Both the position numbers and the translations under genes were made by a program. This document shows positions 1-64,000 of a stretch of 64,000 bases of DNA, in pieces. Source of the stretch: a virus. The stretch lies in IMG/VR virus record IMGVR_UViG_3300020183_005033, positions 1 through 64,000 of that record; one strand, written 5' to 3'. The notes beneath the pieces are model-generated. The model did no database searches. It saw nothing but the letters and a program-made list of their open reading frames with translations, and was not told the origin of the DNA. Within the stretch, counting starts at the first letter, position 1. Each line of letters begins with the position of its first letter.

Positions 1-72
1 GCCATCCAAAGGCTTGGCAGGACTTGGAACGCTATTGTTAAAATGGGCAAGGAGTTAGACAAGTTGCCATGA
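1..72 (+). CDS. 3' end of upstream gene (partial)
   Basis: Frame 1 is open from base 1 to a TGA at 70-72 that overlaps the next ATG (ATGA coupling). Confidence 0.5.
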   Translation, partial: AIQRLGRTWNAIVKMGKELDKLP

Positions 73-3000
73 AAACACTCAAAGACCTAACAGACAGAAT
101 TGCTGCAGAACACGGCTTGGAGTGGTATCGACCGCTTAATAAAGCCGAAGATTCTGCCGGAATGACGGCTATTGACTTGGGTAATGGCTATTCGCTGCAC
201 CATGAGCATTCTGAGAACGGCCATGACATTTGGGCTGTTGGGTTTAACGGCGAGCGTGCTGGCACCTTCATGTTAAGAACAGAAGACACTCGCAGAGGCA
301 AGCCCATGGTTGCTTGGGCTGGCCTAGAGAAGCCACATAGAGGTAAAGGTATCGGAACCCTTGCCTATAAGGCGTTAGCTGTTCATTACGGTGGGCTAGA
401 CTCAGACAAAGCATCGTCATCCGATGAAGCCGTTAAGGCTTGGATAAGGGCTGGCGGGCGTCAAATGAAGATAAAAAGTCAATTTGGCAAGCCTCGTTAT
501 ACTTTAGATGGAGACAAGAAACGCCCTGTTGTGCAGTGGAATGAAGAGTTAGTAAAAGCCCCAATGATGAACGAAGGGAATGCTTGGCAAGAACCTGTTC
601 AGACCGGACTAAGGGATTCTGACATAGAAAAAATTAAAGAAGGCGTTAGCGGTAATCATACAATAAAAACTTTTAATCTTCCGAATGATTTATACCACCA
701 TGTAATTACTCATAATAATAGATTCGTGGAACATATTATTTCCGATGACGAAGACCCTTTTGCAAACGGAATCACTCGCGTAGCTGGAGATATTAATGAA
801 AATGGGCACTTAATTATCGGCAGTTCTCAGACTGAACCATACCATCAAAATAAAGGATATGGAAAGCTTGCCTACACACAGGCTCTAAATTATCACGGCG
901 GATTAGTAAGCGATGTGGATTTATCTTATACGGCTAATTCTATTTGGAAACATTTAAAAACTTTGCCAAATGTTGATGTAAAGTTTGGAAAAAAAGGAAC
1001 GCCGCAAAGGCATCTTGCTACTTTAAAAAAATCCTCCGACCTTAACACTCTCATCCAACAAGCCAAAGCTCGCCTTGAAGGCGTTAGGAAGGTTGGCTCT
1101 CAAGAGCCGCGCCCCATGATATTTGCCAATAAAGATGGGACAAAACACGGTTTTGTGACTGTAGACCCTTCTAAACAAGGCCAATGGCGTGTCACTCACT
1201 TTGTAAACAACAAGCCTGCAGGCCATACAGAAGCACCGACTTTCAGCCACGCTATTAAGGCTGCACACGATTCTAGCTACAACGTCTTTAAGGAAATTCG
1301 TGAAGAAGAGATGTTTAAGTCTCAGATTTTACAAAAAGAAATAAAGACTGTTTTTCACGGGTCAAGAACCCCTGTTGATAAATTTTCTCAGGAAGAAGCA
1401 AACAAAAGAATAGGCAGATGGGGAGCGGGAGTTTATTTTGCCGACAATCCCAAAGAAGCACAAAGTTACGGACAAAATGTTTATCAAACTCAAATAGATA
1501 CAGATAAACACTTGGATTTGCATACTGATTTTGATATTAATAAGTTTAATCAGTATGCAACTAACCATCCAGACCAAAAAACAGTTAAAGAAATTAATGA
1601 TATAGCAAAAAATGTACCAAATCCAGATTATATCGACATGTTTGACCATGTGTCGCCAAACGACGAAAACAGAAAAAAAATGTTGTCAGAATTTATTAAA
1701 CATTCTGGCTACAATGGAGTTAGATACGAATTTAGAAACCCTTCTACCATTCAAACTTTGCTATCATTGCCAATTGCAGTTATGTTGCCAAATTTTGATG
1801 TAAACAAAATTCCCAAAAGAAAAAAAGGAAAAAACACTCAATCATACTACACAAAATTTGACACTGATTTTGATATTAGTAGAGCGGAGTCTCTCACAAA
1901 AGCTGCTCATCCGTCAGACCTCAAAAAACTTGCCAACAAAACAAACCCAGAAGCTAATGAAATTGTTGACGCGGCTCCTCATGCCATTCACACGCCCGAC
2001 CAAGAATACGTTGACTTTCTTAACCACCCTAAAGTTCAAAAAGGTTTAGGCAGTAGAGACGTAGGCGGAATCTCCGCAAAGATGGTACACAAGGTAGGCG
2101 ACAATACCTATATGGCCAAGCCCTACCACAAAAGAATCGAGTCTGCCACTAGGGCAATGAACCCTCATCCAATCTCTGGGTGGTCTACGATTGCTACAAA
2201 GAATCTTTTTCATTCTGCAGGAATTGGACATTTGTGTGAAGACGTAGCCTTTCACGAGCACAACGGCATTCCAATGACTGTTCATAAGTTTGCAACTGAC
2301 GCTCAACAATCTAATGTTTTACGCCACATTAAAGACTCTGAAACCGAAGCCGATGCTAAAAAAATAGCTATTATGGACTTTTTGACTAATAACCTAGACC
2401 GCCATGGTGGGAATGTAATGGTTCGCCAAAACAAGACAGGAAATTATAATCTTTTAGCTATTGACCATGAGAGGAACTTTCAGTACAACCAACCTGCCAG
2501 CTTAAGATACAGGGGTAATCCCTATGAAACACCCCGCGCCCATTTAATACACACTGGCCTAAAAGGCGCTGTCTCTACTCCTACTTGGATGGTCGATGAA
2601 GAAGAGACTCATGTACCAGAAGGGCAGACAACAAAACATTGGTGGAAAGCAAATAGAGATAACATATTAAATTCATTTAATAAAGATATAGAAAGTATTA
2701 AAGACCCGCACCTTAAAAAGCATATTCATACTAACTTTATGAGAAGAGCTGATTGGCTCGATGAATTTTCCCATCCAGACCACTATTCTTTTTTTAGTGA
2801 ACATAACAATTCCACTCCCGTTGAAATATTCAAGGAACGTCGCCCAAGAACAGACTACAAGGCAATCATGAAGAACTTGCCTGAAAACCCCTACAAGGCT
2901 ATTGGCGTTATTGACGGCCTGTTCTCTAAAAAGTTATCTTTTGCTACTAGAGAAACTCTCGCAGACCTTTGGAACGAACAAGTTGACAAGATGTCTGGAG

Positions 3001-3209
3001 AAGAGGTTGGAAATTACCTTAAAGATATACAAAAAACAAAAAATCATCCCCATCCCAAGGGAGTCTATTACTCTTTTATGAACAGATTGCTTGAAAAAAA
3101 TCATCGACAGGGAATGCAGCATTTAGTACAAAATAACATGATAGATTTGCCATATTGGAAAAATCTGTTTGAGATAAGATTAAAACTGGGGGCAATGAAA
3201 AAACAATGA
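69..3209 (+). CDS. Multidomain polyvalent/polyprotein: GNAT, GNAT, small domain, ADP-ribosyltransferase-like, PI3/4-kinase/HipA-like kinase
   Basis: GNAT motif A (HRGKGIGTLAY; HQNKGYGKLAY); ART-like FHGS...GAGVYFADNPKEAQSYG...GYNGV; kinase AKPY...NLDRHGGN...AIDHE; domains separated by LNKA/LVKA/LKKS/MFKS/LTKA. Confidence 0.8.
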   Translation: MKTLKDLTDRIAAEHGLEWYRPLNKAEDSAGMTAIDLGNGYSLHHEHSENGHDIWAVGFNGERAGTFMLRTEDTRRGKPMVAWAGLEKPHRGKGIGTLAYKALAVHYGGLDSDKASSSDEAVKAWIRAGGRQMKIKSQFGKPRYTLDGDKKRPVVQWNEELVKAPMMNEGNAWQEPVQTGLRDSDIEKIKEGVSGNHTIKTFNLPNDLYHHVITHNNRFVEHIISDDEDPFANGITRVAGDINENGHLIIGSSQTEPYHQNKGYGKLAYTQALNYHGGLVSDVDLSYTANSIWKHLKTLPNVDVKFGKKGTPQRHLATLKKSSDLNTLIQQAKARLEGVRKVGSQEPRPMIFANKDGTKHGFVTVDPSKQGQWRVTHFVNNKPAGHTEAPTFSHAIKAAHDSSYNVFKEIREEEMFKSQILQKEIKTVFHGSRTPVDKFSQEEANKRIGRWGAGVYFADNPKEAQSYGQNVYQTQIDTDKHLDLHTDFDINKFNQYATNHPDQKTVKEINDIAKNVPNPDYIDMFDHVSPNDENRKKMLSEFIKHSGYNGVRYEFRNPSTIQTLLSLPIAVMLPNFDVNKIPKRKKGKNTQSYYTKFDTDFDISRAESLTKAAHPSDLKKLANKTNPEANEIVDAAPHAIHTPDQEYVDFLNHPKVQKGLGSRDVGGISAKMVHKVGDNTYMAKPYHKRIESATRAMNPHPISGWSTIATKNLFHSAGIGHLCEDVAFHEHNGIPMTVHKFATDAQQSNVLRHIKDSETEADAKKIAIMDFLTNNLDRHGGNVMVRQNKTGNYNLLAIDHERNFQYNQPASLRYRGNPYETPRAHLIHTGLKGAVSTPTWMVDEEETHVPEGQTTKHWWKANRDNILNSFNKDIESIKDPHLKKHIHTNFMRRADWLDEFSHPDHYSFFSEHNNSTPVEIFKERRPRTDYKAIMKNLPENPYKAIGVIDGLFSKKLSFATRETLADLWNEQVDKMSGEEVGNYLKDIQKTKNHPHPKGVYYSFMNRLLEKNHRQGMQHLVQNNMIDLPYWKNLFEIRLKLGAMKKQ

Positions 3210-3871
3210 TTCTTCATATTAAAAGTCATATGACTAGCTTCGAGCACTCAGTTCCTGCAAACTATGAAGGAATCAAAAGCCTTTTTGATATGTTTCCTGC
3301 TGTAGAACAAATAGTTGCACACCATCAAACCCTTAAGGGAGCTATCGACGAGATTGTTGAGTACCTTAGCTCTCACCATATGGATGCTTGGCTGTCTGCA
3401 GAATCACCTCTCAAAAAAGCAGAAGACATGTCTCGCGTCTCGTCAATCGTTGTCTCTACTGAAGACAAGATGCTGATGCTCCAAAGACGTGACAATAAGA
3501 AGTGGACGTTCCCTGGGGGTCATCTGAATGACACAGAGACTCACCTTCAAGGAGCTATCAGGGAGCTATGGGAAGAAGCTGGCATCAAAGCTAACCCAGA
3601 CAAGATGGTTCTATTGGGCAACAAGAAGACATTTCAAGGAAAAGACATCTACGTTTACCTTTATATGGTTTCATCAGAGATGGCAGCATCTGCCGCCAAC
3701 GACCCAGACAAAGAAGCTCAAAAATTTCAATGGATTCCACATATTATCCCCAAAGAGATTGAAGACAACCTCTATATCCCTGTAGGAGACAACGCTTCTT
3801 TGAGTATTTTTAGTAAGTGGCTTCTTAGGAAGAAAGTCGATGCTCTTAAGAGCAAGCTAAAGAAAGATTAA
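3206..3871 (+). CDS. Nudix hydrolase with N-terminal extension
   Basis: Nudix box GGHLNDTETHLQGAIRELWEEAGI; LKKA motif just before the Nudix domain. Confidence 0.85.
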   Translation: MILHIKSHMTSFEHSVPANYEGIKSLFDMFPAVEQIVAHHQTLKGAIDEIVEYLSSHHMDAWLSAESPLKKAEDMSRVSSIVVSTEDKMLMLQRRDNKKWTFPGGHLNDTETHLQGAIRELWEEAGIKANPDKMVLLGNKKTFQGKDIYVYLYMVSSEMAASAANDPDKEAQKFQWIPHIIPKEIEDNLYIPVGDNASLSIFSKWLLRKKVDALKSKLKKD

Positions 3872-4077
3872 TTCAAATCTTCTTTATGATTTGGTTTATT
3901 TTCAATGGCTCGTATTAGTCGAGCCGCGTAGTGTCTATGAAAATCTTGATTTGTTTTATTGGCTGGATTTTGAGCTAATGAATCTAAGTACGCCATCAAA
4001 ATCAACTTGGCTGTCCGATTATCTTCGCTGATTCTTTTAATAAGACTTTCGTCAATTTTGTACTCAGTTTGATTCAT
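3868..4077 (-). CDS. hypothetical protein
   Basis: ORF packed into a minus-strand run of genes. Confidence 0.6.
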   Translation of the reverse strand: MNQTEYKIDESLIKRISEDNRTAKLILMAYLDSLAQNPANKTNQDFHRHYAARLIRAIENKPNHKEDLN

Positions 4078-4081
4078 TTTT

Positions 4082-4705
4082 TTATTTCTTTATGTTTTCG
4101 TACTCTTTATCTTTGATGTAATAATCTCCAGAGTTTGTTGATTTAATTTGTTTTGGACCGTGTATGTACCACTCTCCGCCATTTTCTGCAATTTTACTAA
4201 TAAGCTCTTCGTAAGACATATACATTCTGGCCGCACATCTAGTTAGTAGTCCGTACTCCTGGGCATAACTTTTAATTCCTTGAATGAGAACTTCCGGAAC
4301 AGTAGCCGTTGTTCTGCTGCTAAAAACAATATAATGATGGTGTACCATCAAAAGAGTATTTTCTCTAAACACTCTAATTGTACAGTGCTGATAAATTTCA
4401 AAAGCTGCGCTGGCTGCCAAATCAGCAATACAAATAGTCCTGTAGCGAGACATCCTAGAAATAATAGCCTCGGCGGCATCAACATCTCCGCCGTTGCTAG
4501 AAATATACATCAGTACAGTATCACCAGGCTTGGCATCCTGAATATGCTCATCAAAACGACTAACAGCCAGCCAATCAACATCAAAACTAAAGTTAAAAAC
4601 TTTATTAGGGGACACCTGCACTTCTGCCAACACGTCGGGAGGAACATTCGGTACAGGTTTTGTACAGGACATCAAAAACATCACTAGAAGAAATAAATAT
4701 TTCAT
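4082..4705 (-). CDS. ClpP-like serine protease, predicted lipoprotein
   Basis: Lipobox MKYLFLLVMFLMS-C; ISSNGGDV, AASAA, LLMVH ClpP-type motifs. Confidence 0.7.
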   Translation of the reverse strand: MKYLFLLVMFLMSCTKPVPNVPPDVLAEVQVSPNKVFNFSFDVDWLAVSRFDEHIQDAKPGDTVLMYISSNGGDVDAAEAIISRMSRYRTICIADLAASAAFEIYQHCTIRVFRENTLLMVHHHYIVFSSRTTATVPEVLIQGIKSYAQEYGLLTRCAARMYMSYEELISKIAENGGEWYIHGPKQIKSTNSGDYYIKDKEYENIKK

Positions 4706-5265
4706 TTTGTTGGCCTTTTAGCTGGATAGAACACGGAATGAACTAGCTTTACACATTGTTCTTTGGTCAAAAGTCCCTGAGTCATCAAAGTAAACAAGGC
4801 ATTACGGGCTGCTATCGACGGACTATAGGAGAGACACATATGGACTACGTTTAATAAGGCCACAGCCTCCTCGTCGATATCACTCCTATAGAACATCATA
4901 TTGTTTTCAAGTTCTGCCCTGACAGCAGAAATTCTTTCGTCTAGCTCTCGTCTTTCCCTAATGTTTGCTTGAAGAGTCTTTTCTACTTTTTTAGCAATAA
5001 GGAGGTTAACTCCTAATTTGTCTGACACTTTGCCTAAACAAAACAACAATATACGCCTTGCAGCAAAGTCATCTAAAAAGTTACCAGACAATACGATGTC
5101 AATTTTGTCCAGTGAATCAATATTAGGCAGGCGAACAAAATCAACAATTGTGCCTTGCCATTTAGGGTCTAACGTCTTCCAGATACGCAAGCCAGCTTCT
5201 GATATGTAATACACATCAAATCTGTTAATTTTCCTAGATGTATCAAGAAGTTGACTTTCTTTCAT
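4702..5265 (-). CDS. hypothetical protein
   Basis: 187 aa ORF, coupled to neighbours. Confidence 0.65.
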   Translation of the reverse strand: MKESQLLDTSRKINRFDVYYISEAGLRIWKTLDPKWQGTIVDFVRLPNIDSLDKIDIVLSGNFLDDFAARRILLFCLGKVSDKLGVNLLIAKKVEKTLQANIRERRELDERISAVRAELENNMMFYRSDIDEEAVALLNVVHMCLSYSPSIAARNALFTLMTQGLLTKEQCVKLVHSVFYPAKRPTK

Positions 5266-5268
5266 AAA

Positions 5269-5490
5269 TTACTTTTTGCGGCCTTTCTTTGGTTTTGTGT
5301 CAATTAGGAGTTTGACCGCCTTGCCTTCTAAAATAGAAATGGCCATAGAGGCAGGCATTGATAACCAGGTCATTCCGCCGTCTTCTGTATAAATAGAACA
5401 GTGTTCTTTACGGGTCATTACACGGCAGACTTTGTCTGAGTTAATCCAAACTTCATTGCCATCGCTGTCTACAAAGTTAATAAGCTTCAT
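5269..5490 (-). CDS. hypothetical protein (small beta-rich)
   Basis: 73 aa ORF, coupled. Confidence 0.6.
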   Translation of the reverse strand: MKLINFVDSDGNEVWINSDKVCRVMTRKEHCSIYTEDGGMTWLSMPASMAISILEGKAVKLLIDTKPKKGRKK

Positions 5491-5837
5491 TTTTTCTTCC
5501 TTTTCTTTGTATAAACTTCCTCTTCCTCGTCATCATACTCAGCATACTTATCATAAGCATCTTCGGCTTCATCTTCGTGGTCGTTTCGAGGATACCCCGG
5601 TGACTTGTAGTTTTTTAACTTATCGTCTCTTTTGGGAGATTCTTTGGACTCCACCTTCTTGGTAATCACCACTTCGGCTCCTCCGGGCACCAGTCTAATC
5701 TCCTGAGTAGGAAACCTAAAATGAACGTAAGTTATGAACTCGTCTATAGTTTCTTTTTCCCTTTCCCACTTAAAGTCAAAAATCTCAGTCACAGCTCTGC
5801 CAGTCAAACATTCGTACTTACGACTAGATACCTTCAA
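5487..5837 (-). CDS. hypothetical protein
   Basis: AGGAG RBS upstream of TTG; acidic/basic tail. Confidence 0.6.
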   Translation of the reverse strand: MKVSSRKYECLTGRAVTEIFDFKWEREKETIDEFITYVHFRFPTQEIRLVPGGAEVVITKKVESKESPKRDDKLKNYKSPGYPRNDHEDEAEDAYDKYAEYDDEEEEVYTKKRKKK

Positions 5838-5876
5838 CTCATACTCCTAAATAGAAGGTTATTCGTAACTTCTATT

Positions 5877-6128
5877 TTAATCAGGAAAATGACGCTTTAA
5901 GCCGAAATCAATGATTTTAGACACTTCTTCTTTGGCCATACCGCCATTTTTTAGGCATTCTAAGACATACAGTAAAATACAAGCCGTTGCTTCATTTCTA
6001 AGATTTTGGTCTTCAATAGCATTAAGCCTGTTGGCAAAGTCGTGTGATAATAGACTAACCAAAATTGAAACTTGGTCTACTTTTTTATTCTTTTTGTCTT
6101 TTTTTTTATTAATATCAATGACTTTCAA
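5877..6128 (-). CDS. hypothetical protein
   Basis: 83 aa ORF. Confidence 0.5.
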   Translation of the reverse strand: MKVIDINKKKDKKNKKVDQVSILVSLLSHDFANRLNAIEDQNLRNEATACILLYVLECLKNGGMAKEEVSKIIDFGLKRHFPD

Positions 6129-6238
6129 AAGAATCCTTTCTAAATCTAAATAGCGTTGAATTTGTTGACTTTTTGAAATCGCCGTTAGATTATAAAATGA
6201 TAGTAGCCTACTTTGGCCGCCTAGACAATGGAGAACTT

Positions 6239-6811
6239 ATGGAAAAGAAAATATTAGACACAGCCCTTGCTCTCATTAAACCTTATGAGGGCTGCCACCT
6301 TAAAGCCTACAAGTGTCCTGCTGGCATTTGGACTATTGGTTGGGGGCAAACAGGCAAAGATATTAAAGAGGGAACTGTTTGGACTCAAGAGCAGGCGGAT
6401 GCTGCCTTAGAGAAAAGTGTAGCCAAGTTTACTGAAGGTGTCCTTAAACTTGTTAAAGTTCGTTTGCGCCCAGAGCAAATTGGAGCCTTAGTGTCTTTTG
6501 CCTACAACGTAGGTCTAGGTAACCTTGAGAAGAGCACCCTCCTAAGACTAGTTAATGCCAAGACTGACACTGAAGACATCGTTAAGCAATTTCTTGTTTG
6601 GAACAAGGCTGGTGGCAAGACCCTTATGGGTCTTCTCTACAGAAGAGCATCGGAAGCTCTTATGTTTAAGTCAGAAACATTTAAGAGATTCAATTCCCTT
6701 AAAGAAATGGAAGCTGATTTTGCAATTGAGCATGAGTTATTGCCACCCAAACCAGTCACCCCATCCAAACCCAAAGTAGCCAAGACACCAACCCCCAAGA
6801 AGAAAGCCTAA
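6239..6811 (+). CDS. Endolysin, GH24 phage lysozyme
   Basis: EG...AYKCPAGIWTIGWGQT, ALVSFAYNVG, WNKAGGK..GL..RR.SE; start placed at ATG 6239 after GGAG (ORF track start 6173). Confidence 0.92.
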   Translation: MEKKILDTALALIKPYEGCHLKAYKCPAGIWTIGWGQTGKDIKEGTVWTQEQADAALEKSVAKFTEGVLKLVKVRLRPEQIGALVSFAYNVGLGNLEKSTLLRLVNAKTDTEDIVKQFLVWNKAGGKTLMGLLYRRASEALMFKSETFKRFNSLKEMEADFAIEHELLPPKPVTPSKPKVAKTPTPKKKA

Positions 6812-6814
6812 TGT

Positions 6815-7375
6815 ATGTTACTCGAACTCTATAATAAGATTCCTAATTGGGGCAAAGTGGGCGTTGTATGCCTAGTAGCAGGCTACTTTATCGGTCGTAA
6901 TGCCGTTCCCACCCATACTGAAACAACTACAGACAAGACAGTTGTGATTGAAAAGGAGAAAAACGAAGAAGAGTCTAAGTCGTCTGAAGAGTCTACAACC
7001 AAGAAGACTGGCCCTGTTATTATCGTAAGAGAGGAGACAAGACCAGACGGAACCAAAATTGTAGAAAAAACTAAACAAGGCGGAACTAAAGAAGAGACAA
7101 AGAAGAAAGAAGACAATTCTAAAAAAGTAGAAGAAAAGACAAAAGTAGTTGAAGTTATTAAGGAAGTTAAGGTTACTGAGCCTCTTCCGAGCTATTCTAT
7201 CGGCGCTCATATCAAGGCACCTGTAGACGAAATTACGTCTAACCACCTAAAGAAAGAGTTAGACGTAACCGTTGGTTATAGGGTGTATAAGAGTTTCTGG
7301 CTTGAAGGAGTCGTATCGACCCCCGTGGATTTCAAAAAGCCTTCAGTCGGAATCGGGTTCAGAGTTGAGTTTTAA
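6815..7375 (+). CDS. Membrane-anchored protein with C-terminal amphipathic beta strands (possible spanin-like lysis protein)
   Basis: N-terminal TM segment, charged linker, ends GIGFRVEF; directly follows the endolysin. Confidence 0.55.
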   Translation: MLLELYNKIPNWGKVGVVCLVAGYFIGRNAVPTHTETTTDKTVVIEKEKNEEESKSSEESTTKKTGPVIIVREETRPDGTKIVEKTKQGGTKEETKKKEDNSKKVEEKTKVVEVIKEVKVTEPLPSYSIGAHIKAPVDEITSNHLKKELDVTVGYRVYKSFWLEGVVSTPVDFKKPSVGIGFRVEF

Positions 7376-7924
7376 TCCGTGAGTAGCGGCGTCTTTTTCA
7401 ACTTTCTCTTTAAAAACTTTCATTATGTTCTTTTGAGAAAGTTTCTTAACGACGCCGGTCTTCTTGTCTCTCTTGTGATACTCAGATAGAACAATACCCT
7501 CGTGGATATAAAAGCTAAGAAAAGGTATCATTGCTACCTTAAAGACGGCTGGTATCATTGCTACCTTAAAGACGGCTTTTTCTATCTTAGGGGCCTCTTC
7601 GTTGTCAAACCTGCCATCCATCTCATAAAGAACGTACAGCTCTACGCCTAAAGCCTTGGACAATTGAATCAATACGGCTTCTGACTTAGTCAAGTCTAAG
7701 TCGCCATACCAAACTTTGCCGTACTCCTTAGTGATTAGGTTACTATTAAATACAACAAAGTTTTCTTTATGGCGGTCGCTGTATCTGCTCTTAGACCCTA
7801 ACATTGAACTTCTGATACCAAGAAACAGCTCAGCGAGCTGCTGAGCCTTTTCTTTAGTCATAGGGTCATTGAGGTCAATGACTGGTTTTTTTTCTAAGCT
7901 GACAATCTTAGTTGTCATTTTCAT
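7343..7924 (-). CDS. hypothetical protein
   Basis: ORF with internal 9-aa duplication AVFKVAMIP; start adjusted from 7987. Confidence 0.6.
   Translation of the reverse strand: MKMTTKIVSLEKKPVIDLNDPMTKEKAQQLAELFLGIRSSMLGSKSRYSDRHKENFVVFNSNLITKEYGKVWYGDLDLTKSEAVLIQLSKALGVELYVLYEMDGRFDNEEAPKIEKAVFKVAMIPAVFKVAMIPFLSFYIHEGIVLSEYHKRDKKTGVVKKLSQKNIMKVFKEKVEKDAATHGLKLNSEPDSD
7524..7577. repeat. 27-bp perfect tandem duplication
   Basis: ggtatcattgctaccttaaagacggct x2, in frame. Confidence 0.9.
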
Positions 7925-8288
7925 CCACTTTCTTCTTTTCAGACAGCACATAAGCTGCCATTGCGATTGTTGCCTTATAAGGAGCAATGGCTTCCTTCAG
8001 ACCGCTTTCTAGTAGCTTCTTGGCTTCAACTGCTCTCTGGTACTCTTCGTGAGCTTCTAGCTCTTCTTCGCCGCGCTGAGCCTGTACAGCGGCTCCCGCA
8101 ATGAGCTCTTCTAGCTCCTGCTGAGACATCTTAAGGACTTCTTGAATGCGGTCAAAGGACATGAACTTAGCTACTTTGCTGTGAATCTTCTTCGGTACTC
8201 CGTATTCCTCAAGCATCCCCTTCTTTTCTTTAGGGGACACATCATCAGTTACTGAATCGTTTGAGTGAATCCTCTTAAGTCTCGCCAT
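7908..8288 (-). CDS. hypothetical coiled-coil protein
   Basis: 126 aa, GGAG RBS. Confidence 0.7.
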   Translation of the reverse strand: MARLKRIHSNDSVTDDVSPKEKKGMLEEYGVPKKIHSKVAKFMSFDRIQEVLKMSQQELEELIAGAAVQAQRGEEELEAHEEYQRAVEAKKLLESGLKEAIAPYKATIAMAAYVLSEKKKVDENDN

Positions 8289-8302
8289 AATACTTCTCCC
8301 TA

Positions 8303-8806
8303 TTAATAAAGTAGTGCGTCGTCTTCGTCTTGCTGGAACACTTCGCCGCTTTCATAAATTGGTTGCATTCTTGCTGCCGCCTTAACTGCTTGCTGAGGCT
8401 GAGGCCGCCTAACTTGCTGTTGAGGTTGTCTCTGTTGCTGCTGCTGTTGCAGCGGCCTTTGTTGCTGCTGAGGCTGACCCACAACGCTTCTAACTGACTG
8501 TACCAAAGCTTGCTGCAACTTAACACAACTATTTACAATATCCTCTACCTTTTGTTGAGCTAAAGATAAGTCTTCTTCAATGGCTTCGTTGCCCATCAAA
8601 GACTCTACGTGTTTTTCGGCAGCTTCAACAAAAATCTTATGGATAATTTCACCTTGGCTCATAGACAAAAAGGCTTCACGAATAGCCTTAGACTCTACAG
8701 CCTCGATAATCTGATTGGCTAGCTTTACCTTCTGCAAGGTGGAAAGCTTCTTAGGAACTGCCAGCAGTTGAGGCTGCTCGGCGTATTCTACTGGTTCTGC
8801 GCTCAT
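8303..8806 (-). CDS. hypothetical protein with Q-rich tail
   Basis: AAGGAG RBS before ATG 8806; poly-Q stretch. Confidence 0.65.
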   Translation of the reverse strand: MSAEPVEYAEQPQLLAVPKKLSTLQKVKLANQIIEAVESKAIREAFLSMSQGEIIHKIFVEAAEKHVESLMGNEAIEEDLSLAQQKVEDIVNSCVKLQQALVQSVRSVVGQPQQQQRPLQQQQQQRQPQQQVRRPQPQQAVKAAARMQPIYESGEVFQQDEDDALLY

Positions 8807-8816
8807 TGGCTCTCCT

Positions 8817-9155
8817 TCAGTCGGCGACTTCTTCTTGCGCATTTTCGGCTCCCCAAGTTACTGTGAGTTCTCGTATTTCTTTAAGGAGCAGCGTATTAAA
8901 CTCCTTTGCTTTTGCGTTCTCGTTAATAATACTCTTAATTTTAGAGAAAAACAAGGAGTGTATGCGTTTTTTTGGAATACGTCCAACAACATGCCCATAC
9001 ACATCAATATCATCTTCAAAGCCCAAAGTATCTAGTGTCTGCAGTGCGGCAACCTCAACCTGCTCACGCGGGAATTTTCCCTTACGGAAGGGAGCTGAGG
9101 CAATATCTGCCGCCAAAGTCAGACACTCTATTGCTGCTGACTTATCTCCCCTCAT
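8817..9155 (-). CDS. hypothetical protein
   Basis: 112 aa, coupled to the recA-like gene. Confidence 0.6.
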   Translation of the reverse strand: MRGDKSAAIECLTLAADIASAPFRKGKFPREQVEVAALQTLDTLGFEDDIDVYGHVVGRIPKKRIHSLFFSKIKSIINENAKAKEFNTLLLKEIRELTVTWGAENAQEEVAD

Positions 9156-9157
9156 GA

Positions 9158-10303
9158 TTAGTCCTCAAGGTCAATGTTGACTGTTTCGTTCTCTGATAGC
9201 TTCATAGAGGCTGTCATACATTGGCGTTCGACTGCTAGATAAGACGGAGTATCTGGGACAAGTGAGTCTTCTGTCTTCTCTTGTCCGTGAAACTTATGCT
9301 CTGCGCCTTTGTCATCCTTATATGCCCACCAGTGGAGGCTAGGCTTGCCTGAGTCGCCAGTTGGATGGTAGACAACGCCTAGCTTCTTAGCTAAGTTAAA
9401 TAGCGACCTGTTCCTATTGACAATCTGGCATGTTTCCATGTTGACTTGAAACTCAACAACACGACCCTCAACAGTATTGCGACTCTTAAGGACACGAGCA
9501 CGGATTGTCTTGCCAATCTTAACAGCATCCCTATCACTATTCTCAATGGTGTTGTTGTCGGCAGTCAAACCAGCGTCTTTGCGCTCTACGGACTCCATAA
9601 GGAGCATAAGGTCAGCTTGGTGTTTAAGCTTCTGCCCACCCGTCACAATCCACTTCTTAGGACCGCTTGGGTCGGCAGCCATGTCTTGAATAGCGTGTTG
9701 AATAAGAAAGCAAGCAACCTTGTTTTCAGCAGCCATGCGAGTCATAGCCTTAACCAACGGACCCATGACCTTAGCCATGCCGCCAAACTTGTTACCTGCC
9801 TGCTCAATCTCACCTTCCTTAATCTTCTTCTCGTCATATGCAGCGGTAGCGCCACCCAAGGAGTCTACGCCAATAGCGCAAAGACTACCTGGAGATTCCT
9901 TGACGCCCTCTTCAAGCATAGACAGCTTAGCAAATACCTTGTCTGGCTCATTAGAGCTGATAATCAAAAGGCGGTTCAGGTCAATACCAAACTGAGCAAG
10001 GCGGCGCACGCGGTCGGGCTTATTATGCAAATAATATTCAATATCAAAAATTACTGCGCCTGCTTCTGGATTAGCCTTCATAAGCTGACCAATCCAGTAG
10101 TACATAAGGAATGACTTGCAGGCTCCCGGGACGCCTGCAAGAATAGTGATACGGTCTGTAGGGATTTTGCCTGTGCCCCAGTTGAGGGCAGGGTCACCTG
10201 CGTCAAAGTTAGTCTTATCTTCCTGAGACGCAAGGTTGGCCGCCATGACTGCATAGTCTAGGTCACGGGTAAGCTTAGAAAAATAACCAGGTAGCTTAGC
10301 CAT
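9158..10303 (-). CDS. RecA/UvsX-like recombinase
   Basis: Variant Walker A GVPGACKS, FDIE, VDSLG, TGGQKLKH; AGGAGG RBS. Confidence 0.85.
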   Translation of the reverse strand: MAKLPGYFSKLTRDLDYAVMAANLASQEDKTNFDAGDPALNWGTGKIPTDRITILAGVPGACKSFLMYYWIGQLMKANPEAGAVIFDIEYYLHNKPDRVRRLAQFGIDLNRLLIISSNEPDKVFAKLSMLEEGVKESPGSLCAIGVDSLGGATAAYDEKKIKEGEIEQAGNKFGGMAKVMGPLVKAMTRMAAENKVACFLIQHAIQDMAADPSGPKKWIVTGGQKLKHQADLMLLMESVERKDAGLTADNNTIENSDRDAVKIGKTIRARVLKSRNTVEGRVVEFQVNMETCQIVNRNRSLFNLAKKLGVVYHPTGDSGKPSLHWWAYKDDKGAEHKFHGQEKTEDSLVPDTPSYLAVERQCMTASMKLSENETVNIDLED

Positions 10304-10347
10304 AAAAGTCCTCCTAACAATTAATAAAAATAAATGGAAGACTCTGA

Positions 10348-11268
10348 TTACTCAGAGTCTTTTTGAAACCCTAGTAGGGCTTCATTAATAACGCGGCGAG
10401 CGTCTGCTTTGTAATCTACAATGCGAGTTAGGTCACGCGCAAGCTTTTTTTCTTGCTCTTGTGTCAAACTTACAAATCTGTCCATAGAAACCGACTTTGG
10501 CTCGTAAACCAATGGGCAGCCCGACCAGACAACATTAATTTTTACATAACCGCCAAACAAAGAAACAGTTTCTTTTTCTTCTTTTTTAACTAGCTCTGTG
10601 GAGCATACAGCCTGAGCAACGCGGTCTGCAGCCTTAGCCTTAACAGCTTCACGGCCAAACAACCAGTAATCATCACGAATCAACTGTCGAAAACGCTCTA
10701 GCGGCAGTTGCATACGGTTTGCCTGGGCTGCGTCCATTGTCGTTGTGATTTGTTTCAAGAACTCTACAAAAGCGATTGCGTTTGGCTGAGGCTGCTGACG
10801 CAAACCAAATGAAGCAACGTGCTGCATCAAGATTGATGATTCGAGCACAACTCTTTCGTCGCACGCCTGCAAGATAACAAAAGACATTGAAGCTGAAAAG
10901 TCTGTAATACAAACGACTTTTTTATTTACGCTGCGGATAGCCTGAACAAGTTGAGCACCATCAATAACTGAGCCGCCCGGTGAGCTAAGAAATAGCTTTA
11001 CAGTTGATCCCTGATGGGACATCAACTCTCCAATAACCTTAGATACCGATGAGCCGGTAACCTCACCACGAAGTACAATTAGATTATCTGTTAGCAGCAT
11101 AGAGCTTTTTGAATCAGCTAGTCTTTGTTGACACTCAAGGCTTTGACAAGTTACGTCGCCGCTTGACTGAGTTAGAGCAGTCTTTTTGCTGTTATTTGAA
11201 AATTCTGATGCTACTGCCGTAGGAGCAAGAGCAAGTAGAATAGATGGCACGATAGATTTAAAAAACAC
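10348..11268 (-). CDS. ClpP-like protease with signal peptide
   Basis: GGAGG RBS then GTG start MFFKSIVPSILLALAPTAVA; SSPGGSV, SASMS, LMQH motifs. Confidence 0.75.
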   Translation of the reverse strand: MFFKSIVPSILLALAPTAVASEFSNNSKKTALTQSSGDVTCQSLECQQRLADSKSSMLLTDNLIVLRGEVTGSSVSKVIGELMSHQGSTVKLFLSSPGGSVIDGAQLVQAIRSVNKKVVCITDFSASMSFVILQACDERVVLESSILMQHVASFGLRQQPQPNAIAFVEFLKQITTTMDAAQANRMQLPLERFRQLIRDDYWLFGREAVKAKAADRVAQAVCSTELVKKEEKETVSLFGGYVKINVVWSGCPLVYEPKSVSMDRFVSLTQEQEKKLARDLTRIVDYKADARRVINEALLGFQKDSE

Positions 11269-11323
11269 AAAACCTCCAGTCGTTACAATAACATAAGAAA
11301 ACACCGTGTCTCTTATATCAAGA

Positions 11324-11803
11324 TTAAACCATACTTCCTGACATTTGTCTAGTCTCATTAAAGCCGTATCTTGAAGCTTTTATGCTGGACTGAGCCATAA
11401 TTAGATTCATCTTAATCAAATTAAGCTGTTCGAGCATAGCTTCATACATTGCTTCGCGCTGCTGAGCTGTTTGCACATCTGCATCAAGATTAACAAAGTG
11501 CTCTCTTAGGTCAGCAGTAGGCTTAGTAATATTCATATGTTGGCAGTATTCTGGAAATCGCTCTAGGGCGGCTAGAGCCTTAGAGCGTTTAACCTCAGAG
11601 CGTGCCATATTGAAACTATAAGTCACTGACCCCAAATAGCCACTCAAAAGGCTCATACCTTCAGACAGAGCCGAAATGGCTCTGTTGGCATCGTAGTCCG
11701 TCTTGAGTTCGTGAATATTTGATGCAATGACGAGATAGTTTTTAAGAGTATCAACATACTCAGGAATAACGTCCTGAGAATCAACCCGCTTTACTTCTTT
11801 CAT
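11324..11803 (-). CDS. helical protein, possible UvsY-like recombination mediator
   Basis: Coiled-coil; lies between the SSB and recA-like genes. Confidence 0.45.
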   Translation of the reverse strand: MKEVKRVDSQDVIPEYVDTLKNYLVIASNIHELKTDYDANRAISALSEGMSLLSGYLGSVTYSFNMARSEVKRSKALAALERFPEYCQHMNITKPTADLREHFVNLDADVQTAQQREAMYEAMLEQLNLIKMNLIMAQSSIKASRYGFNETRQMSGSMV

Positions 11804-11845
11804 AGCTTCCCCCCCTATTCTTCCGTGTTTGCGAGTGTTCCGGAA

Positions 11846-12811
11846 TTACCGGAACACTGCATCGAGAGCATCGTCAATAGATGACTGTGGTGCCGCCTTT
11901 GGGGCTGCCGGTTTAGCCTGTGGTGCCGGAACACTGGCTTTGGGCAACATAGAAGGCACGTCGTCTTCTTCTACTGGGGCTGATACCGTAGTCGTATTGC
12001 TACGGCGGTCTGGGTTCTGACCAGTAGCAAGGTACTCTTGCACTTCTCCCAAAGTCCACATATAGTTAGACGCAATCTCAACAACATCTGGCAAGTCAGA
12101 TTCCTTAAGGCTTTTAAGAGCTTGTGACGGCTCAGCCTTAAAGACCGCCAAAACAGGGTCATCAAGTCCTTCAACCTTCTGCTCTGTTCTGTAGAGGTCT
12201 ACAGAATACTCAGTATTCAAGCCTGAGCCTGTGCGTGAAATGCGCAGCCAACCCGTAGGAGCCATCGTGTTGAACAGGTTTGTGCCCTTACGACGCAAAG
12301 TCTGATACAAGCCCTCTTGCGCCGGCTTGTCAGCATAAGCTTCTGTACCAAACAGAATCTTAATGACAGTCTCAGGCACCTCAAGTGCTTCGACCTTGTC
12401 TGACCCCAAGACGTTTACAAGGAGAACGCCTCTGCGTGTTGGTCTGTGAATCTTAGCCTGAGCGTCAAGCTCTTTGTACTCAGCACTTTCCTTGTTCTTG
12501 ATTTCTTTTTGCTTCTTCTTCAATTCCATAAAGAGTTCAAACTGAGGGTCTTTCTGACCCTGAACTTGCAATGATGGACGTGTCCAGTTGGCCATAGTGC
12601 CATCTGGCATCTTCTTCTTGTAGGTAAACTTATTGAAGCCATAGTAGAAGGCAGGATTGCCTCCTCCATCCTTCATGTAGACAATAGGGATGATTTTGCA
12701 AATAAGTGGCTTGCCGTCTGGCACGCTCAGCGCCTTGGGGCGTCCACCAGCGGAGCCAGATTTTGCAGTCTCAGGAAGAGCATCAGGATTAAAATTATCA
12801 AGAAATGACAT
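11846..12811 (-). CDS. phage single-stranded DNA-binding protein (gp32-like)
   Basis: RTGSGLNTEYSV motif, acidic tail IDDALDAVFR, replication context. Confidence 0.65.
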   Translation of the reverse strand: MSFLDNFNPDALPETAKSGSAGGRPKALSVPDGKPLICKIIPIVYMKDGGGNPAFYYGFNKFTYKKKMPDGTMANWTRPSLQVQGQKDPQFELFMELKKKQKEIKNKESAEYKELDAQAKIHRPTRRGVLLVNVLGSDKVEALEVPETVIKILFGTEAYADKPAQEGLYQTLRRKGTNLFNTMAPTGWLRISRTGSGLNTEYSVDLYRTEQKVEGLDDPVLAVFKAEPSQALKSLKESDLPDVVEIASNYMWTLGEVQEYLATGQNPDRRSNTTTVSAPVEEDDVPSMLPKASVPAPQAKPAAPKAAPQSSIDDALDAVFR

Positions 12812-12826
12812 AGTATGTACCTCCAA

Positions 12827-13480
12827 TTAAACATGTTTAGCAATAAATTCAAAAGATGTGTCAGCGTTCTCCGCGTTCACAATAAGAGTATCGTCAAAAA
12901 TTAGATTATCTTTAGGCGCATCAGAAATAAGTAATAGTTTTGATGACATAGCCCTTAGTGTAGAAAAATAATCTTCAGAAATGTCATGAACTACCGTAAA
13001 GTATACCTTAGTGTCTGTTCGCTGTGTATCGAACATACAGCTCAGAGTCGTACCATCTTGGCAGTTAACCAAGTAATCTAAAACACGCGCATAGTCATAA
13101 GCCTCCTTTACTACCAAATCAACATTATTATAAGACCTGACAGGGTCGTCAGAAACACGGCAAACTTCATTAAAGTGCATCATAACTTCTTGAAGCAGCA
13201 TAAGAGAGACTGACTCAGATAGCTCCATAATGTCTTTTGATGGCTCTGGGAGTCTATGGGAGTATCCCTCTTCTCTAAGGTAATTAACAGCATCCATGAC
13301 AAATAGCCCCGGCCATGGCATGTACTTAGCCTGAGCTTCTAGGAGCTGCTGTATCACTCCTTGAAAGATGCTATTGTCTTTTGACTTCAACACAACCCAC
13401 ACTGGCACAGGGGTGTGCTTGCTGTAAATAGTTGACTGTTTGTCTCTGAACGCCCAGCGGCTTTTCTCAAGTCTTTGCAT
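12827..13480 (-). CDS. hypothetical protein
   Basis: 217 aa in the replication block. Confidence 0.65.
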   Translation of the reverse strand: MQRLEKSRWAFRDKQSTIYSKHTPVPVWVVLKSKDNSIFQGVIQQLLEAQAKYMPWPGLFVMDAVNYLREEGYSHRLPEPSKDIMELSESVSLMLLQEVMMHFNEVCRVSDDPVRSYNNVDLVVKEAYDYARVLDYLVNCQDGTTLSCMFDTQRTDTKVYFTVVHDISEDYFSTLRAMSSKLLLISDAPKDNLIFDDTLIVNAENADTSFEFIAKHV

Positions 13481-14039
13481 TTGCTTTGCCTTTCTTCTTT
13501 GTAGACTTTTTCTTCTTTGGTTTGACTTCTTTTTCTACAATAAACTGACCATATTCTTTATACCAATAAGCAATCAACAGGGCATCTATGATTCCCTCGT
13601 GGGGCTTACTGCTTCTTTTTGTAGCAAGAAAATCCTCTGAAGGAAAGAACTTTTTTGCAACCTGTAGGCTTCTAGCCTTGGCGTCCTCCAAAGTAGACTC
13701 TGTTTCATGGAGTTTTGTTGCCCAAGTACGGGGAGCAACTAATGCTACATTGTCTGCATAAACAGAAGCCATGGCAAAGAGCAGACCGAAGTTATAGCCA
13801 GAAGTCCAAGCTGAGCTGACCCCCTCCCCCGGTCTTGGTGCCTGCCTTTCCAAAACTACAACATCCGGCTTATAGTTAATCATAAGTTTTCTGACTTCAG
13901 TCAGATTGATTGTAGACTTCTTATTTTTAAGGTTTTTATCAATCGGCATCCTGCCGCGAGCAACGACCACGGAACCATCAAATATTGCATATCCGCCGGA
14001 AATACCCGGGTCAAAAGCCATAATAATTCTTATTTTCAT
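13467..14039 (-). CDS. RuvC-like Holliday junction resolvase
   Basis: FDPGISGG, VVLERQ, DALLIA. Confidence 0.85.
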   Translation of the reverse strand: MKIRIIMAFDPGISGGYAIFDGSVVVARGRMPIDKNLKNKKSTINLTEVRKLMINYKPDVVVLERQAPRPGEGVSSAWTSGYNFGLLFAMASVYADNVALVAPRTWATKLHETESTLEDAKARSLQVAKKFFPSEDFLATKRSSKPHEGIIDALLIAYWYKEYGQFIVEKEVKPKKKKSTKKKGKANAKT

Positions 14040-15037
14040 AAATTATTCCAATCAATAAGATTATCCGTCTTATTTATAATAAATTCTGGCTTCTTTGTCA
14101 ATTCTCCTGCCTCTTGCATTAGTTTTTCTATAGTAGGCAGAACGCGGTCGTTGTGCATTTCAGGGTCTTTGAAACAATGAAAGATAGCTTCTGACCCAGT
14201 AATGTGCAAGTTGTCTCCGTGATTATCTCCGCCCTCTTCTCTGCAGCAAGGACAAGCAACCTGCAATCTGCCGCCAATCTCTGTTGATAGTCCAAGATAT
14301 GTATTCACATACCAATTTATTTTCTTAACGATATCTTTTCTGTCATGCGACGCAGGTGATGCTTGAGCGTCTTTTTGGAAGATTTGATGCCATTTTGTTT
14401 GTTTGTATCGCTCTTCAAATTCAGGTGAGTAAATGATATCAAAAAGTTCTTGATTATTAACTCTGTCAGATATTTCGACAATCTGCTGTACTGTGCCGCC
14501 ACGTCTAGCATTTGGAAACCGAGTGAAGCGAGCGGGGTCACTACATGCACGGTCATTTTTCTCTTCGCACAAATGATGAATCCTGTAAAAGATGTCTTTG
14601 TATTGTAATAAGCCATTGCTTTTAAGTTCTCCTACATGGTGGTAGAGTGGCTCTTTAAGGGAAATGATAAAGTGGTAGGACTTGCCGCCAGAATAGACAC
14701 AAGCAGAGTAGGGTAGACCTAGCTTCTTCATGAATGGAATTTGCTCTTCAAGCGGTAACTTATCAAATTCAATAAGAAAATTTCTAAGAACAAATACATT
14801 TTCAGAAGTTTTATTAATATTAATTTGCTTAGCAGCGTTGACGGCAATGTAGGCACCCTTTTCAAAATCCCTATCAATAAAGTTGACTATGGCCTGTTCT
14901 TTGGGCATAGAGAAATGCTTTTGGAGCAGGTAGTCGGTTGCCCAGACATACTGTTCCTCCCCATATAAAAGAGTCATGTACTTAATAACCGGCATCAACG
15001 CTTCCTTACTGATGCCGTCCCTTGGGGTTTTACGCAC
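14036..15037 (-). CDS. AEP-family primase with C-terminal Zn-binding region
   Basis: IEFD, SGGKSYH, DPARFTRFP; CPCC...HCF. Confidence 0.7.
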   Translation of the reverse strand: MRKTPRDGISKEALMPVIKYMTLLYGEEQYVWATDYLLQKHFSMPKEQAIVNFIDRDFEKGAYIAVNAAKQININKTSENVFVLRNFLIEFDKLPLEEQIPFMKKLGLPYSACVYSGGKSYHFIISLKEPLYHHVGELKSNGLLQYKDIFYRIHHLCEEKNDRACSDPARFTRFPNARRGGTVQQIVEISDRVNNQELFDIIYSPEFEERYKQTKWHQIFQKDAQASPASHDRKDIVKKINWYVNTYLGLSTEIGGRLQVACPCCREEGGDNHGDNLHITGSEAIFHCFKDPEMHNDRVLPTIEKLMQEAGELTKKPEFIINKTDNLIDWNNL

Positions 15038-15051
15038 AACCTCCCCCTTAA

Positions 15052-16068
15052 TTAAAAATTGTCATAATCGTCATTAAAACCCATTGAGCGCTGTTCTTTC
15101 TTAAGACCGCCCGACTCCGCTCTCTTGCGCTGTAATAGCACCTCAGCTACCGCCTCCGCAAGAGGAATATCATACAGCTCATGACGCAACACAGCTTCCT
15201 TGCTGTAAGCAGGAGTCATCTTAGTGCCTGCAAACAATTGCTTCTCATCGGCAGTTAGCTCTCTATCCATGAACTTTTCTACAAGAAAAATAATTTCTTC
15301 GTCTTTTGGGGGTTCTACTTCGCGAACAATGTCGAATCGTCCGGGTCTGCTGGTCAAAGTTTTATTCAATACATCCAAGTAGTTAGTTGTAGCCACAACA
15401 AGAGTTGGGATTCTAAAGACATCTGCGTTACCGTCTAAAAAGTTAAGAAGGTCGGAATCAACCCGCCCTGCTCTCTCTTCTAGTCCAGACCCACCAATAT
15501 CTTCAATGACCAGCAAAATAAGGCTGGCTGCTGTCTCTTGCGCATTGGAAAACATATCAATAAGAGTCTCAAAACTAACTTGCTGAGAATCTACCCTAAG
15601 AATACAAGCCTTGGGCATCTTAACAATCTGACGGCAAAAATAGTTAATGAGGCTAGACTTACCTACCCCCGGTTCGCTGCCAAACAGAAATCCCCGCTTA
15701 GGGGCAATTTTTCTTTTCTTATAAATATCCAATTTTGACATAAACACATCAAAATGCTTCATAAGCTCTCTCGAAGTGTCTGTCTCGTAATACTGAACTT
15801 CGGTCAACTCCATAGGCTGTAGCCCCTCTTCAGGGGTAATACGCCATGCGCCTTCAGTAATCTTGTAGGTTTCTTTTGTCTTAGGAGTTTGGATGTCCAT
15901 ATCTAGCAAATGAGGTTCAGATACCTTAACGACATTTCCTAGCTCATCTACCGACTCAATGGTCTTATTGACAACGAGCTGATAGTTGCCCAACTCTACC
16001 TGCAAACCTGGCTGAAGCTTAGTAATGCTGCGTACCTTAGCAATCTTAGACATAAAAAACTCCGTCAA
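15052..16068 (-). CDS. AAA+ ATPase
   Basis: GSEPGVGKS, VIEDI, ATTN, RPGRFD. Confidence 0.85.
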   Translation of the reverse strand: MTEFFMSKIAKVRSITKLQPGLQVELGNYQLVVNKTIESVDELGNVVKVSEPHLLDMDIQTPKTKETYKITEGAWRITPEEGLQPMELTEVQYYETDTSRELMKHFDVFMSKLDIYKKRKIAPKRGFLFGSEPGVGKSSLINYFCRQIVKMPKACILRVDSQQVSFETLIDMFSNAQETAASLILLVIEDIGGSGLEERAGRVDSDLLNFLDGNADVFRIPTLVVATTNYLDVLNKTLTSRPGRFDIVREVEPPKDEEIIFLVEKFMDRELTADEKQLFAGTKMTPAYSKEAVLRHELYDIPLAEAVAEVLLQRKRAESGGLKKEQRSMGFNDDYDNF

Positions 16069-16334
16069 ATGCTAAAAATCAAATCGTCCATTGATACATA
16101 AGTTCCAGAAAGAGCACCGGAAGCCTCTGCACATATTTGCGGGTCTATAACATCGCTATGCCAGATAGCATTGTCGGAAGACTTGGTAATTGCGGCTATT
16201 GCAACAAATGATTCACTATCATCAATCCAATATTGAGAAATAGTCAAAATAAGCCTCGGAGCGTCATCATCAACATAAAAGGCATTTTGCGAAGTTTGCG
16301 CCAAACCGCCATTCATGTATCTATTTGCTCTCAT
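16065..16334 (-). CDS. hypothetical protein
   Basis: 89 aa; shares YVD..P.R segment with its neighbour. Confidence 0.5.
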   Translation of the reverse strand: MRANRYMNGGLAQTSQNAFYVDDDAPRLILTISQYWIDDSESFVAIAAITKSSDNAIWHSDVIDPQICAEASGALSGTYVSMDDLIFSI

Positions 16335-16587
16335 CTTTTGTCTCCTGAATCAGTTTGCAAGCCCATCTTTCTTGTTGTTTCGGTTTAAATTTTGGGTCGT
16401 AGGCGTCAAAACATCTCAGTCTACCTGTAGCATCACTAAAACCTAAAGCATAAATGTCTATAAACATTTTGCCGTTTTCTAACACATACGCCAAAATGCT
16501 TTGAATCCTAGCCGGAGACTCATCAACATAGTGGGTGTCCTGCTTGGTTTGTTCTGGGCTGCTGAGGTCTACGTAATTAGCTTTCAT
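16321..16587 (-). CDS. hypothetical protein
   Basis: 88 aa; likely paralog of 16065..16334. Confidence 0.5.
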   Translation of the reverse strand: MKANYVDLSSPEQTKQDTHYVDESPARIQSILAYVLENGKMFIDIYALGFSDATGRLRCFDAYDPKFKPKQQERWACKLIQETKDESK

Positions 16588-17594
16588 TGCTCTTCTACAT
16601 CCTCCGCTGGAATTAACACAAAGTTGTCATTCATCTGCCAAGTCGTAATATCTTTCCCATACTTGTAAGGATAACGGACTTTTTGAATCTTAATCCAAGT
16701 ACGCACTTCGTTATTGGCATTGACCTTCTTTACAAGCATAAGGCCGTGGGTAGCATGGGTCAATGACTCTTTTGATTTTCTCAAACAGCTAAACATATCC
16801 CACTGAAAGGCGGAGCGCCCTGCTGGCGGATACATTTGCTGGAAACAAATCACTGGAGCGTACTTAGGAGACTTTCTGCTGTTGATTCTTAAACCAAACT
16901 GCTGACTCATAGTTTCAATCTTCTTAAAGTCTTCTACCTTGCCCTTCCCTGTATAGCCAATATCGGCCATGGCGTTGGAGAGCTGGTCAACAAAAATTAA
17001 GTCAGGGTTAAACTCCTGGGCACACCTAAACGTATAAGTACAGAGAGTCAGCCAGCCCAAGGACAGCCCTTGAGACGACTCCGCATCTTCAATTCGTGAA
17101 TACTGATAAACCTTTCTGAATGCTTTTTCGTAAGAAATTTCTAACATTGCAGCCAACTTACGGCTGATTTCGTTTCTGTATGCCTCAATTGGCAACTCAT
17201 TAGAGACAATCAGGATTCTTCGTTTGGCTGCAATAGCGTGGGCGGCTGACTGCATACAGAATGTTGACTTACCATTGCCTGTGGGCGCACCTACAACTAC
17301 AAATGCTTTTTTGTGTAGAGTTAATTGGAAATCATCGGAGAAGAATGGAACGCGGTCTTCAACCATGTCTTGGAAGTCTTTGGCTTCCGTTAGAGCTTGC
17401 TCAACGAGCCGCTCTTTAAAATCATCTTCGGCTTCTCTTTGCTGGCGTTCAGACTCAGCCAAAAGTTCTCTAATCTGTGCAGGATTTATCAAAATATCTT
17501 TTTGAGTATCTCCAGCTTTAACGGAGACACTCCAAAGGGTATCTGACCCTATATCGCCAAATTGTGGGCTTGTTGATTCGTCTATTTCTGACAC
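16584..17594 (-). CDS. DnaB/SF4-like replicative helicase (divergent)
   Basis: GAPTGNGKST, VSNE, IFVDQL, QKVRY; adjacent to DnaE. Confidence 0.7.
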   Translation of the reverse strand: MSEIDESTSPQFGDIGSDTLWSVSVKAGDTQKDILINPAQIRELLAESERQQREAEDDFKERLVEQALTEAKDFQDMVEDRVPFFSDDFQLTLHKKAFVVVGAPTGNGKSTFCMQSAAHAIAAKRRILIVSNELPIEAYRNEISRKLAAMLEISYEKAFRKVYQYSRIEDAESSQGLSLGWLTLCTYTFRCAQEFNPDLIFVDQLSNAMADIGYTGKGKVEDFKKIETMSQQFGLRINSRKSPKYAPVICFQQMYPPAGRSAFQWDMFSCLRKSKESLTHATHGLMLVKKVNANNEVRTWIKIQKVRYPYKYGKDITTWQMNDNFVLIPAEDVEEQ

Positions 17595-17637
17595 ATCACC
17601 CTCAACTATAAGTTTGCCTGCCTATCGGCATCTCAAA

Positions 17638-20600
17638 TCATAACTTTAGTTCCATCAACGGAACTACTCTCTTCATATCTGGATAATACTTTCCATTCCA
17701 TAATTTAGGAGTCATCAAAACCATAACAATTTTTTTTGTTTTAAGGTGTTCTTCGTACTTGGCCACCGACGAACCAAATACGTTAATACCTTCTATCTTA
17801 TCTGTGCCAGTATCTAAAGTAAAACTCAAGTAATTATTTCCTGCTTTTGAAAGCTTGGTTTCTACCTTTGTGACAATACCCACAACTCCTGCAAGTATTC
17901 TAGGCTCTTGTGTATAAGAAATATATCTTCTAACACTGTCTGAAGATTCAATTACCTTTGACCACGACTCGATAATGTCCATACGAGGAGCTTTAACGCC
18001 GCCTTCTGTATTCTTGGCATCAGTTTCCTTAAACTCAATGGGGCGAGTAAACAAAATATTGTCGTCTACGTCGCCTTCTTGAAAGCCAAACTTATCAACA
18101 ATCATCTTACTAATGTCTTTTAATAGGGCGACACTGTAGCTGTAAATAGGATTATTCTCTGACCGCCACAAAGACAAAGTAAACTCATCTTCAATCATAG
18201 ACAGAGTGACTGTCTGAGTTCTTTTAAGTTTTCCGCCCGTTGACTTAGATTGCATAGCATCACGTAATTGAGAGGCATGAATAATAATATTCTTAGTATC
18301 GTCTGTCTGTAGAGGTAAAATTTCTTTAAAGGCTCCTGCATACAAAAGATTGACTACAGCGGCTGCTGTAAACTGAGTACGCTGTTTGGCTTTCTTAGAG
18401 TCAGCTAAAGCTAGGAGGAAATTGCCCCACTGATGGTCTGGATTAGAGATATCCACATGCTGGCGAATAAACTCGCCAACGGCCTTAGCCGCCTCGATAC
18501 CAACACCTTTAATCATAGCCAACGGAGCGCGAATTTTATCGCCTTCTACAATCCATTCATGGGAGTGAGAATGAAGAGCAGAGGGCTGCACGACATATTC
18601 ACGGCACTCGGACAGGAAGGCCAGAATCTTTTCTTCTTTACCGCGATTGACTGTAAGTTTGCCTAGCCAGTAGTAAGCAGGATAATAACACTTAATCATA
18701 GCTTCAATGTAAGCAATGACACCGTAGGATGCAGAATGGCTTTTATTAAAGGAATATCGAGCACTTGCGACTACTGTATCAGCCAACCGTTGCGCTTGTT
18801 CTTCTGTCCATCCCCTGCAAATCGCCGCTTGTTTAAGGTCATCGCACAACGAGTCCATTAGTTTCTTGTCTTTTTTGCCAGATGCTCGTCGCCAGTCATC
18901 TGCTTGTTGATCATTTAATCCAAGAATCAATTTGGCAATCGCCATGAGTTGCTCTTGGTAAACAAGAACTCCATACGTCTCAGACAAAATTGGCTCTAGC
19001 TCAGGATGGACGTAATAAGCAGATTTACGATTATTAGAACATTCAACGTAATAATCAGCGGCAGTAAGAACACTCCCGTCAGGAGCAGGAGCATCAAGAG
19101 CACCTGGGCGACAGAGAGCAATAAGGGCAGCCAAGTCCTTGACATTTTTTGGCGGAGCTTTTTTAATAAAGGGAGCGACGGCTCCACCACTAATTTGAAA
19201 AATGCCGGAAATCTTGTTTTGATGAATGACATCCGTGAAAACTTTGTCATCATGCTCTGGCTGCTTCCAGTCAAATACGACACCCAAATTTTCTTGTATT
19301 GCTTTAAAGCTATGCGACAGGCTTTCAAGAGTCTTAACACCGAGAAAATCGAATTTAACCCCTCCAACATATTCTACCCATTTCATCGTATAAGCTGTTG
19401 CTAATTGGTCATTAACTTTGGTTAAGGGAATAATACTTTGGATAGGAACTGGAGTAATAACGACTCCGCCTGCATGCACACCGCGAGTTTTGGGGATGCC
19501 CGAACAAGCCAAAACAACTTCCCAAATCTCTTTTTCTGTTTCAATATAATTCTTGAGTTTTTCGGCAGCTTGGGAGCCGCTTTCTAAAAATCCCTGCACA
19601 TGTTCGCCTGTAGACTCGTCTTCGTATCCAAACAAGAAATGGAGGTCAGATACCCCTTGTGGAACAAAGGGCATATCATCTAGCACGTCTTCCGTTGAAG
19701 AGCGCACCTTGCCGAACATCCACCGCTCGACTTCGCGAATAGTCAACTTAAGACGCATAGCAACGTCTGTAGAAATCAAAGCCATGTTGTCTTGATACTT
19801 AGCCTTTAGGTAGTCCAAACAGACTTCGCGGATAGAGATGTCGAGGTCAATGTCAGGAAATGAACCGCCTTTAACGCGGCCTTCGTTTAGAAATCGTGAA
19901 AACGGAAGTTTCCATTCAATAGGGTCAATAATAGAAACACCAATCAAATACAAAACCAATGACGAGCAGCCAGAACCACGGGGGTTGGCAAGGTAGCCGC
20001 GCTCGCGCATAGCAATACAAACATCATGTACCGTAAATACGTATGGTAGAAAGTCGTAGCCCAACTGAGTTAGTACGCGAATCTCTTCTTTAAGACGCTC
20101 TGAATAAATAACTGCCTTTTCTGGGTCTTTAGGAAACCGGCCTGTCTCAACAATCAGTTTCTTTAAATGCTGAACAGACGAAGTATCTGAAGACACATTG
20201 TAAACAGACTCCATTGTTGGGAGCAAATGTCTGTTTTTGCTTGTAAGGAACTTGTAGCCTCTAAATTGTTCAAAAATCTTATATGAGTTGTCTACCCACT
20301 CTTCGATATCCCTCGAAGTAATGTCGGGCATTTGCTTCATGAGTGAGTCAGCCCACACTTCAGTTGGCTCTAATGAATATGAACAACTAAACCGCCAGTT
20401 GTCACCAAGACGAACGTCTTGTACAACTTTATGGTCTTCTACAGCAACGTGGGCGTCCTCTGAAATAACAATGGGGTCTTTGTACTTACGAGCCATCTGA
20501 ACCATAAATTGGTTACTGGCTTTCTGTAGGTCAATAGGCGAACCGCACTCATCGAGGTCGTTTGGAACAAACATTCCTGACTTGATGATTTCTTTTGATA

Positions 20601-21228
20601 CTTTGTCGTATTCTGGCCTAATCCACTTTTGGTCAAGGATATGAGGCATGACTTCCACAAAAAAAGACTCTGGGCTTACAATAGAGCGGATTTGTTGATA
20701 TATTTGTTCTGCTAATTCAGGATTACCTGCCTTTAAAGCTTTTGAGACAGCAGAACCATAGCAGCCACTGCCCAAAACAATCTCATTTCCAATCTCTTGT
20801 AGTTCTTCCCAAGTCAACAGGGGCTTCATGTCGCCATACTTAATCAAAGCGCGTTCATGGGCAATTGGAGTCAAACTAGAAAAGTATTCATATGCTTTTT
20901 GTGTCTTAAACAAGACAGTCATATGACAGGTAGCAGGCTCTTCTTTTCCATTCTTGTAAATCTTTGGCGGCTCCCAGGGAGACATCAAGTAAATCTCGAC
21001 GCCATGAATGGGTGTCAAACCAGCTTTCATAGATTCTTCATAGAGTTCTGCCAGACCGCCCATCTGTCCATGGTCGGTCAATGTGGCAGACCTGCGTCCT
21101 AGCTCTTTAGACCTCTTGACGAGAGCCTTAACTGAAGACCCTCCGTCAAGAGACGCCTGAGCACTGTGACAGTGAAAGCACATGCACAATGAACGGTATT
21201 TGGGCTTGTTTGGCACCAAGATATCCAT
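17638..21228 (-). CDS. dnaE: DNA polymerase III alpha subunit (family C)
   Basis: PHP domain HCHS..SLDG, TDHG; RGSG; FPDIDLD; HAGGVV; KFDFLG; YSFNKSHS. Confidence 0.95.
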   Translation of the reverse strand: MDILVPNKPKYRSLCMCFHCHSAQASLDGGSSVKALVKRSKELGRRSATLTDHGQMGGLAELYEESMKAGLTPIHGVEIYLMSPWEPPKIYKNGKEEPATCHMTVLFKTQKAYEYFSSLTPIAHERALIKYGDMKPLLTWEELQEIGNEIVLGSGCYGSAVSKALKAGNPELAEQIYQQIRSIVSPESFFVEVMPHILDQKWIRPEYDKVSKEIIKSGMFVPNDLDECGSPIDLQKASNQFMVQMARKYKDPIVISEDAHVAVEDHKVVQDVRLGDNWRFSCSYSLEPTEVWADSLMKQMPDITSRDIEEWVDNSYKIFEQFRGYKFLTSKNRHLLPTMESVYNVSSDTSSVQHLKKLIVETGRFPKDPEKAVIYSERLKEEIRVLTQLGYDFLPYVFTVHDVCIAMRERGYLANPRGSGCSSLVLYLIGVSIIDPIEWKLPFSRFLNEGRVKGGSFPDIDLDISIREVCLDYLKAKYQDNMALISTDVAMRLKLTIREVERWMFGKVRSSTEDVLDDMPFVPQGVSDLHFLFGYEDESTGEHVQGFLESGSQAAEKLKNYIETEKEIWEVVLACSGIPKTRGVHAGGVVITPVPIQSIIPLTKVNDQLATAYTMKWVEYVGGVKFDFLGVKTLESLSHSFKAIQENLGVVFDWKQPEHDDKVFTDVIHQNKISGIFQISGGAVAPFIKKAPPKNVKDLAALIALCRPGALDAPAPDGSVLTAADYYVECSNNRKSAYYVHPELEPILSETYGVLVYQEQLMAIAKLILGLNDQQADDWRRASGKKDKKLMDSLCDDLKQAAICRGWTEEQAQRLADTVVASARYSFNKSHSASYGVIAYIEAMIKCYYPAYYWLGKLTVNRGKEEKILAFLSECREYVVQPSALHSHSHEWIVEGDKIRAPLAMIKGVGIEAAKAVGEFIRQHVDISNPDHQWGNFLLALADSKKAKQRTQFTAAAVVNLLYAGAFKEILPLQTDDTKNIIIHASQLRDAMQSKSTGGKLKRTQTVTLSMIEDEFTLSLWRSENNPIYSYSVALLKDISKMIVDKFGFQEGDVDDNILFTRPIEFKETDAKNTEGGVKAPRMDIIESWSKVIESSDSVRRYISYTQEPRILAGVVGIVTKVETKLSKAGNNYLSFTLDTGTDKIEGINVFGSSVAKYEEHLKTKKIVMVLMTPKLWNGKYYPDMKRVVPLMELKL

Positions 21229-21233
21229 GTTTA

Positions 21234-21578
21234 TTACTCTTTATGGCTGAGTTTTTTATTGATTCGGCTCAACGTGTCTTCTGCTGCCTCTTCAGAAACA
21301 TCATTAAGGAAGTTGACTACGCGCTCCATATCATGAGCGTGGTAAGACATCAAGTGCATTGCAAGGTTCTTAACCGCATCAGAGCAGCTCAACACCATAG
21401 CAACATTGCTGAGGTCTTCCGCACTGACTAAAAAAGTCGTCTTAAGTCCTGCCTTTTCGGAAACAAGCCAGCCTGTACCTTTATCATCCATCTGAACAGA
21501 AAGGGGCGAATCAGCCGTAGGGCGTACAACATCAAGGTGTGGCATTTTGTGCAAAGTGGTCTTCATAAAATCCTCCAT
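21234..21578 (-). CDS. hypothetical protein
   Basis: 114 aa, coupled. Confidence 0.6.
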   Translation of the reverse strand: MEDFMKTTLHKMPHLDVVRPTADSPLSVQMDDKGTGWLVSEKAGLKTTFLVSAEDLSNVAMVLSCSDAVKNLAMHLMSYHAHDMERVVNFLNDVSEEAAEDTLSRINKKLSHKE

Positions 21579-23743
21579 TAAACATAAATAACTTCATCAA
21601 ATAAACCGTCATCTAAACCGTGCTCTACAACAATAACGAGTTTCCTGCTTGAAACGCTTCTCAATCCTTCGAGACAATCAACTTTCAGTTCAGTATGCGC
21701 TCCCGCAAAAGCCTCGTCAAGCAAAAGTATCGGGCTATTGAACAGGTCGCTTAGTGCTAACTGAAAAGCCAACATGGCTCTGTTTTGTTCTCCTCCGCTG
21801 AGCTGGTCAAGACTATCATACTCCATCCCCTTATGGAAGACCGAAGTAGACATCTTTGCGCGTACACTCTCGTCTTTGTTGAGACGAACATTATTGAGTG
21901 TAATTACAGTCCCCTGATTCGGGAACAGTAATTCAGTGTACGCCTTGGCGTGCTGGTTGATAGCATTCAATATGTCTGCTATCGACTGCGTCGCCGCAGT
22001 ATCGCTCAGCTCCTTGAGCTTAAGGGCATGTTTGAGTTTCTGCTCGGCAGCAAGCTGCTCTTTGAGCGCCTTTTCATACTTGCCCTGTGCCTCCTTAGCA
22101 CTTACAAGACTCTTATCGGCATCACTTTGACATTGCTTTAACTGTTTTTCATAAATTTCATCAATTTCAATAAGTTTGGCCTTTTCTTTTAATTCTGAAA
22201 CCATGGTTTCACAATTAGCCAAACTCTCTTTGACCTTTTCATACTCTTGAGCAGCCGACTCTAGTTTAGACTGCTTAAACTGAATGGCTCGCGCAAGGTC
22301 ATCTGACTCTTGAGCTAGTTTGGCAATCTTCTGGGTAGCAGTATCAATATCATTATTAAGCATTTTGCTTTTAATCTCGTAATTTTTAACAGTATCCTCA
22401 ATCTTCTTAATCTTCTCTTGGAATTGCTTAAGCTGCTCTTGGGTCTGAGCTGCAGGCAATGGCGGGTCAGACAGTTGAGTTGTCTCGGCCAGTAGACCCT
22501 TTAATTCTCTGTGTAGGTGAACAAGAGCGCTGCGTTCGCTATCAATTTTGTCTTGAATCGCCTGAGCAGCGTCTATTTCTTTTTGAATCTCAGAAACTGA
22601 CTTCCCCTTATGCTCATGAACTTTAGCTAAAGAACCGTTAGAAACAATGACTGACTGAGCGCAGTGAGGGCAAGGCAAGCCTTTAGAGCTTAGCTCGGCC
22701 ATGTACTTTTGTTGTTTTAGTTCTGTAATCTTTTGTTCCTGTTCGTGAAGCTGCTTAGAAAGATTAGAGATAGTTGATTCTATATTCTTGCTTTCACCGT
22801 GCTTTTCTGTAATTGTTTGAATCTTTTGAAGCTTCTTAAGAGCCGCCATTGATTCTACTAACCAGACACTTTGTGCCTGAATAAGAGAATAGGCGGCGGC
22901 AATCTTTTCAGGAGTATATTTAGAATCCGGCGTTTCGAGGGAAGCCAGCTCTTCTTGTTTAGCCTTTAAGATAGCTTTTTGTTCTTCTATATTCTTGATA
23001 TTGTTCTTATATGTACTATTAGAGTCATTAATAGCATCTTTATTTGTAACTATGATGTCATGAAGGTCATTGAGTTTCTTTTGAGTGTCGCGTAGCTGAG
23101 AGTTTGCCTGAGCTGCTTGTTCACTAATCTTTTGGCGCTCTTCTGCAGTAAACGAAGGTTTTTGTTGCTCAGTAAGGCGCTGAAGGTTAGCTTCATGAGT
23201 GTTTTTAGCATTTTGAGTCATCTCGGCCAATAAACCAAGCTGACCTGCAGCTACCTTAATGCTGCCCTCAAGTTCTTTTATAAGGTTAGCAATCTTGAGT
23301 TTGTGAGCCTCTGGGTCTTCTTCCCCAAAAGCAATCTTTTGAACAAACCTAAGTTGGTCGGCAGCCGTGTAGGACAGCAGCGACCCTTTGAGCTTCTGCT
23401 TGATGTAAGAGCATGACTGAAATATCTCTGAGTTCATCTGCAGGTGAGTGTCAATGATGGCCTGAGCAGCCTCATTCTCGTAATTGCCTACATTTAGCCT
23501 GTTAGGAGAGTTCTGGCGCAAGATAGTATGTTCATTTAGTTGCAGAGTCACTACTGGCTTCTTGGTGCCTGTAAGTGGCTTTACGCCCTTAACAAGAGTG
23601 TCTCCGTAGAGTGCCCACACCAAAGCTTCAACGATGGTACTTTTGCCAGTGCCACTATCGCCCGCAAGACGGATAAGACCTGTCTTGGGCAACTCAAACT
23701 CTTTGTCTTCTATAGACCTAAAGTTTTTAATTGTTAGTTTCAC
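21578..23743 (-). CDS. sbcC: SbcC/Rad50 (gp46-like) ATPase
   Basis: GDSGTGKST, coiled coils, CPHC hook, LSGGE, LLLDE. Confidence 0.9.
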   Translation of the reverse strand: MKLTIKNFRSIEDKEFELPKTGLIRLAGDSGTGKSTIVEALVWALYGDTLVKGVKPLTGTKKPVVTLQLNEHTILRQNSPNRLNVGNYENEAAQAIIDTHLQMNSEIFQSCSYIKQKLKGSLLSYTAADQLRFVQKIAFGEEDPEAHKLKIANLIKELEGSIKVAAGQLGLLAEMTQNAKNTHEANLQRLTEQQKPSFTAEERQKISEQAAQANSQLRDTQKKLNDLHDIIVTNKDAINDSNSTYKNNIKNIEEQKAILKAKQEELASLETPDSKYTPEKIAAAYSLIQAQSVWLVESMAALKKLQKIQTITEKHGESKNIESTISNLSKQLHEQEQKITELKQQKYMAELSSKGLPCPHCAQSVIVSNGSLAKVHEHKGKSVSEIQKEIDAAQAIQDKIDSERSALVHLHRELKGLLAETTQLSDPPLPAAQTQEQLKQFQEKIKKIEDTVKNYEIKSKMLNNDIDTATQKIAKLAQESDDLARAIQFKQSKLESAAQEYEKVKESLANCETMVSELKEKAKLIEIDEIYEKQLKQCQSDADKSLVSAKEAQGKYEKALKEQLAAEQKLKHALKLKELSDTAATQSIADILNAINQHAKAYTELLFPNQGTVITLNNVRLNKDESVRAKMSTSVFHKGMEYDSLDQLSGGEQNRAMLAFQLALSDLFNSPILLLDEAFAGAHTELKVDCLEGLRSVSSRKLVIVVEHGLDDGLFDEVIYV

Positions 23744-23750
23744 AACAACC

Positions 23751-24722
23751 TCAAACTAAGACTTCGTTGAATACAGCCATTAGCTCTTCGTCAGTTCCAA
23801 CCATTTCCTTTAGGAGTTCGAGGTAAGTTTTCTTAGTGACTTGAATAGTTTCTTTTTGCTTGTTGGTTGGAGACAAAACGACTTTGACGTTTTTGTCTAT
23901 AAGTTTTGTATATGACTGTGTTTTTCTGAACGCAGTAAGTTCTGATGACTCGCCCTCTACAACCAGACGGACATGGGTATTGGCGGGAACCTTAAATGAC
24001 TTGGCCTGTTCAACGAGTAGGGTCATAGTTAACTTCTTGGGCATCCCCAAGTCAATTCTAGTGTGTGTCATCTTTTCTGCAAATTCAAACAAGCTAATTG
24101 CCTTTTCGTCAGTCTCGGCAAAGGTTGTCATGTAGGGGGTGCCGACATAACAAATATTTTTTTGTAGCCACTGATGTTGATGGATATGGCCACTAACGAC
24201 TAAAGGAAAATCTTCTGGCCATTTGTCGCCATGTTCCATCTTGATGCCGTTTAGTTCAACGCCGTAGAAGTCTTGATGGCAAAAGATTGCTCGCGCATTC
24301 TTCCATCCTTCACATGTATCAAGTGCTTCCACAAACCTCCCTGCAGGAACGTATGGCATCAGTACCAACCCATAAAAGCTAACCACCCTGTCCACAATCT
24401 TGACACGTTCTAGACCATCAAATGCTTTTAAAAAGTGATTGTCTGACAAAAACTGAGAGTTGTTAACATAGTCATGGTTTCCAACCAAAACATATACCGT
24501 ACAAATTGAGCCAATTTCTTTTAGAAGCTTGAGAACTTGATTAAATGGTTGGACGTAGGTTGTTCCATGATTATGGAGCAAGTCCCCCATAAAAATAACA
24601 ATATCGGGAGTTGTCTCCCAAACCTTTTCTTTTAGCTTTTCAATTAGTAGGTCATTTTCTGCAATGGACGAGTGTCTAAAATGAATGTCTCCAACGCATA
24701 ATATTTTTAAATTCAAACTCAT
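23751..24722 (-). CDS. sbcD: SbcD/Mre11 (gp47-like) nuclease
   Basis: GDIH, GDLLH, GNHD, SGHIH. Confidence 0.88.
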   Translation of the reverse strand: MSLNLKILCVGDIHFRHSSIAENDLLIEKLKEKVWETTPDIVIFMGDLLHNHGTTYVQPFNQVLKLLKEIGSICTVYVLVGNHDYVNNSQFLSDNHFLKAFDGLERVKIVDRVVSFYGLVLMPYVPAGRFVEALDTCEGWKNARAIFCHQDFYGVELNGIKMEHGDKWPEDFPLVVSGHIHQHQWLQKNICYVGTPYMTTFAETDEKAISLFEFAEKMTHTRIDLGMPKKLTMTLLVEQAKSFKVPANTHVRLVVEGESSELTAFRKTQSYTKLIDKNVKVVLSPTNKQKETIQVTKKTYLELLKEMVGTDEELMAVFNEVLV

Positions 24723-25293
24723 AATTTTCCTTAATCATATTTTTTTTGCAAAAAACTAATTTTGGGCGTAAATTCTCCGTATCCCAAACTCTTTTCCCGC
24801 TCCAACCATCGGTTCCTTTTCCTGCTCCGCGTTTACAGGTATAACCCTTAGTCTGTCCTACCAAAACCCACCCATCTTTTTTATAACATTCGCCAGTTCT
24901 GGGTAGTTCTACCAATGTTTCGTATCCAATTATATCGTCTCCGTATTTTAATTTCCAATCGACTTTAATTGTTTGTCTAAACAATCTTAAAACGGCGGCT
25001 GAAAACTGTCTAATAGGATATTTGCCATTGACTTTTTCAATATGAAAAAAGATATTATTTACAATATTGTTAAGGTTTTGTTTTTTATTTTCTTTTGTTA
25101 ATGAAAAATAGTCGTCTCTACCGATGAGATGAAGCGTGGAACTTCCGCCGACAATAGCTCCATAATAAACATTATCATACAAAACAGCATAACAAATATT
25201 TCTACCAACAAACCCTTTTGGTTGGCTGTAATGAATAGCCATATTATCTAATATTCTTGGGTCAGTTCTTTTTATTTGCTCAAGTTTTAGCAT
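24676..25293 (-). CDS. DUF4338 (DruA/Mom-like) family protein
   Basis: HYS..GR.I.YAV, RD.Y, VNN, DW..KYG...ETLVE...G.CY...GW..VGQTKG; start uncertain (ORF track 25344). Confidence 0.65.
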   Translation of the reverse strand: MLKLEQIKRTDPRILDNMAIHYSQPKGFVGRNICYAVLYDNVYYGAIVGGSSTLHLIGRDDYFSLTKENKKQNLNNIVNNIFFHIEKVNGKYPIRQFSAAVLRLFRQTIKVDWKLKYGDDIIGYETLVELPRTGECYKKDGWVLVGQTKGYTCKRGAGKGTDGWSGKRVWDTENLRPKLVFCKKNMIKENYEFEFKNIMRWRHSF

Positions 25294-25344
25294 TTCATTT
25301 CTTTTTTCTATTCTAACCATAACAGCTCCCATAACTTCTCCCAA

Positions 25345-26766
25345 TCATTTTGTCCACCTGCCGTCCATAGCAATGACAATCTGAAATAAACCACCCTTAT
25401 ACAAAACAACACTAGCATTTAGCCAACTAGAAGCACCGTCGTTATACGACAAACGTAATTTGGTCGAAGTTCCTGCCACTACCCACCTATGCACAATTTG
25501 AGGCGTATGGGTATGACCTGAAACTCCTTTGCCATAGGTCTTCTCCAAAGCTTCAGGGCTACCCCGACTGCCGTTAGCGGCTTTATCGCCATGAACGCTT
25601 AGGTTGAATCCTTCTACAATGTAGTCTTTATTTCTGTCAAGCCAATTATATTCACCCTCTGGGTCTACAGCGTCTTTTAAGATATTCTTAGAGCCTTTAA
25701 TACGAAGGTTCATCAGCTCATGAGCCAAAGCATAGTTGACTGGGTCGTTAAGATACCTTCCTTCGTCTAAATAACGAACGAGATGGTCTGGAGCATGATT
25801 TGACGCTACTATGTTTAGTTCACCATCGCTTGGCATCTTAGCCTTAATTTCAGACAATCTTTTACCAACAACAAACAACTCTTTTTCCAACGTAGAAAGC
25901 TCATGAGGTCTATTGAGGCGTTCGATGGGCCTATGTTCTAGGTGGTGACTAATCGAAACTCCATCCATAATGTCATGAAGAAAAACTCTTTTAGGTTGAG
26001 TCGCCTGAAATACTTCGTACCAAGCCTGCATTGTCTTAGGGCAATCAAAGCCAGCGTGTAAGTCACCCATAACAAAGGCTTCTGCCCTTTCGTCTTGAGA
26101 CGAACCATCAGGAAAATGGCGTTTACCATACAACACCATAGAGCCATCGGTGTCTGCCTGTACTTGAGTCAAATGGAACTTCTCTTTATCCAAAGTGACA
26201 AAAAGACCACCAATAACGTGGTCTTGTGTAGAAATGCGGCCAAGTCGATTCTTTTGATAGTCAGGTAATGTAATAGCACCTGTCGAATGCAGCATACGAG
26301 GGTGAAGGTTGTTGCCACTGGGAAGAATCTTCATATGTTGTCTGGGTGAGGCAACAAGAACAGAATAACGCTTATCGCCATCAACGCCATAGCGAGTTAA
26401 ACCAGTTAAAGGTAATACCTGTTGAGGGTTAACCTGAACATCCAAAGCTTTAAGGTTGCTATTAAAAACGTATTCAACAAATGCTTTACCTTCTTTGTAG
26501 AGTCTTTCCACTTCGGGAGCATAGATATGGTCTTGGGGCTCAAGGCTGCGTTTATGGCCGCGCATAAGTAATACAATGAGTTTTGCTTTCTTTTGCTCAC
26601 AAAACTTTTCTACAGTGGCCAAGAATTTCCTGTCTACCGGAGCACCAGCAACTGCCGCTGTAATAAAATATCGACCGTAACTAGAATCATAAAATTTGCG
26701 AGATTTCTCGGCCTTTTCTCGCGTCAAACCCTCAACGGGTTTTTTCTTCTTAGGCGTAGCCATCAA
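25345..26766 (-). CDS. T5 A1-like metallophosphoesterase/nuclease
   Basis: RYFITAA, GDLH, HDIMDGVSISHH, SNH, HGD..NGSRGS, GHTHTP, SYN.GASSW. Confidence 0.7.
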   Translation of the reverse strand: MMATPKKKKPVEGLTREKAEKSRKFYDSSYGRYFITAAVAGAPVDRKFLATVEKFCEQKKAKLIVLLMRGHKRSLEPQDHIYAPEVERLYKEGKAFVEYVFNSNLKALDVQVNPQQVLPLTGLTRYGVDGDKRYSVLVASPRQHMKILPSGNNLHPRMLHSTGAITLPDYQKNRLGRISTQDHVIGGLFVTLDKEKFHLTQVQADTDGSMVLYGKRHFPDGSSQDERAEAFVMGDLHAGFDCPKTMQAWYEVFQATQPKRVFLHDIMDGVSISHHLEHRPIERLNRPHELSTLEKELFVVGKRLSEIKAKMPSDGELNIVASNHAPDHLVRYLDEGRYLNDPVNYALAHELMNLRIKGSKNILKDAVDPEGEYNWLDRNKDYIVEGFNLSVHGDKAANGSRGSPEALEKTYGKGVSGHTHTPQIVHRWVVAGTSTKLRLSYNDGASSWLNASVVLYKGGLFQIVIAMDGRWTK

Positions 26767-26785
26767 AAATCACCTCAACATAATT

Positions 26786-27067
26786 TTAGAGCTTCTTAAG
26801 TCCGTCCTGAAATCTTTCAGCGGCTTTTTCCTTTTCTTTCCGCTTCATGTCTTCGTTGTTCCACTTAATTCTCTCCGGCATCGAGTCATAATAAGTATGT
26901 CTATTCGAGTACAAATCCGTTGTACCCGCTGTATGAGCAGTATCTACAGCCTTTTGTTCAAGTTCGCAAGAGTTTTCTTTACATGCGGCAACAAAACTGC
27001 TGACTTCGTCGTCAAACAGTTCTGTTTCTTTTTTACATTTTTTACAAATATACAGCCTTAACGGCAT
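26786..27067 (-). CDS. FmdB-like zinc-ribbon protein
   Basis: MPL..YICKKC...C....C. Confidence 0.55.
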   Translation of the reverse strand: MPLRLYICKKCKKETELFDDEVSSFVAACKENSCELEQKAVDTAHTAGTTDLYSNRHTYYDSMPERIKWNNEDMKRKEKEKAAERFQDGLKKL

Positions 27068-27068
27068 G

Positions 27069-28682
27069 TTATCTTGACTCCGAGATAAGAGACTTCAGCT
27101 TACGCAACTCATCCATTTTTTGCAAGTCAGCAGTCAAGCTGAAGCAAGCCGTCGTGCTGCACATGATGGCAAGCTCGCAAGCATTTCGCAACACGCTCAT
27201 GCAAGTTTCGGCAGCATCACAAACTTGTAAATCTTTATAGTGTCCAACTTTGACGGAACCATCCTCTTGAACTGCATACGTTTCATTTTCTTTACGGGGC
27301 GGCGCTTCGATACCAAGGTTCTCAAATACTTTATTAGTGACTGCAGATAGGGCTTGAACTAGGTTTTCAGGCAAGCCACAAGCCAAGGCGGCCTGTTGGT
27401 ACATGACACCACACCCTGGGACAATACCACCTCTCCTAGCTGCCTGAGCTGCCTTAATAGCATCGTCAACGCGGTCTGCTCGCTCCTGCACAGCAGCAGC
27501 ATGCCCAGCACCTACCACGATGGTTACTAGACCTTCTGTCAATTCAGCGTTACGTGCGGCAATTACATCTTTATCAAATGCTGAACGCGAAGCTTCCATA
27601 GCATTGATGTTCTGCTGAGCACGCTTAGGAATAAAGTGATTCTTATTGCGTCCGTGCAATACTGTCTTGTAGGGATGTATGACCGCATGATTACAAGTAC
27701 CTAAGTTTTCTACCTTGGCACGGCCATAAGATGCGCCGTCAAAGATTTCAGCATTTGTGATGGCAGCAATATCCATAAGGATTTGCATACCGCTATTGAA
27801 CTCGGCAGTCTGGCGTACCTTTGAGACAAAGATACTAACCTTGCCTGCGTATTTACGGTTTACGGGGATTAGCTCATTACAAACGCTTTCTGCCACATCG
27901 TAGGCAAACACAAGTAAAGTAAATCTATTGTTGGTCTTGATGCCTAAGTCAGTTACGGCTGCATTAAGTTGTTCAACTGAATGAATTTCGCCGTTATAAA
28001 GCAAGATATATGGATTTTCCATCTGGAAGGGCAGGTTTTCACCTGGCTTATCGGAGCAACTCATGGCCAAAGTTGGGTGGTGGTTATAGCCACGGCCAGC
28101 ATTATAGCCATCCTGTAGTTCAACCTTATAGCGTTCTTTAGCTGCCACATTCTTTTCGACAAGGATAGTGCCATGAACGCTTGTCTTGTCGAGAGCCTCC
28201 ATAACGCAGTTAACAATCTCCATATCGCCGTTAGCAGAGGTCTTAGCTACCATTGCAACCGCTTCAGTATCTTTAACTGCATTTTCACGAATGTAACCAA
28301 TACAGTCTTCAATATGACGTTCTACTTGACGAGCGTAAGCTTGAGGAGCTGCAGCATTTTTTTCTTTAATGGCATTAGCTATGGCAGAGGATAACACGAG
28401 GGTTGAGGTAGTTCCGTCGCCGCTCTCTAAAACAGAATGATTAGCTGCCTGCTTAGCAAAATAATGTACCGCGTGTTTAATTGGGTCGGTAAATTGCATC
28501 CAGCTAATTGTGGTTACACCATCTTTGGTGACAGTTGGTTGCATCTCTCCCATCTGATTTGGCTTATCAAAGATTACAGGTAGACCTGCTGGCCCTAGAG
28601 TTGAACCCACCGCTTCTGCAATCTCACAGAGCGCGTCCACCGCCATATCTCTAGCCTGCTTGCCGACAACTAGTTGTTTCAT
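27069..28682 (-). CDS. groEL: Phage GroEL-like chaperonin
   Basis: TLGPAG, TKDGVT, GDGTTS, TSANGD, RVDDAI, GIVPGCG. Confidence 0.9.
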   Translation of the reverse strand: MKQLVVGKQARDMAVDALCEIAEAVGSTLGPAGLPVIFDKPNQMGEMQPTVTKDGVTTISWMQFTDPIKHAVHYFAKQAANHSVLESGDGTTSTLVLSSAIANAIKEKNAAAPQAYARQVERHIEDCIGYIRENAVKDTEAVAMVAKTSANGDMEIVNCVMEALDKTSVHGTILVEKNVAAKERYKVELQDGYNAGRGYNHHPTLAMSCSDKPGENLPFQMENPYILLYNGEIHSVEQLNAAVTDLGIKTNNRFTLLVFAYDVAESVCNELIPVNRKYAGKVSIFVSKVRQTAEFNSGMQILMDIAAITNAEIFDGASYGRAKVENLGTCNHAVIHPYKTVLHGRNKNHFIPKRAQQNINAMEASRSAFDKDVIAARNAELTEGLVTIVVGAGHAAAVQERADRVDDAIKAAQAARRGGIVPGCGVMYQQAALACGLPENLVQALSAVTNKVFENLGIEAPPRKENETYAVQEDGSVKVGHYKDLQVCDAAETCMSVLRNACELAIMCSTTACFSLTADLQKMDELRKLKSLISESR

Positions 28683-29392
28683 GATAAATTCTCCGTTTTT
28701 TTAATTTTCTTTTCCTCTTTGTTTACAATTTTTTCATACGCAGTCAAAGCGTCGTATGCATCGACATCCGATGTTGTAACCAAGTGCAAACGAATTTTCC
28801 ACTCGCTGGCAAATTGTAAGAGGTTTTCATCCCAAGGCAACGTCCAAACAATTCTTTTGTGCTGCAAGGGAGTAGCTAAAGTCATTAATAATAACCCTAA
28901 CTCCCAGGCAAACTTAGGAAAAATTGTCCTTTCTCCCTTTTCTTTTAATTTATCTTCCGTAACAGAATATATTCCTAAATCCCAGTGATTGCTAGCATTA
29001 AGTCCATTTGCGTCGTTTCTAAACCAATTAGTGTTTTCTACGGTTGGCTGACTTCCTTTATAAAACAAAAATCCAGACTCTCCTAAGTGAGTAAAACTAC
29101 CTGCACGTTTAGAAGATTTTTGATAAGTAATATGCACTTCGTCCATATAATCAAGGTATTTAATTTTCGCAACGTTTGATAATGCTTTTAGATACTCACC
29201 TTTTGAATGCCTAACTAAAACTAAACAGATGTGGCGGTCTGTTGAAATATTATAAATTGATTTAAAAAGCTTATCAGATTCGTTGGAATTTTCAGGCACA
29301 TTAACTACCGACACATCGCTTGCCGGAATAGTCAAATCGCTTTTAGTTTTACTGGCTTCAATCGTCAACAGACCATCTGTACTTCTTAACAT
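28679..29392 (-). CDS. hypothetical protein
   Basis: 237 aa, coupled. Confidence 0.65.
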   Translation of the reverse strand: MLRSTDGLLTIEASKTKSDLTIPASDVSVVNVPENSNESDKLFKSIYNISTDRHICLVLVRHSKGEYLKALSNVAKIKYLDYMDEVHITYQKSSKRAGSFTHLGESGFLFYKGSQPTVENTNWFRNDANGLNASNHWDLGIYSVTEDKLKEKGERTIFPKFAWELGLLLMTLATPLQHKRIVWTLPWDENLLQFASEWKIRLHLVTTSDVDAYDALTAYEKIVNKEEKKIKKTENLS

Positions 29393-29396
29393 ATAA

Positions 29397-29732
29397 TTAT
29401 CCTTGACTGTTTTCGTACTTCCCTGATTTTTGAGGCAAAAAACAAAATACTTCTTTTGCGTCTACCTCAAAAGATAACTTAGCATCTCCGTTTGCATCTT
29501 CCCATTTGTCAATAATTAAATCGCCGTGCACTAATGCTACATGGTCTGGCTTGATGTACCCTTCTACAATGTTTACCAAACTTCCTTTAACTGTGACCTT
29601 ATGCCACTGGATTGATTTATATTTATTGATTACGCCGACTTTAAAAATTAAGATTTTTCCGTTTGGATATGTCTTTGTTTCGATATCCTTCCCAATCTTA
29701 CCAACTAACTCGACTCTGCAAAACGAACTCAT
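29397..29732 (-). CDS. ssb: bacterial-type single-stranded DNA-binding protein
   Basis: RVELVGKIGKD, WHKV, V.GDL...KWED.NG; AAGGAG RBS before ATG 29732. Confidence 0.75.
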   Translation of the reverse strand: MSSFCRVELVGKIGKDIETKTYPNGKILIFKVGVINKYKSIQWHKVTVKGSLVNIVEGYIKPDHVALVHGDLIIDKWEDANGDAKLSFEVDAKEVFCFLPQKSGKYENSQG

Positions 29733-29860
29733 AACTCTCTCCTTGGTTAAAACTACCCAAACAATCAATAAGTAGTTTGACATTCAAAATCAAATTAGAT
29801 TAACTTAAAAAGATTAAAGTTTTACAAGCTTAATTCCGAAGAGGAAAAGTCGGAGGTTTT

Positions 29861-31315
29861 ATGTCAACTCGTTTAAAAAGTTCAGATATTTTAATAAATA
29901 CCCTTTCGCATGACGGGTATTGGATGGTAAACAAAAAAATTGCCAGCCTGCTTGGCAATGATGGCGCTATCATCTTATCTGACCTAGTTTCAAAATATAA
30001 ATACTTTAAAGGTAAAAAAATGCTGGAAGATGACGGTTTTTATAATATTTCTGAAAACTTAGAAAAAGACTGCAATGTTTCTCGTTATATTAGAAGAGAG
30101 ATTTTTCAAAAATTACAGGATGTTGGTTTTTTAAAAATAGAAAAAAAGGGGTTTCCTCCTAGAAATTACTATTATATTCAGCATGATAACATTTTGGAGT
30201 TTTTACACTCAGACGAAGAACATACTGAAATAACTAAAGAAACTGAAATTACTCAATCAGGTAAAAATTTACCCCATCATAGAGGTCAAAATTTACCCCA
30301 CCATTGGGGTAAAAATTTACCCCATCATAGAGGTCAAAATTTACCCCACCATTGGGGTGAAAATTTACCTCAACAACTATATAGTAATAAGAATAAAGAA
30401 ATAACAATAAAGGAAGAAGAACAAAGGCCGCCAGAGGCGGCTACCTCCCCTCTCCCCCCTTTTTCTGTTTTAGTTGTTAAGCAAAATTCAGATTTAAAAG
30501 AGTTTGCTCGAAGAGCAAAAAATGTTTTAATGCGTAAACTCCCCAAGGTTGCAGCTAATAATTCCTACAAAGTCGAAGATCAGGTCGTAGCGTTCACGGA
30601 AGTTATCTTTGGGGATTTGCCCTACGAGTGGTGGAAATACGAAAATGGGAAAAGAAAAACATCCCCAGGCAAGATCCCTCCCGTTGCCTATCCATGGGAT
30701 TTTGATACTGCTGAGAAATTTGACACATTAACGGATTTGGCTATTGATTGGCTTAAGAAACCCAAAGTATTTTTTGAAAAATCAGAATGGACTCAAGAAT
30801 CCTATGCAAACGTAATTGTAGAAAATTTAAGAGACTGTTTGTTCAATAATGATAGCTATTTACCACCTGGCGAGCAGTCTGAAAAGAACCGCAAGGCTAA
30901 ACAGGAAATCGTAGAAGATAAGCAAAAAGCTCAGGAAATTAGGCAAGCCCTTGACAATATGCAAAAAATTGAGCAAGCTAAGAAAGACGGTCTTTTGAAT
31001 CCAACTAAATGGGCTGTTACCTCAGAAGAGCTGGCTGATGCGCATAAAGCAGGTATGGCTTACTTCGTCATGAAGAAGTCAGCACCTTGTGTAGAAAGCT
31101 ATGTTTATGATTTTGTTGACGATTTGGTTGCAGTTGGTAAAGCAGAAATGCCTGATTCCTTCAAGTACCCTGAATGGCTTGAGGGCTTTATGATTGTAAT
31201 TACCGATGCTGTTAGCACAAGAACCGATTGGACTTGGAAAAATCCTGAGTGCAAAACAGCCATGGAGGCTGTTCATGCTCTTGTGAGAAAATACATTAGC
31301 GATGTCGAAGGATAA
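29861..31315 (+). CDS. Replication initiator-like protein (N-terminal winged HTH, internal repeats)
   Basis: N-terminus resembles phage replisome-organizer wHTH (FY...LEKD...R...KL...GFL.I.KKG.P.RNYY); internal 24-bp repeats. Confidence 0.65.
   Translation: MSTRLKSSDILINTLSHDGYWMVNKKIASLLGNDGAIILSDLVSKYKYFKGKKMLEDDGFYNISENLEKDCNVSRYIRREIFQKLQDVGFLKIEKKGFPPRNYYYIQHDNILEFLHSDEEHTEITKETEITQSGKNLPHHRGQNLPHHWGKNLPHHRGQNLPHHWGENLPQQLYSNKNKEITIKEEEQRPPEAATSPLPPFSVLVVKQNSDLKEFARRAKNVLMRKLPKVAANNSYKVEDQVVAFTEVIFGDLPYEWWKYENGKRKTSPGKIPPVAYPWDFDTAEKFDTLTDLAIDWLKKPKVFFEKSEWTQESYANVIVENLRDCLFNNDSYLPPGEQSEKNRKAKQEIVEDKQKAQEIRQALDNMQKIEQAKKDGLLNPTKWAVTSEELADAHKAGMAYFVMKKSAPCVESYVYDFVDDLVAVGKAEMPDSFKYPEWLEGFMIVITDAVSTRTDWTWKNPECKTAMEAVHALVRKYISDVEG
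30260..30371. repeat. 24-bp iteron-like tandem repeats (4 full + 1 partial), putative replication origin
   Basis: GGT(A/C/G)AAAATTTACC cores at 30260, 30284, 30308, 30332, 30356, followed by an A-rich tract. Confidence 0.8.
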
Positions 31316-31318
31316 AAA

Positions 31319-32152
31319 ATGACCATTTATGATAAAAATAAACGCAAGGGTCTAATTGGACTGGGGCCTATTCCCAAGAAGGCTCCAGTGGCTGCGTTTA
31401 ATATAGACCAAATTCATGACCTATTGCGTACTAAGGGCTTTTTGGCTTTCCACTGCCGCCATGCTCTTAACCCCAAACGCAAGAGTCTTCAGGCAGGAAT
31501 GGACTTGTCAGAGAACGGCTCAGAAAGACCGTTTATTTATTACGATATTCGTCCAATATTGATGGTCGGACAAGACTTTTCTGTCAGGGATACGCTTACA
31601 GCCATGGGTTTATATGGCACCGGCACATCCATGTTCAACGTAGCTGGAGAATACCTAGACGGCTCGCAAGAGCGTGTTTTTGTTAGAGTAAATGACGTTA
31701 TTATCTTGAATCCCTCAATGACAGAACTTTTTGAACAAAACTTTGAGTACAAAGGCGAAGAAGAAACTTCGCTTATGTATCGCTGTAGAGCTGTGGATTA
31801 TATGCTCACTTCTCGCGGCACTCGCTTGAACGAAGGACTTGATTTTCACGTTACGACAGAGGGTAAAATCAAGTGGGTAGAAAGTACAGACAAGCCTAAA
31901 CTTGGTGAAATAGTTTCAATTGTGTTCTACTACCAACCCATTTTTGTTGTGCGTGCTTTGCCTCATAACATCCGCTTGTTGCCCTCAAACGATTTGGGAA
32001 CAGGCAAAATGCCAAGAGATGTAAAGTATGCGCCACAGCTAGTGTTGTGTGATTATTCGACAGTGCGAGACGGGCCAGAAAACTCAATTGATTGGTTCAA
32101 CTTGCCTGAATTGCAAAATTGGGAACAATACCTTATTAAGCCTGCGAAATGA
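31319..32152 (+). CDS. putative neck/head-completion protein
   Basis: General resemblance to myophage neck proteins; structural context. Confidence 0.5.
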   Translation: MTIYDKNKRKGLIGLGPIPKKAPVAAFNIDQIHDLLRTKGFLAFHCRHALNPKRKSLQAGMDLSENGSERPFIYYDIRPILMVGQDFSVRDTLTAMGLYGTGTSMFNVAGEYLDGSQERVFVRVNDVIILNPSMTELFEQNFEYKGEEETSLMYRCRAVDYMLTSRGTRLNEGLDFHVTTEGKIKWVESTDKPKLGEIVSIVFYYQPIFVVRALPHNIRLLPSNDLGTGKMPRDVKYAPQLVLCDYSTVRDGPENSIDWFNLPELQNWEQYLIKPAK

Positions 32153-32985
32153 TAGGAGAAAAAATGGAAGACGTTAAGCCTCAGCCGCTAGAACAAGAAG
32201 AAGAAAAAGTAGATGCCGTCAAAGACGTAAAGAAACTCGTCGAGGCTTTCTCCGCTGTCTTTAGGCACCAACATGGCCAAGAACCATCACAAGAAGACAT
32301 TGCAAAATTCTTGGCAGAATCTGGTCAAAAAGAACAGCCTGCAGAAGAAATGTCAAAAGAAGATTCACCAAGTGTACTCAAGTACAAGGTCATCTTTGGT
32401 AAGACAAGCAAGCCTTTGTTCTTCAGTGACGGCGCAAAATACTTTGATTGCCACTCAGAGCAATGGCACGACGAAGCTCCGTCTGTCATCTCGGAGCTCA
32501 ATGAGCGTCCTATCACGACAGCCGACTTGTACTACGCTATTATGCACGGCCTAGTTAACGATATGGACTATGAGCGTCTCTCTGAGAAAAAACTTGTTCC
32601 ACAAGAATCTCAAAAACTTTATGAAAAACTTAAAAAACTTAATGACACAGTGGAGCAGCTCAAAATGAGCCACGGTGAATCACTTGAAAAAGCATATGGC
32701 GAAGACGAGTTTGACTCGGCGGGTACATTGCCACTTGACATTAGTTCTCTCGAAGATGATTCGTTTGAAATTGATGACCAAGACTTTTCTCATTTCCCCG
32801 CAGAAGAAATCGGTACAGATGTTGTTGCTGAAATTATGCGCTTGGCAATGGAAGAAGGTCTGGCTCCCGAGCTAGAAGCCGCAATTCGCCGCATTGTGCG
32901 CGAAGAGATGGCTGCGGCTTCTCAGCCACAAGCACCTGTTGAACCAGTCAGCGATGAGCAGATTCAAGGTTTGGAAATGAAATAA
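32149..32985 (+). CDS. acidic hypothetical protein, possibly head-associated
   Basis: Acidic; contains MSKE and LEKA motifs. Confidence 0.55.
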   Translation: MIGEKMEDVKPQPLEQEEEKVDAVKDVKKLVEAFSAVFRHQHGQEPSQEDIAKFLAESGQKEQPAEEMSKEDSPSVLKYKVIFGKTSKPLFFSDGAKYFDCHSEQWHDEAPSVISELNERPITTADLYYAIMHGLVNDMDYERLSEKKLVPQESQKLYEKLKKLNDTVEQLKMSHGESLEKAYGEDEFDSAGTLPLDISSLEDDSFEIDDQDFSHFPAEEIGTDVVAEIMRLAMEEGLAPELEAAIRRIVREEMAAASQPQAPVEPVSDEQIQGLEMK

Positions 32986-33746
32986 TGGCTGACCTTGGCG
33001 ATATTATTGAGTTTTTTGAAAACTATGTAAATGCTGTAGAGAACGCAGTTGAAAGGGCAATCTCTTCAGCGCCCTTACTTATTCGCCAAGAATTTGCCGC
33101 CCAAGCCAGAAAAAATCTCAAGACTTCCATCGACGAATACATGGCCTCTTTGGACATTAAGCTGACGGACAATGTTCTTATTGTTGACCTAGACAAAACC
33201 TCTTGGTTAGCAAATGCCGTTGAGAATGGAGCCAGTGAGTTTGACATGAAGACAACTCACCTCAACGGCCCCAACGTCAAGTTCTCTAAAAAGGGTTACC
33301 GCTATATGTCAATTCCTTTGCCAGTCTACAAAGACAAAGGACCAATTGCCGGCACAGACAAAGCCCAGTTGCTGCAGGATAAGATTAAGGCGGCTCTTAA
33401 GGACCCGTCGTTTAGTGCCCCAAGAATGGCTAAGAACAGAGATGGCTCTGCAATGGTAGTTGAGCGTCTATTGACCGCTGACCCACAGCTTAAGGGCATG
33501 ATTCGCACAAGTCGGTTTGGCTCACTAGAGGACGTTGCTAAAGGTGCTCGACCCAAGAACGTCCAGTATACTTTGTTTAGGACTATGTCACAGAATCCTT
33601 TGTCTAAGTCAAAGTGGGTACACCCTGGTATCAAGCCACGCCGCCTGTTTCCTCGTGTTCAGAACTTTGCAGACTCGACAATGCTTGACTTGATGATTGA
33701 TATCATTCAAACTGAAATGGAAAATTATTTAAGGGGGAACGGCTGA
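32985..33746 (+). CDS. putative neck/tail-completion protein
   Basis: Basic; YMSIP, FRTMS, WVHPG motifs typical of large myophage virion proteins. Confidence 0.5.
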   Translation: MADLGDIIEFFENYVNAVENAVERAISSAPLLIRQEFAAQARKNLKTSIDEYMASLDIKLTDNVLIVDLDKTSWLANAVENGASEFDMKTTHLNGPNVKFSKKGYRYMSIPLPVYKDKGPIAGTDKAQLLQDKIKAALKDPSFSAPRMAKNRDGSAMVVERLLTADPQLKGMIRTSRFGSLEDVAKGARPKNVQYTLFRTMSQNPLSKSKWVHPGIKPRRLFPRVQNFADSTMLDLMIDIIQTEMENYLRGNG

Positions 33747-34735
33747 TGGGCATGTATTTGGCTGACTTAGCCGTCATGACAACAATTCAAGCTGGACTTC
33801 AGCACCTTAAAGAAAACCCAGACGAATTAGAATATTTGTTGTCTAATTATATTGACTTATGTATGATTAATAAGCTAACAGGCGGCTATAAATACGTCAA
33901 GATGCTTATGGACGTTGTGCTGCAAAAGACTGGTCAACAGATTATCGTAGACGAGTATTACACTCAAAATACAAGCCCAAACTACGCTATTTACGTTATA
34001 TCGTCCGGCGGCGAGACGAATAAGTTTTTTGGAGATTATGGTCAAGAAGAACCACAAGCTATTGACCCCAAGGTCTATCTCGTTGGCGACGCACTTAAGA
34101 CTAAAGGCAAGGATAAGTTGGTGTTTCTGAAGTCTACGGGCATCTTAGACGCCGTATCAGTTGGAATGAAAGCTCATTTGTCTACCCCTGAAGGTCAGTT
34201 CTCGGCTACAGTCAAAGCCATCTTTCCTGATAAGAAAGACCTGCCAGACGCTCCATCGACAGAAGGGTTTAATAACTCTGACTCAATTACAGTCATCTTA
34301 GACAAGCCCATTCCTTACTTTGAAAGCAAGCCCCTGCTTAAGGGTTGGAGCTTTAAATCAGCCCATGATGCTCGTACAGCCGTTATTAATGCATCTGGAG
34401 ATGCAGTCAACGTAGGTATCTTGCTTAAGACAGCAGGCGATATTCAGCTACACAAGTTGTTTTGCCTTGTGCTGCGTTATGTTCTGAAGAAGGGTCGCAT
34501 GACTCTTGAGAATCAGGGTTTGCAAATAGCAACGATTAGTCAAGGTTCTCCAGAAGAAGATGGTCAGTCTCAGGACGTGACTTTTACTACGACTTTCGGG
34601 ATTAGGGCAACTGCATTTGACTTTTGGGTTGACAAAAAGATATATTCACCAGATAAGATGTGTTTACATGTTGATGGAGTGTCTTACGATGGCTCGTCAA
34701 TAGTTCCAGTTTATCCAGTTAGAGAGGAAGATTGA
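33746..34735 (+). CDS. putative virion structural (tail terminator-like) protein
   Basis: Context and size only. Confidence 0.4.
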   Translation: MGMYLADLAVMTTIQAGLQHLKENPDELEYLLSNYIDLCMINKLTGGYKYVKMLMDVVLQKTGQQIIVDEYYTQNTSPNYAIYVISSGGETNKFFGDYGQEEPQAIDPKVYLVGDALKTKGKDKLVFLKSTGILDAVSVGMKAHLSTPEGQFSATVKAIFPDKKDLPDAPSTEGFNNSDSITVILDKPIPYFESKPLLKGWSFKSAHDARTAVINASGDAVNVGILLKTAGDIQLHKLFCLVLRYVLKKGRMTLENQGLQIATISQGSPEEDGQSQDVTFTTTFGIRATAFDFWVDKKIYSPDKMCLHVDGVSYDGSSIVPVYPVREED

Positions 34736-35322
34736 CTATGTCAAAGAAAAAAAAGTTTTCATCTCGCGTAGTTGAGTCTGTAGACCCAATGAGCGCATTT
34801 ATTGATGACTCAAATGAGCTAGCCGAACCAGAAGCAGAGCCTGCGCCTGTAGAAACTCCTGCGGAAGAGAGTCAGCCCGTCGCTGAAAAACTAAAAGACG
34901 CGCTTAGTGATGCTATTGAATTTGAAAAAGGAAATAAAGAAGTTGCTTTTGCTCATGCAATGAGCGCCGAAGAAGCCCCTGCTGTTATTCCAGAAGCACC
35001 CAAAGAAGCCAAAAAAGTAGATGTTCTCGACATGTTGCATGACACGACAATGTCCCCCAAAGTCGCTGTTCTAGAAAAGAATGCGATTCCTCTACAGCTT
35101 CAGAACCAAGAGGCAGATAAGACTCCCAAGATTGATGTGAGTAATAGTCAGATTCCTTTGTTTGATTTACTAGAGGTCGCTCGTCAGCATGCAAATGGCT
35201 ATCAGGCAACATGGGACGCTTCAATCAAAGCTTATGCAAGGCATATGGGGTTTCCGGCAATGGCTTCAATGGAAGACTGCAGGTCTTTCTTAGTAAAGTG
35301 GGGAGCAAAACTTAAAGATTAA
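34732..35322 (+). CDS. hypothetical protein
   Basis: 196 aa, low-complexity N-terminus. Confidence 0.6.
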   Translation: MTMSKKKKFSSRVVESVDPMSAFIDDSNELAEPEAEPAPVETPAEESQPVAEKLKDALSDAIEFEKGNKEVAFAHAMSAEEAPAVIPEAPKEAKKVDVLDMLHDTTMSPKVAVLEKNAIPLQLQNQEADKTPKIDVSNSQIPLFDLLEVARQHANGYQATWDASIKAYARHMGFPAMASMEDCRSFLVKWGAKLKD

Positions 35323-35342
35323 TTATTTTTATAGGGGGATTT

Positions 35343-35891
35343 ATGAAGATTGCTTTTGGTTATAAGGCTCGCTCAGGAAAAGACACTTCAGCAGAATATC
35401 TTCAGGGACAATATGGAGGGCAAATTTTTAAGTTTGCTCAACCCATCTATGACATCATGAAGGCTACTCATGAGATTGCAGGAGTAGATGCCTTTAAGGA
35501 TACTAAGTTGCTAACTTGGGTTGGAACAGACTGGGGTCGCTCTATTAATGAAAAGATTTGGATAGACCATTGCCTAAACAGAATCCATCAGGCCGAAAGA
35601 CAAGGTTGTTATCTTTCTAACGAAGCCTTTGTAAACAATTTTTATATCACAGACGTTCGGTTCCCAAATGAAGCCGAAGCACTTAAGAATAATGGATTCT
35701 TTCTTGTTAAAGTAGACAGAAGAACCCGTCCACAAGAAGAAAGAGCTGCTCATATGTCAGAGAATGCACTAAATGATTATAAAGGTTGGGATTTTGTGAT
35801 TGATAATAATGGACACCTTGAAGACCTTTACGAACAGCTCCAGTCAATAGTTCAAGTTATTAAAATTTCAGAGAAATATAACATAAAATAA
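35343..35891 (+). CDS. deoxynucleoside monophosphate kinase
   Basis: GYKARSGKDT, GTDWGR, ITDVRFPNE, H.SE. Confidence 0.9.
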   Translation: MKIAFGYKARSGKDTSAEYLQGQYGGQIFKFAQPIYDIMKATHEIAGVDAFKDTKLLTWVGTDWGRSINEKIWIDHCLNRIHQAERQGCYLSNEAFVNNFYITDVRFPNEAEALKNNGFFLVKVDRRTRPQEERAAHMSENALNDYKGWDFVIDNNGHLEDLYEQLQSIVQVIKISEKYNIK

Positions 35892-35948
35892 CTCTTGGCG
35901 AGTCGGTTAAAATTGTGTAGCTTCTAACGGCAGCCAAGGAGAATTAGG

Positions 35949-36920
35949 ATGCTCATAGAGCCACGTCTTTATTATAAACCATTCCAATATTCCGAAGCAT
36001 ATGAATTTTTTCTTAAACAGCAGCAGGCTCATTGGCTTTGGACAGAAGTCAACATGGGGCCAGACATTAAAGACTATAATGAAAACCTAACTGAAAATGA
36101 AAAAAAAGTTGTTATCAGGATTCTTCGTTTGTTTACAACCATTGAAATCGACGCGGAAGACTACTGGTCATCAAACGTAGCTAAGTGGTTTAAGCATCCA
36201 GAAGTGCAACAGATGGCAGCCACTAATGGGGCATTTGAAAGTATCCATATTGCAGCCTACGACCATTTATCAACCTCACTGGGTCTTCCTTTATCTGAAT
36301 ACGAAGAATTTTTAAAGAATCCTGCTATGAAAGCTAAGAAAGATAAGTTGGCTACAATTCTAAATGATACGGAAACCCTAGAGGGCAGGGCTCGCTCGTT
36401 GGCGGTTTTCTCGGCCTTTACCGAAGGCGTATCTCTTTTTAGCTCATTTGCCGTCTTGATGAACTTCTCACGGTTTAATAAGCTTAAAGGCGTAGCTAAT
36501 ATTGTTAGCTGGTCGGTTCGAGACGAAGGGCTGCACTCCGATGCGGGTTGTTGGCTGTTTAGAACTCTGATGTCTGAGCATCCTGAAATTTGGACTGATG
36601 AGTTTAAAAAAACTATCTATCAGGCAGCCAGAGACATTGTTGAACTAGAAGACGACTATATTGATGCCGTATTTGATGAGGCTGAAATTCAAGGAATTAC
36701 TCCTAAGCAACTCAAGGCATATGTTCGATATAGGGCTAACACCAAGTTGCAAGACTTGGGACTAAAAACTAATTGGAAGAATATTGATGTTGAGTCGGTA
36801 AAAGCTATTACTGGTTGGTTTGATGTGCTAAGCTCCGGCAACGAGCATTCTGATTTTTTTGCCCTAAAGAGTACAGCGTATTCAAAGGGACACGTTGATT
36901 GGTCAAAAATTAAGTTTTAA
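35949..36920 (+). CDS. nrdB: ribonucleotide reductase class I beta subunit
   Basis: FESIH..AY, EGVSLFSSF, RDEGLH, DFF. Confidence 0.93.
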   Translation: MLIEPRLYYKPFQYSEAYEFFLKQQQAHWLWTEVNMGPDIKDYNENLTENEKKVVIRILRLFTTIEIDAEDYWSSNVAKWFKHPEVQQMAATNGAFESIHIAAYDHLSTSLGLPLSEYEEFLKNPAMKAKKDKLATILNDTETLEGRARSLAVFSAFTEGVSLFSSFAVLMNFSRFNKLKGVANIVSWSVRDEGLHSDAGCWLFRTLMSEHPEIWTDEFKKTIYQAARDIVELEDDYIDAVFDEAEIQGITPKQLKAYVRYRANTKLQDLGLKTNWKNIDVESVKAITGWFDVLSSGNEHSDFFALKSTAYSKGHVDWSKIKF

Positions 36921-36932
36921 TGGAGTCTTTTC

Positions 36933-38618
36933 ATGGAATTAGAAGAACTCAAGAAACAAGGCGAAGCTCCTGAGTTTCTAACTGAAATCGGATATAAGAC
37001 TTTATTGGGAGGCTATCTTCTTCCAAACGAAACGCCCAAAGGTATGTGGGTTCGCGTTGCTCGTACAGCAGCTAACATTCTTAAGAAGCCAGGGCTTGAA
37101 GAAAAGTTTTTTAATATATTGTGGAAGGGTTGGATAGGACTAGCTACTCCTGTAGCCAGTAACTTGGGCACCAACAGAGGCTTACCTATCTCCTGCTATT
37201 CAATTTCCCCAATGGATTCAACTAGTTCCATCTTACAGAAGGGTCATGAGCTTGCCATGCTCACAAAGAATGGAGGCGGCGTTGGTGTCTATATGGGCGA
37301 CCTTCGTCCCGCTGGCTCTAAGATTAGTACAGGCGGAACATCTGAAGGCATGATTCCGTTTGCCAAAATTTATGACTCTATTACAGTTGGCATTAGTCAA
37401 GGCAACGTGCGTCGTGGTGCAGCAGCCATCTATCTTCCTGTTGACCATGGAGACATTAAAGCGTTTTTGCGTATGCGCCGTCCAGAGGGTGACCCCAACC
37501 GTCAGTGCCTTAACCTTCATCATGCTGTTTGTATCCCAGATAGCTTTATGCACAAAGTTGAGTCAGGCGATGAGTCGTCCCAAGAGCTACTAAGAGAGAT
37601 CTATAAGGCACGTCTTGAGACAGGCGAGCCCTATATCTTTTATTCAGATAACGTAAACTCACAAAATCCAGAAGCGTATACAAAAAATAACCTAAAGATT
37701 TCAACTAGTAACATATGTTCCGAAATAGTTTTATATACAGACAGCGACCATACTTTTGTTTGCTGTTTGTCTTCACTCAATCTAGCCAAGTGGCATGAAT
37801 GGAAAGATACAGACACAGTAGAGCTGTCTGTTTATCTTCTTGATGCAGTCTTAACTGAGTTCATCGAGAAGGCTCAAAAGCTGCAGGGCTTTGAAGCCGC
37901 TGTTCGCTCTGCTATTAAGGGCAGAGCTTTGGGGCTAGGTGTTATGGGCTGGCATACACTGTTGCAACAAGAGCACGTAGGGATGGGTTCGTTTAGAGCT
38001 AAGATTCTTAATAAGGCCATCTTTAAGAATATCCAAGAGAACGCTCTAAACGCATCTAAAAAACTCGCTAAAGAATTTGGCGAACCAGAATGGTGCAAAG
38101 GAACGGGACTAAGGTCAACTCATTTAATTGCCGTTGCTCCCACAGCATCAAACTCTCTTATTACCGGCAACATTTCGGCAGGCGTTGAGCCAATCAATGC
38201 TAACGCTTATGTAAAGAAAACAGCTAAAGGAACCTTTATTGAATTTAATCCTCTCCTAAAAAAGAGACTACAAGAACTGGGCAAAGACACGGAAGAGGTG
38301 TGGAACGCTATTGTTAAGGACGAAGGGTCGGTACGAGGATTAAACTTTTTGTCAGATGAAGATAAAGATGTTTTTAAAACGGCTTTTGAGATTGACCAAT
38401 TGACTTTAATTGACTTGGCGGCAGACAGACAACCATTTATCTGTCAGGCACAATCGCTCAATCTTTTCTTCTCGAAAGACGTTGAGCCCCAATATTTTCA
38501 TGATGTTCATTGGACGGCATGGCAGAAAAAAGTTAAGACTCTTTATTATGTACGCAGTTCCTCTGTCTTGAGAGCTGACTTGTCTTCGAGGGGGGAGTGC
38601 GTTGCTTGCGAAGGCTGA
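36933..38618 (+). CDS. nrdA: ribonucleotide reductase class I alpha subunit
   Basis: PISC, GGGVG, SNICSE, CCLSSLN, APTAS, KTLYY, C-terminal CVACEG. Confidence 0.95.
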   Translation: MELEELKKQGEAPEFLTEIGYKTLLGGYLLPNETPKGMWVRVARTAANILKKPGLEEKFFNILWKGWIGLATPVASNLGTNRGLPISCYSISPMDSTSSILQKGHELAMLTKNGGGVGVYMGDLRPAGSKISTGGTSEGMIPFAKIYDSITVGISQGNVRRGAAAIYLPVDHGDIKAFLRMRRPEGDPNRQCLNLHHAVCIPDSFMHKVESGDESSQELLREIYKARLETGEPYIFYSDNVNSQNPEAYTKNNLKISTSNICSEIVLYTDSDHTFVCCLSSLNLAKWHEWKDTDTVELSVYLLDAVLTEFIEKAQKLQGFEAAVRSAIKGRALGLGVMGWHTLLQQEHVGMGSFRAKILNKAIFKNIQENALNASKKLAKEFGEPEWCKGTGLRSTHLIAVAPTASNSLITGNISAGVEPINANAYVKKTAKGTFIEFNPLLKKRLQELGKDTEEVWNAIVKDEGSVRGLNFLSDEDKDVFKTAFEIDQLTLIDLAADRQPFICQAQSLNLFFSKDVEPQYFHDVHWTAWQKKVKTLYYVRSSSVLRADLSSRGECVACEG

Positions 38619-39057
38619 GGAATTAATCAAAGAAGACGACCACTTCATTGCTTACGCAAACATCGTAAGCAAGTTTTCTCCTGATACTAAAAGACGAGTA
38701 GGCGCTGTTGTGGCCAAAGATGGTCATAAGTTATCAGACGGTCACAATAAGCCAGTCCCAAACAAAAAGATTGATGATTATTTTTGTCAGTCAAAACAGC
38801 CATTTATGATTCATGCCGAAATGGATGCTTTATTGAAGCTCACGTCAAAACAAGCTAAAGACGCCACTATCTATATTACTTTAGCGCCTTGCGCAGAGTG
38901 TTGCAAATTGATAGCTGCTTGTGGTATTAAGAGAGTGGTTTACAGAGACGACCACAAAGAATCAAATATCAATTATTTAAGGGGGTTAGGTATAGAAGTT
39001 GAAAAATACGGTGAAATTACTTTTGGTTGTGATAAAATTGAATCATTGCAGGAATAA
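38602..39057 (+). CDS. dCMP deaminase
   Basis: VGAV, HAEMDA, PCAEC. Confidence 0.85.
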   Translation: MLAKAEELIKEDDHFIAYANIVSKFSPDTKRRVGAVVAKDGHKLSDGHNKPVPNKKIDDYFCQSKQPFMIHAEMDALLKLTSKQAKDATIYITLAPCAECCKLIAACGIKRVVYRDDHKESNINYLRGLGIEVEKYGEITFGCDKIESLQE

Positions 39058-39094
39058 ACCTGTACAATCCTAAAATAGAATAGGGGATTTCTCC

Positions 39095-39589
39095 ATGGCT
39101 CACGCACGCGAATTAAAACTATTGCAAGCTCTCGTTGACACTCAGCTTAAGTCATTTGGCTGGAAAGACCCCAAGGCTCTTTTCGTCGGTCAAGACGGCG
39201 AAGGCTATGCAGCTCTTTATGTAAACTTTACAGACGCTACACGTAGCACAAACGATGTCGCTGCCCTTGTTCGTTTGATTCCAGCAGGCGACGGACTTCC
39301 AGCTTCAATGTTCACCCTTAGCCACAGCGGCAACGCTCCAATTCATGGCTCCGTTCATGCTTTGGTTGCTGTCGAGGCTCCGTTGGCACCTATGGGTGAT
39401 CACGCTAAATTTGTTCAGGATTTGGTTCATTGCCTCCGTGGTCAACTTGGCTCACCAGTTGAGCTTAAGGTTACCGCTAATGGCGTGCTTCCTGCTCTTA
39501 AAGGCGTTGATGGCGCTGGCGCTGACAGTCTCCCAGCAGACTCAATGGCTCTTGCTCCTTCTCGTACAGCGGTTGTTGGCGGCGTTTAA
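39095..39589 (+). CDS. putative virion (head) protein
   Basis: Codon bias like the capsid gene; precedes the scaffold-like gene. Confidence 0.45.
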   Translation: MAHARELKLLQALVDTQLKSFGWKDPKALFVGQDGEGYAALYVNFTDATRSTNDVAALVRLIPAGDGLPASMFTLSHSGNAPIHGSVHALVAVEAPLAPMGDHAKFVQDLVHCLRGQLGSPVELKVTANGVLPALKGVDGAGADSLPADSMALAPSRTAVVGGV

Positions 39590-39628
39590 TAACGCTGTCA
39601 CTCCCTTTAAACTCAAGGAAAAGAACAA

Positions 39629-40360
39629 ATGGATATCAAAAATTTGCTAGAAGAAATCAACAGCTTGACAGAGCAAGTTGAAAAGCTTGCAAAGTCAGAC
39701 ATGTACAAGGCAGAAGGCGAAGAGAAAGAAGAAGGCGCTGAGATGGAAGGCGGCGAAGCTGCTCCTGCTCCAGAAATGGAAGGCGGCGAAGCTGCTCCTG
39801 CTCCAGAAATGGAAGGCGGCCAACCTGACCAAATTGAAGACCAAGCTGACCAACTTGAAGATGCCGCTGAAGAAGGTGGAGAGTCGCTAGACGAAGTCGT
39901 TAAGGCTCTTGATGACGAAGATCTTCAGGAACTCATGGCTGCTGTTCAGGCTGAAATGGCTCAACGTCAAGGTGGTGCCGAAGGCGCAGCTCCTGCACCT
40001 GCTGCTCCCGAGATGGGCAAAGCTGTCCCTCCAATGCACAAAGCTATGGACGACATGAAAAAGACTATGGACGAAATGAAGAAGTCAATTGACGGCCTCC
40101 GCGCTGAAAATGCTTCTCTCAAGAAGTCAACTCCTGTCAGCCGTCCTGCAGCAATGAACCGCGCTGAAGTTCAGACAATGGCTAAGTCGGATTCTGTTCC
40201 AGAGATGCTCAATAAGTCCGAAGTCGTTGAGTATCTTCTCAACACCAAGGCTCCTGTAGCTCTTGTTCAGGATGCTAACTGGGCTAATAGTCCCGCCGAG
40301 CTTCGCGATGTTTATTCCAAGGCTGAACTCATGGGCGTGAAAATCCCAACTAAGAAATAA
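39629..40360 (+). CDS. putative head scaffold/inner-core protein
   Basis: Acidic, coiled-coil, with about nine [LMY]xK[SAT] motifs; strong codon bias. Confidence 0.55.
   Translation: MDIKNLLEEINSLTEQVEKLAKSDMYKAEGEEKEEGAEMEGGEAAPAPEMEGGEAAPAPEMEGGQPDQIEDQADQLEDAAEEGGESLDEVVKALDDEDLQELMAAVQAEMAQRQGGAEGAAPAPAAPEMGKAVPPMHKAMDDMKKTMDEMKKSIDGLRAENASLKKSTPVSRPAAMNRAEVQTMAKSDSVPEMLNKSEVVEYLLNTKAPVALVQDANWANSPAELRDVYSKAELMGVKIPTKK
39743..39820. repeat. 33-bp tandem repeat (MEGGEAAPAPE)
   Basis: atggaaggcggcgaagctgctcctgctccagaa x2 plus a partial copy. Confidence 0.85.
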
Positions 40361-40378
40361 TTTCTTAGTTTTTTAACT

Positions 40379-40424
40379 AAGGGCGGCTCTTTTGTATGAG
40401 AAACATGCACTTGAGCCGCTTTTT
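40379..40424 (+). terminator. possible intrinsic terminator
   Basis: GCGGCTC...GAGCCGC followed by a T-run; long loop. Confidence 0.45.
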
Positions 40425-40442
40425 GTTTGGTAAAATAAAGAT

Positions 40443-40709
40443 ATGAAATTTATCTGGACGGACAGACGACTTTTTGCAGGGCTATTTGCCATAACGCTAT
40501 TGGCGTTGCTGGCATGGAGGTCTTCGTCATCTGTAACAGGTGATTTTATTTGGGCAATTGTGACTATAGTCGGTATCATTGGTGGTTCTAATGCTTGGCA
40601 AGCTGCACAGATTGCTAAGCATGGTAAGGGTTCGGGAGTTATAAATGTCAGAGAAGAAGAACAACAGCAGCCGAAAACTCCAAAGCGTGAGCAGCCCAAG
40701 AACCAGTAA
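40443..40709 (+). CDS. small two-TM membrane protein (holin-like)
   Basis: Two hydrophobic helices, charged C-terminal tail. Confidence 0.55.
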   Translation: MKFIWTDRRLFAGLFAITLLALLAWRSSSSVTGDFIWAIVTIVGIIGGSNAWQAAQIAKHGKGSGVINVREEEQQQPKTPKREQPKNQ

Positions 40710-41097
40710 GATAGTAGTCCAACAAGCTTCTGTTTCAAATGAAGTGATTGTTGAAAAACTATCTGAACTGTCTGACCACGTTAAAGATATTAAAAAGAAT
40801 GTAGAAGCTGTAGAAGTTCTGTCAATTAATTCTGACAAAACCCTAGCCGTTCAGGCACAGCAACTTGCCGAGCATATGCGCCGCACCGATGCACTTGAAA
40901 ACCTTGTTAAACTCAATAAAGTAGAATTAGAACATCAAGATGCTCAAGTGTTTACAGAACAAAAAGAACTACTTACTAAAGTAAGTGAAGTGTCAACTCA
41001 AATTTCAAACATTAAAAACTTTGTTGCTTGGTCTGTTGCGGGTATTGGCTTAATTGCCAGTGTTGCGCAGGTCGTTATTAGATTGTTGGTGAAATAA
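40645..41097 (+). CDS. coiled-coil protein with C-terminal TM
   Basis: Heptad pattern, hydrophobic C-terminus. Confidence 0.6.
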   Translation: MSEKKNNSSRKLQSVSSPRTSKIVVQQASVSNEVIVEKLSELSDHVKDIKKNVEAVEVLSINSDKTLAVQAQQLAEHMRRTDALENLVKLNKVELEHQDAQVFTEQKELLTKVSEVSTQISNIKNFVAWSVAGIGLIASVAQVVIRLLVK

Positions 41098-42695
41098 TGG
41101 CTAAGAAGAGATTCAACCTCAAGGCTAAGCACAAATCCAAGAAAGGCGGCTTGACCGCTGAAGGAAGACGTGCCTATAACCAAGCCACTGGTAGCAACCT
41201 TAAACGCCCTCAGCCAGAAGGTGGCTCAAGAAAAAAGAGCTATTGCGCCAGAAGCAAAGGTCAGATGAATGACCATAATATTGACTGCTCAAAGACTCCG
41301 GACAAAAGAATTTGTTTGGCTAGAAGACGTTGGAAATGCAACAAGTCTCTTCAAAAGTCAGACATGCCTCCAAAAGCAAAACTAGCCGCATTCCTTAGAG
41401 AGCACTTAGATAATAAGCTTGCTCTCAAAGAAGCAGAACCAACCATCACAAAATCCAATGAACTTGTTGGCGGTAAGGGCGATACTAAAGACATTGCAGA
41501 TTTCGACCCTAAACAAGTCCAAATGGGCCTCAAAGTAGAGTTAGAGCATACAGACAATCTTGAAGTTGCAAAAGAAATCGTTGCTGACCATCTTTCCGAA
41601 GACCCTTTTTATTACAGCAAGCTTAAAGGTTCTGGTTTGGCAGATGAGCTTAAGAAGGCAGGCCGCTGTTGGGAGGGTTATGAGCCAACCCCCGGCAAGA
41701 AGCCATATTCAAAAGGTTCGTGTCGCAAGATTAAGAAGTCTTTAAAACAAAAACTTATAAAGGCTCTTGCCTGTAAAGGCGAAAAGCTAAATAAATCTAT
41801 TTCTGCTATGGCTATTGAGTCCGGCGAATATCAAGGCGAACCTTTAGACAGCCACCACCATAACCGTATTGGTCAAGAGTACCGAGGTATGGCTAAACAA
41901 GCCTTCACCGAAGGAAAGAAGGCAAAAGCCAGAGAGTATCACGAGAAGGCTCTCAAGCACTTTCAGATGGCTGATAAGATGGGCTTCCAACAGGAAGAGC
42001 CACTCGAAAAAAAAATAAGCGATAAGTTGCGTACACTTGGAATAGGTGCTGCTATAACTGCAGGGTCAATTGCAACGCCTAATCAAACTTCTATGTTTGC
42101 AGACAAACCGCCTGCAACTGAAAAAAAGTTAGAGGCACCTCCTGTAGCTCCAGAAAAAATTACTAAACTTTCTCAACTATCTGCTGGCAACCCTCTTCAT
42201 ATGTTTTTGTGGAATATTGCCCAAAAAGAGTCAAGCGGCGGAGAAAATACAAATCATCCCACAATCACAGACCCAAAATCAATGCACTATGGCATGAGAG
42301 CTATTGGCAATTTTGCTTTAATGCCATTGACTGTGCAAGAATTTACAAACAGATATAAACGAAACGGCGGTAAAGACCCACGTATTTTAAAAATCTTAAA
42401 AATGAATGCACCGTCAGGCGAAATTAATACTTATCTTGAAAAAAACCCAGATATAGAGTTTGAGTTGGCTGGAAATGCTGCAAACCATGTGTTAAAAACT
42501 CATGGATATACCCCAGAGGCGGCATATGCTTGGAAGTATGGACATAACAAAACTGCTCAAAGTGTAAAATCTCCTGAGAGTCAGGCAAAAATGAAATCAG
42601 ATAGTTATGTAAGTGATTTTAAACAATTATTAGAAGGTGGTTCTCCAAAAGGATTGACGCCAGCAACTAAAATGCCAAAACCAAATATCAAGTAA
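41097..42695 (+). CDS. Modular polyprotein: DUF6321-like, DUF5661-like, CWxGY module, lysozyme/transglycosylase-like domain
   Basis: KGGLT.EGR..YN...GSNLK..SYCAR..RWKC; MG.KVELEHT....A.EI..DHL.EDP.YYSKL; CWEGY; IAQKESSGG..G.FALMP; LxK[SA] linkers. Confidence 0.7.
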   Translation: MAKKRFNLKAKHKSKKGGLTAEGRRAYNQATGSNLKRPQPEGGSRKKSYCARSKGQMNDHNIDCSKTPDKRICLARRRWKCNKSLQKSDMPPKAKLAAFLREHLDNKLALKEAEPTITKSNELVGGKGDTKDIADFDPKQVQMGLKVELEHTDNLEVAKEIVADHLSEDPFYYSKLKGSGLADELKKAGRCWEGYEPTPGKKPYSKGSCRKIKKSLKQKLIKALACKGEKLNKSISAMAIESGEYQGEPLDSHHHNRIGQEYRGMAKQAFTEGKKAKAREYHEKALKHFQMADKMGFQQEEPLEKKISDKLRTLGIGAAITAGSIATPNQTSMFADKPPATEKKLEAPPVAPEKITKLSQLSAGNPLHMFLWNIAQKESSGGENTNHPTITDPKSMHYGMRAIGNFALMPLTVQEFTNRYKRNGGKDPRILKILKMNAPSGEINTYLEKNPDIEFELAGNAANHVLKTHGYTPEAAYAWKYGHNKTAQSVKSPESQAKMKSDSYVSDFKQLLEGGSPKGLTPATKMPKPNIK

Positions 42696-42703
42696 GGTGT
42701 GTT

Positions 42704-45475
42704 ATGAACTTGCCAGTTTTCCCAAGAACACAAATTACTCACCCGCCTGCATATAAAGGCAAACCAAAACTATATCCTATTATTTATCCCCATGAGCCTT
42801 TAATGAAGGCAGGATTCAAACAACTTAAGCAGATGTTCCCTAACACAAATGAACACGACCATGTTTTGAAATGGGCTGCCGACAATATAAAACACAATGA
42901 TTTGCAGAGTTTATACTTAAGACATTACAAACAAAATCCTCAAATTCACACAGAAGATAATAAAAACAAATTAGGTCACATTAATGGAATGATGGACATT
43001 TCTTCTGAAATGAAGAATGTCAAACTTGATAAAAATGATACTCTTGAGTCGGCTTTCAAGAAATACGATGATGCAGAACATGCTTGGCGACAAGGAAGTG
43101 GAAGTAGATATATCGAGGCTGAAGGTAAGCCAGTCGTTGACTTTGGAGATGGATGGGGTTGGTTTGATTTAGGAAAAAATATTTGTAAAAAAGAAGGCGG
43201 TGCTATGGGGCACTGCGGAAATACAGGTGACTCCCACGACGATGACAAAATACTTTCATTAAGAAAAGTTGTAAAAGTTGGAGACAAAACTTACCATGAG
43301 CCAGCACTGACTTTTATTAATAATAAAGGTTGGTTAGGGGAAATGAAGGGAAGGGCTAACTCTAAGCCTGCAGAATCATATCACAAAAGAATTGTTGAAT
43401 TAATGAAACATCCCGATATTAAGGGGATGGTTGGGGCTGGTTATATGCCAGAAAACAACTTTCATTTTGATGATTTATCTCAAGAACACAAAAATCAAGT
43501 CAGAGTGTCAAATCCAAATTTCGTTGACTTAAGAAGTGATGATTGGGATGAAAAACAAAAAATATTTGCATCTGACTCTGTTCCAAAAATTGAAAAATAT
43601 CAACATACTGTAAAAGATATTTTTCAAGGAAAAAGATTAAAAGAAGGATTAGATTCTGGAAAGTTAAATATTGATGATTTAGGAGTAAATGACTTAAGGC
43701 TGTTAACAAAACATCGTCTTTTTCAGAAAAATCATCTTTTAGAACTTATTACAGAACAGGACAGTTTTAAAGATGGTCGGTCAAGAGCGCATGCTTTGAT
43801 GGCGGCTAAAAATTCTAAACATTTAGACGACGAAGTGATTAGTCATTGGGTTAATAGAAATGCTTCTTCAGCAGCTCAAGTTTTAGGTAATAAATTAAAT
43901 GCACAACATATTGACACTATTGTACAAAATAACCCAGACGCAGCAGCAGAATATCTCAAAAACCACAAAGACTTTAACGCACAACATATTCAAACTATTG
44001 CAGAAAACAATCCATATTCAGCAGTAAAACATCTCAAAGACCATCCTTTATTTAACGCACAACATATTGACACTATTGTACAAAATGCCCCAAGGGCAGC
44101 AGCAGAATATCTCAAAGACCACCCTTTACTTAACGCACAACATATTCAAACTATTGCAGAAAAAGACCCAGATGCAGCAGCATATTATCTCAAAGACCAC
44201 CCCATCTACAAAGCCAAATACGGCAAAGTACAAAAATCATTACAAAAAACACAACAACTTGAAAAAGTCCTAGTCTCTGAACCATCAGAAGGCGTCGCCA
44301 AGGTTGCTAAGTATGACGGCATGAGGTCGCATGAGACTCTTGTTAGTACGTCCCTAGTACCTCATCAACGCTTTGGGAACGTCTACGTCCATCACTTTGC
44401 ATCTGATGATAACACTCACGCTCGACATTTAGTGTCGATGTATCACGACCCACACAAAGACGGCGTGTCTGTCCTCCATGCTGCTAAACAAAACGAAGAC
44501 GAGCCAATGACTGTCTATACAGCAGCAACTCGTCCTGAGTTCCAAGGCAACAAACTCAACTACTTGGCACTCAGAGAAGCAGTCAAGGCTCACGGCACAC
44601 TGCATTCAGACGTTATGCAGTCTAAGCCAGCCTTCAAAAACTGGAACAGACTCAAGCAAGAATCTGGATTTAAGGTCAACCTTACAAAACCATACAGAGA
44701 AGCGTCTTCAGACGATGCCTCTCTGTTGCCCCATATTGCTCAGTACAGCAAACAGGCTGAAAGGTCGCAAGACATGGAAAAGGCTGTAACTCCTGAACAA
44801 CAAAAAGAAAATATTAAAAAACAAAGAGAACTTAAAAATAAAGAGATTATTGCAAAACTCAAGTCAAAAGTTGTAGACAAGGCTCCTGCCAAAGACCCCT
44901 CTACACAGCCCAAACTTCTTATGTCAGAAGACGATTCACCTGCAGGCATTCCAATCTATCTTAAGACACATCCAAGCCATGACTCCCTTGCAGGCGTCCA
45001 TGTCCATGTTGATAAGCTACCTAGCTTAGAAAACTATGGTTTACTAGACGAACCAAGAATCGACAGAGCATTGGACTCGGCAGACTCAAAAGGCCACAAA
45101 GCAGTTTACGTTAGTGCAGACCAAATAGAAGAGTCTGCTAAAAAACCTAAACTTCAATTAGTGAAGAGTCTCAGAAAGGCACTTTGGCCGTCTGCCCCTA
45201 AAGTCGTTAATGGTCAGTACGCAAAACCATTCTCAATGGGCGGCACCAAAAAAGACAAAAAGCCCATTCAAAGTCACTTTGGTCACCCAGACCATGCCAA
45301 GTTTAATGCTCAAGAGCATCTCGATGCTTATTGGAGACACCAAGAAAAGATTAAGCAAAATCCCAAGATGGAGTCATCTCTTGTGAACTTCCATAAGCAA
45401 CAGGCTCAGCAGCATTGGGACAAGAGCAAAGAGCTAGTAGATGCTCACGATACGAGTCGGCAAATCAAACAGTAA
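42704..45475 (+). CDS. Modular polyprotein: PcfJ-like domain, 26-aa helical repeats, GNAT-like domain, small modules
   Basis: EGGAMGHCG..ILSLR..P.LT..GEMKG..N; RPEFQGNKLNY; LMKA/VQKS/LEKV/MEKA/LVKS linkers. Confidence 0.7.
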   Translation: MNLPVFPRTQITHPPAYKGKPKLYPIIYPHEPLMKAGFKQLKQMFPNTNEHDHVLKWAADNIKHNDLQSLYLRHYKQNPQIHTEDNKNKLGHINGMMDISSEMKNVKLDKNDTLESAFKKYDDAEHAWRQGSGSRYIEAEGKPVVDFGDGWGWFDLGKNICKKEGGAMGHCGNTGDSHDDDKILSLRKVVKVGDKTYHEPALTFINNKGWLGEMKGRANSKPAESYHKRIVELMKHPDIKGMVGAGYMPENNFHFDDLSQEHKNQVRVSNPNFVDLRSDDWDEKQKIFASDSVPKIEKYQHTVKDIFQGKRLKEGLDSGKLNIDDLGVNDLRLLTKHRLFQKNHLLELITEQDSFKDGRSRAHALMAAKNSKHLDDEVISHWVNRNASSAAQVLGNKLNAQHIDTIVQNNPDAAAEYLKNHKDFNAQHIQTIAENNPYSAVKHLKDHPLFNAQHIDTIVQNAPRAAAEYLKDHPLLNAQHIQTIAEKDPDAAAYYLKDHPIYKAKYGKVQKSLQKTQQLEKVLVSEPSEGVAKVAKYDGMRSHETLVSTSLVPHQRFGNVYVHHFASDDNTHARHLVSMYHDPHKDGVSVLHAAKQNEDEPMTVYTAATRPEFQGNKLNYLALREAVKAHGTLHSDVMQSKPAFKNWNRLKQESGFKVNLTKPYREASSDDASLLPHIAQYSKQAERSQDMEKAVTPEQQKENIKKQRELKNKEIIAKLKSKVVDKAPAKDPSTQPKLLMSEDDSPAGIPIYLKTHPSHDSLAGVHVHVDKLPSLENYGLLDEPRIDRALDSADSKGHKAVYVSADQIEESAKKPKLQLVKSLRKALWPSAPKVVNGQYAKPFSMGGTKKDKKPIQSHFGHPDHAKFNAQEHLDAYWRHQEKIKQNPKMESSLVNFHKQQAQQHWDKSKELVDAHDTSRQIKQ
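43897..44205. repeat. 78-bp coding tandem repeat, about 4 copies (NAQHIxTIxxxxPxAAxxYLKDHPxF)
   Basis: Directly visible; A/C-rich. Confidence 0.85.
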
Positions 45476-45532
45476 CTATAGTTTCTATTAAGTAATTTAA
45501 AAGAAACTATAATTTCAGTTATAGAGGACTAT

Positions 45533-45787
45533 GTGTCAGACAAAGAAGAAGAATTGCCAGACAATGTCTATCCTTACAGTCACTTCAGGCTTAGGCAGTT
45601 CTCTGAAGAAGTCAAAAGGCAATTGCCCAAGGAGCTATGGGATAACCCGCCAGATGCCGACCGCAACGAAAAGATTAAAAAAGCCCTAAATAAACAATCA
45701 AACATTGTTGATAGGATAAAATGGGACAGGGCCGTTACGACTCAGAAGAGCAAGGCAAATCTTAAACTTGTGAAAGACGAAGAATGA
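45533..45787 (+). CDS. hypothetical protein
   Basis: GAGGA RBS; ends NLKLVKDEE. Confidence 0.6.
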   Translation: MSDKEEELPDNVYPYSHFRLRQFSEEVKRQLPKELWDNPPDADRNEKIKKALNKQSNIVDRIKWDRAVTTQKSKANLKLVKDEE

Positions 45788-48700
45788 AGCCATTGTTTTC
45801 ACAAAAATTTGCAATTTTAACGGCTGAAAATCCCCGTTACGGGTCAGCCGAAGGTGGAAACGCGGCTCTTGAGCAAGAAATGAAGGCTAAAAACCTTAAG
45901 TTTACCCCCATGAAGGGTAAGTACGGCACCCCTGAAAACTCTTATTTAGTAGAAAATCCAGACCATCAAGACATTTTGTCTTGGGGCAAGAAATACGGCC
46001 AAGATTCTGTAATTGTTTCTGACGGCGGTTTACACAAGATGGTCTATACAAATGGGCCGCACGAGGGGCTATGGCATGAAGGGCATTCAATTACCATTCA
46101 TAACCAAGAGCCAGAAGACTTCTATTCAACTATTAACTTGAACAACAAGCCAACCCATTTCACAATTGACTTCGATATGGATAAAAAGCATGGTAATCCT
46201 ATGAAAAAAACATTAAACAAAATGCTAAAGTCTTTGTTTCCTCAAAAATTACCTTTGTATTCTGAGTACATAGAACCACTACAAAAGGGCGAGAAGTTTC
46301 CTCATTTTTTAAAATTCATGGGCAACCACCCTAAAGCCCAAGAAACAGCTCAATGGGCTGATGAAAATATAAAACACAGAAATTTGGCTGAGTTAGCTAT
46401 GCGTCATGCAAAAACTAAGCCAGAAGGTCTTAACGACGAAGAAAAAACTCACGTTAAGCACTTTAATGATTCACTGCATATGCCAGAAGTTCAAAAGGCT
46501 GCCGGTTTGATAACAAGTCAGCATGATTTTGCTAGTGGAATTGGGCTATTGAAGGAAGCAGAATCTGCTTATCAAAAAAGACATGCAAAAGAAGCCCCTA
46601 CGTTAGTTCCGACGGAAGGAGAAAAGTTATTAGATTTTGGCGATGGAGTTGGTGTTTATAATTTAGGTAAAAGCAAAAACGCAAACGAAGCAAAAGCAAT
46701 GGGCCATTGTGCTACTCCGCATAAAGGCGGAGAATTGTGGTCTATTAGACGCGACCACGGTAATGGAATGGTTGAGCCTTTAGTAACTATATCGCACGAA
46801 GGCGGCTATCTTGGTGAGATGAAAGGAAAACATAATTGGAAGCCATCAACAAAACATCACGGACATATTGCTAAGTTGTTGGCGTCCGATAAGATTAAAG
46901 GGTTTGTTGGAGGAGGGTATGCTCCAGAGAGTAACTTTGAAATTTCTGATTTAAGTGAAGGACTTAGGAATAAATTATTAGAATATAAGCCATCTTTAAT
47001 TCAAAAAGTTTACAAAGAAAATTTGCCAAAAGGGTTTCAAGGAGACTATAGTCATACTCCTGAAATTAAAAGTATTTTTAATACAAGTGATTTAGCTGCT
47101 CAACAAAAATATTTAGCAAAATTTAGTAAAAATACGCCCAGTCATATAAATGTTCGCTACAACGTAGCAAAAAACCCAAATACACACCCAGACATTCTTC
47201 ATAAACTAGCAGTAGACTCTGACGAATATGTTCGCACAGGCATAGCAGAAAACCCAAATACACACCCAGACATTCTTCATAAACTAGCAGTAGACTCTGA
47301 CGAAGATGTTCGCAGAGGCATAGCAGAAAACCCAAATACACACCCAGACATTCTTCATAAACTAGCAGTAGACTCTGACGAATATGTTCGCAGTAACGTA
47401 GCAAAAAACCCAAATACACACCCAGACATTCTTCATAAACTAGCAGAAGACTCTGACGAAGATGTTCGCTACAATGTAGCAAAAAGCTCAAATACACGCC
47501 CAGACATTCTTCATAAACTAGCAGTAGACTCTGACAAATATGTTCGCACAGGCATAGCAAAAAACCCAAATACACACCCAGACATTCTTCATAAACTAGC
47601 AGTAGACTCTGACGAATATGTTCGCACAGGCATAGCAGAAAACCCAAATACACACCCAGACATTCTTCATAAACTAGCAGTAGACTCTGACGAAGATGTT
47701 CGCAGAGGCATAGCAAAAAACCCAAATACACACCCAGACATTCTTCATAAACTAGCAGTAGACTCTGACGAATATGTTCGCACAGGCATAGCAGAAAACC
47801 CAAATACACACCCAGACATTCTTCATAAACTAGCAGTAGACTCTGACGAAGATGTTCGCAGAGGCATAGCAAAAAACCCAAATACACACCCAGACCTTCT
47901 CCACAAACTAGCAGTAGACTCTGACAAATATGTTCGCACAGGCGTAACACTAAACCCACAATTCAAAAATTTACCGCTAGAAATACAACAAAAAGCAAGA
48001 CCACTTGTAAAGACACCTATTCAAAAAATTATTGCCATGATTAATGATGGCGAAAATAACCCAGACTCTGCTCGTCAAGCAACAGAAGAACTAAAATTAC
48101 GCCGCCAAGAAAAATACGACAAAATTCTTTCTCCAGAAGGAAACTTAAGTGATATTCAGCATTTATCTGAATCACACGATAATGATATTGCAAAACGAGC
48201 TAGAGATGAGTTGAAGCGCAGAGGATTACAAAAATCTCTTAAAAAATCAGACTCTCCTAAACACCTAATCCATTTCTCTACTACCCCTAAACTCACCACC
48301 CTAGACCCAGAGTTTCAAGGGACGGCGGGCAGGCACTCTCCTGAGACTAAGCACGGCAAACCCACCCACCCTAGAGTCTACTTCTATGAAGAAGGTACGC
48401 CGACAGAGTCAGTAGTGACAGGTGGAGCTAAGTCAAAATATATCATCAAACACCCCGGAGATGATAAAATCATTGATATTGCTAAAGACACCGAAGGCTT
48501 ACAACAACAAGCTAAGGAGCAATGGCTGCAGAAACCAATTGGTAGTATGCAGGATGCTTACTTTAAGTTGTTGAAAGATAAAGGTTATTTAGGCTTTAAG
48601 AACTCGGCAAGTGGTCTTCCTAATGTAGTGGCGATGTTTCACGCAACCCCGGTACACGCAGAAGTCCCCATGCCAAAAGATATGTCAGCAAACCCAGATT

Positions 48701-49611
48701 GGACAAAGGCGGAAGTACCTATGAGTCTCAAAAAGTCAGATGTAAAAGAAGCCGTAGAGAAAATCAAAGGCCCCGCCAAAGTTAATGAAGTCCTAGACGC
48801 TGCTCAACCTGACATGCGCTCTAAAATTCTCGCTGCTCTTCGTAAAGAGAAACTTGCTAAGATGAATGGTACAGGAATCCCTGGGACTGGTGGAGCCACC
48901 CCTCCTGCAATGCGTCCACCTGTACCCGCAGCTCCTGCATCTATGGCTATGTCAAAAGCCGATGAGTCTGAAAGCCATATGGCTAAAAAAGACCTCAAAG
49001 ACATCATGGAGTATGCTCAAGCTCTTGATAAGATGGTTGTTGAATCAGAAGACCTTGAGGATTGGGTAGACTCAAAGATTACAGTTGCAAGACAGTATCT
49101 TTCTGATATTGCTCATTATTTGTCATACGAGCATGGTCAACCAACTGAAGAGTTGGACAAAGGCGACGTTGTTAGTATAAAAGACAAAAAAGTCATTTCA
49201 ACTGACACTAAAGCAGCTCCTAAAACTATGGTTGCCAAACAACCAACTGCCGCTGTTTACAAACGAGGAACGGAACTCGCAATTGATAGTGGTTGGAAAG
49301 GCGATGCCGGAAAAACAGGCGGAAAGCCTGACCTTTCTCTTGTAAAGTCTAAAGCTAAGTTCGAGCGTTGCGTCCTTGCCGTTAAACAAAAATCAAAAGA
49401 CAAAGTTAACCCATGGGCAGTCTGCCATGCTTCCGTTGGTGATGCTAAAAAATCAGAAGACCTCGAAAAAGCTGAAATGAAGGTTAAAGAGCAAGAGAAG
49501 CCCACGAAGGGAATGCCTCAAGCTAAGCAACTCAAGGCCGATGCCGACTTAGAGAAGATTAAAGAAGGCGCAGAAAACGTAGCTAAGGCTGCGGATAAAA
49601 AAAAAAAGTGA
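45784..49611 (+). CDS. Modular polyprotein: DUF3293-like, PcfJ-like, LRV/HEAT-like repeats, ART-like domain, small modules
   Basis: AILTAENP; EAKAMGHC..LWSIR..P.VT..GEMKG; 10 LRV repeats; IHFS...RVYFY...GYLG; many LxK[SAG] linkers. Confidence 0.72.
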   Translation: MKPLFSQKFAILTAENPRYGSAEGGNAALEQEMKAKNLKFTPMKGKYGTPENSYLVENPDHQDILSWGKKYGQDSVIVSDGGLHKMVYTNGPHEGLWHEGHSITIHNQEPEDFYSTINLNNKPTHFTIDFDMDKKHGNPMKKTLNKMLKSLFPQKLPLYSEYIEPLQKGEKFPHFLKFMGNHPKAQETAQWADENIKHRNLAELAMRHAKTKPEGLNDEEKTHVKHFNDSLHMPEVQKAAGLITSQHDFASGIGLLKEAESAYQKRHAKEAPTLVPTEGEKLLDFGDGVGVYNLGKSKNANEAKAMGHCATPHKGGELWSIRRDHGNGMVEPLVTISHEGGYLGEMKGKHNWKPSTKHHGHIAKLLASDKIKGFVGGGYAPESNFEISDLSEGLRNKLLEYKPSLIQKVYKENLPKGFQGDYSHTPEIKSIFNTSDLAAQQKYLAKFSKNTPSHINVRYNVAKNPNTHPDILHKLAVDSDEYVRTGIAENPNTHPDILHKLAVDSDEDVRRGIAENPNTHPDILHKLAVDSDEYVRSNVAKNPNTHPDILHKLAEDSDEDVRYNVAKSSNTRPDILHKLAVDSDKYVRTGIAKNPNTHPDILHKLAVDSDEYVRTGIAENPNTHPDILHKLAVDSDEDVRRGIAKNPNTHPDILHKLAVDSDEYVRTGIAENPNTHPDILHKLAVDSDEDVRRGIAKNPNTHPDLLHKLAVDSDKYVRTGVTLNPQFKNLPLEIQQKARPLVKTPIQKIIAMINDGENNPDSARQATEELKLRRQEKYDKILSPEGNLSDIQHLSESHDNDIAKRARDELKRRGLQKSLKKSDSPKHLIHFSTTPKLTTLDPEFQGTAGRHSPETKHGKPTHPRVYFYEEGTPTESVVTGGAKSKYIIKHPGDDKIIDIAKDTEGLQQQAKEQWLQKPIGSMQDAYFKLLKDKGYLGFKNSASGLPNVVAMFHATPVHAEVPMPKDMSANPDWTKAEVPMSLKKSDVKEAVEKIKGPAKVNEVLDAAQPDMRSKILAALRKEKLAKMNGTGIPGTGGATPPAMRPPVPAAPASMAMSKADESESHMAKKDLKDIMEYAQALDKMVVESEDLEDWVDSKITVARQYLSDIAHYLSYEHGQPTEELDKGDVVSIKDKKVISTDTKAAPKTMVAKQPTAAVYKRGTELAIDSGWKGDAGKTGGKPDLSLVKSKAKFERCVLAVKQKSKDKVNPWAVCHASVGDAKKSEDLEKAEMKVKEQEKPTKGMPQAKQLKADADLEKIKEGAENVAKAADKKKK
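47152..47958. repeat. 78-bp coding tandem repeat, 10 copies plus a partial (LRV-type VRxxIAxNPNTHPDILHKLAVDSDEx)
   Basis: Near-identical units visible in DNA and protein. Confidence 0.95.
49597..49607 (+). other. A11 homopolymer joining 45784..49611 to the +1 frame ORF ending at 50848
   Basis: The +1 frame is open from 49583 and reads KKSELNKSGYF... into the 49718 ORF. Confidence 0.7.
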
Positions 49612-49717
49612 ACTGAACAAATCAGGTTATTTCAAAGAAGACAAGAAGACTCAACTTCCCAAGTGGCATGACCCTCTCAAAGAACAGAGAGAGGCCGCTG
49701 CACAGGAAGAACGTGAG

Positions 49718-50848
49718 TTGCGCCCAGAAAGCAAAATGCACATTTGGGCTGAACTTGAGCGTCATCACCAAATGTCTGAAAAGCCTAAAACTCAAAAGCC
49801 AAAAGAAGAATTAGAAAAAGGCAAGAATGTTCGCAAGCAGCGTGAAGCTGTATTTGGAGGATGGAAGACATCTGCAGGTTCACCCCGTAGAGAAAAACAA
49901 ATTTCTGCCCTTGCTGATATGATTAAGAGAAGGTTTGGATTAGAAGCTCAACGCGCCCCCGGTAAAGTAGCTGCATCTGGCAAGGTAATCGACAAACCAA
50001 GCTTTCATGACAATGTTGTTGAACATATCGGAAATCCCGACTCTCTCGCTCATGAAGTTGGTCACCTATACCAATACGGCAAAGACATGGAGTCTATCGA
50101 CCCTCGTAAAGAATTTAAAACCAAAGAACAATCACTCGGTGATTGGCAAAAAGACATGGACGCTCATTGGGGCGACCTAAATGTCAAGCATGGTTATAAA
50201 AAACAAGCGCAAACGGCAGAAGAGTATGAGCCAACTGCTTTAGAAAACTACTACCGCCGCAGAGCAGGCTTGCCGACTCATCAAAAAACGGCATCCACCG
50301 AAGAAGAAAATAGAATAGAGTCTGAAAAAAGAGGCAAAAAATACAAAAAGCCAGCAATTTCAAGAACTCAAGCAGTTGACGACCCCTCTAAAGAAATTGT
50401 TCAAAAGGTAAAAGTTAAAGGTAAAGACGGCAAAGAGAAAGAAGTTTGGTTGACTGGTTCTATGAAGAACCTAACAGATAAGACAAGAGAGCTTGTAGAC
50501 CAAATTGACAGGGGCGAACTTATGTTAGACCCAACCCGTGGGTATGTTGAGGGTACATCTGTTGACGCTAAGATTAACCGCCGCGCCCGTGCAGCTTCTA
50601 AGGACAAGACACGTAAAGACGCCGACACTCTTATGCGCTCAGACGAAGTCCTTGAGAAAAAACTCATCATTGGCGAAAACAAACCATCAAAGGCAACTAA
50701 GAAGGCAACCCCAGAAAAGCACAAGGCAATTATGGATAAACTTAGTGCTGCTCTCGATACGATTCAAATAGACACCTCCCCTGAAGCTGTAAAAGAGCGT
50801 AAAATGCTACTTGAACATGTAAAACACAAGCTTAAGGGAAGAAAATAA
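49718..50848 (+). CDS. Polyprotein continuation with HExxH metallopeptidase-like domain
   Basis: SLAHEVGH...E; LEKG and LEKK linkers; weak TTG start. Confidence 0.65.
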   Translation: MRPESKMHIWAELERHHQMSEKPKTQKPKEELEKGKNVRKQREAVFGGWKTSAGSPRREKQISALADMIKRRFGLEAQRAPGKVAASGKVIDKPSFHDNVVEHIGNPDSLAHEVGHLYQYGKDMESIDPRKEFKTKEQSLGDWQKDMDAHWGDLNVKHGYKKQAQTAEEYEPTALENYYRRRAGLPTHQKTASTEEENRIESEKRGKKYKKPAISRTQAVDDPSKEIVQKVKVKGKDGKEKEVWLTGSMKNLTDKTRELVDQIDRGELMLDPTRGYVEGTSVDAKINRRARAASKDKTRKDADTLMRSDEVLEKKLIIGENKPSKATKKATPEKHKAIMDKLSAALDTIQIDTSPEAVKERKMLLEHVKHKLKGRK

Positions 50849-51264
50849 TGTATTACTTCCAAGTAAAACCCTTAGACCTTTTTGATGAACCTAACGATAT
50901 TGCGCCGTTAGAGTATTGGGAAGTCACACAAGACTCTCCAGTAAGGCTGTCGTTCCAAATTATGATTTCAGACGCTCTTCCCCTAAGACGCTTTATGGTG
51001 CCAACTGGCCAAGTCGTCAAGGCTAAGTTTCAACGAGCTAAGGTTGCTAAGCTAGGTCAAGCTGCTACGTCTCAGACGTTTGAGGTGCAAGCTCTGCCTA
51101 TGGCCATGGACAGAAGCATCTGGACAATGAACTTGACTGCTGACCAAGTTAATACCCTTGTTGGCGGTACTGTTCAGTTCAATATCTACAATGGTACAAC
51201 ACTCGTACAGACTATCAATGTACCTTATATGATTAAGAAAATTCTAACAGGGGCGGGCTGCTAA
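50848..51264 (+). CDS. hypothetical (possibly virion) protein
   Basis: 138 aa beta-rich; coupled to the adaptor gene. Confidence 0.55.
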   Translation: MYYFQVKPLDLFDEPNDIAPLEYWEVTQDSPVRLSFQIMISDALPLRRFMVPTGQVVKAKFQRAKVAKLGQAATSQTFEVQALPMAMDRSIWTMNLTADQVNTLVGGTVQFNIYNGTTLVQTINVPYMIKKILTGAGC

Positions 51265-51265
51265 T

Positions 51266-52147
51266 ATGTCAGACCAATATCCGCTTGGCTATAACCCCGC
51301 AGGATTAGAGCCCTATAGAGGCGACTACAACACATATCCAATTCATTGTAAGTCAGATATGGAGACAATCGAAGGAGCCTTTAAAAGATTCCTTCCGTTG
51401 CCAACCATTCATGACCTTAGAAAGTTTGCACTGTTTGGACTCAAGAGACTTGTTGACCCAGAGCAACTTGAAGAGATTGACGATGCCTTCTTGACTCAGT
51501 ATCTTACGTCAGCCATCAATGAGATTGAGATGTCGATGGGGATGTTTCTTTCTCCATGCGAGCAGACTCTTGTGTTTGACTACACAGAAGGTATGTTTGC
51601 TAGTAACTTTAGCGGCTTAAAGATTAAGCAGTTTCCTGTGACAGATATTTTGTCAATGAAATTAAAGTTTTCTCATGCAATGAATGACTTGCCTATCAAC
51701 GAGTTCACGTTGCCACCTTCTTGGATTTCTTATAGAAACAGAAGAATCAACGTCTTGGCTGACTTAGGTACTATTAAAACAACAGCACGCGGGGGCGACG
51801 GAACGGTGTTCAGTTTTATGGCTGGCTATGCTCCCCAAGCCTTCCGTCCTAATATGATTTCTGTAGAAGTATTGACTGGTTTCCCAGAAGGCAGAGTGCC
51901 TGCTATTGTAGTTGACTTAGTTATTACTGTGGCAAGTATTCGTCTTTTGACAGACATCGTTCCGATGCTTTTCCCTTACAGTTCAGTCAATGTAAGTATT
52001 GATGGTGTAAGTCAGGCTGCGTCACTGCCTGGGCCAAATTTTCTATTGAACAGATTGCAGGCACTTGAAAAGAAGCGACTAGAGCAAGAGTCAGCCATCA
52101 AAGCAAGTATGGGGCAACAAATTAAAGTAGGCTTCATCGGAGCTTGA
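51266..52147 (+). CDS. putative head-tail adaptor (neck) protein
   Basis: Resembles Herelleviridae-type adaptor: LFG, YL..AI..IE, SIDGVSQ. Confidence 0.6.
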   Translation: MSDQYPLGYNPAGLEPYRGDYNTYPIHCKSDMETIEGAFKRFLPLPTIHDLRKFALFGLKRLVDPEQLEEIDDAFLTQYLTSAINEIEMSMGMFLSPCEQTLVFDYTEGMFASNFSGLKIKQFPVTDILSMKLKFSHAMNDLPINEFTLPPSWISYRNRRINVLADLGTIKTTARGGDGTVFSFMAGYAPQAFRPNMISVEVLTGFPEGRVPAIVVDLVITVASIRLLTDIVPMLFPYSSVNVSIDGVSQAASLPGPNFLLNRLQALEKKRLEQESAIKASMGQQIKVGFIGA

Positions 52148-52193
52148 CAGTTTGATTTATCTGTGGCATCGTTAAGATGCTTCGGAGGCTTGG

Positions 52194-52230
52194 AGTCCGT
52201 TCAGTTTTTATTGAACGGGCTTTATTTTTT
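52194..52230 (+). terminator. intrinsic terminator
   Basis: AGTCCGTTCA...TGAACGGGCT then TTATTTTTT. Confidence 0.7.
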
Positions 52231-52232
52231 GC

Positions 52233-52259
52233 TAAAGTTTATTTTTTGACCTCCGATAA
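52233..52259 (+). promoter_or_regulatory. sigma-28 (FliA)-type promoter
   Basis: TAAAGTTT-N11-TCCGATAA. Confidence 0.8.
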
Positions 52260-52280
52260 GTATTATGTAGGGGGTGGCTT

Positions 52281-52496
52281 ATGATTAAGTTTGAAGGTAA
52301 AAAAATGTCTCCAAAACAATACGCACAAGAAGTGTTGCAACAAACACTTCTTGTAAGAATAGAGGCGGAGCTGTGCTCTTCCTCTAGAGATGAGGAAATG
52401 TCTGCAATGACGGACAAAGAAAGGGAAGAAATGATGAGACAGATTGACCTTTTGGTTGCTAGGGCACTGAAGGTGGTTGGAGGAAAAAACAAATGA
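52281..52496 (+). CDS. hypothetical early protein
   Basis: GGGGGTG RBS after the promoter. Confidence 0.65.
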   Translation: MIKFEGKKMSPKQYAQEVLQQTLLVRIEAELCSSSRDEEMSAMTDKEREEMMRQIDLLVARALKVVGGKNK

Positions 52497-52846
52497 AAGT
52501 TTTTGTTTATAGAAATCTTCACAAGGGCTGTCTGAGTGTAAAAGCCCTTGAGGGCGAAAAAAAAGGCAGAGTAATTGCTCACGTAGACGAAATTACGCTG
52601 TCTAACTGCCAACTCAAAGTTAGTCAAGCGGGCCGCGCTAGAGTGCTGCGCGAGCGTCAAAAAAATGTCCACGCAGGCGTAAAGGGCGAGTGGAGTCAAG
52701 GGCTTAATTTTGTGATTGAGTCTATGACCAAAGTACGATACAACCCTTATGAAGTTTCTACATTTGTAGAAACAAACACAGGAAATCCAGTGCTTACGGC
52801 AAAAGAAGTTTTTATTAGCAAAAATGGAGTTTTTGTTAATTTTTAA
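52493..52846 (+). CDS. conserved phage hypothetical protein
   Basis: VYRNLH...SQAGR.RVL...KNVHA...YNPY pattern I recognise from phage proteins; function unknown. Confidence 0.7.
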   Translation: MKVFVYRNLHKGCLSVKALEGEKKGRVIAHVDEITLSNCQLKVSQAGRARVLRERQKNVHAGVKGEWSQGLNFVIESMTKVRYNPYEVSTFVETNTGNPVLTAKEVFISKNGVFVNF

Positions 52847-52847
52847 T

Positions 52848-52874
52848 TAAAGTTTATTCACTGACTGCCGATAA
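52848..52874 (+). promoter_or_regulatory. sigma-28 (FliA)-type promoter, perfect consensus
   Basis: TAAAGTTT-N11-GCCGATAA. Confidence 0.88.
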
Positions 52875-52895
52875 GTATTATGTAGGAGGTGAGTT

Positions 52896-53198
52896 ATGAG
52901 ATTAGTAAATTTAACACCACATACCGTCAATGTGATTAACGGCCAAAACTACGCCAGTGAAGGCGTAGTCAGAGTTTCTGAAACAGAAACTCAAGTTGGA
53001 GAAGTTGGCGGAATCCCGCTCTTTTCCAAGGTTTTTGGAAAAGTTGTTGGCTTGCCAGAGCCAACGGAAGGCACAATGTTTATTGTGTCTGCTCTTGTCA
53101 AGGCTGCTTGCCCTGACAGAAAGGACTTACTTGTCCCTACCAAATTGGTAAGGGACGAAAAAGGCAACATTATTGGTTGCTGTGGCTTTGCTGTTTAA
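52896..53198 (+). CDS. conserved phage protein with NLTPH motif
   Basis: NLTPH...GLP....FIVS.......RKDLLVP...RD..G.IIG; AGGAGGTG RBS. Confidence 0.75.
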   Translation: MRLVNLTPHTVNVINGQNYASEGVVRVSETETQVGEVGGIPLFSKVFGKVVGLPEPTEGTMFIVSALVKAACPDRKDLLVPTKLVRDEKGNIIGCCGFAV

Positions 53199-53223
53199 TG
53201 CTTTATTAACTAAAGGGGGTTTT

Positions 53224-54906
<1,683 letters not shown>

Positions 54907-54910
<4 letters not shown>

Positions 54911-55122
54911 CAGACGAAGAGCTGATAGAAAAACTACGATTAAAAAACTGCCTTAGATGGATAGACCCACCAATTACTACTCAAAAAATTCTTCAAGAAG
55001 CTTTGACTAAAGCAGAAAATTTGCTGCTTGAAATTTCCATTCACGAAAATGAAAAAATAGTTGAGGCACACAAGATTTTAAATTGCATCGTAGAGAAAAA
55101 ACGCGAAATGGGGGACTTATGA
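54907..55122 (+). CDS. hypothetical protein
   Basis: GGAGGAG RBS. Confidence 0.55.
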
Positions 55123-55721
55123 GCCAATTAGATGAAATCCTTAGAGAAGAGTCTCTAATGAAAGAAGCCTTCAACAATCATGAGACTCTTGTCAAGCTAA
55201 CTTATGATACTTGCGGCTCTACCATCTTAAGAGTCGCTTCCTACATGATTGACGCCCTAGAGAATGGCCATAAGGTTCTTTTTATGGGAAATGGAGGTAG
55301 TGCCGCTGACGCTCAGCACTTGGCCGCCGAGTTGGTTGGAAGGTTTACTCGTGAAAGGAAAGGACTAGCATCGGTTGCTTTGACAACAGACACATCTATC
55401 TTGACGGCAATTGCAAATGACTATGGCTACAACCAAGTCTTTTCAAGGCAGGTAGAGGCATTGGCTCAGAAGGGAGATGTCGTCGTTGGAATCTCTACGT
55501 CCGGCAACAGCCCTAACATTTTGAAGGCCATGGAGGTTGCCTCAGAGAAGGGCTGTATTTTGATTGGTTTTACAGGCGGTAAAGGTGGAAAGCTGTATGA
55601 AAACACTGACTTGTGCATAACAGTACCGTCTTTGACGACTGCCAGAATACAAGAAATGCACATTTTAATTGGACATGTAATATGCGATATTGTTGAAGAT
55701 TATTTTTCAAAAAAGGAGTAG
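55119..55721 (+). CDS. gmhA: sedoheptulose-7-phosphate isomerase
   Basis: GNGGSAADAQHLAAELVGRF, NDYGY, ISTSGNS, RIQEMH. Confidence 0.93.
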   Translation: MSQLDEILREESLMKEAFNNHETLVKLTYDTCGSTILRVASYMIDALENGHKVLFMGNGGSAADAQHLAAELVGRFTRERKGLASVALTTDTSILTAIANDYGYNQVFSRQVEALAQKGDVVVGISTSGNSPNILKAMEVASEKGCILIGFTGGKGGKLYENTDLCITVPSLTTARIQEMHILIGHVICDIVEDYFSKKE

Positions 55722-55790
55722 ATTATGACTACAAAGAGTGCTATTAATAATTTGATGGAAATTGTTTCCATCTTTTTTATGGAGAAAATT

Positions 55791-56048
55791 ATGCGTCGCA
55801 GTACACCGTCTACCTACACAGAAGTCGCAGTCGAAGTTCTTGCAGCAGCAGGCAGCCGCGAACTTACAGCAGCACAAGTTTTTGAAAATGCACGTAAGCG
55901 CGGTCTTTTGCGTCGCTTTACTGCTCAAGGTCGCACCCTGGAGCAAGTCAAAGTAGGTCTTTCAGCCAAATTGCGCCAATCATCTAACTCAGGCAACAGC
56001 GGAATTGCTGTTCGTCAGAAAAATGGCGTCAATCTTTATTCAGTGTGA
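55791..56048 (+). CDS. winged-helix (HARE-HTH/HB1-like) protein
   Basis: TY.EVA.EVL.....LT..QV...A..RGL....GRT; GGAG RBS (ORF track start 55725). Confidence 0.55.
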   Translation: MRRSTPSTYTEVAVEVLAAAGSRELTAAQVFENARKRGLLRRFTAQGRTLEQVKVGLSAKLRQSSNSGNSGIAVRQKNGVNLYSV

Positions 56049-56058
56049 GATAAGAGCT

Positions 56059-56325
56059 ATGCTTGAGACTTTTATAGTAGCTGGCGTAGTTTCTTACTTT
56101 GTGGGGCAGGTCAAACTGCCCCCTTGCATTGTTGGAAAAGAAAATAGTAATTACTGTGTTTCGAGGCAGTATGCCAATGTCCGATATGAAAACATAGAGT
56201 TTGTAAAAAAGCTAAATACCAACCCCAACGATGCCCGTGTTATTATTAAATTAAAAGAATACGGAACAATATCAGTCCCTTATGACTCCAACAAGCTGAC
56301 TTTTGAATATCACGTTAACTTTTGA
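56059..56325 (+). CDS. hypothetical protein with N-terminal hydrophobic segment
   Basis: ORF in operon. Confidence 0.5.
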   Translation: MLETFIVAGVVSYFVGQVKLPPCIVGKENSNYCVSRQYANVRYENIEFVKKLNTNPNDARVIIKLKEYGTISVPYDSNKLTFEYHVNF

Positions 56326-56326
56326 C

Positions 56327-56353
56327 TCAAGGTTTTTTACGCACCGTCGATAA
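56327..56353 (+). promoter_or_regulatory. sigma-28-type promoter
   Basis: TCAAGGTT-N11-GTCGATAA. Confidence 0.7.
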
Positions 56354-56374
56354 GTATTATGTTGGAGGTGACCT

Positions 56375-56635
56375 ATGGAAAATGTAATCAAAGTTTTGCA
56401 AAATGATTCCCATAAAGAGTTTTATGATGTTACAGACAGCATTGAGGTAGACAATATAGTTTTTAAGTTTACTGTTCTCGAAACAGTGCAAGAAGATGTC
56501 GATGGATATTGGCCTTCAGAAGTCAAGCTTTTGTCTGTAAACGGACAAGAGCCAACACAAGAAGTTTCTGATTTATTTAAAGAAGTGTTGGCCACAAAAT
56601 GGGCTGTTTGGCTTGAGCCTAAACACATGGAGTAA
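56375..56635 (+). CDS. acidic hypothetical early protein
   Basis: GGAGGTG RBS. Confidence 0.65.
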   Translation: MENVIKVLQNDSHKEFYDVTDSIEVDNIVFKFTVLETVQEDVDGYWPSEVKLLSVNGQEPTQEVSDLFKEVLATKWAVWLEPKHME

Positions 56636-56637
56636 TT

Positions 56638-56772
56638 ATGAAAAAACAACGTCCACAACAAGACCTGGAGCTTGAGATGCTCCAGCCGACAAAGATGTCC
56701 CCTAAAGCCCCTAAGCTTTCTAGGAAAAAACTAAAGAAAGCCTTCAAAATAATGCAAGCAGTTAAATTCTAA
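56638..56772 (+). CDS. small basic protein (44 aa, not in ORF track)
   Basis: GGAG RBS; MKKQRPQQDLELE...AVKF. Confidence 0.5.
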   Translation: MKKQRPQQDLELEMLQPTKMSPKAPKLSRKKLKKAFKIMQAVKF

Positions 56773-56798
56773 AAATATTTTTTATCTAATCATTTCAG

Positions 56799-56838
56799 AG
56801 GGATAGTTAGCTTAACGAGCCAACTGTCCCTTTTGTTT
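56799..56838 (+). terminator. intrinsic terminator
   Basis: AGGGATAGTTAGCT-loop-AGCCAACTGTCCCT then TTTGTTT. Confidence 0.7.
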
Positions 56839-56927
56839 ATTCTTTTTCTAAAATTGTAGTAAAATTACCTCATACATCTTTTGATGTAGTGTGATTCATT
56901 GGGAACCAATAGAAGGAGACCTTTCCC

Positions 56928-58463
56928 ATGACGACCGGTTATCAGTTTGTAGGCCAGCAAGACATGGCCAAGATTCGTGAACGCCTTGAGCGCATGGCGA
57001 AATCTTTCAACGCCATTGGTTACCAAGGAATGCAGAACGCTGGCCGTACAGGCATCAGCGCTCTTACTATCGACAGCGCCGACCCTGTCATGTACGCAAT
57101 CTGCGCACAGGAAAAGCAGCTCAAGTTGATGAAAAATGTTAAGACCCTCAAAGCTACACAGCCTGTTTACTTCTATAAAGTACAGACTGCTATCGCTACT
57201 CAGGGCCTCGACCTTGCTGGTTTTGAAAACTTCATGCCACAAGAAGACCAAGCTCAGTATGAGCAGGTTGCTGAACCACTCAAAATCTATGGTATCAAGA
57301 AGACTCTTGGCGACATGGTTCGTCTAACTAACGAAGCAGGTGGATTCTTTGACGGTATCGACATTGAAAAAGAAAACGAGCGCAACGCTGCTATGGCTCT
57401 TTCAACACAGTTTGAGCGCGATGGTTATGCCGGCGGTGACTACTACGTTGACGCTTCAGGCGCTATCGACGTTGAAACTCCCTTGAAATTCCTTGGTAAC
57501 CGCCGCATTCCAGCTATCCGTCAGCTCCGTGGTATTCAGAACAACATCCGCGAAGGCGAAAGAGCTACTCGTGGTTCTACTCCAGACTTCGTTGCTTACG
57601 GAAACAGCTTCTCCGTTGTTCAAGACCTTAAGGGCAAAGCACTTGACCAAGAAGTTCTTGACGATACAACTACAGCAGTTGTCTCGAACGCGGGTGAAGT
57701 ATCAGAAGCTCACGCTACTCCAGCTCAAATCGCTGAGTTCCGTAAGACTTTCTTCGGTCTTCAACGTGGTGACATCGCTCAGAACTTTGCAATCCGTGGA
57801 CCTGACCTCAGCAACGCTGAAGAAGGTGGATTCGCGATTATGTCTGTTAGCGGTCTAGTTAAGTTCATTCCTGCTATCTACAAGCACTCTGTTCGTCAGA
57901 AGGCTCTTCCAGTTAGCGGAACTAACGGCGTACCTCCTTCAACTCCAGTTATTGCTTCTGCAGCTTTGACTGTTGGTTCAGTTGGCTCAGAACTCAAAGT
58001 TGGCGACAAAGTCAAGTTCTTGGTTCAGGCTACTTCAATCTTCGGCATCAGCTCACCAGCTATGTCCGCTGAATTGACTGTAACTGTTGATGGTCAGGGC
58101 GTTGACCTCTCTATCGCTGCTCAGGCTGACGCTGAAGCATTCATGGTCTTCATGACTCCTCGCGAAGCTGCTGGTAAGGCTGGTTCAGAAGGATTCGTTG
58201 GTAAAGTAGTTAAGGCTGCTTCTGGCGCAACTGCATTCAAGTATGTCGGCGCAGTAATGCCTGGCTATGAAAGCGTACTCTTCATGCCTTCAAGCGAAGA
58301 CCGCGTTAAGTTGGCTGTTCTTGGAAACCTCCTCAATAAGTCTGACCTTGGTCGTCAAGGTTTGGCTCTTGAGAGCGTATTCAGCTCGTACTTGGCTGTT
58401 GTTCTTCATAAGCCACGTTCGTTCGCTCTTCTTGACAACGTCAAGCAACGCCGCCGTATCTAA
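56928..58463 (+). CDS. major capsid protein precursor (Herelleviridae-like)
   Basis: N-terminal ..MAK|SF..GY.G....G..AL pattern like phage K/A511 capsid; strong codon bias, AAGGAG RBS, terminator. Confidence 0.8.
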   Translation: MTTGYQFVGQQDMAKIRERLERMAKSFNAIGYQGMQNAGRTGISALTIDSADPVMYAICAQEKQLKLMKNVKTLKATQPVYFYKVQTAIATQGLDLAGFENFMPQEDQAQYEQVAEPLKIYGIKKTLGDMVRLTNEAGGFFDGIDIEKENERNAAMALSTQFERDGYAGGDYYVDASGAIDVETPLKFLGNRRIPAIRQLRGIQNNIREGERATRGSTPDFVAYGNSFSVVQDLKGKALDQEVLDDTTTAVVSNAGEVSEAHATPAQIAEFRKTFFGLQRGDIAQNFAIRGPDLSNAEEGGFAIMSVSGLVKFIPAIYKHSVRQKALPVSGTNGVPPSTPVIASAALTVGSVGSELKVGDKVKFLVQATSIFGISSPAMSAELTVTVDGQGVDLSIAAQADAEAFMVFMTPREAAGKAGSEGFVGKVVKAASGATAFKYVGAVMPGYESVLFMPSSEDRVKLAVLGNLLNKSDLGRQGLALESVFSSYLAVVLHKPRSFALLDNVKQRRRI

Positions 58464-58482
58464 TCTACTGATTAGATTCAAG

Positions 58483-58511
58483 AAAAGGCCACCCTTAGGG
58501 GTGGCTTTTTT
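58483..58511 (+). terminator. intrinsic terminator
   Basis: AAAAGGCCACCC-TTAG-GGGTGGCTTTTTT. Confidence 0.88.
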
Positions 58512-58540
58512 ATGACCCACGTTTTAAAGAGAACAAGACC

Positions 58541-58801
58541 ATGCTAAAAAATGGAATTAAAATAAATTTTGAATTAACCAAAGACGACATTAGGGTCGAC
58601 GTTGCGGCAGGAGCCCTTGGGTATGTTGTGAATTTTAGTATAGACTTAAAGCGCTGGAAAGTTAAATTTCAAAAAAAATCCTATTCCGTAATGGCTTGTG
58701 TCGGTCCGTTTATGCTCAGAATTACAAGTCTTGAAAAGATTGGGCAGTTTATCAATAATGTTTTAAAAGAAAATGAAGATAAGTTGCATTCCGAGATGTA
58801 A
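58541..58801 (+). CDS. hypothetical protein
   Basis: 86 aa ORF. Confidence 0.55.
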   Translation: MLKNGIKINFELTKDDIRVDVAAGALGYVVNFSIDLKRWKVKFQKKSYSVMACVGPFMLRITSLEKIGQFINNVLKENEDKLHSEM

Positions 58802-58830
58802 TATATGTAAACAAGCAGGAGAAGATAGAC

Positions 58831-59199
58831 ATGAATAAAAAAAATTTAGCGTTTAAAAGATACTCAGACTTTTATATTAAATACCCCCTACATGTTACTA
58901 AAAAAGTAATCAATGGTGCTGGTCCGCAAGGCAAAGGAAAATTCATCAGAGACACTTTATTTTATAAATTTAGTGTAACAGAAGCTGCTAACATGCATGA
59001 TTTTTTATATTCAGAATATGCTCCTAAGCAAATTGTCAGAAAAGATGCCGATGATTTATTTTTAGAAATGATGCTCAGAAAGCTAAAAACGCATTCAGTT
59101 GCGTCAAGAATTATAAATAAACCCTTAGTGTATGTGTATTATTTTGCTGTACGGGTATTTGGTAAATCTTTTTGGACAAAAGAAAAAATTGAATGGTAA
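58831..59199 (+). CDS. DUF1353/PLA2-like helical protein
   Basis: NGAG, A..HDFLY, RKDAD..F...M, Y.AVR.FG. Confidence 0.6.
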   Translation: MNKKNLAFKRYSDFYIKYPLHVTKKVINGAGPQGKGKFIRDTLFYKFSVTEAANMHDFLYSEYAPKQIVRKDADDLFLEMMLRKLKTHSVASRIINKPLVYVYYFAVRVFGKSFWTKEKIEW

Positions 59200-59200
59200 A

Positions 59201-60115
59201 TTAAAATCTCCATTCAGGAGTCCCCGTTTTAACGCACCAGCTATTTAAAACAAGCTGTTTCGGTTTTGGATGCATGCTCGGTGCATCAAATTGCGCTATT
59301 AGAAATACATCGTCAAGAACATTTTGCAATCCCCGTGCGCCGAGCCCCTTAGTCAAAGCATTTTGTATAATTTCGTTTATTGCGCTTTCTTCGACAATCA
59401 GTTCTATATTTTCGCCTTTAAACCATTCGTCATATGATGTTAATACGCTTTCTTTGGAGTTTGTTAAAATTGACTTTAAGTCTTCAGCCTTTAAAGCTTC
59501 CAAAGAGGCTACAATACTAAATCTTCCTAGAAATTCAGGAATCATTCCGTATTTGATTAAAGAATCCGTTTTGTGTTCCTCCAATCCAACAAAAGCCCCA
59601 GAGCAAATAAATAATATATCTTTTGTGTGCAGCTTTCTCGGAGTGTGGTTGATTTCGTACCCTATTTCGCTTCCTTCTAATAACTTTAATAAGCTTTGTT
59701 GGACGCCAATTCCATTAATATCAGGAGAGCCGTCATTACTAGATTTGCGTTTAATTTTGTCAATTTCATCAATATAAACAATTGCTTTTGATGCAATATC
59801 ATCATTAAATTCGCACATTGCACATAATTCGCTAATAATTTCCGTAACGTCTTTGCCAACATAGCCAGCACTTGTAAACTGAGTTGCGTCAACCGTCATA
59901 AATTTTGCACTTAAAAATTCTGCAAGTTTTTGAACGGTGTAGGTTTTTCCACTTCCGCTAGGCCCAATCATAAGTATGTTAGATTTTTTAATTTTTGCTC
60001 CATAATAAGCCCTTTTGTAGTGATTGTAGGCAGCAACGGCTAAAGCTTTTTTGGCTTTGTCTTGGCCGATAACATAGGTATCTAGGTAGTTTTTGACATC
60101 TTTAGGAGTGAACAC
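59201..60115 (-). CDS. clpX: ClpX-like AAA+ ATPase (truncated)
   Basis: VIGQDKAKK..AYNHYKR, KSNIL.GPSGSGKT, GYVG, IDEIDK, GVQQ.LLKLLEG, PEFLGR, GARGL. Confidence 0.88.
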   Translation of the reverse strand: MFTPKDVKNYLDTYVIGQDKAKKALAVAAYNHYKRAYYGAKIKKSNILMIGPSGSGKTYTVQKLAEFLSAKFMTVDATQFTSAGYVGKDVTEIISELCAMCEFNDDIASKAIVYIDEIDKIKRKSSNDGSPDINGIGVQQSLLKLLEGSEIGYEINHTPRKLHTKDILFICSGAFVGLEEHKTDSLIKYGMIPEFLGRFSIVASLEALKAEDLKSILTNSKESVLTSYDEWFKGENIELIVEESAINEIIQNALTKGLGARGLQNVLDDVFLIAQFDAPSMHPKPKQLVLNSWCVKTGTPEWRF

Positions 60116-60175
60116 TTTTAATTTTTCCTTGCGTCAGTGACTTTGATGTTTTACTATAAACGGGTGGAGGAGTCT

Positions 60176-60310
60176 ATGGTTATAGAAGATAGAATCAAGA
60201 AAGCTCTTCTTAAGTTAAAAAAAATACCCCAAAAGGCACACAAAAAAAGATTCATCAAAATGATAATGAAACGTCTTAGGGGGAAAGATGGGGATAAAGA
60301 TGAAGGGTAG
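60176..60310 (+). CDS. small basic protein (44 aa, not in ORF track)
   Basis: GGAGGAG RBS. Confidence 0.5.
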   Translation: MVIEDRIKKALLKLKKIPQKAHKKRFIKMIMKRLRGKDGDKDEG

Positions 60311-60557
60311 ACTGACAGACAAAGAAAAGGAAGAATTGCGTAAACTTTTGGAAGAACAAGAAAAACCCCAAGACACGACTTGGCTGATGGTTGATTATTA
60401 TGCCAAGTTATCAAAAAAGGAAAATCCGCTTAACTTAGGGTGCAAGCTCTGCGCTAAAACTCATTTTCCCAAAGATTGCCCTAATAGAAAAAAAGAAACT
60501 TCAAAAAATACATATACTTATACGTCTTATAACCATGATGACAGTGAAGGATACTAA
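60300..60557 (+). CDS. hypothetical protein with CxxC-H-C zinc knuckle
   Basis: CKLCAKTHFPKDC. Confidence 0.55.
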   Translation: MKGRLTDKEKEELRKLLEEQEKPQDTTWLMVDYYAKLSKKENPLNLGCKLCAKTHFPKDCPNRKKETSKNTYTYTSYNHDDSEGY

Positions 60558-60559
60558 AC

Positions 60560-60862
60560 ATGCCACTTGTAGCCGAAAAGCTTAAGAGTAAGCTCAAAGA
60601 AACCATTGAAAAAAATCTTAAAGACCAGTTTGCTAAAGAAGCTAAAGATAACCCTAAAGGTCAAGAAATGTGGACAAAAATGGCCGAGGCTATATCTCAC
60701 ATAGCAACGGACATAGTTAGTGCGTTACAGCAAGACGCTGAAGTGGCTCCGGGAATATCAATCGTTGTTAATCCTGGAATACCAACGGCAGGTAGCCCCG
60801 CTGCCCAGACAACAGTAGGACCGGGGACTGGAGCAACAACAGCTCCGGGGAAGATTCTTTAA
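60560..60862 (+). CDS. hypothetical protein, possibly virion/baseplate-associated
   Basis: Helical N-terminus, G/T/P-rich C-terminus. Confidence 0.55.
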   Translation: MPLVAEKLKSKLKETIEKNLKDQFAKEAKDNPKGQEMWTKMAEAISHIATDIVSALQQDAEVAPGISIVVNPGIPTAGSPAAQTTVGPGTGATTAPGKIL

Positions 60863-60869
60863 AAAACGC

Positions 60870-60896
60870 TAAAGGTTTTTAAAAGACCTCCGATAA
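60870..60896 (+). promoter_or_regulatory. sigma-28-type promoter
   Basis: TAAAGGTT-N11-TCCGATAA. Confidence 0.78.
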
Positions 60897-60917
60897 GAAT
60901 AATAATGGGGGTGAACC

Positions 60918-61412
60918 ATGAGAAACAACTGGGCACAAAGATTGGCAGCAGCTTTTGAGCATCCAGTGGGTGATTACACCCTTGTGGACATTTCTAAGGG
61001 TGAATCATCATGTGCTTGCGGCACCCGCATCAAGAACGTCTACACGGTAGCTTGCTCAGGCCACACTGTTCAACTTGGCTCTGAGTGCATTCAAAGCTAC
61101 ACAGAGCTTGAAAGCATTCAGGCTCAGGTCAAGGCTGCCGAAGAGCGCAGCAAGGCTGAGAAGAAAGCTCATCTAGAGCACCTGCAGACTAAAGAGCTTC
61201 AGGCTCTCATCAACGAATACGCTGAGCTGCTCCGTCCTTACAGAGAGCAGATTGCCAACAGAAAGAGAATTGACTACCCTATTTGGGAACACTGCGCAGG
61301 CAAGCGTCTGCGCATTAGCAAGCTTAAGTCTCTTAAAGGAAAGATTAAAGCAGTCCAAACAGCCCTTGACCATCTTAGGAAACTCATTAATTCAGAGGAG
61401 GAAGTGGCATGA
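60918..61412 (+). CDS. hypothetical early protein with Cys cluster
   Basis: CACG..IK...LGSECI. Confidence 0.7.
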   Translation: MRNNWAQRLAAAFEHPVGDYTLVDISKGESSCACGTRIKNVYTVACSGHTVQLGSECIQSYTELESIQAQVKAAEERSKAEKKAHLEHLQTKELQALINEYAELLRPYREQIANRKRIDYPIWEHCAGKRLRISKLKSLKGKIKAVQTALDHLRKLINSEEEVA

Positions 61413-61543
61413 AGCCCAACATTACAGTTGCTACAGCTATTGCTATTCACGTTATTATTCAGTTAGCTGCTATAGTAGCGCTAGCCGTTTATGCCCCATT
61501 ATGGATTGCCATTCCATTGATTGTTTTAATGATTGCAGCTTAA
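61409..61543 (+). CDS. small hydrophobic membrane protein (44 aa, not in ORF track)
   Basis: GGAGG RBS, ATGA overlap, almost entirely hydrophobic. Confidence 0.6.
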   Translation: MKPNITVATAIAIHVIIQLAAIVALAVYAPLWIAIPLIVLMIAA

Positions 61544-61553
61544 GGAGATGACT

Positions 61554-61832
61554 ATGCGTTTCACTTACATAACAGAAACTATTGGCAACCAACCTGTAAC
61601 TACTATTCAAGAGACAGCCGGAGTGTTCTCTGGCTACACAACAGAACAGGTAGCTGCCATTGCAGAAGACTTCTACCCCAATTACCAGTCCAACAACATG
61701 TCTAATATCTTTTCAGACATCCACTTCAACTATTGCCTTAGAAAGCTACTAAACGGCGAAAAGCTGCCTAATACTCATGTTTCTAGTAAGATTAAACAAA
61801 GACTAAATGAAATCAACGAGTTAGACGAATAA
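61554..61832 (+). CDS. hypothetical protein
   Basis: AAGGAG RBS. Confidence 0.6.
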   Translation: MRFTYITETIGNQPVTTIQETAGVFSGYTTEQVAAIAEDFYPNYQSNNMSNIFSDIHFNYCLRKLLNGEKLPNTHVSSKIKQRLNEINELDE

Positions 61833-61845
61833 GCATTAAAAACAA

Positions 61846-61874
61846 TTGACTTATTCAATCAAATCAACTATAAG
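61846..61874 (+). promoter_or_regulatory. sigma-70-type promoter
   Basis: TTGACT-N17-TATAAG upstream of an AGGAGG RBS. Confidence 0.6.
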
Positions 61875-61897
61875 TTTATTTAGGAGGTAATTGTATT

Positions 61898-62119
61898 ATG
61901 ATTGAAGGGCTTTTTGCAGCAGGACTTTTGGCTCTTTTTGTTGGAATTTCACACAAGACGCCCGAAGTAGACAACAAGAACACACAATATTGTGTGGCGG
62001 CTCCGACTCGCTCTAATCCCAAACAAGAGCAATCTGTCTCGACAGGCAAGTGCTCTAAAGGCACAATGACCGCAGAGCCATCCAAGCGTACTCCACTTTC
62101 AGAACGGAAATCTAAATAA
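61898..62119 (+). CDS. small exported/membrane protein
   Basis: N-terminal hydrophobic segment; strong RBS. Confidence 0.6.
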   Translation: MIEGLFAAGLLALFVGISHKTPEVDNKNTQYCVAAPTRSNPKQEQSVSTGKCSKGTMTAEPSKRTPLSERKSK

Positions 62120-63000
62120 TGCTAAAGTATATTGCTTTGGCAGCATCAGTTCTATCTCTGAGTGCTTTTGCACAAGAGCGAGTAGAGCTGACTCCGCCAG
62201 AATGTTTGCAGTCAAATATTGACTTTTGGTATGACGTTTATACTAAGTACACGCGCCACGATATTATCGTCTATAACCAAAAGACGATGGAAGTCTACAA
62301 CGTCTACCCTAGACCAAAGGGAAGCAAGAAGGCGGTCAAAAGATATAAGAAGCAGTTATTTAACAAATATGCAAAACTAATACCTAAAGAAAAAAAGAAC
62401 ATCGCCGTCAAGACAGGAGCAAGGGGGTTTTTCGAGAAGGGCTTCGAGAGAATGCACGAACATTACCCCAAGATTGCCGAAAGACTAGAACAACAGGGGA
62501 TGCCCCATCAAATAGCCTTCTTGCCATTCGTAGAGTCTTCGTACTCACATAAAGCCACGAGTCCAGTCGGGGCGGTAGGCATGTGGCAAATCATGCCGGC
62601 AACAGGGAGGCTATTTGGAGTTAAGAAGAGAGTCAGGCTCAGAGACAATAGGGTAGCCACCGACGTAGCCATCAAGCTCCTTAAGTTTAACTATGAAATG
62701 CTAGGCGACTGGACTCTAGCCATTAATGCCTATCACTCTGGCACAGGAAGGTTGCTCAAAGCGTCTAACATAGCAAATTCAAAGGATATTTGTGAAATAT
62801 TCAACTATCTCGACGAAAATGACGTAAAGATAAAAGGCTACAAGTTCTACAGTAGAAACTACGTAGCTCAGTTATTTGCTATTGACAAGGCTGTGACAGA
62901 ACGGCTAAACCCTCGTGTAGAGGACGAGGCCGAAGAAACAGAAGAGGGGGAAAATTATGGATCAGAAGAAGTTACTATCCAAATTCCAGAAGAATATTGA
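62119..63000 (+). CDS. MltD-like lytic transglycosylase with signal peptide
   Basis: Signal peptide ..SAFA; LPFVESS, SPVGAVGMWQIMPATG, AINAYHSG, NYV. Confidence 0.88.
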   Translation: MLKYIALAASVLSLSAFAQERVELTPPECLQSNIDFWYDVYTKYTRHDIIVYNQKTMEVYNVYPRPKGSKKAVKRYKKQLFNKYAKLIPKEKKNIAVKTGARGFFEKGFERMHEHYPKIAERLEQQGMPHQIAFLPFVESSYSHKATSPVGAVGMWQIMPATGRLFGVKKRVRLRDNRVATDVAIKLLKFNYEMLGDWTLAINAYHSGTGRLLKASNIANSKDICEIFNYLDENDVKIKGYKFYSRNYVAQLFAIDKAVTERLNPRVEDEAEETEEGENYGSEEVTIQIPEEY

Positions 63001-63370
63001 TTTAAGAAGCCCAAACGGAACTGTTCTTTATCTTGAAAATATTAAAAGTCTACGTTCAGTTCAAGTGTATGATACGGGCGACGCTGATAATATTTTCAAA
63101 GTAGACGTGGTCGATGTGGACGGTGTTTTTCGTCAAGATTACACATGTAGTCATGATTGCCTTGCCCTTATTTGTGCAATGCTTTATTCAGAGGGCGACG
63201 CCGAAGATAAGACAATTGTTACAATATCTTTCGAGGCGCTTGTTAATGCATTAACCATGTCTCGTAATTTAGGCTACACTGATGCTTCCAAAAGTCTTCT
63301 CGAAGATGAATATGAAGAAGATGCTATGGAAGAGTATGCAAATCGTGAAACTAATGTCACATTAAATTGA
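62957..63370 (+). CDS. hypothetical protein
   Basis: 137 aa ORF. Confidence 0.6.
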   Translation: MDQKKLLSKFQKNIDLRSPNGTVLYLENIKSLRSVQVYDTGDADNIFKVDVVDVDGVFRQDYTCSHDCLALICAMLYSEGDAEDKTIVTISFEALVNALTMSRNLGYTDASKSLLEDEYEEDAMEEYANRETNVTLN

Positions 63371-63377
63371 GGTTTTT

Positions 63378-63938
63378 ATGAAAGTTTCAGAAGAAGCGCT
63401 TAACCACTTAAAATCACTGCAGGTAGATCCAACTAAGTTGTCTGAAGAGGAATACTTCATGGCAACTCATATTCAAATGCCTAGACTTGTGTACAGAGGA
63501 TTTTATGCAAATCCTTTGCCTGCCTATCAGACAGAGCAGTCAAGTTGTTTTGATATTTTGGCAGATGATAATGCAGTTATTCGGCCCAACTCTTATGCAA
63601 TCATTAAGACTGGCCTCTATCTGACCATGGAAGACGCCGCTCATTTCATTAATCTTAACCCCGCAGTCATGAACCTAGCTCTAGTTCTTAGAGAGCGTTC
63701 TGGCTTGGCGGCCAGAGGGATTGGACTAGGGGCAGGCGAGATTGATAGAGACTACCTTGTTGAAAATAATCCAGAGAATGAAATTAAAGTCATTCTTAGG
63801 AATTTTTCAAATGAAACACATTTTGTTAAGATTGGAGACAGAATCTGTCAGGCCAAATGGGAACTAGTCCTCAAAGACCCATTCCTTGAAGTTAAGACAG
63901 TTAAGCGTATTGGCGGCATGGGAAGCACCGGCACATGA
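63378..63938 (+). CDS. dut: trimeric dUTPase
   Basis: RSGLA, GEIDRDY, GDRICQ, RIGGMGSTG. Confidence 0.9.
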   Translation: MKVSEEALNHLKSLQVDPTKLSEEEYFMATHIQMPRLVYRGFYANPLPAYQTEQSSCFDILADDNAVIRPNSYAIIKTGLYLTMEDAAHFINLNPAVMNLALVLRERSGLAARGIGLGAGEIDRDYLVENNPENEIKVILRNFSNETHFVKIGDRICQAKWELVLKDPFLEVKTVKRIGGMGSTGT

Positions 63939-64000
63939 AGACAAAGAAAATCCCCAAAGACTCAGGGCTACCTCTTTATATTGTCTCCCCGGAGGCAAGA

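Follow-up and report, generated by a model that had tools for sequence, protein, structure and literature searches.

Phage proteins processed, or predicted to be delivered with the DNA

The internal proteins of phage T4 and its Alt protein are cut at Leu/Ile-x-Glu, and the sites of T4 gp21 and of herpesvirus assemblin pair a hydrophobic residue at P3 with one specific residue at P1, a layout like that of the joints described here. The cargo of T4 includes the ADP-ribosyltransferase Alt (PMC9503650), and phage SPN3US has a prohead protease that cuts capsid, portal and ejection proteins (gp245) at one motif, AXE, with all identified cuts, bar self-cleavage of the protease, taking off N-terminal propeptides (PMC10052503). 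A further comparison is offered by the polyvalent proteins known from phages and from conjugative elements (Iyer, Burroughs, Anand, de Souza and Aravind 2017; PMC5512222), for which that work predicts packaging and delivery with the DNA, and in one family of which a GNAT adjoins an ART. Among cultured phages, Myxococcus phage Mx1 (OR576727.2) is annotated with a 1479-aa 'NUDIX hydrolase', a 619-aa 'kinase' and a 1239-aa 'putative prohead protease'.

The locus analysed here opens a window of 64,000 nucleotides (IMGVR_UViG_3300020183_005033:1-64000, the whole stretch of DNA under study), and the genome that carries it is that of a lytic phage of roughly 160 kb, related to Mx1. Its larger protein, P0001, resembles the polyvalent proteins of PMC5512222 in joining unrelated effector-type domains (GNAT, ART-PolyVal and kinase, with a zincin nearby) in one phage polypeptide, and in the extensive mosaicism of its relatives. 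With at least two unrelated effector-type domains in one viral ORF and the signature ART-PolyVal domain (PF18760), P0001 is on sequence grounds a member of this class, as a variant with defined joints, and the kinship with polyvalent mosaics proposed in the first-pass annotation is borne out by the domain mix and the PF18760 match. Unlike those of PMC5512222, however, P0001 carries at all its module borders one hydrophobic-x-Lys↓small site (the arrow marks the predicted cut), with which the capsid propeptide also ends. Leaders with the same site are found on single-module genes here, and processing is proposed to be the work of the head protease rather than of an embedded MPTase. Compared by description only, the kinase of PMC5512222 is of Ser/Thr/Tyr type and has lost its C-terminal subdomain, whereas that of P0001 is PI4K-II/CtkA-like with a confidently modelled helical C-terminal part.

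As in the head cargo of SPN3US and T4, one short motif appears common to capsid, portal, protease and cargo proteins (here to cargo, capsid, a scaffold-like ORF and the protease tail), and leaders, some with several motif copies, act as putative propeptides. Unlike in SPN3US, the predicted sites here separate as many as five enzymes on a single chain, which would be true polyprotein logic, and P1 is Lys here but Glu at the T4 and SPN3US sites.

Organisation of the locus

Two ORFs on the plus strand, 69-3209 (P0001, 1046 aa) and 3206-3871 (P0002, 221 aa), were found as first annotated, the ATG of the second overlapping the TGA of the first, and P0001 has 529 representative relatives at E<=1e-3. 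The frame-1 translation of positions 1-72 is identical at 21/23 residues to the C-terminus of the protein encoded at 8778-9569 of the homologous sequence L003, the last 20 residues being free of mismatches; this stretch is thus the 3' end of an upstream gene, and the locus is truncated by the contig end. The stop codon of that gene (70-72) overlaps the P0001 ATG (69-71). Most likely, the two ORFs and the truncated gene form one cargo-polyprotein locus, with the following features.

1..72, plus strand: 3' end of the upstream gene for the HExxH (zincin-like) module protein, last 23 codons and stop TGA (70-72)
69..3209, plus strand: P0001 polyprotein gene, 1046-aa ORF with domain matches
69..143, plus strand: P0001 leader, residues 1-25, ending PLNK↓A; kept in relatives despite a different first module (P0097)
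144..557, plus strand: GNAT-1 module, residues 26-163, ending EELVK↓A; Pfam Acetyltransf_1 and joints in relatives
558..1031, plus strand: probable GNAT-2 module, residues 164-321, ending TLKK↓S; divergent GNAT-1 paralogue lacking its own Pfam match
1032..1319, plus strand: small alpha/beta domain, residues 322-417, ending EEMFK↓S; confident model, no clear fold match
1320..1337, plus strand: six-residue spacer SQILQK between predicted cuts K417↓S418 and K423↓E424; double sites recur in relatives
1338..1901, plus strand: ART-PolyVal module, residues 424-611, ending ESLTK↓A; Pfam PF18760 above cut-off
1902..3209, plus strand: kinase module (PI4K-II/CtkA/HipA-like), residues 612-1046 and stop codon; Pfam, Foldseek, conserved residues and N-joint
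3206..3418, plus strand: leader of the Nudix gene P0002, residues 1-71, ending SPLKK↓A; kept in L003
3419..3871, plus strand: Nudix module, residues 72-221 and stop codon; Pfam NUDIX (E 2.3e-16), intact Nudix box

The first-pass annotation contained neither the upstream continuation of the locus past the contig end nor the HExxH zincin-like neighbour, a rival candidate for the protease.

Identity of the modules

The enzyme series first proposed, namely two GNATs, an ART, a kinase and a Nudix hydrolase, is recovered by Pfam for all but the second GNAT. GNAT-1 matches Acetyltransf_1 over residues 45-104 (24.7 bits; cut-off 20.7) and has the acetyl-CoA loop HRGKGIG, so that both features of the family, loop and profile match, are present. 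Residues 164-321 are less securely assigned as a second GNAT: the loop is present as HQNKGYG, BLASTP aligns this module with GNAT-1 across the acetyl-CoA loop (E 4e-5), VIA structure comparison gives Z 4.5-5.3 to HAT1, RimL and Rv0998, and the nearest named atlas clusters are viral GNATs (a lead only), but a Pfam search with the fragment by itself gave no match.

The ART-PolyVal domain (PF18760) is matched at residues 425-516 (33.5 bits, above the gathering score of 31.2, and 35.4 bits when the fragment is searched by itself). Set beside the ADP-ribosyltransferase catalytic triad (His-Tyr-Glu or Arg-Ser-Glu), the module shows FHGS and GVYFA motifs, common to the relatives P0008 and P0013, as candidate sites of its first two residues. 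The kinase, an atypical one, matches PI3_PI4_kinase at residues 765-807, at 27.5 bits in the whole protein against a cut-off of 27.1 and at 26.3 bits, just under it, in the fragment alone; Foldseek ranks PI4K-II alpha (4hne_B, E 7e-5) and H. pylori CtkA (3akk_B, 1.4e-4) as its best matches. Indeed, its fold is like those of CtkA, type II PI 4-kinases and HipA (Foldseek E 7e-5 to 3e-3), and at a sequence identity of just 10-14% it keeps the catalytic loop DRHxxN and the metal-binding Asp of IDH. D777, N782 and D799 hardly vary among 95 sequences, and in a 38-sequence set they are invariant or nearly so. Unlike these kinases, that of P0001 begins with a conserved A-[VI]-x-P-x-D-[WF] motif and is extended at its C-terminus by a helical part. 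P0002 matches NUDIX at 60.4 bits against 21.1, and its Nudix box (Gx5Ex7REUxEExGU pattern) reads GHLNDTETHLQGAIRELWEEAGI.

Structure prediction, a check put forward in the first-pass annotation, gave confident AF2 models for the small domain (pLDDT 81-95) and the kinase (about 85-98), but poor ones for the ART module (below 50) and the loop region of GNAT-2. Structure searches with the small domain (322-417) returned no clear relative (best Z 6.0). In the leader of P0001, AF2 places a helix at residues 2-14, and low-confidence stretches flank the joints (residues 20-27, where pLDDT is below 50, 160-178, 302-323 and 419-430), with a jump in confidence at 611/612, the border of ART and kinase.

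Placement and conservation of the joint motifs

All motifs reported earlier were recovered at their nucleotides: in P0001, LNKA at residue 23 (nt 135), LVKA at 161 (549), LKKS at 319 (1023), MFKS at 415 (1311), LQKE at 421 (1329) and LTKA at 609 (1893), and in P0002, LKKA at residue 69 (3410). The pattern [LMVI]xK[SAG] occurs six times in the 1046 aa of P0001 (5.7 per 1000), and as background 118 ORFs of the genome, 38,063 aa in all, hold 155 (4.07 per 1000). Six likewise occur in the DNA polymerase, and VQKG at residue 656, inside the folded kinase, is surely incidental. The number of motifs in P0001 is at background level, whereas their placement is not due to chance. DNA homology between P0001 and L003 comes in blocks (residues 1-160, 320-412, and 605 to the end), whose four breakpoints lie 1.0-6.3 residues from a motif lysine, a coincidence matched by 0/200,000 random placements of six motifs. 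Consequently, and given the conservation of the joints in relatives described below (81/104 in register at the kinase, against a background of 0.005 per position), we reject the explanation that the six junction motifs are random hits of a permissive four-residue pattern in a protein with many lysines, to which explanation, for all that the count agrees with it, we attach next to no probability.

The kinase N-joint is conserved. Among 104 representatives, each less than 50% identical to the others and alignable at residue 612, [LMVI]xK↓[SAGT] stands exactly in register in 81, whatever module lies upstream (P3 is Leu in 78, P1 Lys in 89, and P1' Ala in 74 or Ser in 16), while elsewhere within the same proteins the motif occurs 387 times in 78,188 positions. 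Conservation is confined to P3, P1 and P1', and P4-P10 show none among the 104. At least seven stand-alone kinases start with Met and the P1' residue and do not have Leu-x-Lys, which places the motif outside the kinase fold, and nine others have a leader of 5-20 residues ending in the motif, like a propeptide.

Similar patterns are seen at the other joints. The GNAT-1 N-joint is retained in 11/12 relatives, and its C-joint, which precedes at least six different downstream modules, is in register in 10/12 and within one residue in 12/12. The small-domain N-joint, [LI]-x-K↓[SA], is in register in 8/10 matching rows, and the ART N-joint is retained in 3/3, as LxK↓EIKTV(Y/F)HGS in P0008 and P0013. 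At the ART N-joint P1' is Glu, and some relatives have Asn, Asp or Thr in this position; double sites in relatives have spacers of 5-15 residues. Modules also move between fused and separate states: the Nudix module, a separate gene with leader and site here, is the last module of five polyproteins (P0006, P0007, P0090, P0097, P0119), behind an xxK↓SED joint, and the HExxH module has its own gene with leader and site in L003 but is fused elsewhere. Such comparisons indicate that the modules evolve independently and that the motifs sit at their borders, and the retention of joints in relatives despite swapped enzymes makes it probable that individual enzymes are cut out of the chain.

The earlier claim that the motifs lie between modules is thus upheld by the kept joints, the shuffling and the L003 breakpoints. 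Its extension, that they are processing sites, is favoured by strong comparative evidence and strengthened by the conserved joints between shuffled modules, the leaders of single-module genes and the same motif at the capsid propeptide, although the number of motifs, being no higher than background, lends it nothing.

A link to head maturation

The capsid protein (phrog_752) has DMAK and then RMAK↓S at its N-terminus; in capsid relatives of 23-24% identity the sequence begins DLVK↓TLEGLVK↓T, and the Mx1 capsid protein has ELRK↓A at its N-terminus, both at the place aligned with the capsid site here. At sequence level, the P0001 joints and the end of the capsid propeptide share one motif. A scaffold-like ORF (39629-40360) holds nine motifs in 243 aa, and a head-protease homologue has five within its C-terminal 100 residues. 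This homologue, at genome positions 111912-112694, may tentatively be regarded as the head-maturation protease: it matches phrog_1028 (E 6.7e-6) and is 38% identical (E 1.7e-24) to an Mx1 protein that is itself merely annotated 'putative prohead protease', and Pfam and PDB sequence searches returned no match. It has homologues in 5/5 related phage records, four of which have a motif-joined kinase gene and one of which (G002) has motif-joined polyproteins but no known kinase module.

We consider the reading of the locus as capsid cargo processed by the head protease to be the best available and somewhat more probable than its negation. The head-maturation protease would recognise the joint sites as it would that of the capsid propeptide, severing P0001 at K25↓A, K163↓A, K321↓S, K417↓S, K423↓E and K611↓A, which would yield some six pieces, and the P0002 Nudix protein at K71↓A. 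The freed enzymes would travel inside the capsid, enter the host with the DNA, and there may acetylate, ADP-ribosylate, phosphorylate or hydrolyse host targets. Gene context is in keeping with this reading: in relatives the locus comes after genes for tail fibres and virion structure, all on one strand, and in Mx1 the homologous polyprotein gene stands between those for capsid and tail sheath. The SPN3US protease, with its single motif for capsid, portal and ejection proteins, is a precedent. A literature search on the phage and its relatives found no proteomic, N-terminal or biochemical record.

Several observations run against this reading, the background-level motif count of P0001 among them. 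The head genes of this genome map far from the polyprotein locus (capsid gene, 56.9 kb; protease, 111.9 kb), and distances are similar in the complete relative G002. P1' may be Glu, Asn, Asp or Thr at the joints, against Ser or Ala at the capsid site, and a zincin-like HExxH module is directly upstream and translationally coupled. Furthermore, in an unbiased all-against-all comparison, the ends of HSPs are only weakly enriched for motifs (within 12 residues at 257/1062 starts, 24%, and 204/1064 ends, 19%, against 1111/7850, 14%, at random positions).

Alternative explanations

A potential alternative, which we judge unlikely, is that the joints are cut by another protease, either the HExxH module next door, acting in cis or in trans, or a host protease; cutting might then be cytoplasmic, without packaging in the capsid, and the polyprotein would be a device for expression and shuffling. 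The HExxH gene overlaps the start of P0001, and its module closes the chains of P0004, P0008, P0013, P0017, P0020 and P0152 and is encoded by an adjacent gene in L003. Its atlas model has weak zincin structural neighbours, including MPTase-PolyVal, M78 and M76 (TM 0.29-0.39; leads only), and Iyer et al. 2017 (PMC5512222) predict cutting of phage P1 DdrB by its own MPTase before packaging and suggest that MPTase domains of polyvalent proteins may free domains by autoproteolysis. However, a Pfam search with the HExxH module gave no peptidase match, the module itself sits behind a leader and the same motif, like other cargo units, and by sequence it occurs in 1/5 of the related motif-joint records (as does a ClpP-like neighbour) against 5/5 for the head protease, though divergent copies could escape. 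Specificity at P3 and P1 is unusual among zincins, which counts against this candidate, and any other protease leaves the motif at the capsid propeptide, the scaffold-like protein and the head protease unexplained.

Somewhat less probable still is that nothing is cut, Leu-x-Lys-Ala/Ser being a conserved inter-domain linker or docking signal and P0001 one uncleaved polyvalent effector, in the manner of the virion RNA polymerase of N4 or of plasmid ArdC/TraC1. Polyvalent proteins delivered unprocessed are listed by Iyer et al. 2017 (PMC5512222), and cleavage products have never been observed for the P0001 family. Yet single-module genes (Nudix here, HExxH in L003 and the nine kinases) keep a leader ending in the motif, which a linker role fails to explain. 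Double sites with their short spacers resemble excised peptides, and the restriction of conservation to P3, P1 and P1', as well as the same motif at the capsid N-terminus, likewise speak against an uncut chain.

Wider occurrence and comparison with Mx1

Extending the reading of processed capsid cargo beyond this genome, we suggest, at a little under even probability, that lytic phages of 100-170 kb, a large and almost wholly uncultured group with Mx1 as a cultured member, use their capsid-maturation protease as a true polyprotein protease and swap modules via the Leu-x-Lys↓Ala/Ser connector. Were this so, module chains would be loaded into the capsid and cut to give varied combinations of host-modifying enzymes for injection, the universal connector would be what permits rapid in-frame shuffling of modules, and the system would form a DNA-phage counterpart to RNA-virus polyproteins and polymorphic-toxin cassettes.

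Mx1 offers a cultured point of comparison. Identity to the present phage is 24% for the capsid protein, 26% for the portal, 38% for the head-protease domain and 34% for the Nudix module. Virion proteomics was not found in the literature on Mx1, and its annotated kinase has no BLASTP match in the proteome of the present phage at 1e-3. The 1479-aa protein of Mx1 is a homologous GNAT-GNAT-ART-Nudix-X-ParB string with LxK↓S/A joints. Unlike in the present phage, the Nudix of Mx1 is fused, its protease has an extension of roughly 1000 residues, and its genes lie within the head-to-tail structural block, the polyprotein gene being located between the capsid and tail-sheath genes.

Position of the locus

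The source record is a linear IMG/VR virus of 122,436 bp with an estimated completeness of 75%, of which the window forms the first 64 kb. The locus comprises the following genes:

Window 1-72, plus strand, frame 1: 3' end of an upstream gene (last 23 residues and stop)
69-3209, plus strand: P0001, the polyprotein (1046 residues)
3206-3871, plus strand: P0002, the Nudix protein (221 residues), whose ATG overlaps the P0001 TGA

The first of these was missed by the first-pass annotation. Of its 23 C-terminal residues, 21 are identical to the C-terminus of a 263-residue protein with a zincin-like HExxH module in the related viral record L003, including an unbroken run over the last 20, and its stop codon (70-72) overlaps the P0001 ATG (69-71). 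The contig end thus truncates the locus, in which at least three genes are translationally coupled. Since the capsid protein of this phage is 97% identical to that of G002, a complete relative of 162,747 bp with terminal repeats, about 40 kb are probably missing here, the start of the P0001 locus included. In the relatives L003 (9577-9978) and L004 (12424-12831), a conserved gene of 133-135 aa lies between the HExxH gene and the polyprotein. It has no internal junction motif, just an IVKS at one terminus (C or N). This phage lacks the gene, and its HExxH stop codon overlaps the start of P0001.

Module composition

P0001 almost certainly belongs to the polyvalent proteins as defined by Iyer et al. 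2017 (PMC5512222). The proposed series of two GNATs, an ART, a kinase and, in the next gene, a Nudix domain largely holds, as GNAT-1, ART and Nudix exceed their Pfam cut-offs and the kinase fold is recovered, but GNAT-2 (residues 164-321) is weak and has no Pfam match of its own.

Pfam matches in P0001 and P0002
P0001 residues 45-104: Acetyltransf_1 (GNAT-1), 24.7 bits, cut-off 20.7
P0001 residues 425-516: ART-PolyVal, 33.5 bits, cut-off 31.2
P0001 residues 765-807: PI3_PI4_kinase, 27.5 bits with the whole protein, cut-off 27.1 (kinase fragment alone 26.3, just below)
P0002 residues 78-178: NUDIX, 60.4 bits, cut-off 21.1

The expectation that each motif-delimited fragment forms a fold was borne out for the kinase and small domains, both confidently modelled, and in part for GNAT-2. 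The kinase module (612-1043) reached a pLDDT of about 85-98 in AlphaFold2 with a 95-sequence alignment, and Foldseek matched it to type II PI 4-kinases (4hne_B, E 7e-5), Helicobacter pylori CtkA (3akk_B, 1.4e-4) and HipA (4pu5, 3e-3). Residues D770, D777, N782 and D799 are nearly invariant in that alignment, so that the kinase looks catalytically competent. GNAT-2 resembles GNAT-1 across the acetyl-CoA loop (E 4e-5), and its core, below 50 in the first, whole-protein run, rose to a pLDDT of 74-78 in a second run (residues 160-430). This second model gave weak but repeated alignments to GNATs in VIA (HAT1, Z 5.3; RimL, 4.9; Rv0998, 4.5) and nothing in Foldseek at E<=0.001, and the atlas neighbours of GNAT-2 are viral GNAT clusters, which we treat as a lead only. 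The small domain (322-417) has a confident fold (pLDDT 81-95), to which VIA gave no clear fold relative. The ART module stayed below 50 in the whole-protein run, yielding no usable model, and a homologue search with residues 164-611 recovered only 14 proteins, precluding deeper alignments for modelling. Low-confidence stretches bracket the joints (20-27, 160-178, 302-323, 419-430), and model confidence rises abruptly at 611/612.

Junction motifs: number and position

Every motif named in the first-pass annotation was located where it had been placed, and the contention that the motifs fall between modules is upheld by in-register relatives and DNA breakpoints, which put their positions beyond chance. 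Their number is ordinary; their positions are not. [LMVI]xK[SAG] (hydrophobic P3, Lys at P1, small P1' after the predicted cut, written ↓) occurs six times in P0001 (5.7 per 1000 residues) versus 155 times in the 38,063 residues of 118 ORFs (4.07 per 1000), and six times in the DNA polymerase too. The P0001 count being at background, we rejected motif enrichment as evidence.

DNA homology to the close relative L003 falls into three blocks, nt 70-550, 1026-1306 and 1880-4100 (residues 1-160, 320-412 and 605 onward), with mosaic breakpoints 1.0-6.3 residues from motif lysines. When six motifs were placed at random 200,000 times, no placement came as close. In an all-against-all comparison, enrichment of local-alignment ends near motifs was weak (257/1062 starts, 24%, and 204/1064 ends, 19%, versus 1111/7850 random positions, 14%). 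Because local alignments end inside the divergent kinase, this test is blurred, and we rely instead on in-register alignments.

A search of 1.84 billion representatives returned 529 relatives of P0001 at E<=1e-3, and junctions were counted in the best 150 of these 529, whose match borders cluster at motifs (1-164/167, 21/22-164..170, 155-341, 316..319-423..427, 417/418-606/607, and 603..609 to the end). The relatives fetched are mosaics of the same modules in differing order and with differing neighbours. Among the best 150 of 529, 104 are alignable at residue 612, and 81 of them carry [LMVI]xK↓[SAGT] exactly in register at the kinase N-joint (72/87 of those with more than 30 upstream residues, 9/17 of the others); elsewhere in the same kinase proteins the motif occurs 387 times in 78,188 positions. 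The commonest residues in these 104 are Leu at P3 (78), Lys at P1 (89; Met in 13) and Ala at P1' (74; Ser in 16), with P4-P10 not conserved. At least seven stand-alone kinases begin Met-Ala-[Val/Ile]-x-Pro-x-Asp-Trp and lack Leu-x-Lys, which places the motif outside the fold and makes the P1' residue the natural N-terminus of the module.

Other joints behave alike. Of 12 relatives, 11 retain the GNAT-1 N-joint; its C-joint is in register in 10/12 and within one residue in 12/12, with at least six different modules downstream, and the ART N-joint is LxK↓E in 3/3 rows (↓G in one distant row). Sites often come in pairs a short spacer apart, MFK↓SQILQK↓E here and with 5-15 residues between them in relatives. 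At many joints of P0008, P0013 and the L004 polyprotein (5982-10004), two sites flank a conserved spacer some 15 residues long, K↓S-[LF]-K-x-L-T-x-E-Y-E-x-L-x-K↓, present in three copies in one 1340-aa protein; this spacer may be a helix that is excised or may serve in recognition. Some polyproteins (P0018, P0065, P0076, P0098, P0150) have two or more tandem kinase modules with the same motif between them (e.g. ..LKK↓S, ..LNK↓A, ..LQK↓T), and in P0007 (678 aa) a ParB/sulfiredoxin-like DGHHR module takes the place of the ART module.

Are the joints cut?

We consider it likely that the joints are proteolytic sites. Modules found fused in some genomes are separate in others: Nudix is the last module of P0006, P0007, P0090, P0097 and P0119, behind an xxK↓SED joint, and is a separate gene here and in L003, with a 71-residue leader ending PLKK↓AED or PLKK↓SED. 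The HExxH module is likewise fused in P0004, P0008, P0013, P0017, P0020 and P0152 and separate in L003, where its leader ends VVLNK↓T. Nine other stand-alone kinases (among the best 150 of 529) have short leaders ending in the motif. Where a protein of one module has such a motif-ended leader, the motif is better read as closing a propeptide that is removed than as a mere inter-domain linker; that the joints are simply uncleaved linkers is unlikely, and ranks behind both readings with processing. The leaders of P0001 and P0002 do not convincingly resemble any other protein of the genome, so no shared capsid-targeting peptide was found.

Candidate processing enzymes

As to which enzyme would cut, we lean, with little more than even confidence, towards the candidate head-maturation protease (genome 111912-112694) reading the joints and the pieces being capsid cargo. 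This protein matches phrog_1028 (E 6.7e-6), has five motifs within its last 100 residues and shares 38% identity (E 1.7e-24) with the N-terminal domain of a protein annotated 'putative prohead protease' in Myxococcus phage Mx1; it has no Pfam or PDB match, and its family assignment is weak. The capsid protein (56928-58463; phrog_752, E 9e-13) starts ..DMAK..RMAK↓S, its relatives (23-24% identity) start DLVK↓TLEGLVK↓T, and the Mx1 capsid has ..ELRK↓A at the aligned place. A scaffold-like ORF (39629-40360) carries nine motifs in 243 residues. Tail-fibre and virion-structural genes precede the locus, same-stranded with it, in L003 and L004. T4 gp21 has a comparable Leu/Ile-x-Glu cleavage rule. 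A documented precedent is the prohead protease of SPN3US, which acts on a single motif, AXE, in the capsid, the portal and the ejection proteins and, self-cleavage apart, releases N-terminal propeptides only (PMC10052503).

Against the head-protease reading we count the distance of the locus from the head genes, the P1' Glu before the ART module, the weak protease family assignment and the weak unbiased boundary test. Its main rival, processing by the adjacent HExxH module or another protease, we hold to be unlikely. Of five related viral records searched, four with a motif-joined kinase gene and one (G002) with motif-joined polyproteins lacking a known kinase module, a head-protease homologue is found in 5/5 and the HExxH module in 1/5, a figure that divergent HExxH copies may have escaped.

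A ClpP/S49-like peptidase (4082-4705, minus strand; Pfam CLP_protease, E 2.3e-5) has a lipoprotein-type signal with a lipobox Cys at its end and is called an exported phage peptidase; its gene is syntenic in L003 and L004, with two matches in G002. It was set aside as the processing enzyme, given its lipoprotein signal, its place amid minus-strand early genes and the occurrence of the ClpP-like lipoprotein in 1/5 related records.

Comparison with Myxococcus phage Mx1

Mx1 (OR576727.2) encodes, between its capsid and tail-sheath genes, a 1479-residue protein annotated as 'NUDIX hydrolase' that consists of GNAT, GNAT, ART, Nudix, an unclassified module and, at the end, a ParB-like module, with LxK↓S/A joints. 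Its Nudix module is 34% identical to P0002, and a gene annotated 'kinase' follows. In the 1239-aa 'putative prohead protease' of Mx1 (13002-16721), the protease domain is followed by a repeat of the capsid mature N-terminus (AMEAGNFNA.PSTL..GSA), again preceded by a hydrophobic-x-Lys site, which may be a capsid-mimicking assembly segment.

Distribution, novelty and significance

The kinase family was confirmed in 27 of 82 candidate stretches, on 27 IMG/VR contigs of about 30-170 kb. It was found in none of 50,697 cultured phage records (tblastn), where window 1-8000 (blastn) and P0001 (tblastn) also had no match, and 185,579 bacterial and archaeal species genomes gave only two weak partial matches (2/139 candidate stretches). 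The kinase family is thus one of lytic, mostly uncultured large phages. P0001 as query gave no viral relative in the related-locus search; P0006, P0008 and the kinase alignment did. Phmmer with P0001, the capsid protein and the head protease found nothing among PDB sequences.

Polyvalent proteins and cargo cut by a head protease are each already known. A connector kept between shuffled enzymes and shared with a capsid propeptide was not found in the literature searched, supplementary files apart (PMC5512222, PMC10052503). New here are the in-register count across 104 distant kinases (among the best 150 of 529), the stand-alone kinases starting at P1', the occurrence of Nudix and HExxH both as fused modules and as separate genes, the breakpoints in DNA homology, the co-occurrence of 5/5 (head protease) versus 1/5 (HExxH), and the HExxH gene upstream that the contig end truncates.

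Should cutting of the joints take place in the capsid, infection would deliver ready-made transferases for acetyl, ADP-ribosyl and phospho groups together with a Nudix hydrolase, and the enzyme set would evolve through module swaps at a standard connector. The corresponding sequence rule, with hydrophobic-x-Lys↓small marking module borders as well as the capsid propeptide, could then serve to locate injected effectors in metagenomic phages and to set their limits. It would yield hundreds of candidate domains for anti-defence or takeover, each with sharp borders (the kinase alone has 529 clusters), and Mx1 is a culturable relative open to direct test.

Three further genes of the window were noted. 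A GroEL-like chaperonin (phrog_5725, E 3e-73) lies at 27069-28682 on the minus strand. In the first polyprotein locus, a 1275-aa protein (45784-49611, plus strand) has leucine-rich-repeat-variant/HEAT-like repeats (Pfam LRV, E 1.5e-40) and 14 junction-type motifs. A 923-aa protein of the same locus (42704-45475, plus strand) contains a segment (nt ~44375-44686) resembling GNAT-2 of P0001 (29% identity, residues 205-307, E 1.2e-7), so that the two loci have a module in common.

Follow-up and report, generated by a model that had tools for sequence, protein, structure and literature searches.

What is the function of the large, many-module open reading frames that lie, all on one strand, between a scaffold-like ORF and the major capsid protein gene of this uncultured phage, and what is the role of the short peptide motif that recurs at the joints between their modules? 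These are the questions raised by the 64,000-nucleotide stretch of DNA analysed here (the window), which belongs to a 122-kb contig also encoding sheath, baseplate, portal and protease genes; the metagenome runs that hold contigs of the phage are of lake-water and freshwater origin, with 0 holders recorded as RNA. We consider it probable, at roughly 60%, that ORFs A, B and C-D encode polyvalent head-cargo proteins that are cut by the prohead protease. In what follows a slash within a motif marks the predicted cut, between P1 and P1'.

The ORFs and their domains

41097-42695, plus strand: ORF A, 532 aa, multi-module
42704-45475, plus strand: ORF B, 923 aa
45784-49611, plus strand: ORF C, 1275 aa
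49597-49607, plus strand: A11 homopolymer that terminates ORF C
49609-50848, plus strand: the D frame (listed ORF 49718-50848, 376 aa)
69-3209, plus strand: a second polyvalent protein, 1046 aa, with GNAT, ART-PolyVal and kinase-like domains

The preliminary description counted four large modular ORFs; large and modular they are, but their number is really three, because C and D form one reading frame in relatives. With a tract of A10, as found in the relatives L004 and L005, the C frame continues into D by way of KKKSELNK/S (three-frame translation), and D is the C-terminal continuation of C in 15 homologs, sharing 91% identity with residues 483-858 and 627-1002 of fused homologs. The A11 tract is kept in contigs of runs X1 and X2, which may be the source samples, and a contig of run X20 that is 95-99% alike has a tract one A shorter. 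As read from these alignments, C and D are a single gene, split by the A11 tract.

Unrelated domains are combined in single chains, and several of the assignments are weak. ORF A joins DUF6321 (Pfam, 1.1e-17), DUF5661 (2.3e-9) and an SLT-like domain, for which SLT folds were top-ranked by Foldseek without reaching significance (E 0.4-1). The C-D chain holds a weak DUF3293/SAM-lyase-like module (Pfam DUF3293, 7e-4; S-AdoMet_lyase, 0.007), a B-like domain, LRV repeats (1.5e-40), small modules and an HExxH region. No Pfam family was found for ORF B, for which PcfJ is a lead only, from the Atlas, and none for D even at E<=1, peptidase families included. By Pfam, none of MPTase-PolyVal, ART-PolyVal and the LPDs occurs in A-D; precomputed Pfam assigns ART-PolyVal to P0258, a homolog of B, and among such homologs it records fusions to ART-PolyVal, NUDIX, kinase, DUF5661 or DUF6321 domains.

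A motif shared with the head proteins

All 13 of the tetrapeptides checked from the preliminary description are present, 12 exactly where they had been placed and LEKK one nucleotide away (42003); most fit the pattern given for them, [LMIV]xK[SAG], with LEKK, LQKT and LEKV falling outside it. Composition-preserving shuffles predict 3.0, 4.05, 6.3 and 2.0 such sites in A, B, C and D, against 6, 7, 14 and 1 observed; taken singly, only C is significant (0/1000 shuffles reach 14 sites; A, p 0.08; B, p 0.11), and the count in D lies below expectation. When A-D are pooled (3106 aa, 1000 shuffles), the enrichment over a Lys-rich background that had been anticipated is borne out, and it rises as the pattern is narrowed: 28 sites vs 15.3 expected for [LMIV]xK[SAG] (1.8-fold), 16 vs 5.5 for [LM]xK[SA] (2.9-fold) and 9 vs 2.5 for [LM]xKS (3.6-fold). 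The p-values for A-D, about 0.001 for the loose pattern, are post hoc, the motif having been picked after the sequence was viewed. Shuffling within 20-residue blocks left the result unchanged, nine control patterns (reversed, shifted, with R or E at P1, or with other P3 or P1' classes) gave 0.6-1.3-fold in A-D, none significant, and the genome's remaining 123 proteins (32,912 aa) showed no excess of the motif (0.83-1.05-fold). In five head proteins [LM]xKS reaches 13 vs 1.2 expected, an 11-fold enrichment.

Two further properties set these sites apart. An acidic residue at P5 or P4, a feature that played no part in site selection, accompanies 12/21 sites in head proteins and 9/20 in A-D vs 10/54 elsewhere (Fisher p 0.0016 and 0.024). 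Furthermore, the sites are retained in homologs (98/103 and 108/117) to an extent that control patterns are not (37-82%), with the S/A/G class at P1' kept in 92-95% of homolog cells; the codons that encode them are diverse, which argues that the constraint acts on the peptide.

39629-40360, plus strand: scaffold-like protein, acidic, 243 aa
56928-58463, plus strand: major capsid protein, 511 aa (PHROG 752 major head protein, 9e-13)
56994-57005, plus strand: putative maturation site MAK/S, capsid residues 23-26, ending a 25-residue leader
Genome positions 111912-112694: protease candidate, 260 aa, with tail sites LMK/S, FMK/S and LKK/S

The scaffold-like protein is filled with the motif, as had been described: nine sites (LAK/S, MYK/A, VVK/A, MGK/A, MHK/A, MKK/S, LKK/S, MAK/S and LNK/S, plus MKK/T) vs 1.2 expected, a number that 0/1000 shuffles reach, and they are retained in the L004 and L005 proteins (83-85% identical). 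Its role as a scaffold is a guess, since the ORF matched no Pfam or PHROG family. The motif reported at the capsid N-terminus is likewise there, and in 20 aligned sequences down to 24% identity K occupies P1 in 20/20, S or A occupies P1' in 19/20 and L, M or V occupies P3 in 19/20, while the leader that precedes the site varies. The portal carries LSK/S at residue 41 and further sites near its C-end. With the leader site conserved throughout, and with sites at the portal N-terminus and in the protease tail, the connection with capsid maturation is firmer than the preliminary description could know.

The capsid protein gave no support to the analogy that had been drawn with capsid precursors of the Herelleviridae (phage K and A511, said to be cut at K/S near residue 23). 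In a tblastn search of 50,697 phage records the capsid protein matched Myxococcus phage Mx1 and six Bacteroides (DAC) phages, at about 22-24% identity, and beyond these there were no matches. In HK97, gp5 has FNK/S at residues 101-104, its mature form presumably beginning at S104, and LTKS, LIKS and IQKA occur in the delta domain. By this comparison HK97 is a better anchor than the Herelleviridae, the likeness to which would not be one of descent. The protease candidate matches PHROG 1028 "head maturation protease" (6.7e-6), scores 0.94 to Peptidase_S78 clusters in the Atlas with 163 shared features, which is below the 170 typical of the same family, and is weakly similar to HK97 gp4 (BLAST E 0.009) around a putative catalytic His and Ser; no Pfam S78 match at E<=0.01 and no PDB sequence match was found. 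These matches weakly suggest that the head protease candidate is HK97-like.

Module joints and cassette breakpoints

ORF A runs from DUF6321 (residues 12-79) through a 32-aa spacer, DUF5661 (about 122-182), a small Cys-containing piece, a 19-aa piece, a helical module and a hydrophobic helix to the C-terminal lytic-transglycosylase-like domain. Its sites are placed as follows.

41349-41360, plus strand: LQK/S, directly after DUF6321, inside the pLDDT<50 segment 84-90; kept in 21/21 homologs
41445-41456, plus strand: ITK/S, directly before DUF5661, inside the pLDDT<50 segment 114-128; kept in 20/21 homologs
41649-41660, plus strand: LKK/A, directly after DUF5661, inside the pLDDT<50 segment 180-189; kept in 20/20 homologs
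41730-41798, plus strand: IKK/S, LIK/A and LNK/S, a 19-aa piece with a site at either end
42003-42014, plus strand: LEK/K, before the hydrophobic helix; K at P1', outside the strict motif

The motifs had been proposed to lie in linkers rather than within folds, and the AF2 model of ORF A (mean pLDDT 76) agrees in part: 4/6 cut sites lie in or within 2 residues of segments with pLDDT<50 (binomial p 0.013), LNK/S (41787) adjoining segment 227-231, and a site is present in each of four short linkers. IKK/S and LIK/A (sites 214 and 222) lie outside the low-confidence segments, one of them in a predicted helix. LEK/K stands in the context EEPLEKK in every relative that covers this stretch (22-sequence alignment). 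The model of the C-terminus/D (mean pLDDT 40.5) is too poor for linker placement.

Module order, when compared across relatives, differs, and it does so at the motif. At ITK/S relatives (P0014, P0018) insert modules of 140 to 206 aa, and at LKK/A they insert modules of 98, 124 and 140 aa, each ending in LEK/A. The 19-aa piece is replaced by a 122-126-aa GNAT-type module, by a 28-aa piece or by nothing, the indels running exactly from motif to motif after identical K/KS flanks are slid; one relative (P0011) is annotated at source as "GNAT superfamily N-acetyltransferase" and carries PF00583 in precomputed Pfam. Counting an insert family as a coincidence when both indel ends lie within 3 residues of a site, we find 10/26 in the A family vs 0.12 expected, a count that never exceeded 2 over 1000 random trials; of the control motifs, five have 0 coincidences and the sixth has 3, since IKKS matches its pattern as well as the motif. 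The other 16/26 miss, five of them through one deletion in P0005 whose left end is inside DUF5661. In the C family 6/22 fall at the motif vs 0.10 expected, with all six controls at 0, a further four being tandem duplications whose two ends have the same offset. Across the two families such coincidences are about 100-fold commoner than random placement predicts.

In ORF C, which has 14 sites vs 6.3 expected, the N-terminal part consists of the weak DUF3293/SAM-lyase-like module (1-143), MLK/S and LQK/G, the B-like domain (164-437) and the LRV repeats; after the repeats come LQK/S-LKK/S and then five to six small modules.

48226-48249, plus strand: LQK/S-LKK/S, after the LRV repeats
48727: LKK/S, small-module separator
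48949: MSK/A, small-module separator
49153: LDK/G, small-module separator
49339: LVK/S, small-module separator
49462: LEK/A, small-module separator
49579: VAK/A, small-module separator
49811: LEK/G in D, followed by a region of roughly 340 aa
50051-50065: HEVGH in that region (D residues 112-116)

Residues 138-816 of C are missing from the L005 homolog, with motifs at either end of the gap, and residues 827-1275 have a separate gene start in relatives, exactly at the site cluster; the stand-alone P0225 starts where LEK/A of the fused P0224 would cut. Sites 236, 294, 414 and 565 of C, which fall inside the B-like domain or the repeats, are probably background.

ORF B (7 sites vs 4.05 expected) gives little support to the cassette reading. 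It comprises a 35-aa leader ending in LMK/A, a domain common with C (31-312), an array of 26-aa helical repeats, the junction cluster VQK/S-LQK/T-LEK/V (nt 44228-44269, plus strand) and a 410-aa C-terminal half with MEK/A (44774) and LVK/S-LRK/A (45158-45181). None of its 24 insert families ends at the motif, 22 being copy-number changes of the 26-aa repeat. Residues 515-923 are a stand-alone gene of 416 aa in L004 and L005, its start at the junction cluster, and the paralogous domain begins with EPLMK/A in B and EPLQK/G in C. In A and in the C-terminal half of C nearly every boundary does carry the motif, as had been claimed; no such rule could be made out in B or in the repeat arrays.

The second polyvalent protein has LNK/A at 23, LVK/A at 161, LKK/S at 319, MFK/S at 415 and LTK/A at 609, that is, 5 [LM]xK[SA] vs 1.0 expected (p 0.003). 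Its ART-PolyVal domain (Pfam, 33.5 bits vs a cut-off of 31.2) occupies residues 425-516, just after MFK/S, and this locus also has NUDIX.

Proposed processing and its alternatives

The signal at the joints of the giant proteins recurs in the proteins of the capsid, the portal, the scaffold-like component and the head protease itself, so that cleavage of the giant proteins into separate pieces by that protease is probable. The computational checks that had been offered beforehand as possible refutations did not refute the idea. We infer packaging, cleavage, ejection and effector roles for the modules of ORFs A-D as follows. ORFs A, B and C-D would be cargo chains, made late with the head proteins, of independent modules that here or in homologs include DUF6321, DUF5661, GNAT, lytic-transglycosylase-like, SAM-lyase-like, PcfJ-like, LRV-repeat and HExxH types. 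The linkers between them would be recognition sites, roughly (D/E)-x-[L/M]-x-K followed by S, A or G, for the phage's own HK97-family prohead serine protease; the same recognition site would end the capsid leader, fill the scaffold-like protein and mark the portal N-terminus and the C-terminal tail of the protease. Cutting inside the prohead would free the modules as separate polypeptides, which would remain in the head and exit with the DNA. A module would need only a site at each end, so that cassettes could be inserted, deleted, duplicated or split without loss of function, which matches the pattern in relatives.

It is highly improbable that Lys-, Leu- and Ser-rich linkers simply yield LxKS-like strings. 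The A-D proteins are 11-15% Lys, and chance would account for about half of the 28 loose matches, but global and local-block shuffles reject chance, same-composition control patterns are flat, the genome's other Lys-rich proteins lack an excess, and the breakpoints coincide with the sites far beyond random expectation. A conserved element that stays uncut, such as a tether to the protease, scaffold or capsid interior, or a helix-capping linker, is unlikely, even though cutting at the sites is itself something we infer, the half-pattern [LMIV]xK is already 1.38-fold in A-D and one ORF A site lies within a helix; the position in the capsid leader and FNK/S of HK97 fit a scissile bond, stand-alone genes begin at the predicted P1', and the P1' class is conserved.

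There is also only a small chance that the prohead protease cuts these proteins as assembly-only core or scaffold, which would be degraded and expelled rather than delivered to the host. The T4 core protein gp22 yields small peptide fragments, which the many predicted products of 19-70 aa resemble, and the neighbouring scaffold-like protein has the highest site density of all; against this, enzyme-type modules (GNAT in homologs, lytic-transglycosylase-like and SAM-lyase/DUF3293, both weak, and ART-PolyVal with NUDIX at the sister locus) would be odd components of a scaffold. Equally improbable in our estimation is that an embedded zinc peptidase, the HExxH region of D, cuts the polyproteins in the head or after injection with the prohead protease uninvolved. 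The H, E and H of HEVGH are nearly invariant across 15 homologs (alignments A4 and A5), D is fused to C in relatives, and release of domains by an embedded MPTase has been proposed (Iyer et al. 2017, PMC5512222); yet D lacks a Pfam peptidase match even at E<=1, A, B and the ORF at 69-3209 have no HExxH domain of their own, and the motif is also found in classic substrates of a prohead protease: the scaffold-like protein, the portal, the tail of the protease candidate and, even among distant relatives, the capsid leader.

A wider version of the reading in which the prohead protease cuts packaged cargo is tentative, and we think it rather doubtful. The HK97-type site might serve as universal punctuation, whereby any flanked peptide or enzyme is packaged in a carrier chain and released singly; effector cassettes might be shuffled, duplicated, split and fused at linkers, the 19-70-aa pieces might be released peptides with roles of their own, and A11 might be a slippage switch for attachment of the HExxH region. 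Were such a rule general, each phage using the motif of its own protease, the cargo repertoires of uncultured phages could become readable from sequence.

If cleavage by the head protease is true, giant "hypothetical" phage proteins become lists of discrete products with starts and ends, and it is shown which products travel in the capsid and can act before phage transcription, with the cell wall and host defences as examples of targets. The mosaic make-up of these genes among close relatives would then have an explanation, and there would be a simple, testable rule by which foreign proteins could be loaded into phage heads.

Comparison with known systems

To our knowledge, HK97 lacks a separate scaffold, and packaged cargo polyproteins are not known from it. 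The likeness to HK97 lies in the sequence F-N-K/S at the maturation site of HK97 gp5, with further L-x-K-S strings in the gp5 delta domain, and in the weak similarity of the protease candidate to gp4. The present phage is unlike it in having a capsid leader of just 25 residues, most sites being borne by a separate acidic protein.

Polyvalent proteins, as described by Iyer, Burroughs, Anand, de Souza and Aravind (2017, PMC5512222), hold two to fifteen disparate domains per polypeptide, and these authors draw an analogy with polyproteins and expect proteolytic release of the domains, by a zincin-like MPTase embedded in the chain or by an assemblin-like peptidase fused at its C-terminus. The proteins examined here resemble them in being long, with unrelated domains, encoded near virion genes and predicted to be packaged and injected. 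They differ in that the proposed enzyme is a separate prohead protease acting in trans, and in having explicit sites, which recur in the capsid, portal, scaffold-like and protease proteins and at which cassette breakpoints fall; the available text of PMC5512222 names no inter-domain cleavage motif, "linker" and "boundaries" each occurring 0 times in it. The large antirestriction proteins DarA, DarB and DdrB of phage P1 are packaged in the head, some are proteolytically processed, and they act at injection (PMC5512222, in which, as available, no common junction motif is described for them). ORFs A-D are like these in being large and predicted to be head-packaged and processed, and no homology between the two sets was detected.

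In SPN3US, the prohead protease gp245 acts at one motif, A-x-E, on the capsid and portal proteins, on ejection proteins and on its own C-terminal tail; of 14 mapped cuts, 13 take an N-terminal propeptide off a single mature protein, and some propeptides receive several cuts (as given in the available text of PMC10052503). What is proposed here is like SPN3US gp245, T4 gp21 (with IPs and Alt) and phiKZ gp175 in using one protease and a short motif common to head and packaged proteins. It is unlike SPN3US and T4 in that P1 is Lys, the protease would be HK97-like rather than T4 gp21-like, and the sites would split one chain into many independent modules, the present case being known from sequence alone. 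Release of polyvalent proteins by embedded peptidases and the trimming of ejection proteins by prohead proteases are already in print; new here would be a trans-acting protease that separates many modules, which extends these printed ideas and founds no new category.

Motif frequency in the large ORFs and the head proteins

The stretch belongs to a single contig of 122,436 bp, of which the window covers the first 64 kb, from a tailed phage whose tail is contractile and whose baseplate proteins are also encoded on the contig. The preliminary description had read four consecutive multi-module ORFs as punctuated by the motif [L/M]-x-K|[S/A/G], to be counted in the loose form [LMIV]xK[SAG]; lysine occupies P1, and the bar marks the putative scissile bond. 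At all 13 of its listed positions that were checked the stated tetrapeptide is present, 12 exactly and one displaced by a single base.

Large ORFs (window coordinates), with loose-motif counts against the expectation from shuffles
41097-42695 (+), ORF A: 6, 3.0 expected
42704-45475 (+), ORF B: 7, 4.05 expected
45784-49611 (+), ORF C: 14, 6.3 expected
49718-50848 (+), ORF D: 1, 2.0 expected

Head and tail genes
Window 39629-40360 (+), acidic scaffold-like protein
Window 56928-58463 (+), major capsid protein (MCP), PHROG 752
Genome 64441-67260, sheath
Genome 101582-103579, portal
Genome 111912-112694 (7912-8694 of L003, a further stretch of the contig), head-maturation-protease candidate, 260 aa, PHROG 1028

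Pooled over A-D, the loose motif occurs 28 times against 15.3 expected, the stricter [LM]xK[SA] 16 times against 5.5, and [LM]xKS nine times against 2.5 (p ~0.001). The enrichment over background supposed earlier is thus borne out for the pooled ORFs, with significance for ORF C only when they are taken singly and no enrichment in ORF D. Shuffling inside 20-residue blocks gave the same outcome, which rules out local composition as the source. Nine control patterns similar in composition stand at 0.6-1.3-fold in A-D, and the remaining 123 proteins of the genome carry the motif itself at 0.83-1.05-fold. The excess in A-D so amounts to about a dozen sites, roughly half of the loose matches being background. 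The codons at the sites are varied, which places the signal at the peptide level rather than in the DNA. A feature not used in picking the sites, an acidic residue at P5 or P4, accompanies 12 of 21 head sites and 9 of 20 in A-D, as against 10 of 54 elsewhere (Fisher p 0.0016 and 0.024, respectively).

The same motif is dense among the head proteins, five of which together hold 13 copies of [LM]xKS where 1.2 are expected. The scaffold-like protein has nine sites (1.2 expected), the portal LSK|S at residue 41 and further sites near its C-end, a head-region protein of 387 aa encoded outside the window LAK|S at residue 59, and the protease candidate, in the tail that follows its putative catalytic domain (about residues 1-160), LMK|S, FMK|S and LKK|S. 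From 1.84 billion representatives searched without a profile came 73 relatives of the MCP; among 20 aligned down to 24% identity, the lysine at P1 is present in every one, and S/A at P1' and L/M/V at P3 in 19 each, while the leader around the site varies. The MCP-leader site looks like a conserved maturation cut. In HK97, the mature form of gp5 begins at Ser104. In its GenBank record gp5 reads FNK|S at residues 101-104 and has LTKS, LIKS and IQKA in the delta domain; our literature search found no HK97 cleavage-site data beyond this sequence. The analogy drawn earlier to Herelleviridae capsids fails as kinship by descent, the sole seven MCP matches among 50,697 phage records being Myxococcus phage Mx1 and six Bacteroides phages at 22-24% identity. 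Cleavage data for the A511/phage K and Mx1 capsids were likewise not found in the literature search.

Weak evidence suggests that the protease candidate is HK97-like: it matches PHROG 1028 ('head maturation protease') at 6.7e-6, its Atlas features score 0.94 to Peptidase_S78 clusters, and BLAST against HK97 gp4 gives E 0.009. No Pfam S78 match was obtained at E<=0.01, and a PDB sequence search returned nothing at E<=1. The protein ends in CxxC...CxxC behind the putative self-cleavage sites, and this four-Cys tail, which is unusual for a prohead protease, has a weak Pfam match to the eIF-5_eIF-2B zinc ribbon (0.0011).

Cassette breakpoints among relatives

Near-identical DNA for the A-D region is absent from the 50,697 phage records, and metagenomes of lake water and freshwater make up the public runs that contain the stretch, none of them listed as RNA. 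The gene order recurs, at ~80-90% identity but with ORFs that are built differently, on two related IMG/VR contigs and a small contig from a metagenome; scans for further relatives with conserved neighbours turned up no contigs other than those two and one of 3.3 kb. Residues 515-923 of B are a separate 416-aa gene in relatives, which starts at B's VQK|S-LQK|T-LEK|V cluster. Residues 138-816 of C, delimited by MLK|S and LQK|S-LKK|S, are absent from one homolog, and another homolog starts just after LKK|S. A stand-alone protein (P0225) begins where LEK|A of its fused counterpart (P0224) would be cut, and modules of 122 (GNAT-type), 98 and 140 aa, as well as a 19-aa piece, have a site at either end.

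Protein searches supplied 31 close relatives of A, 18 of C and many of B. Indels of 15 residues or more between well-matched flanks in pairwise comparisons were grouped into insert families, each represented by a member picked by flank identity and not by motif, and a match was scored where both insert ends lay no more than 3 residues from a cut.

Insert families with both ends at cuts
A family: 10/26; expected 0.12, maximum 2 in 1000; controls 0 (five) and 3 (one, overlapping IKKS)
C family: 6/22; expected 0.10; controls 0 for all six
B family: 0/24; expected 0.04; controls 0 for all six

In the comparison of relatives that the preliminary description called for, insert ends coincide with the motif in part of the A and C families and in none of B. 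Of the A-family misses, five trace to a single deletion, in homolog P0005, with its start within DUF5661. Four more C-family events are tandem duplications whose equal end offsets amount to one motif-to-motif period, and two are changes in LRV repeat number; in the B family 22 are copy-number changes of a 26-aa helical repeat, the other two having offsets of (4,4) and (9,3). Alignment-based tests of the A family gave lower rates, 2/11 families at a tolerance of 1 (0.01 expected) and 3/21 events at a tolerance of 3 (0.12 expected); we judged insert calling from the multiple alignment unreliable because unrelated modules are stacked in it and truncated proteins confuse it. Sites are retained in 98/103 homolog cells of the A family and 108/117 of the C-D family, against 37-82% for control patterns. 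Copy number in the repeat arrays of C (window 47150-47950) and B (43850-44200) differs among close relatives, and in P0122, a protein 100% identical elsewhere, the LRV/HEAT-like repeats of C differ by 208 aa.

Module content and site placement

ORF A carries DUF6321 at residues 12-79 and DUF5661 at 136-177 (Pfam; ~122-182 once extended to the profile ends), flanked by LQK|S (85-88), ITK|S (117-120) and LKK|A (185-188). In an AlphaFold2 model (104 aligned sequences; mean pLDDT 76) the pLDDT drops below 50 in internal segments at 84-90, 114-128, 180-189, 227-231 and 315-355. The concern that motifs might be buried in folded domains is eased for four of the six cuts, which lie in or within 2 residues of such segments (binomial p 0.013), but not for sites 214 and 222, which fall outside them. 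All four short linkers hold a site, and of the 18 K[SAG] dipeptides that lack the P3 residue only 3 are in or near these segments. In a Foldseek search against the PDB, lytic transglycosylases rank top at E 0.4-1, a weak hint of likeness; matches among viral models (DUF6321 and SLT/LT_GEWL proteins, one at 1.5e-4 with rmsd 23) add nothing that changes the reading, and a PDB sequence search gave only chance-level rows at E<=1. At window 42003-42080 an invariant EEPLEKK is followed by a hydrophobic helix, a 40-residue low-confidence linker and the lytic-transglycosylase-like domain; after the helix, relatives have one of two differing C-terminal domain versions.

ORFs B and C share a paralogous domain (residues 31-312 of B and 164-437 of C; 31% identity, E 9e-34) whose alignment begins at EPLMK|A in B and EPLQK|G in C. 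The name PcfJ, an Atlas lead for this domain borne by just 21-25% of cluster members, was set aside, and a PDB sequence search with ORF B found nothing at E<=1. In Pfam, residues 1-143 of C (window 45784-46212) weakly match the S-adenosylmethionine lyase family (0.007) and DUF3293 (7e-4), families assigned to several homologs in precomputed Pfam; they may form an anti-restriction module.

On the evidence of the reading frames, C and D are one gene. An A11 run at window 49597-49607 is followed directly by the stop of ORF C, and with one A removed KKKSELNK|S reads straight into D. Both related contigs have A10 at this joint, and the two parts are fused in 15 homologs, the frame spanning 858-1400 aa in relatives. 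Contigs of two runs, possible sources of the record, keep A11, while a contig 95-99% alike from another study, a related strain, is one A shorter there. The run could be a genuine frameshift or a misassembly, or else a site of slippage in transcription or translation. Within D, HEVGH at residues 112-116 (window 50051-50065) is nearly invariant among homologs; conserved strands precede it, an invariant EEYEP follows ~50 residues on, and the region looks like a zincin-type metallopeptidase; no Pfam match to D was found even at E<=1. A model of homolog P0130 (858 aa, spanning D and the C-terminal half of C; 17-sequence alignment) was too poor for domains, at a mean pLDDT of 40.5, and its secondary structure was left out of account.

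A second polyvalent locus lies at window 69-3871, with motif sites at domain borders there too. Its ORF 69-3209 (1046 aa) has matches of GNAT, PI3/PI4-kinase-like and ART-PolyVal type, the last above its Pfam threshold and closely flanked by sites, and the 221-aa NUDIX protein that follows has LKK|A 5 residues ahead of its NUDIX match. Elsewhere, a GlpX-type fructose-1,6-bisphosphatase gene (12744-13643 of stretch L002, genome 96744-97643; Pfam 7.9e-111), an auxiliary metabolic gene, adjoins a large terminase-like ORF.

Competing readings and known systems

The motif observation is real, and the best-supported reading, to which we assign a probability of about 0.6, is that A-D would be head-cargo polyproteins packaged in the prohead, cut there by the prohead protease and injected. 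Chance would account for the background half of the loose matches, and is very improbable beside the pooled counts and the breakpoints in A and C. That the motif is an uncut linker or docking element we consider unlikely, though the likeliest of the alternatives; the MCP-leader site and the HK97 gp5 sequence fit a scissile bond, and stand-alone genes start at the predicted P1' residue.

It is improbable that the HExxH module of D does the cutting, a role its conserved HEVGH would suit; the sites are dense in the head proteins, and the tail of the HK97-like candidate bears them as well. About equally doubtful is that A-D are cut but are assembly proteins destined for degradation, which the sites of the scaffold-like protein would suit; modules of enzyme type, such as GNAT in homologs, the weak lytic-transglycosylase-like and SAM-lyase matches, and ART-PolyVal and NUDIX at the sister locus, are hard to explain as scaffold.

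The cargo-polyprotein reading has precedents. Iyer et al. 2017 (PMC5512222) describe polyvalent proteins as multi-domain phage proteins whose genes lie close to those of the virion and for which packaging and injection are predicted, and liken them to viral polyproteins set free by peptidases embedded in them; insofar as the class is defined there, the A-D proteins fit it, and the sister ORF 69-3209 has ART-PolyVal. In phage SPN3US a single prohead protease processes the capsid protein, portal, ejection proteins and its own C-terminal tail, all at one motif (PMC10052503), and the processing model proposed for A-D agrees with these measured cuts. A literature search that covered few subscription journals and no supplements did not find trans prohead-protease sites described as punctuation of polyvalent proteins. 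Relative to both systems, the protease proposed here would be a trans-acting HK97-type enzyme with lysine at P1, the sites separate many modules instead of trimming one propeptide, and the turnover of cassettes is tied to the sites.
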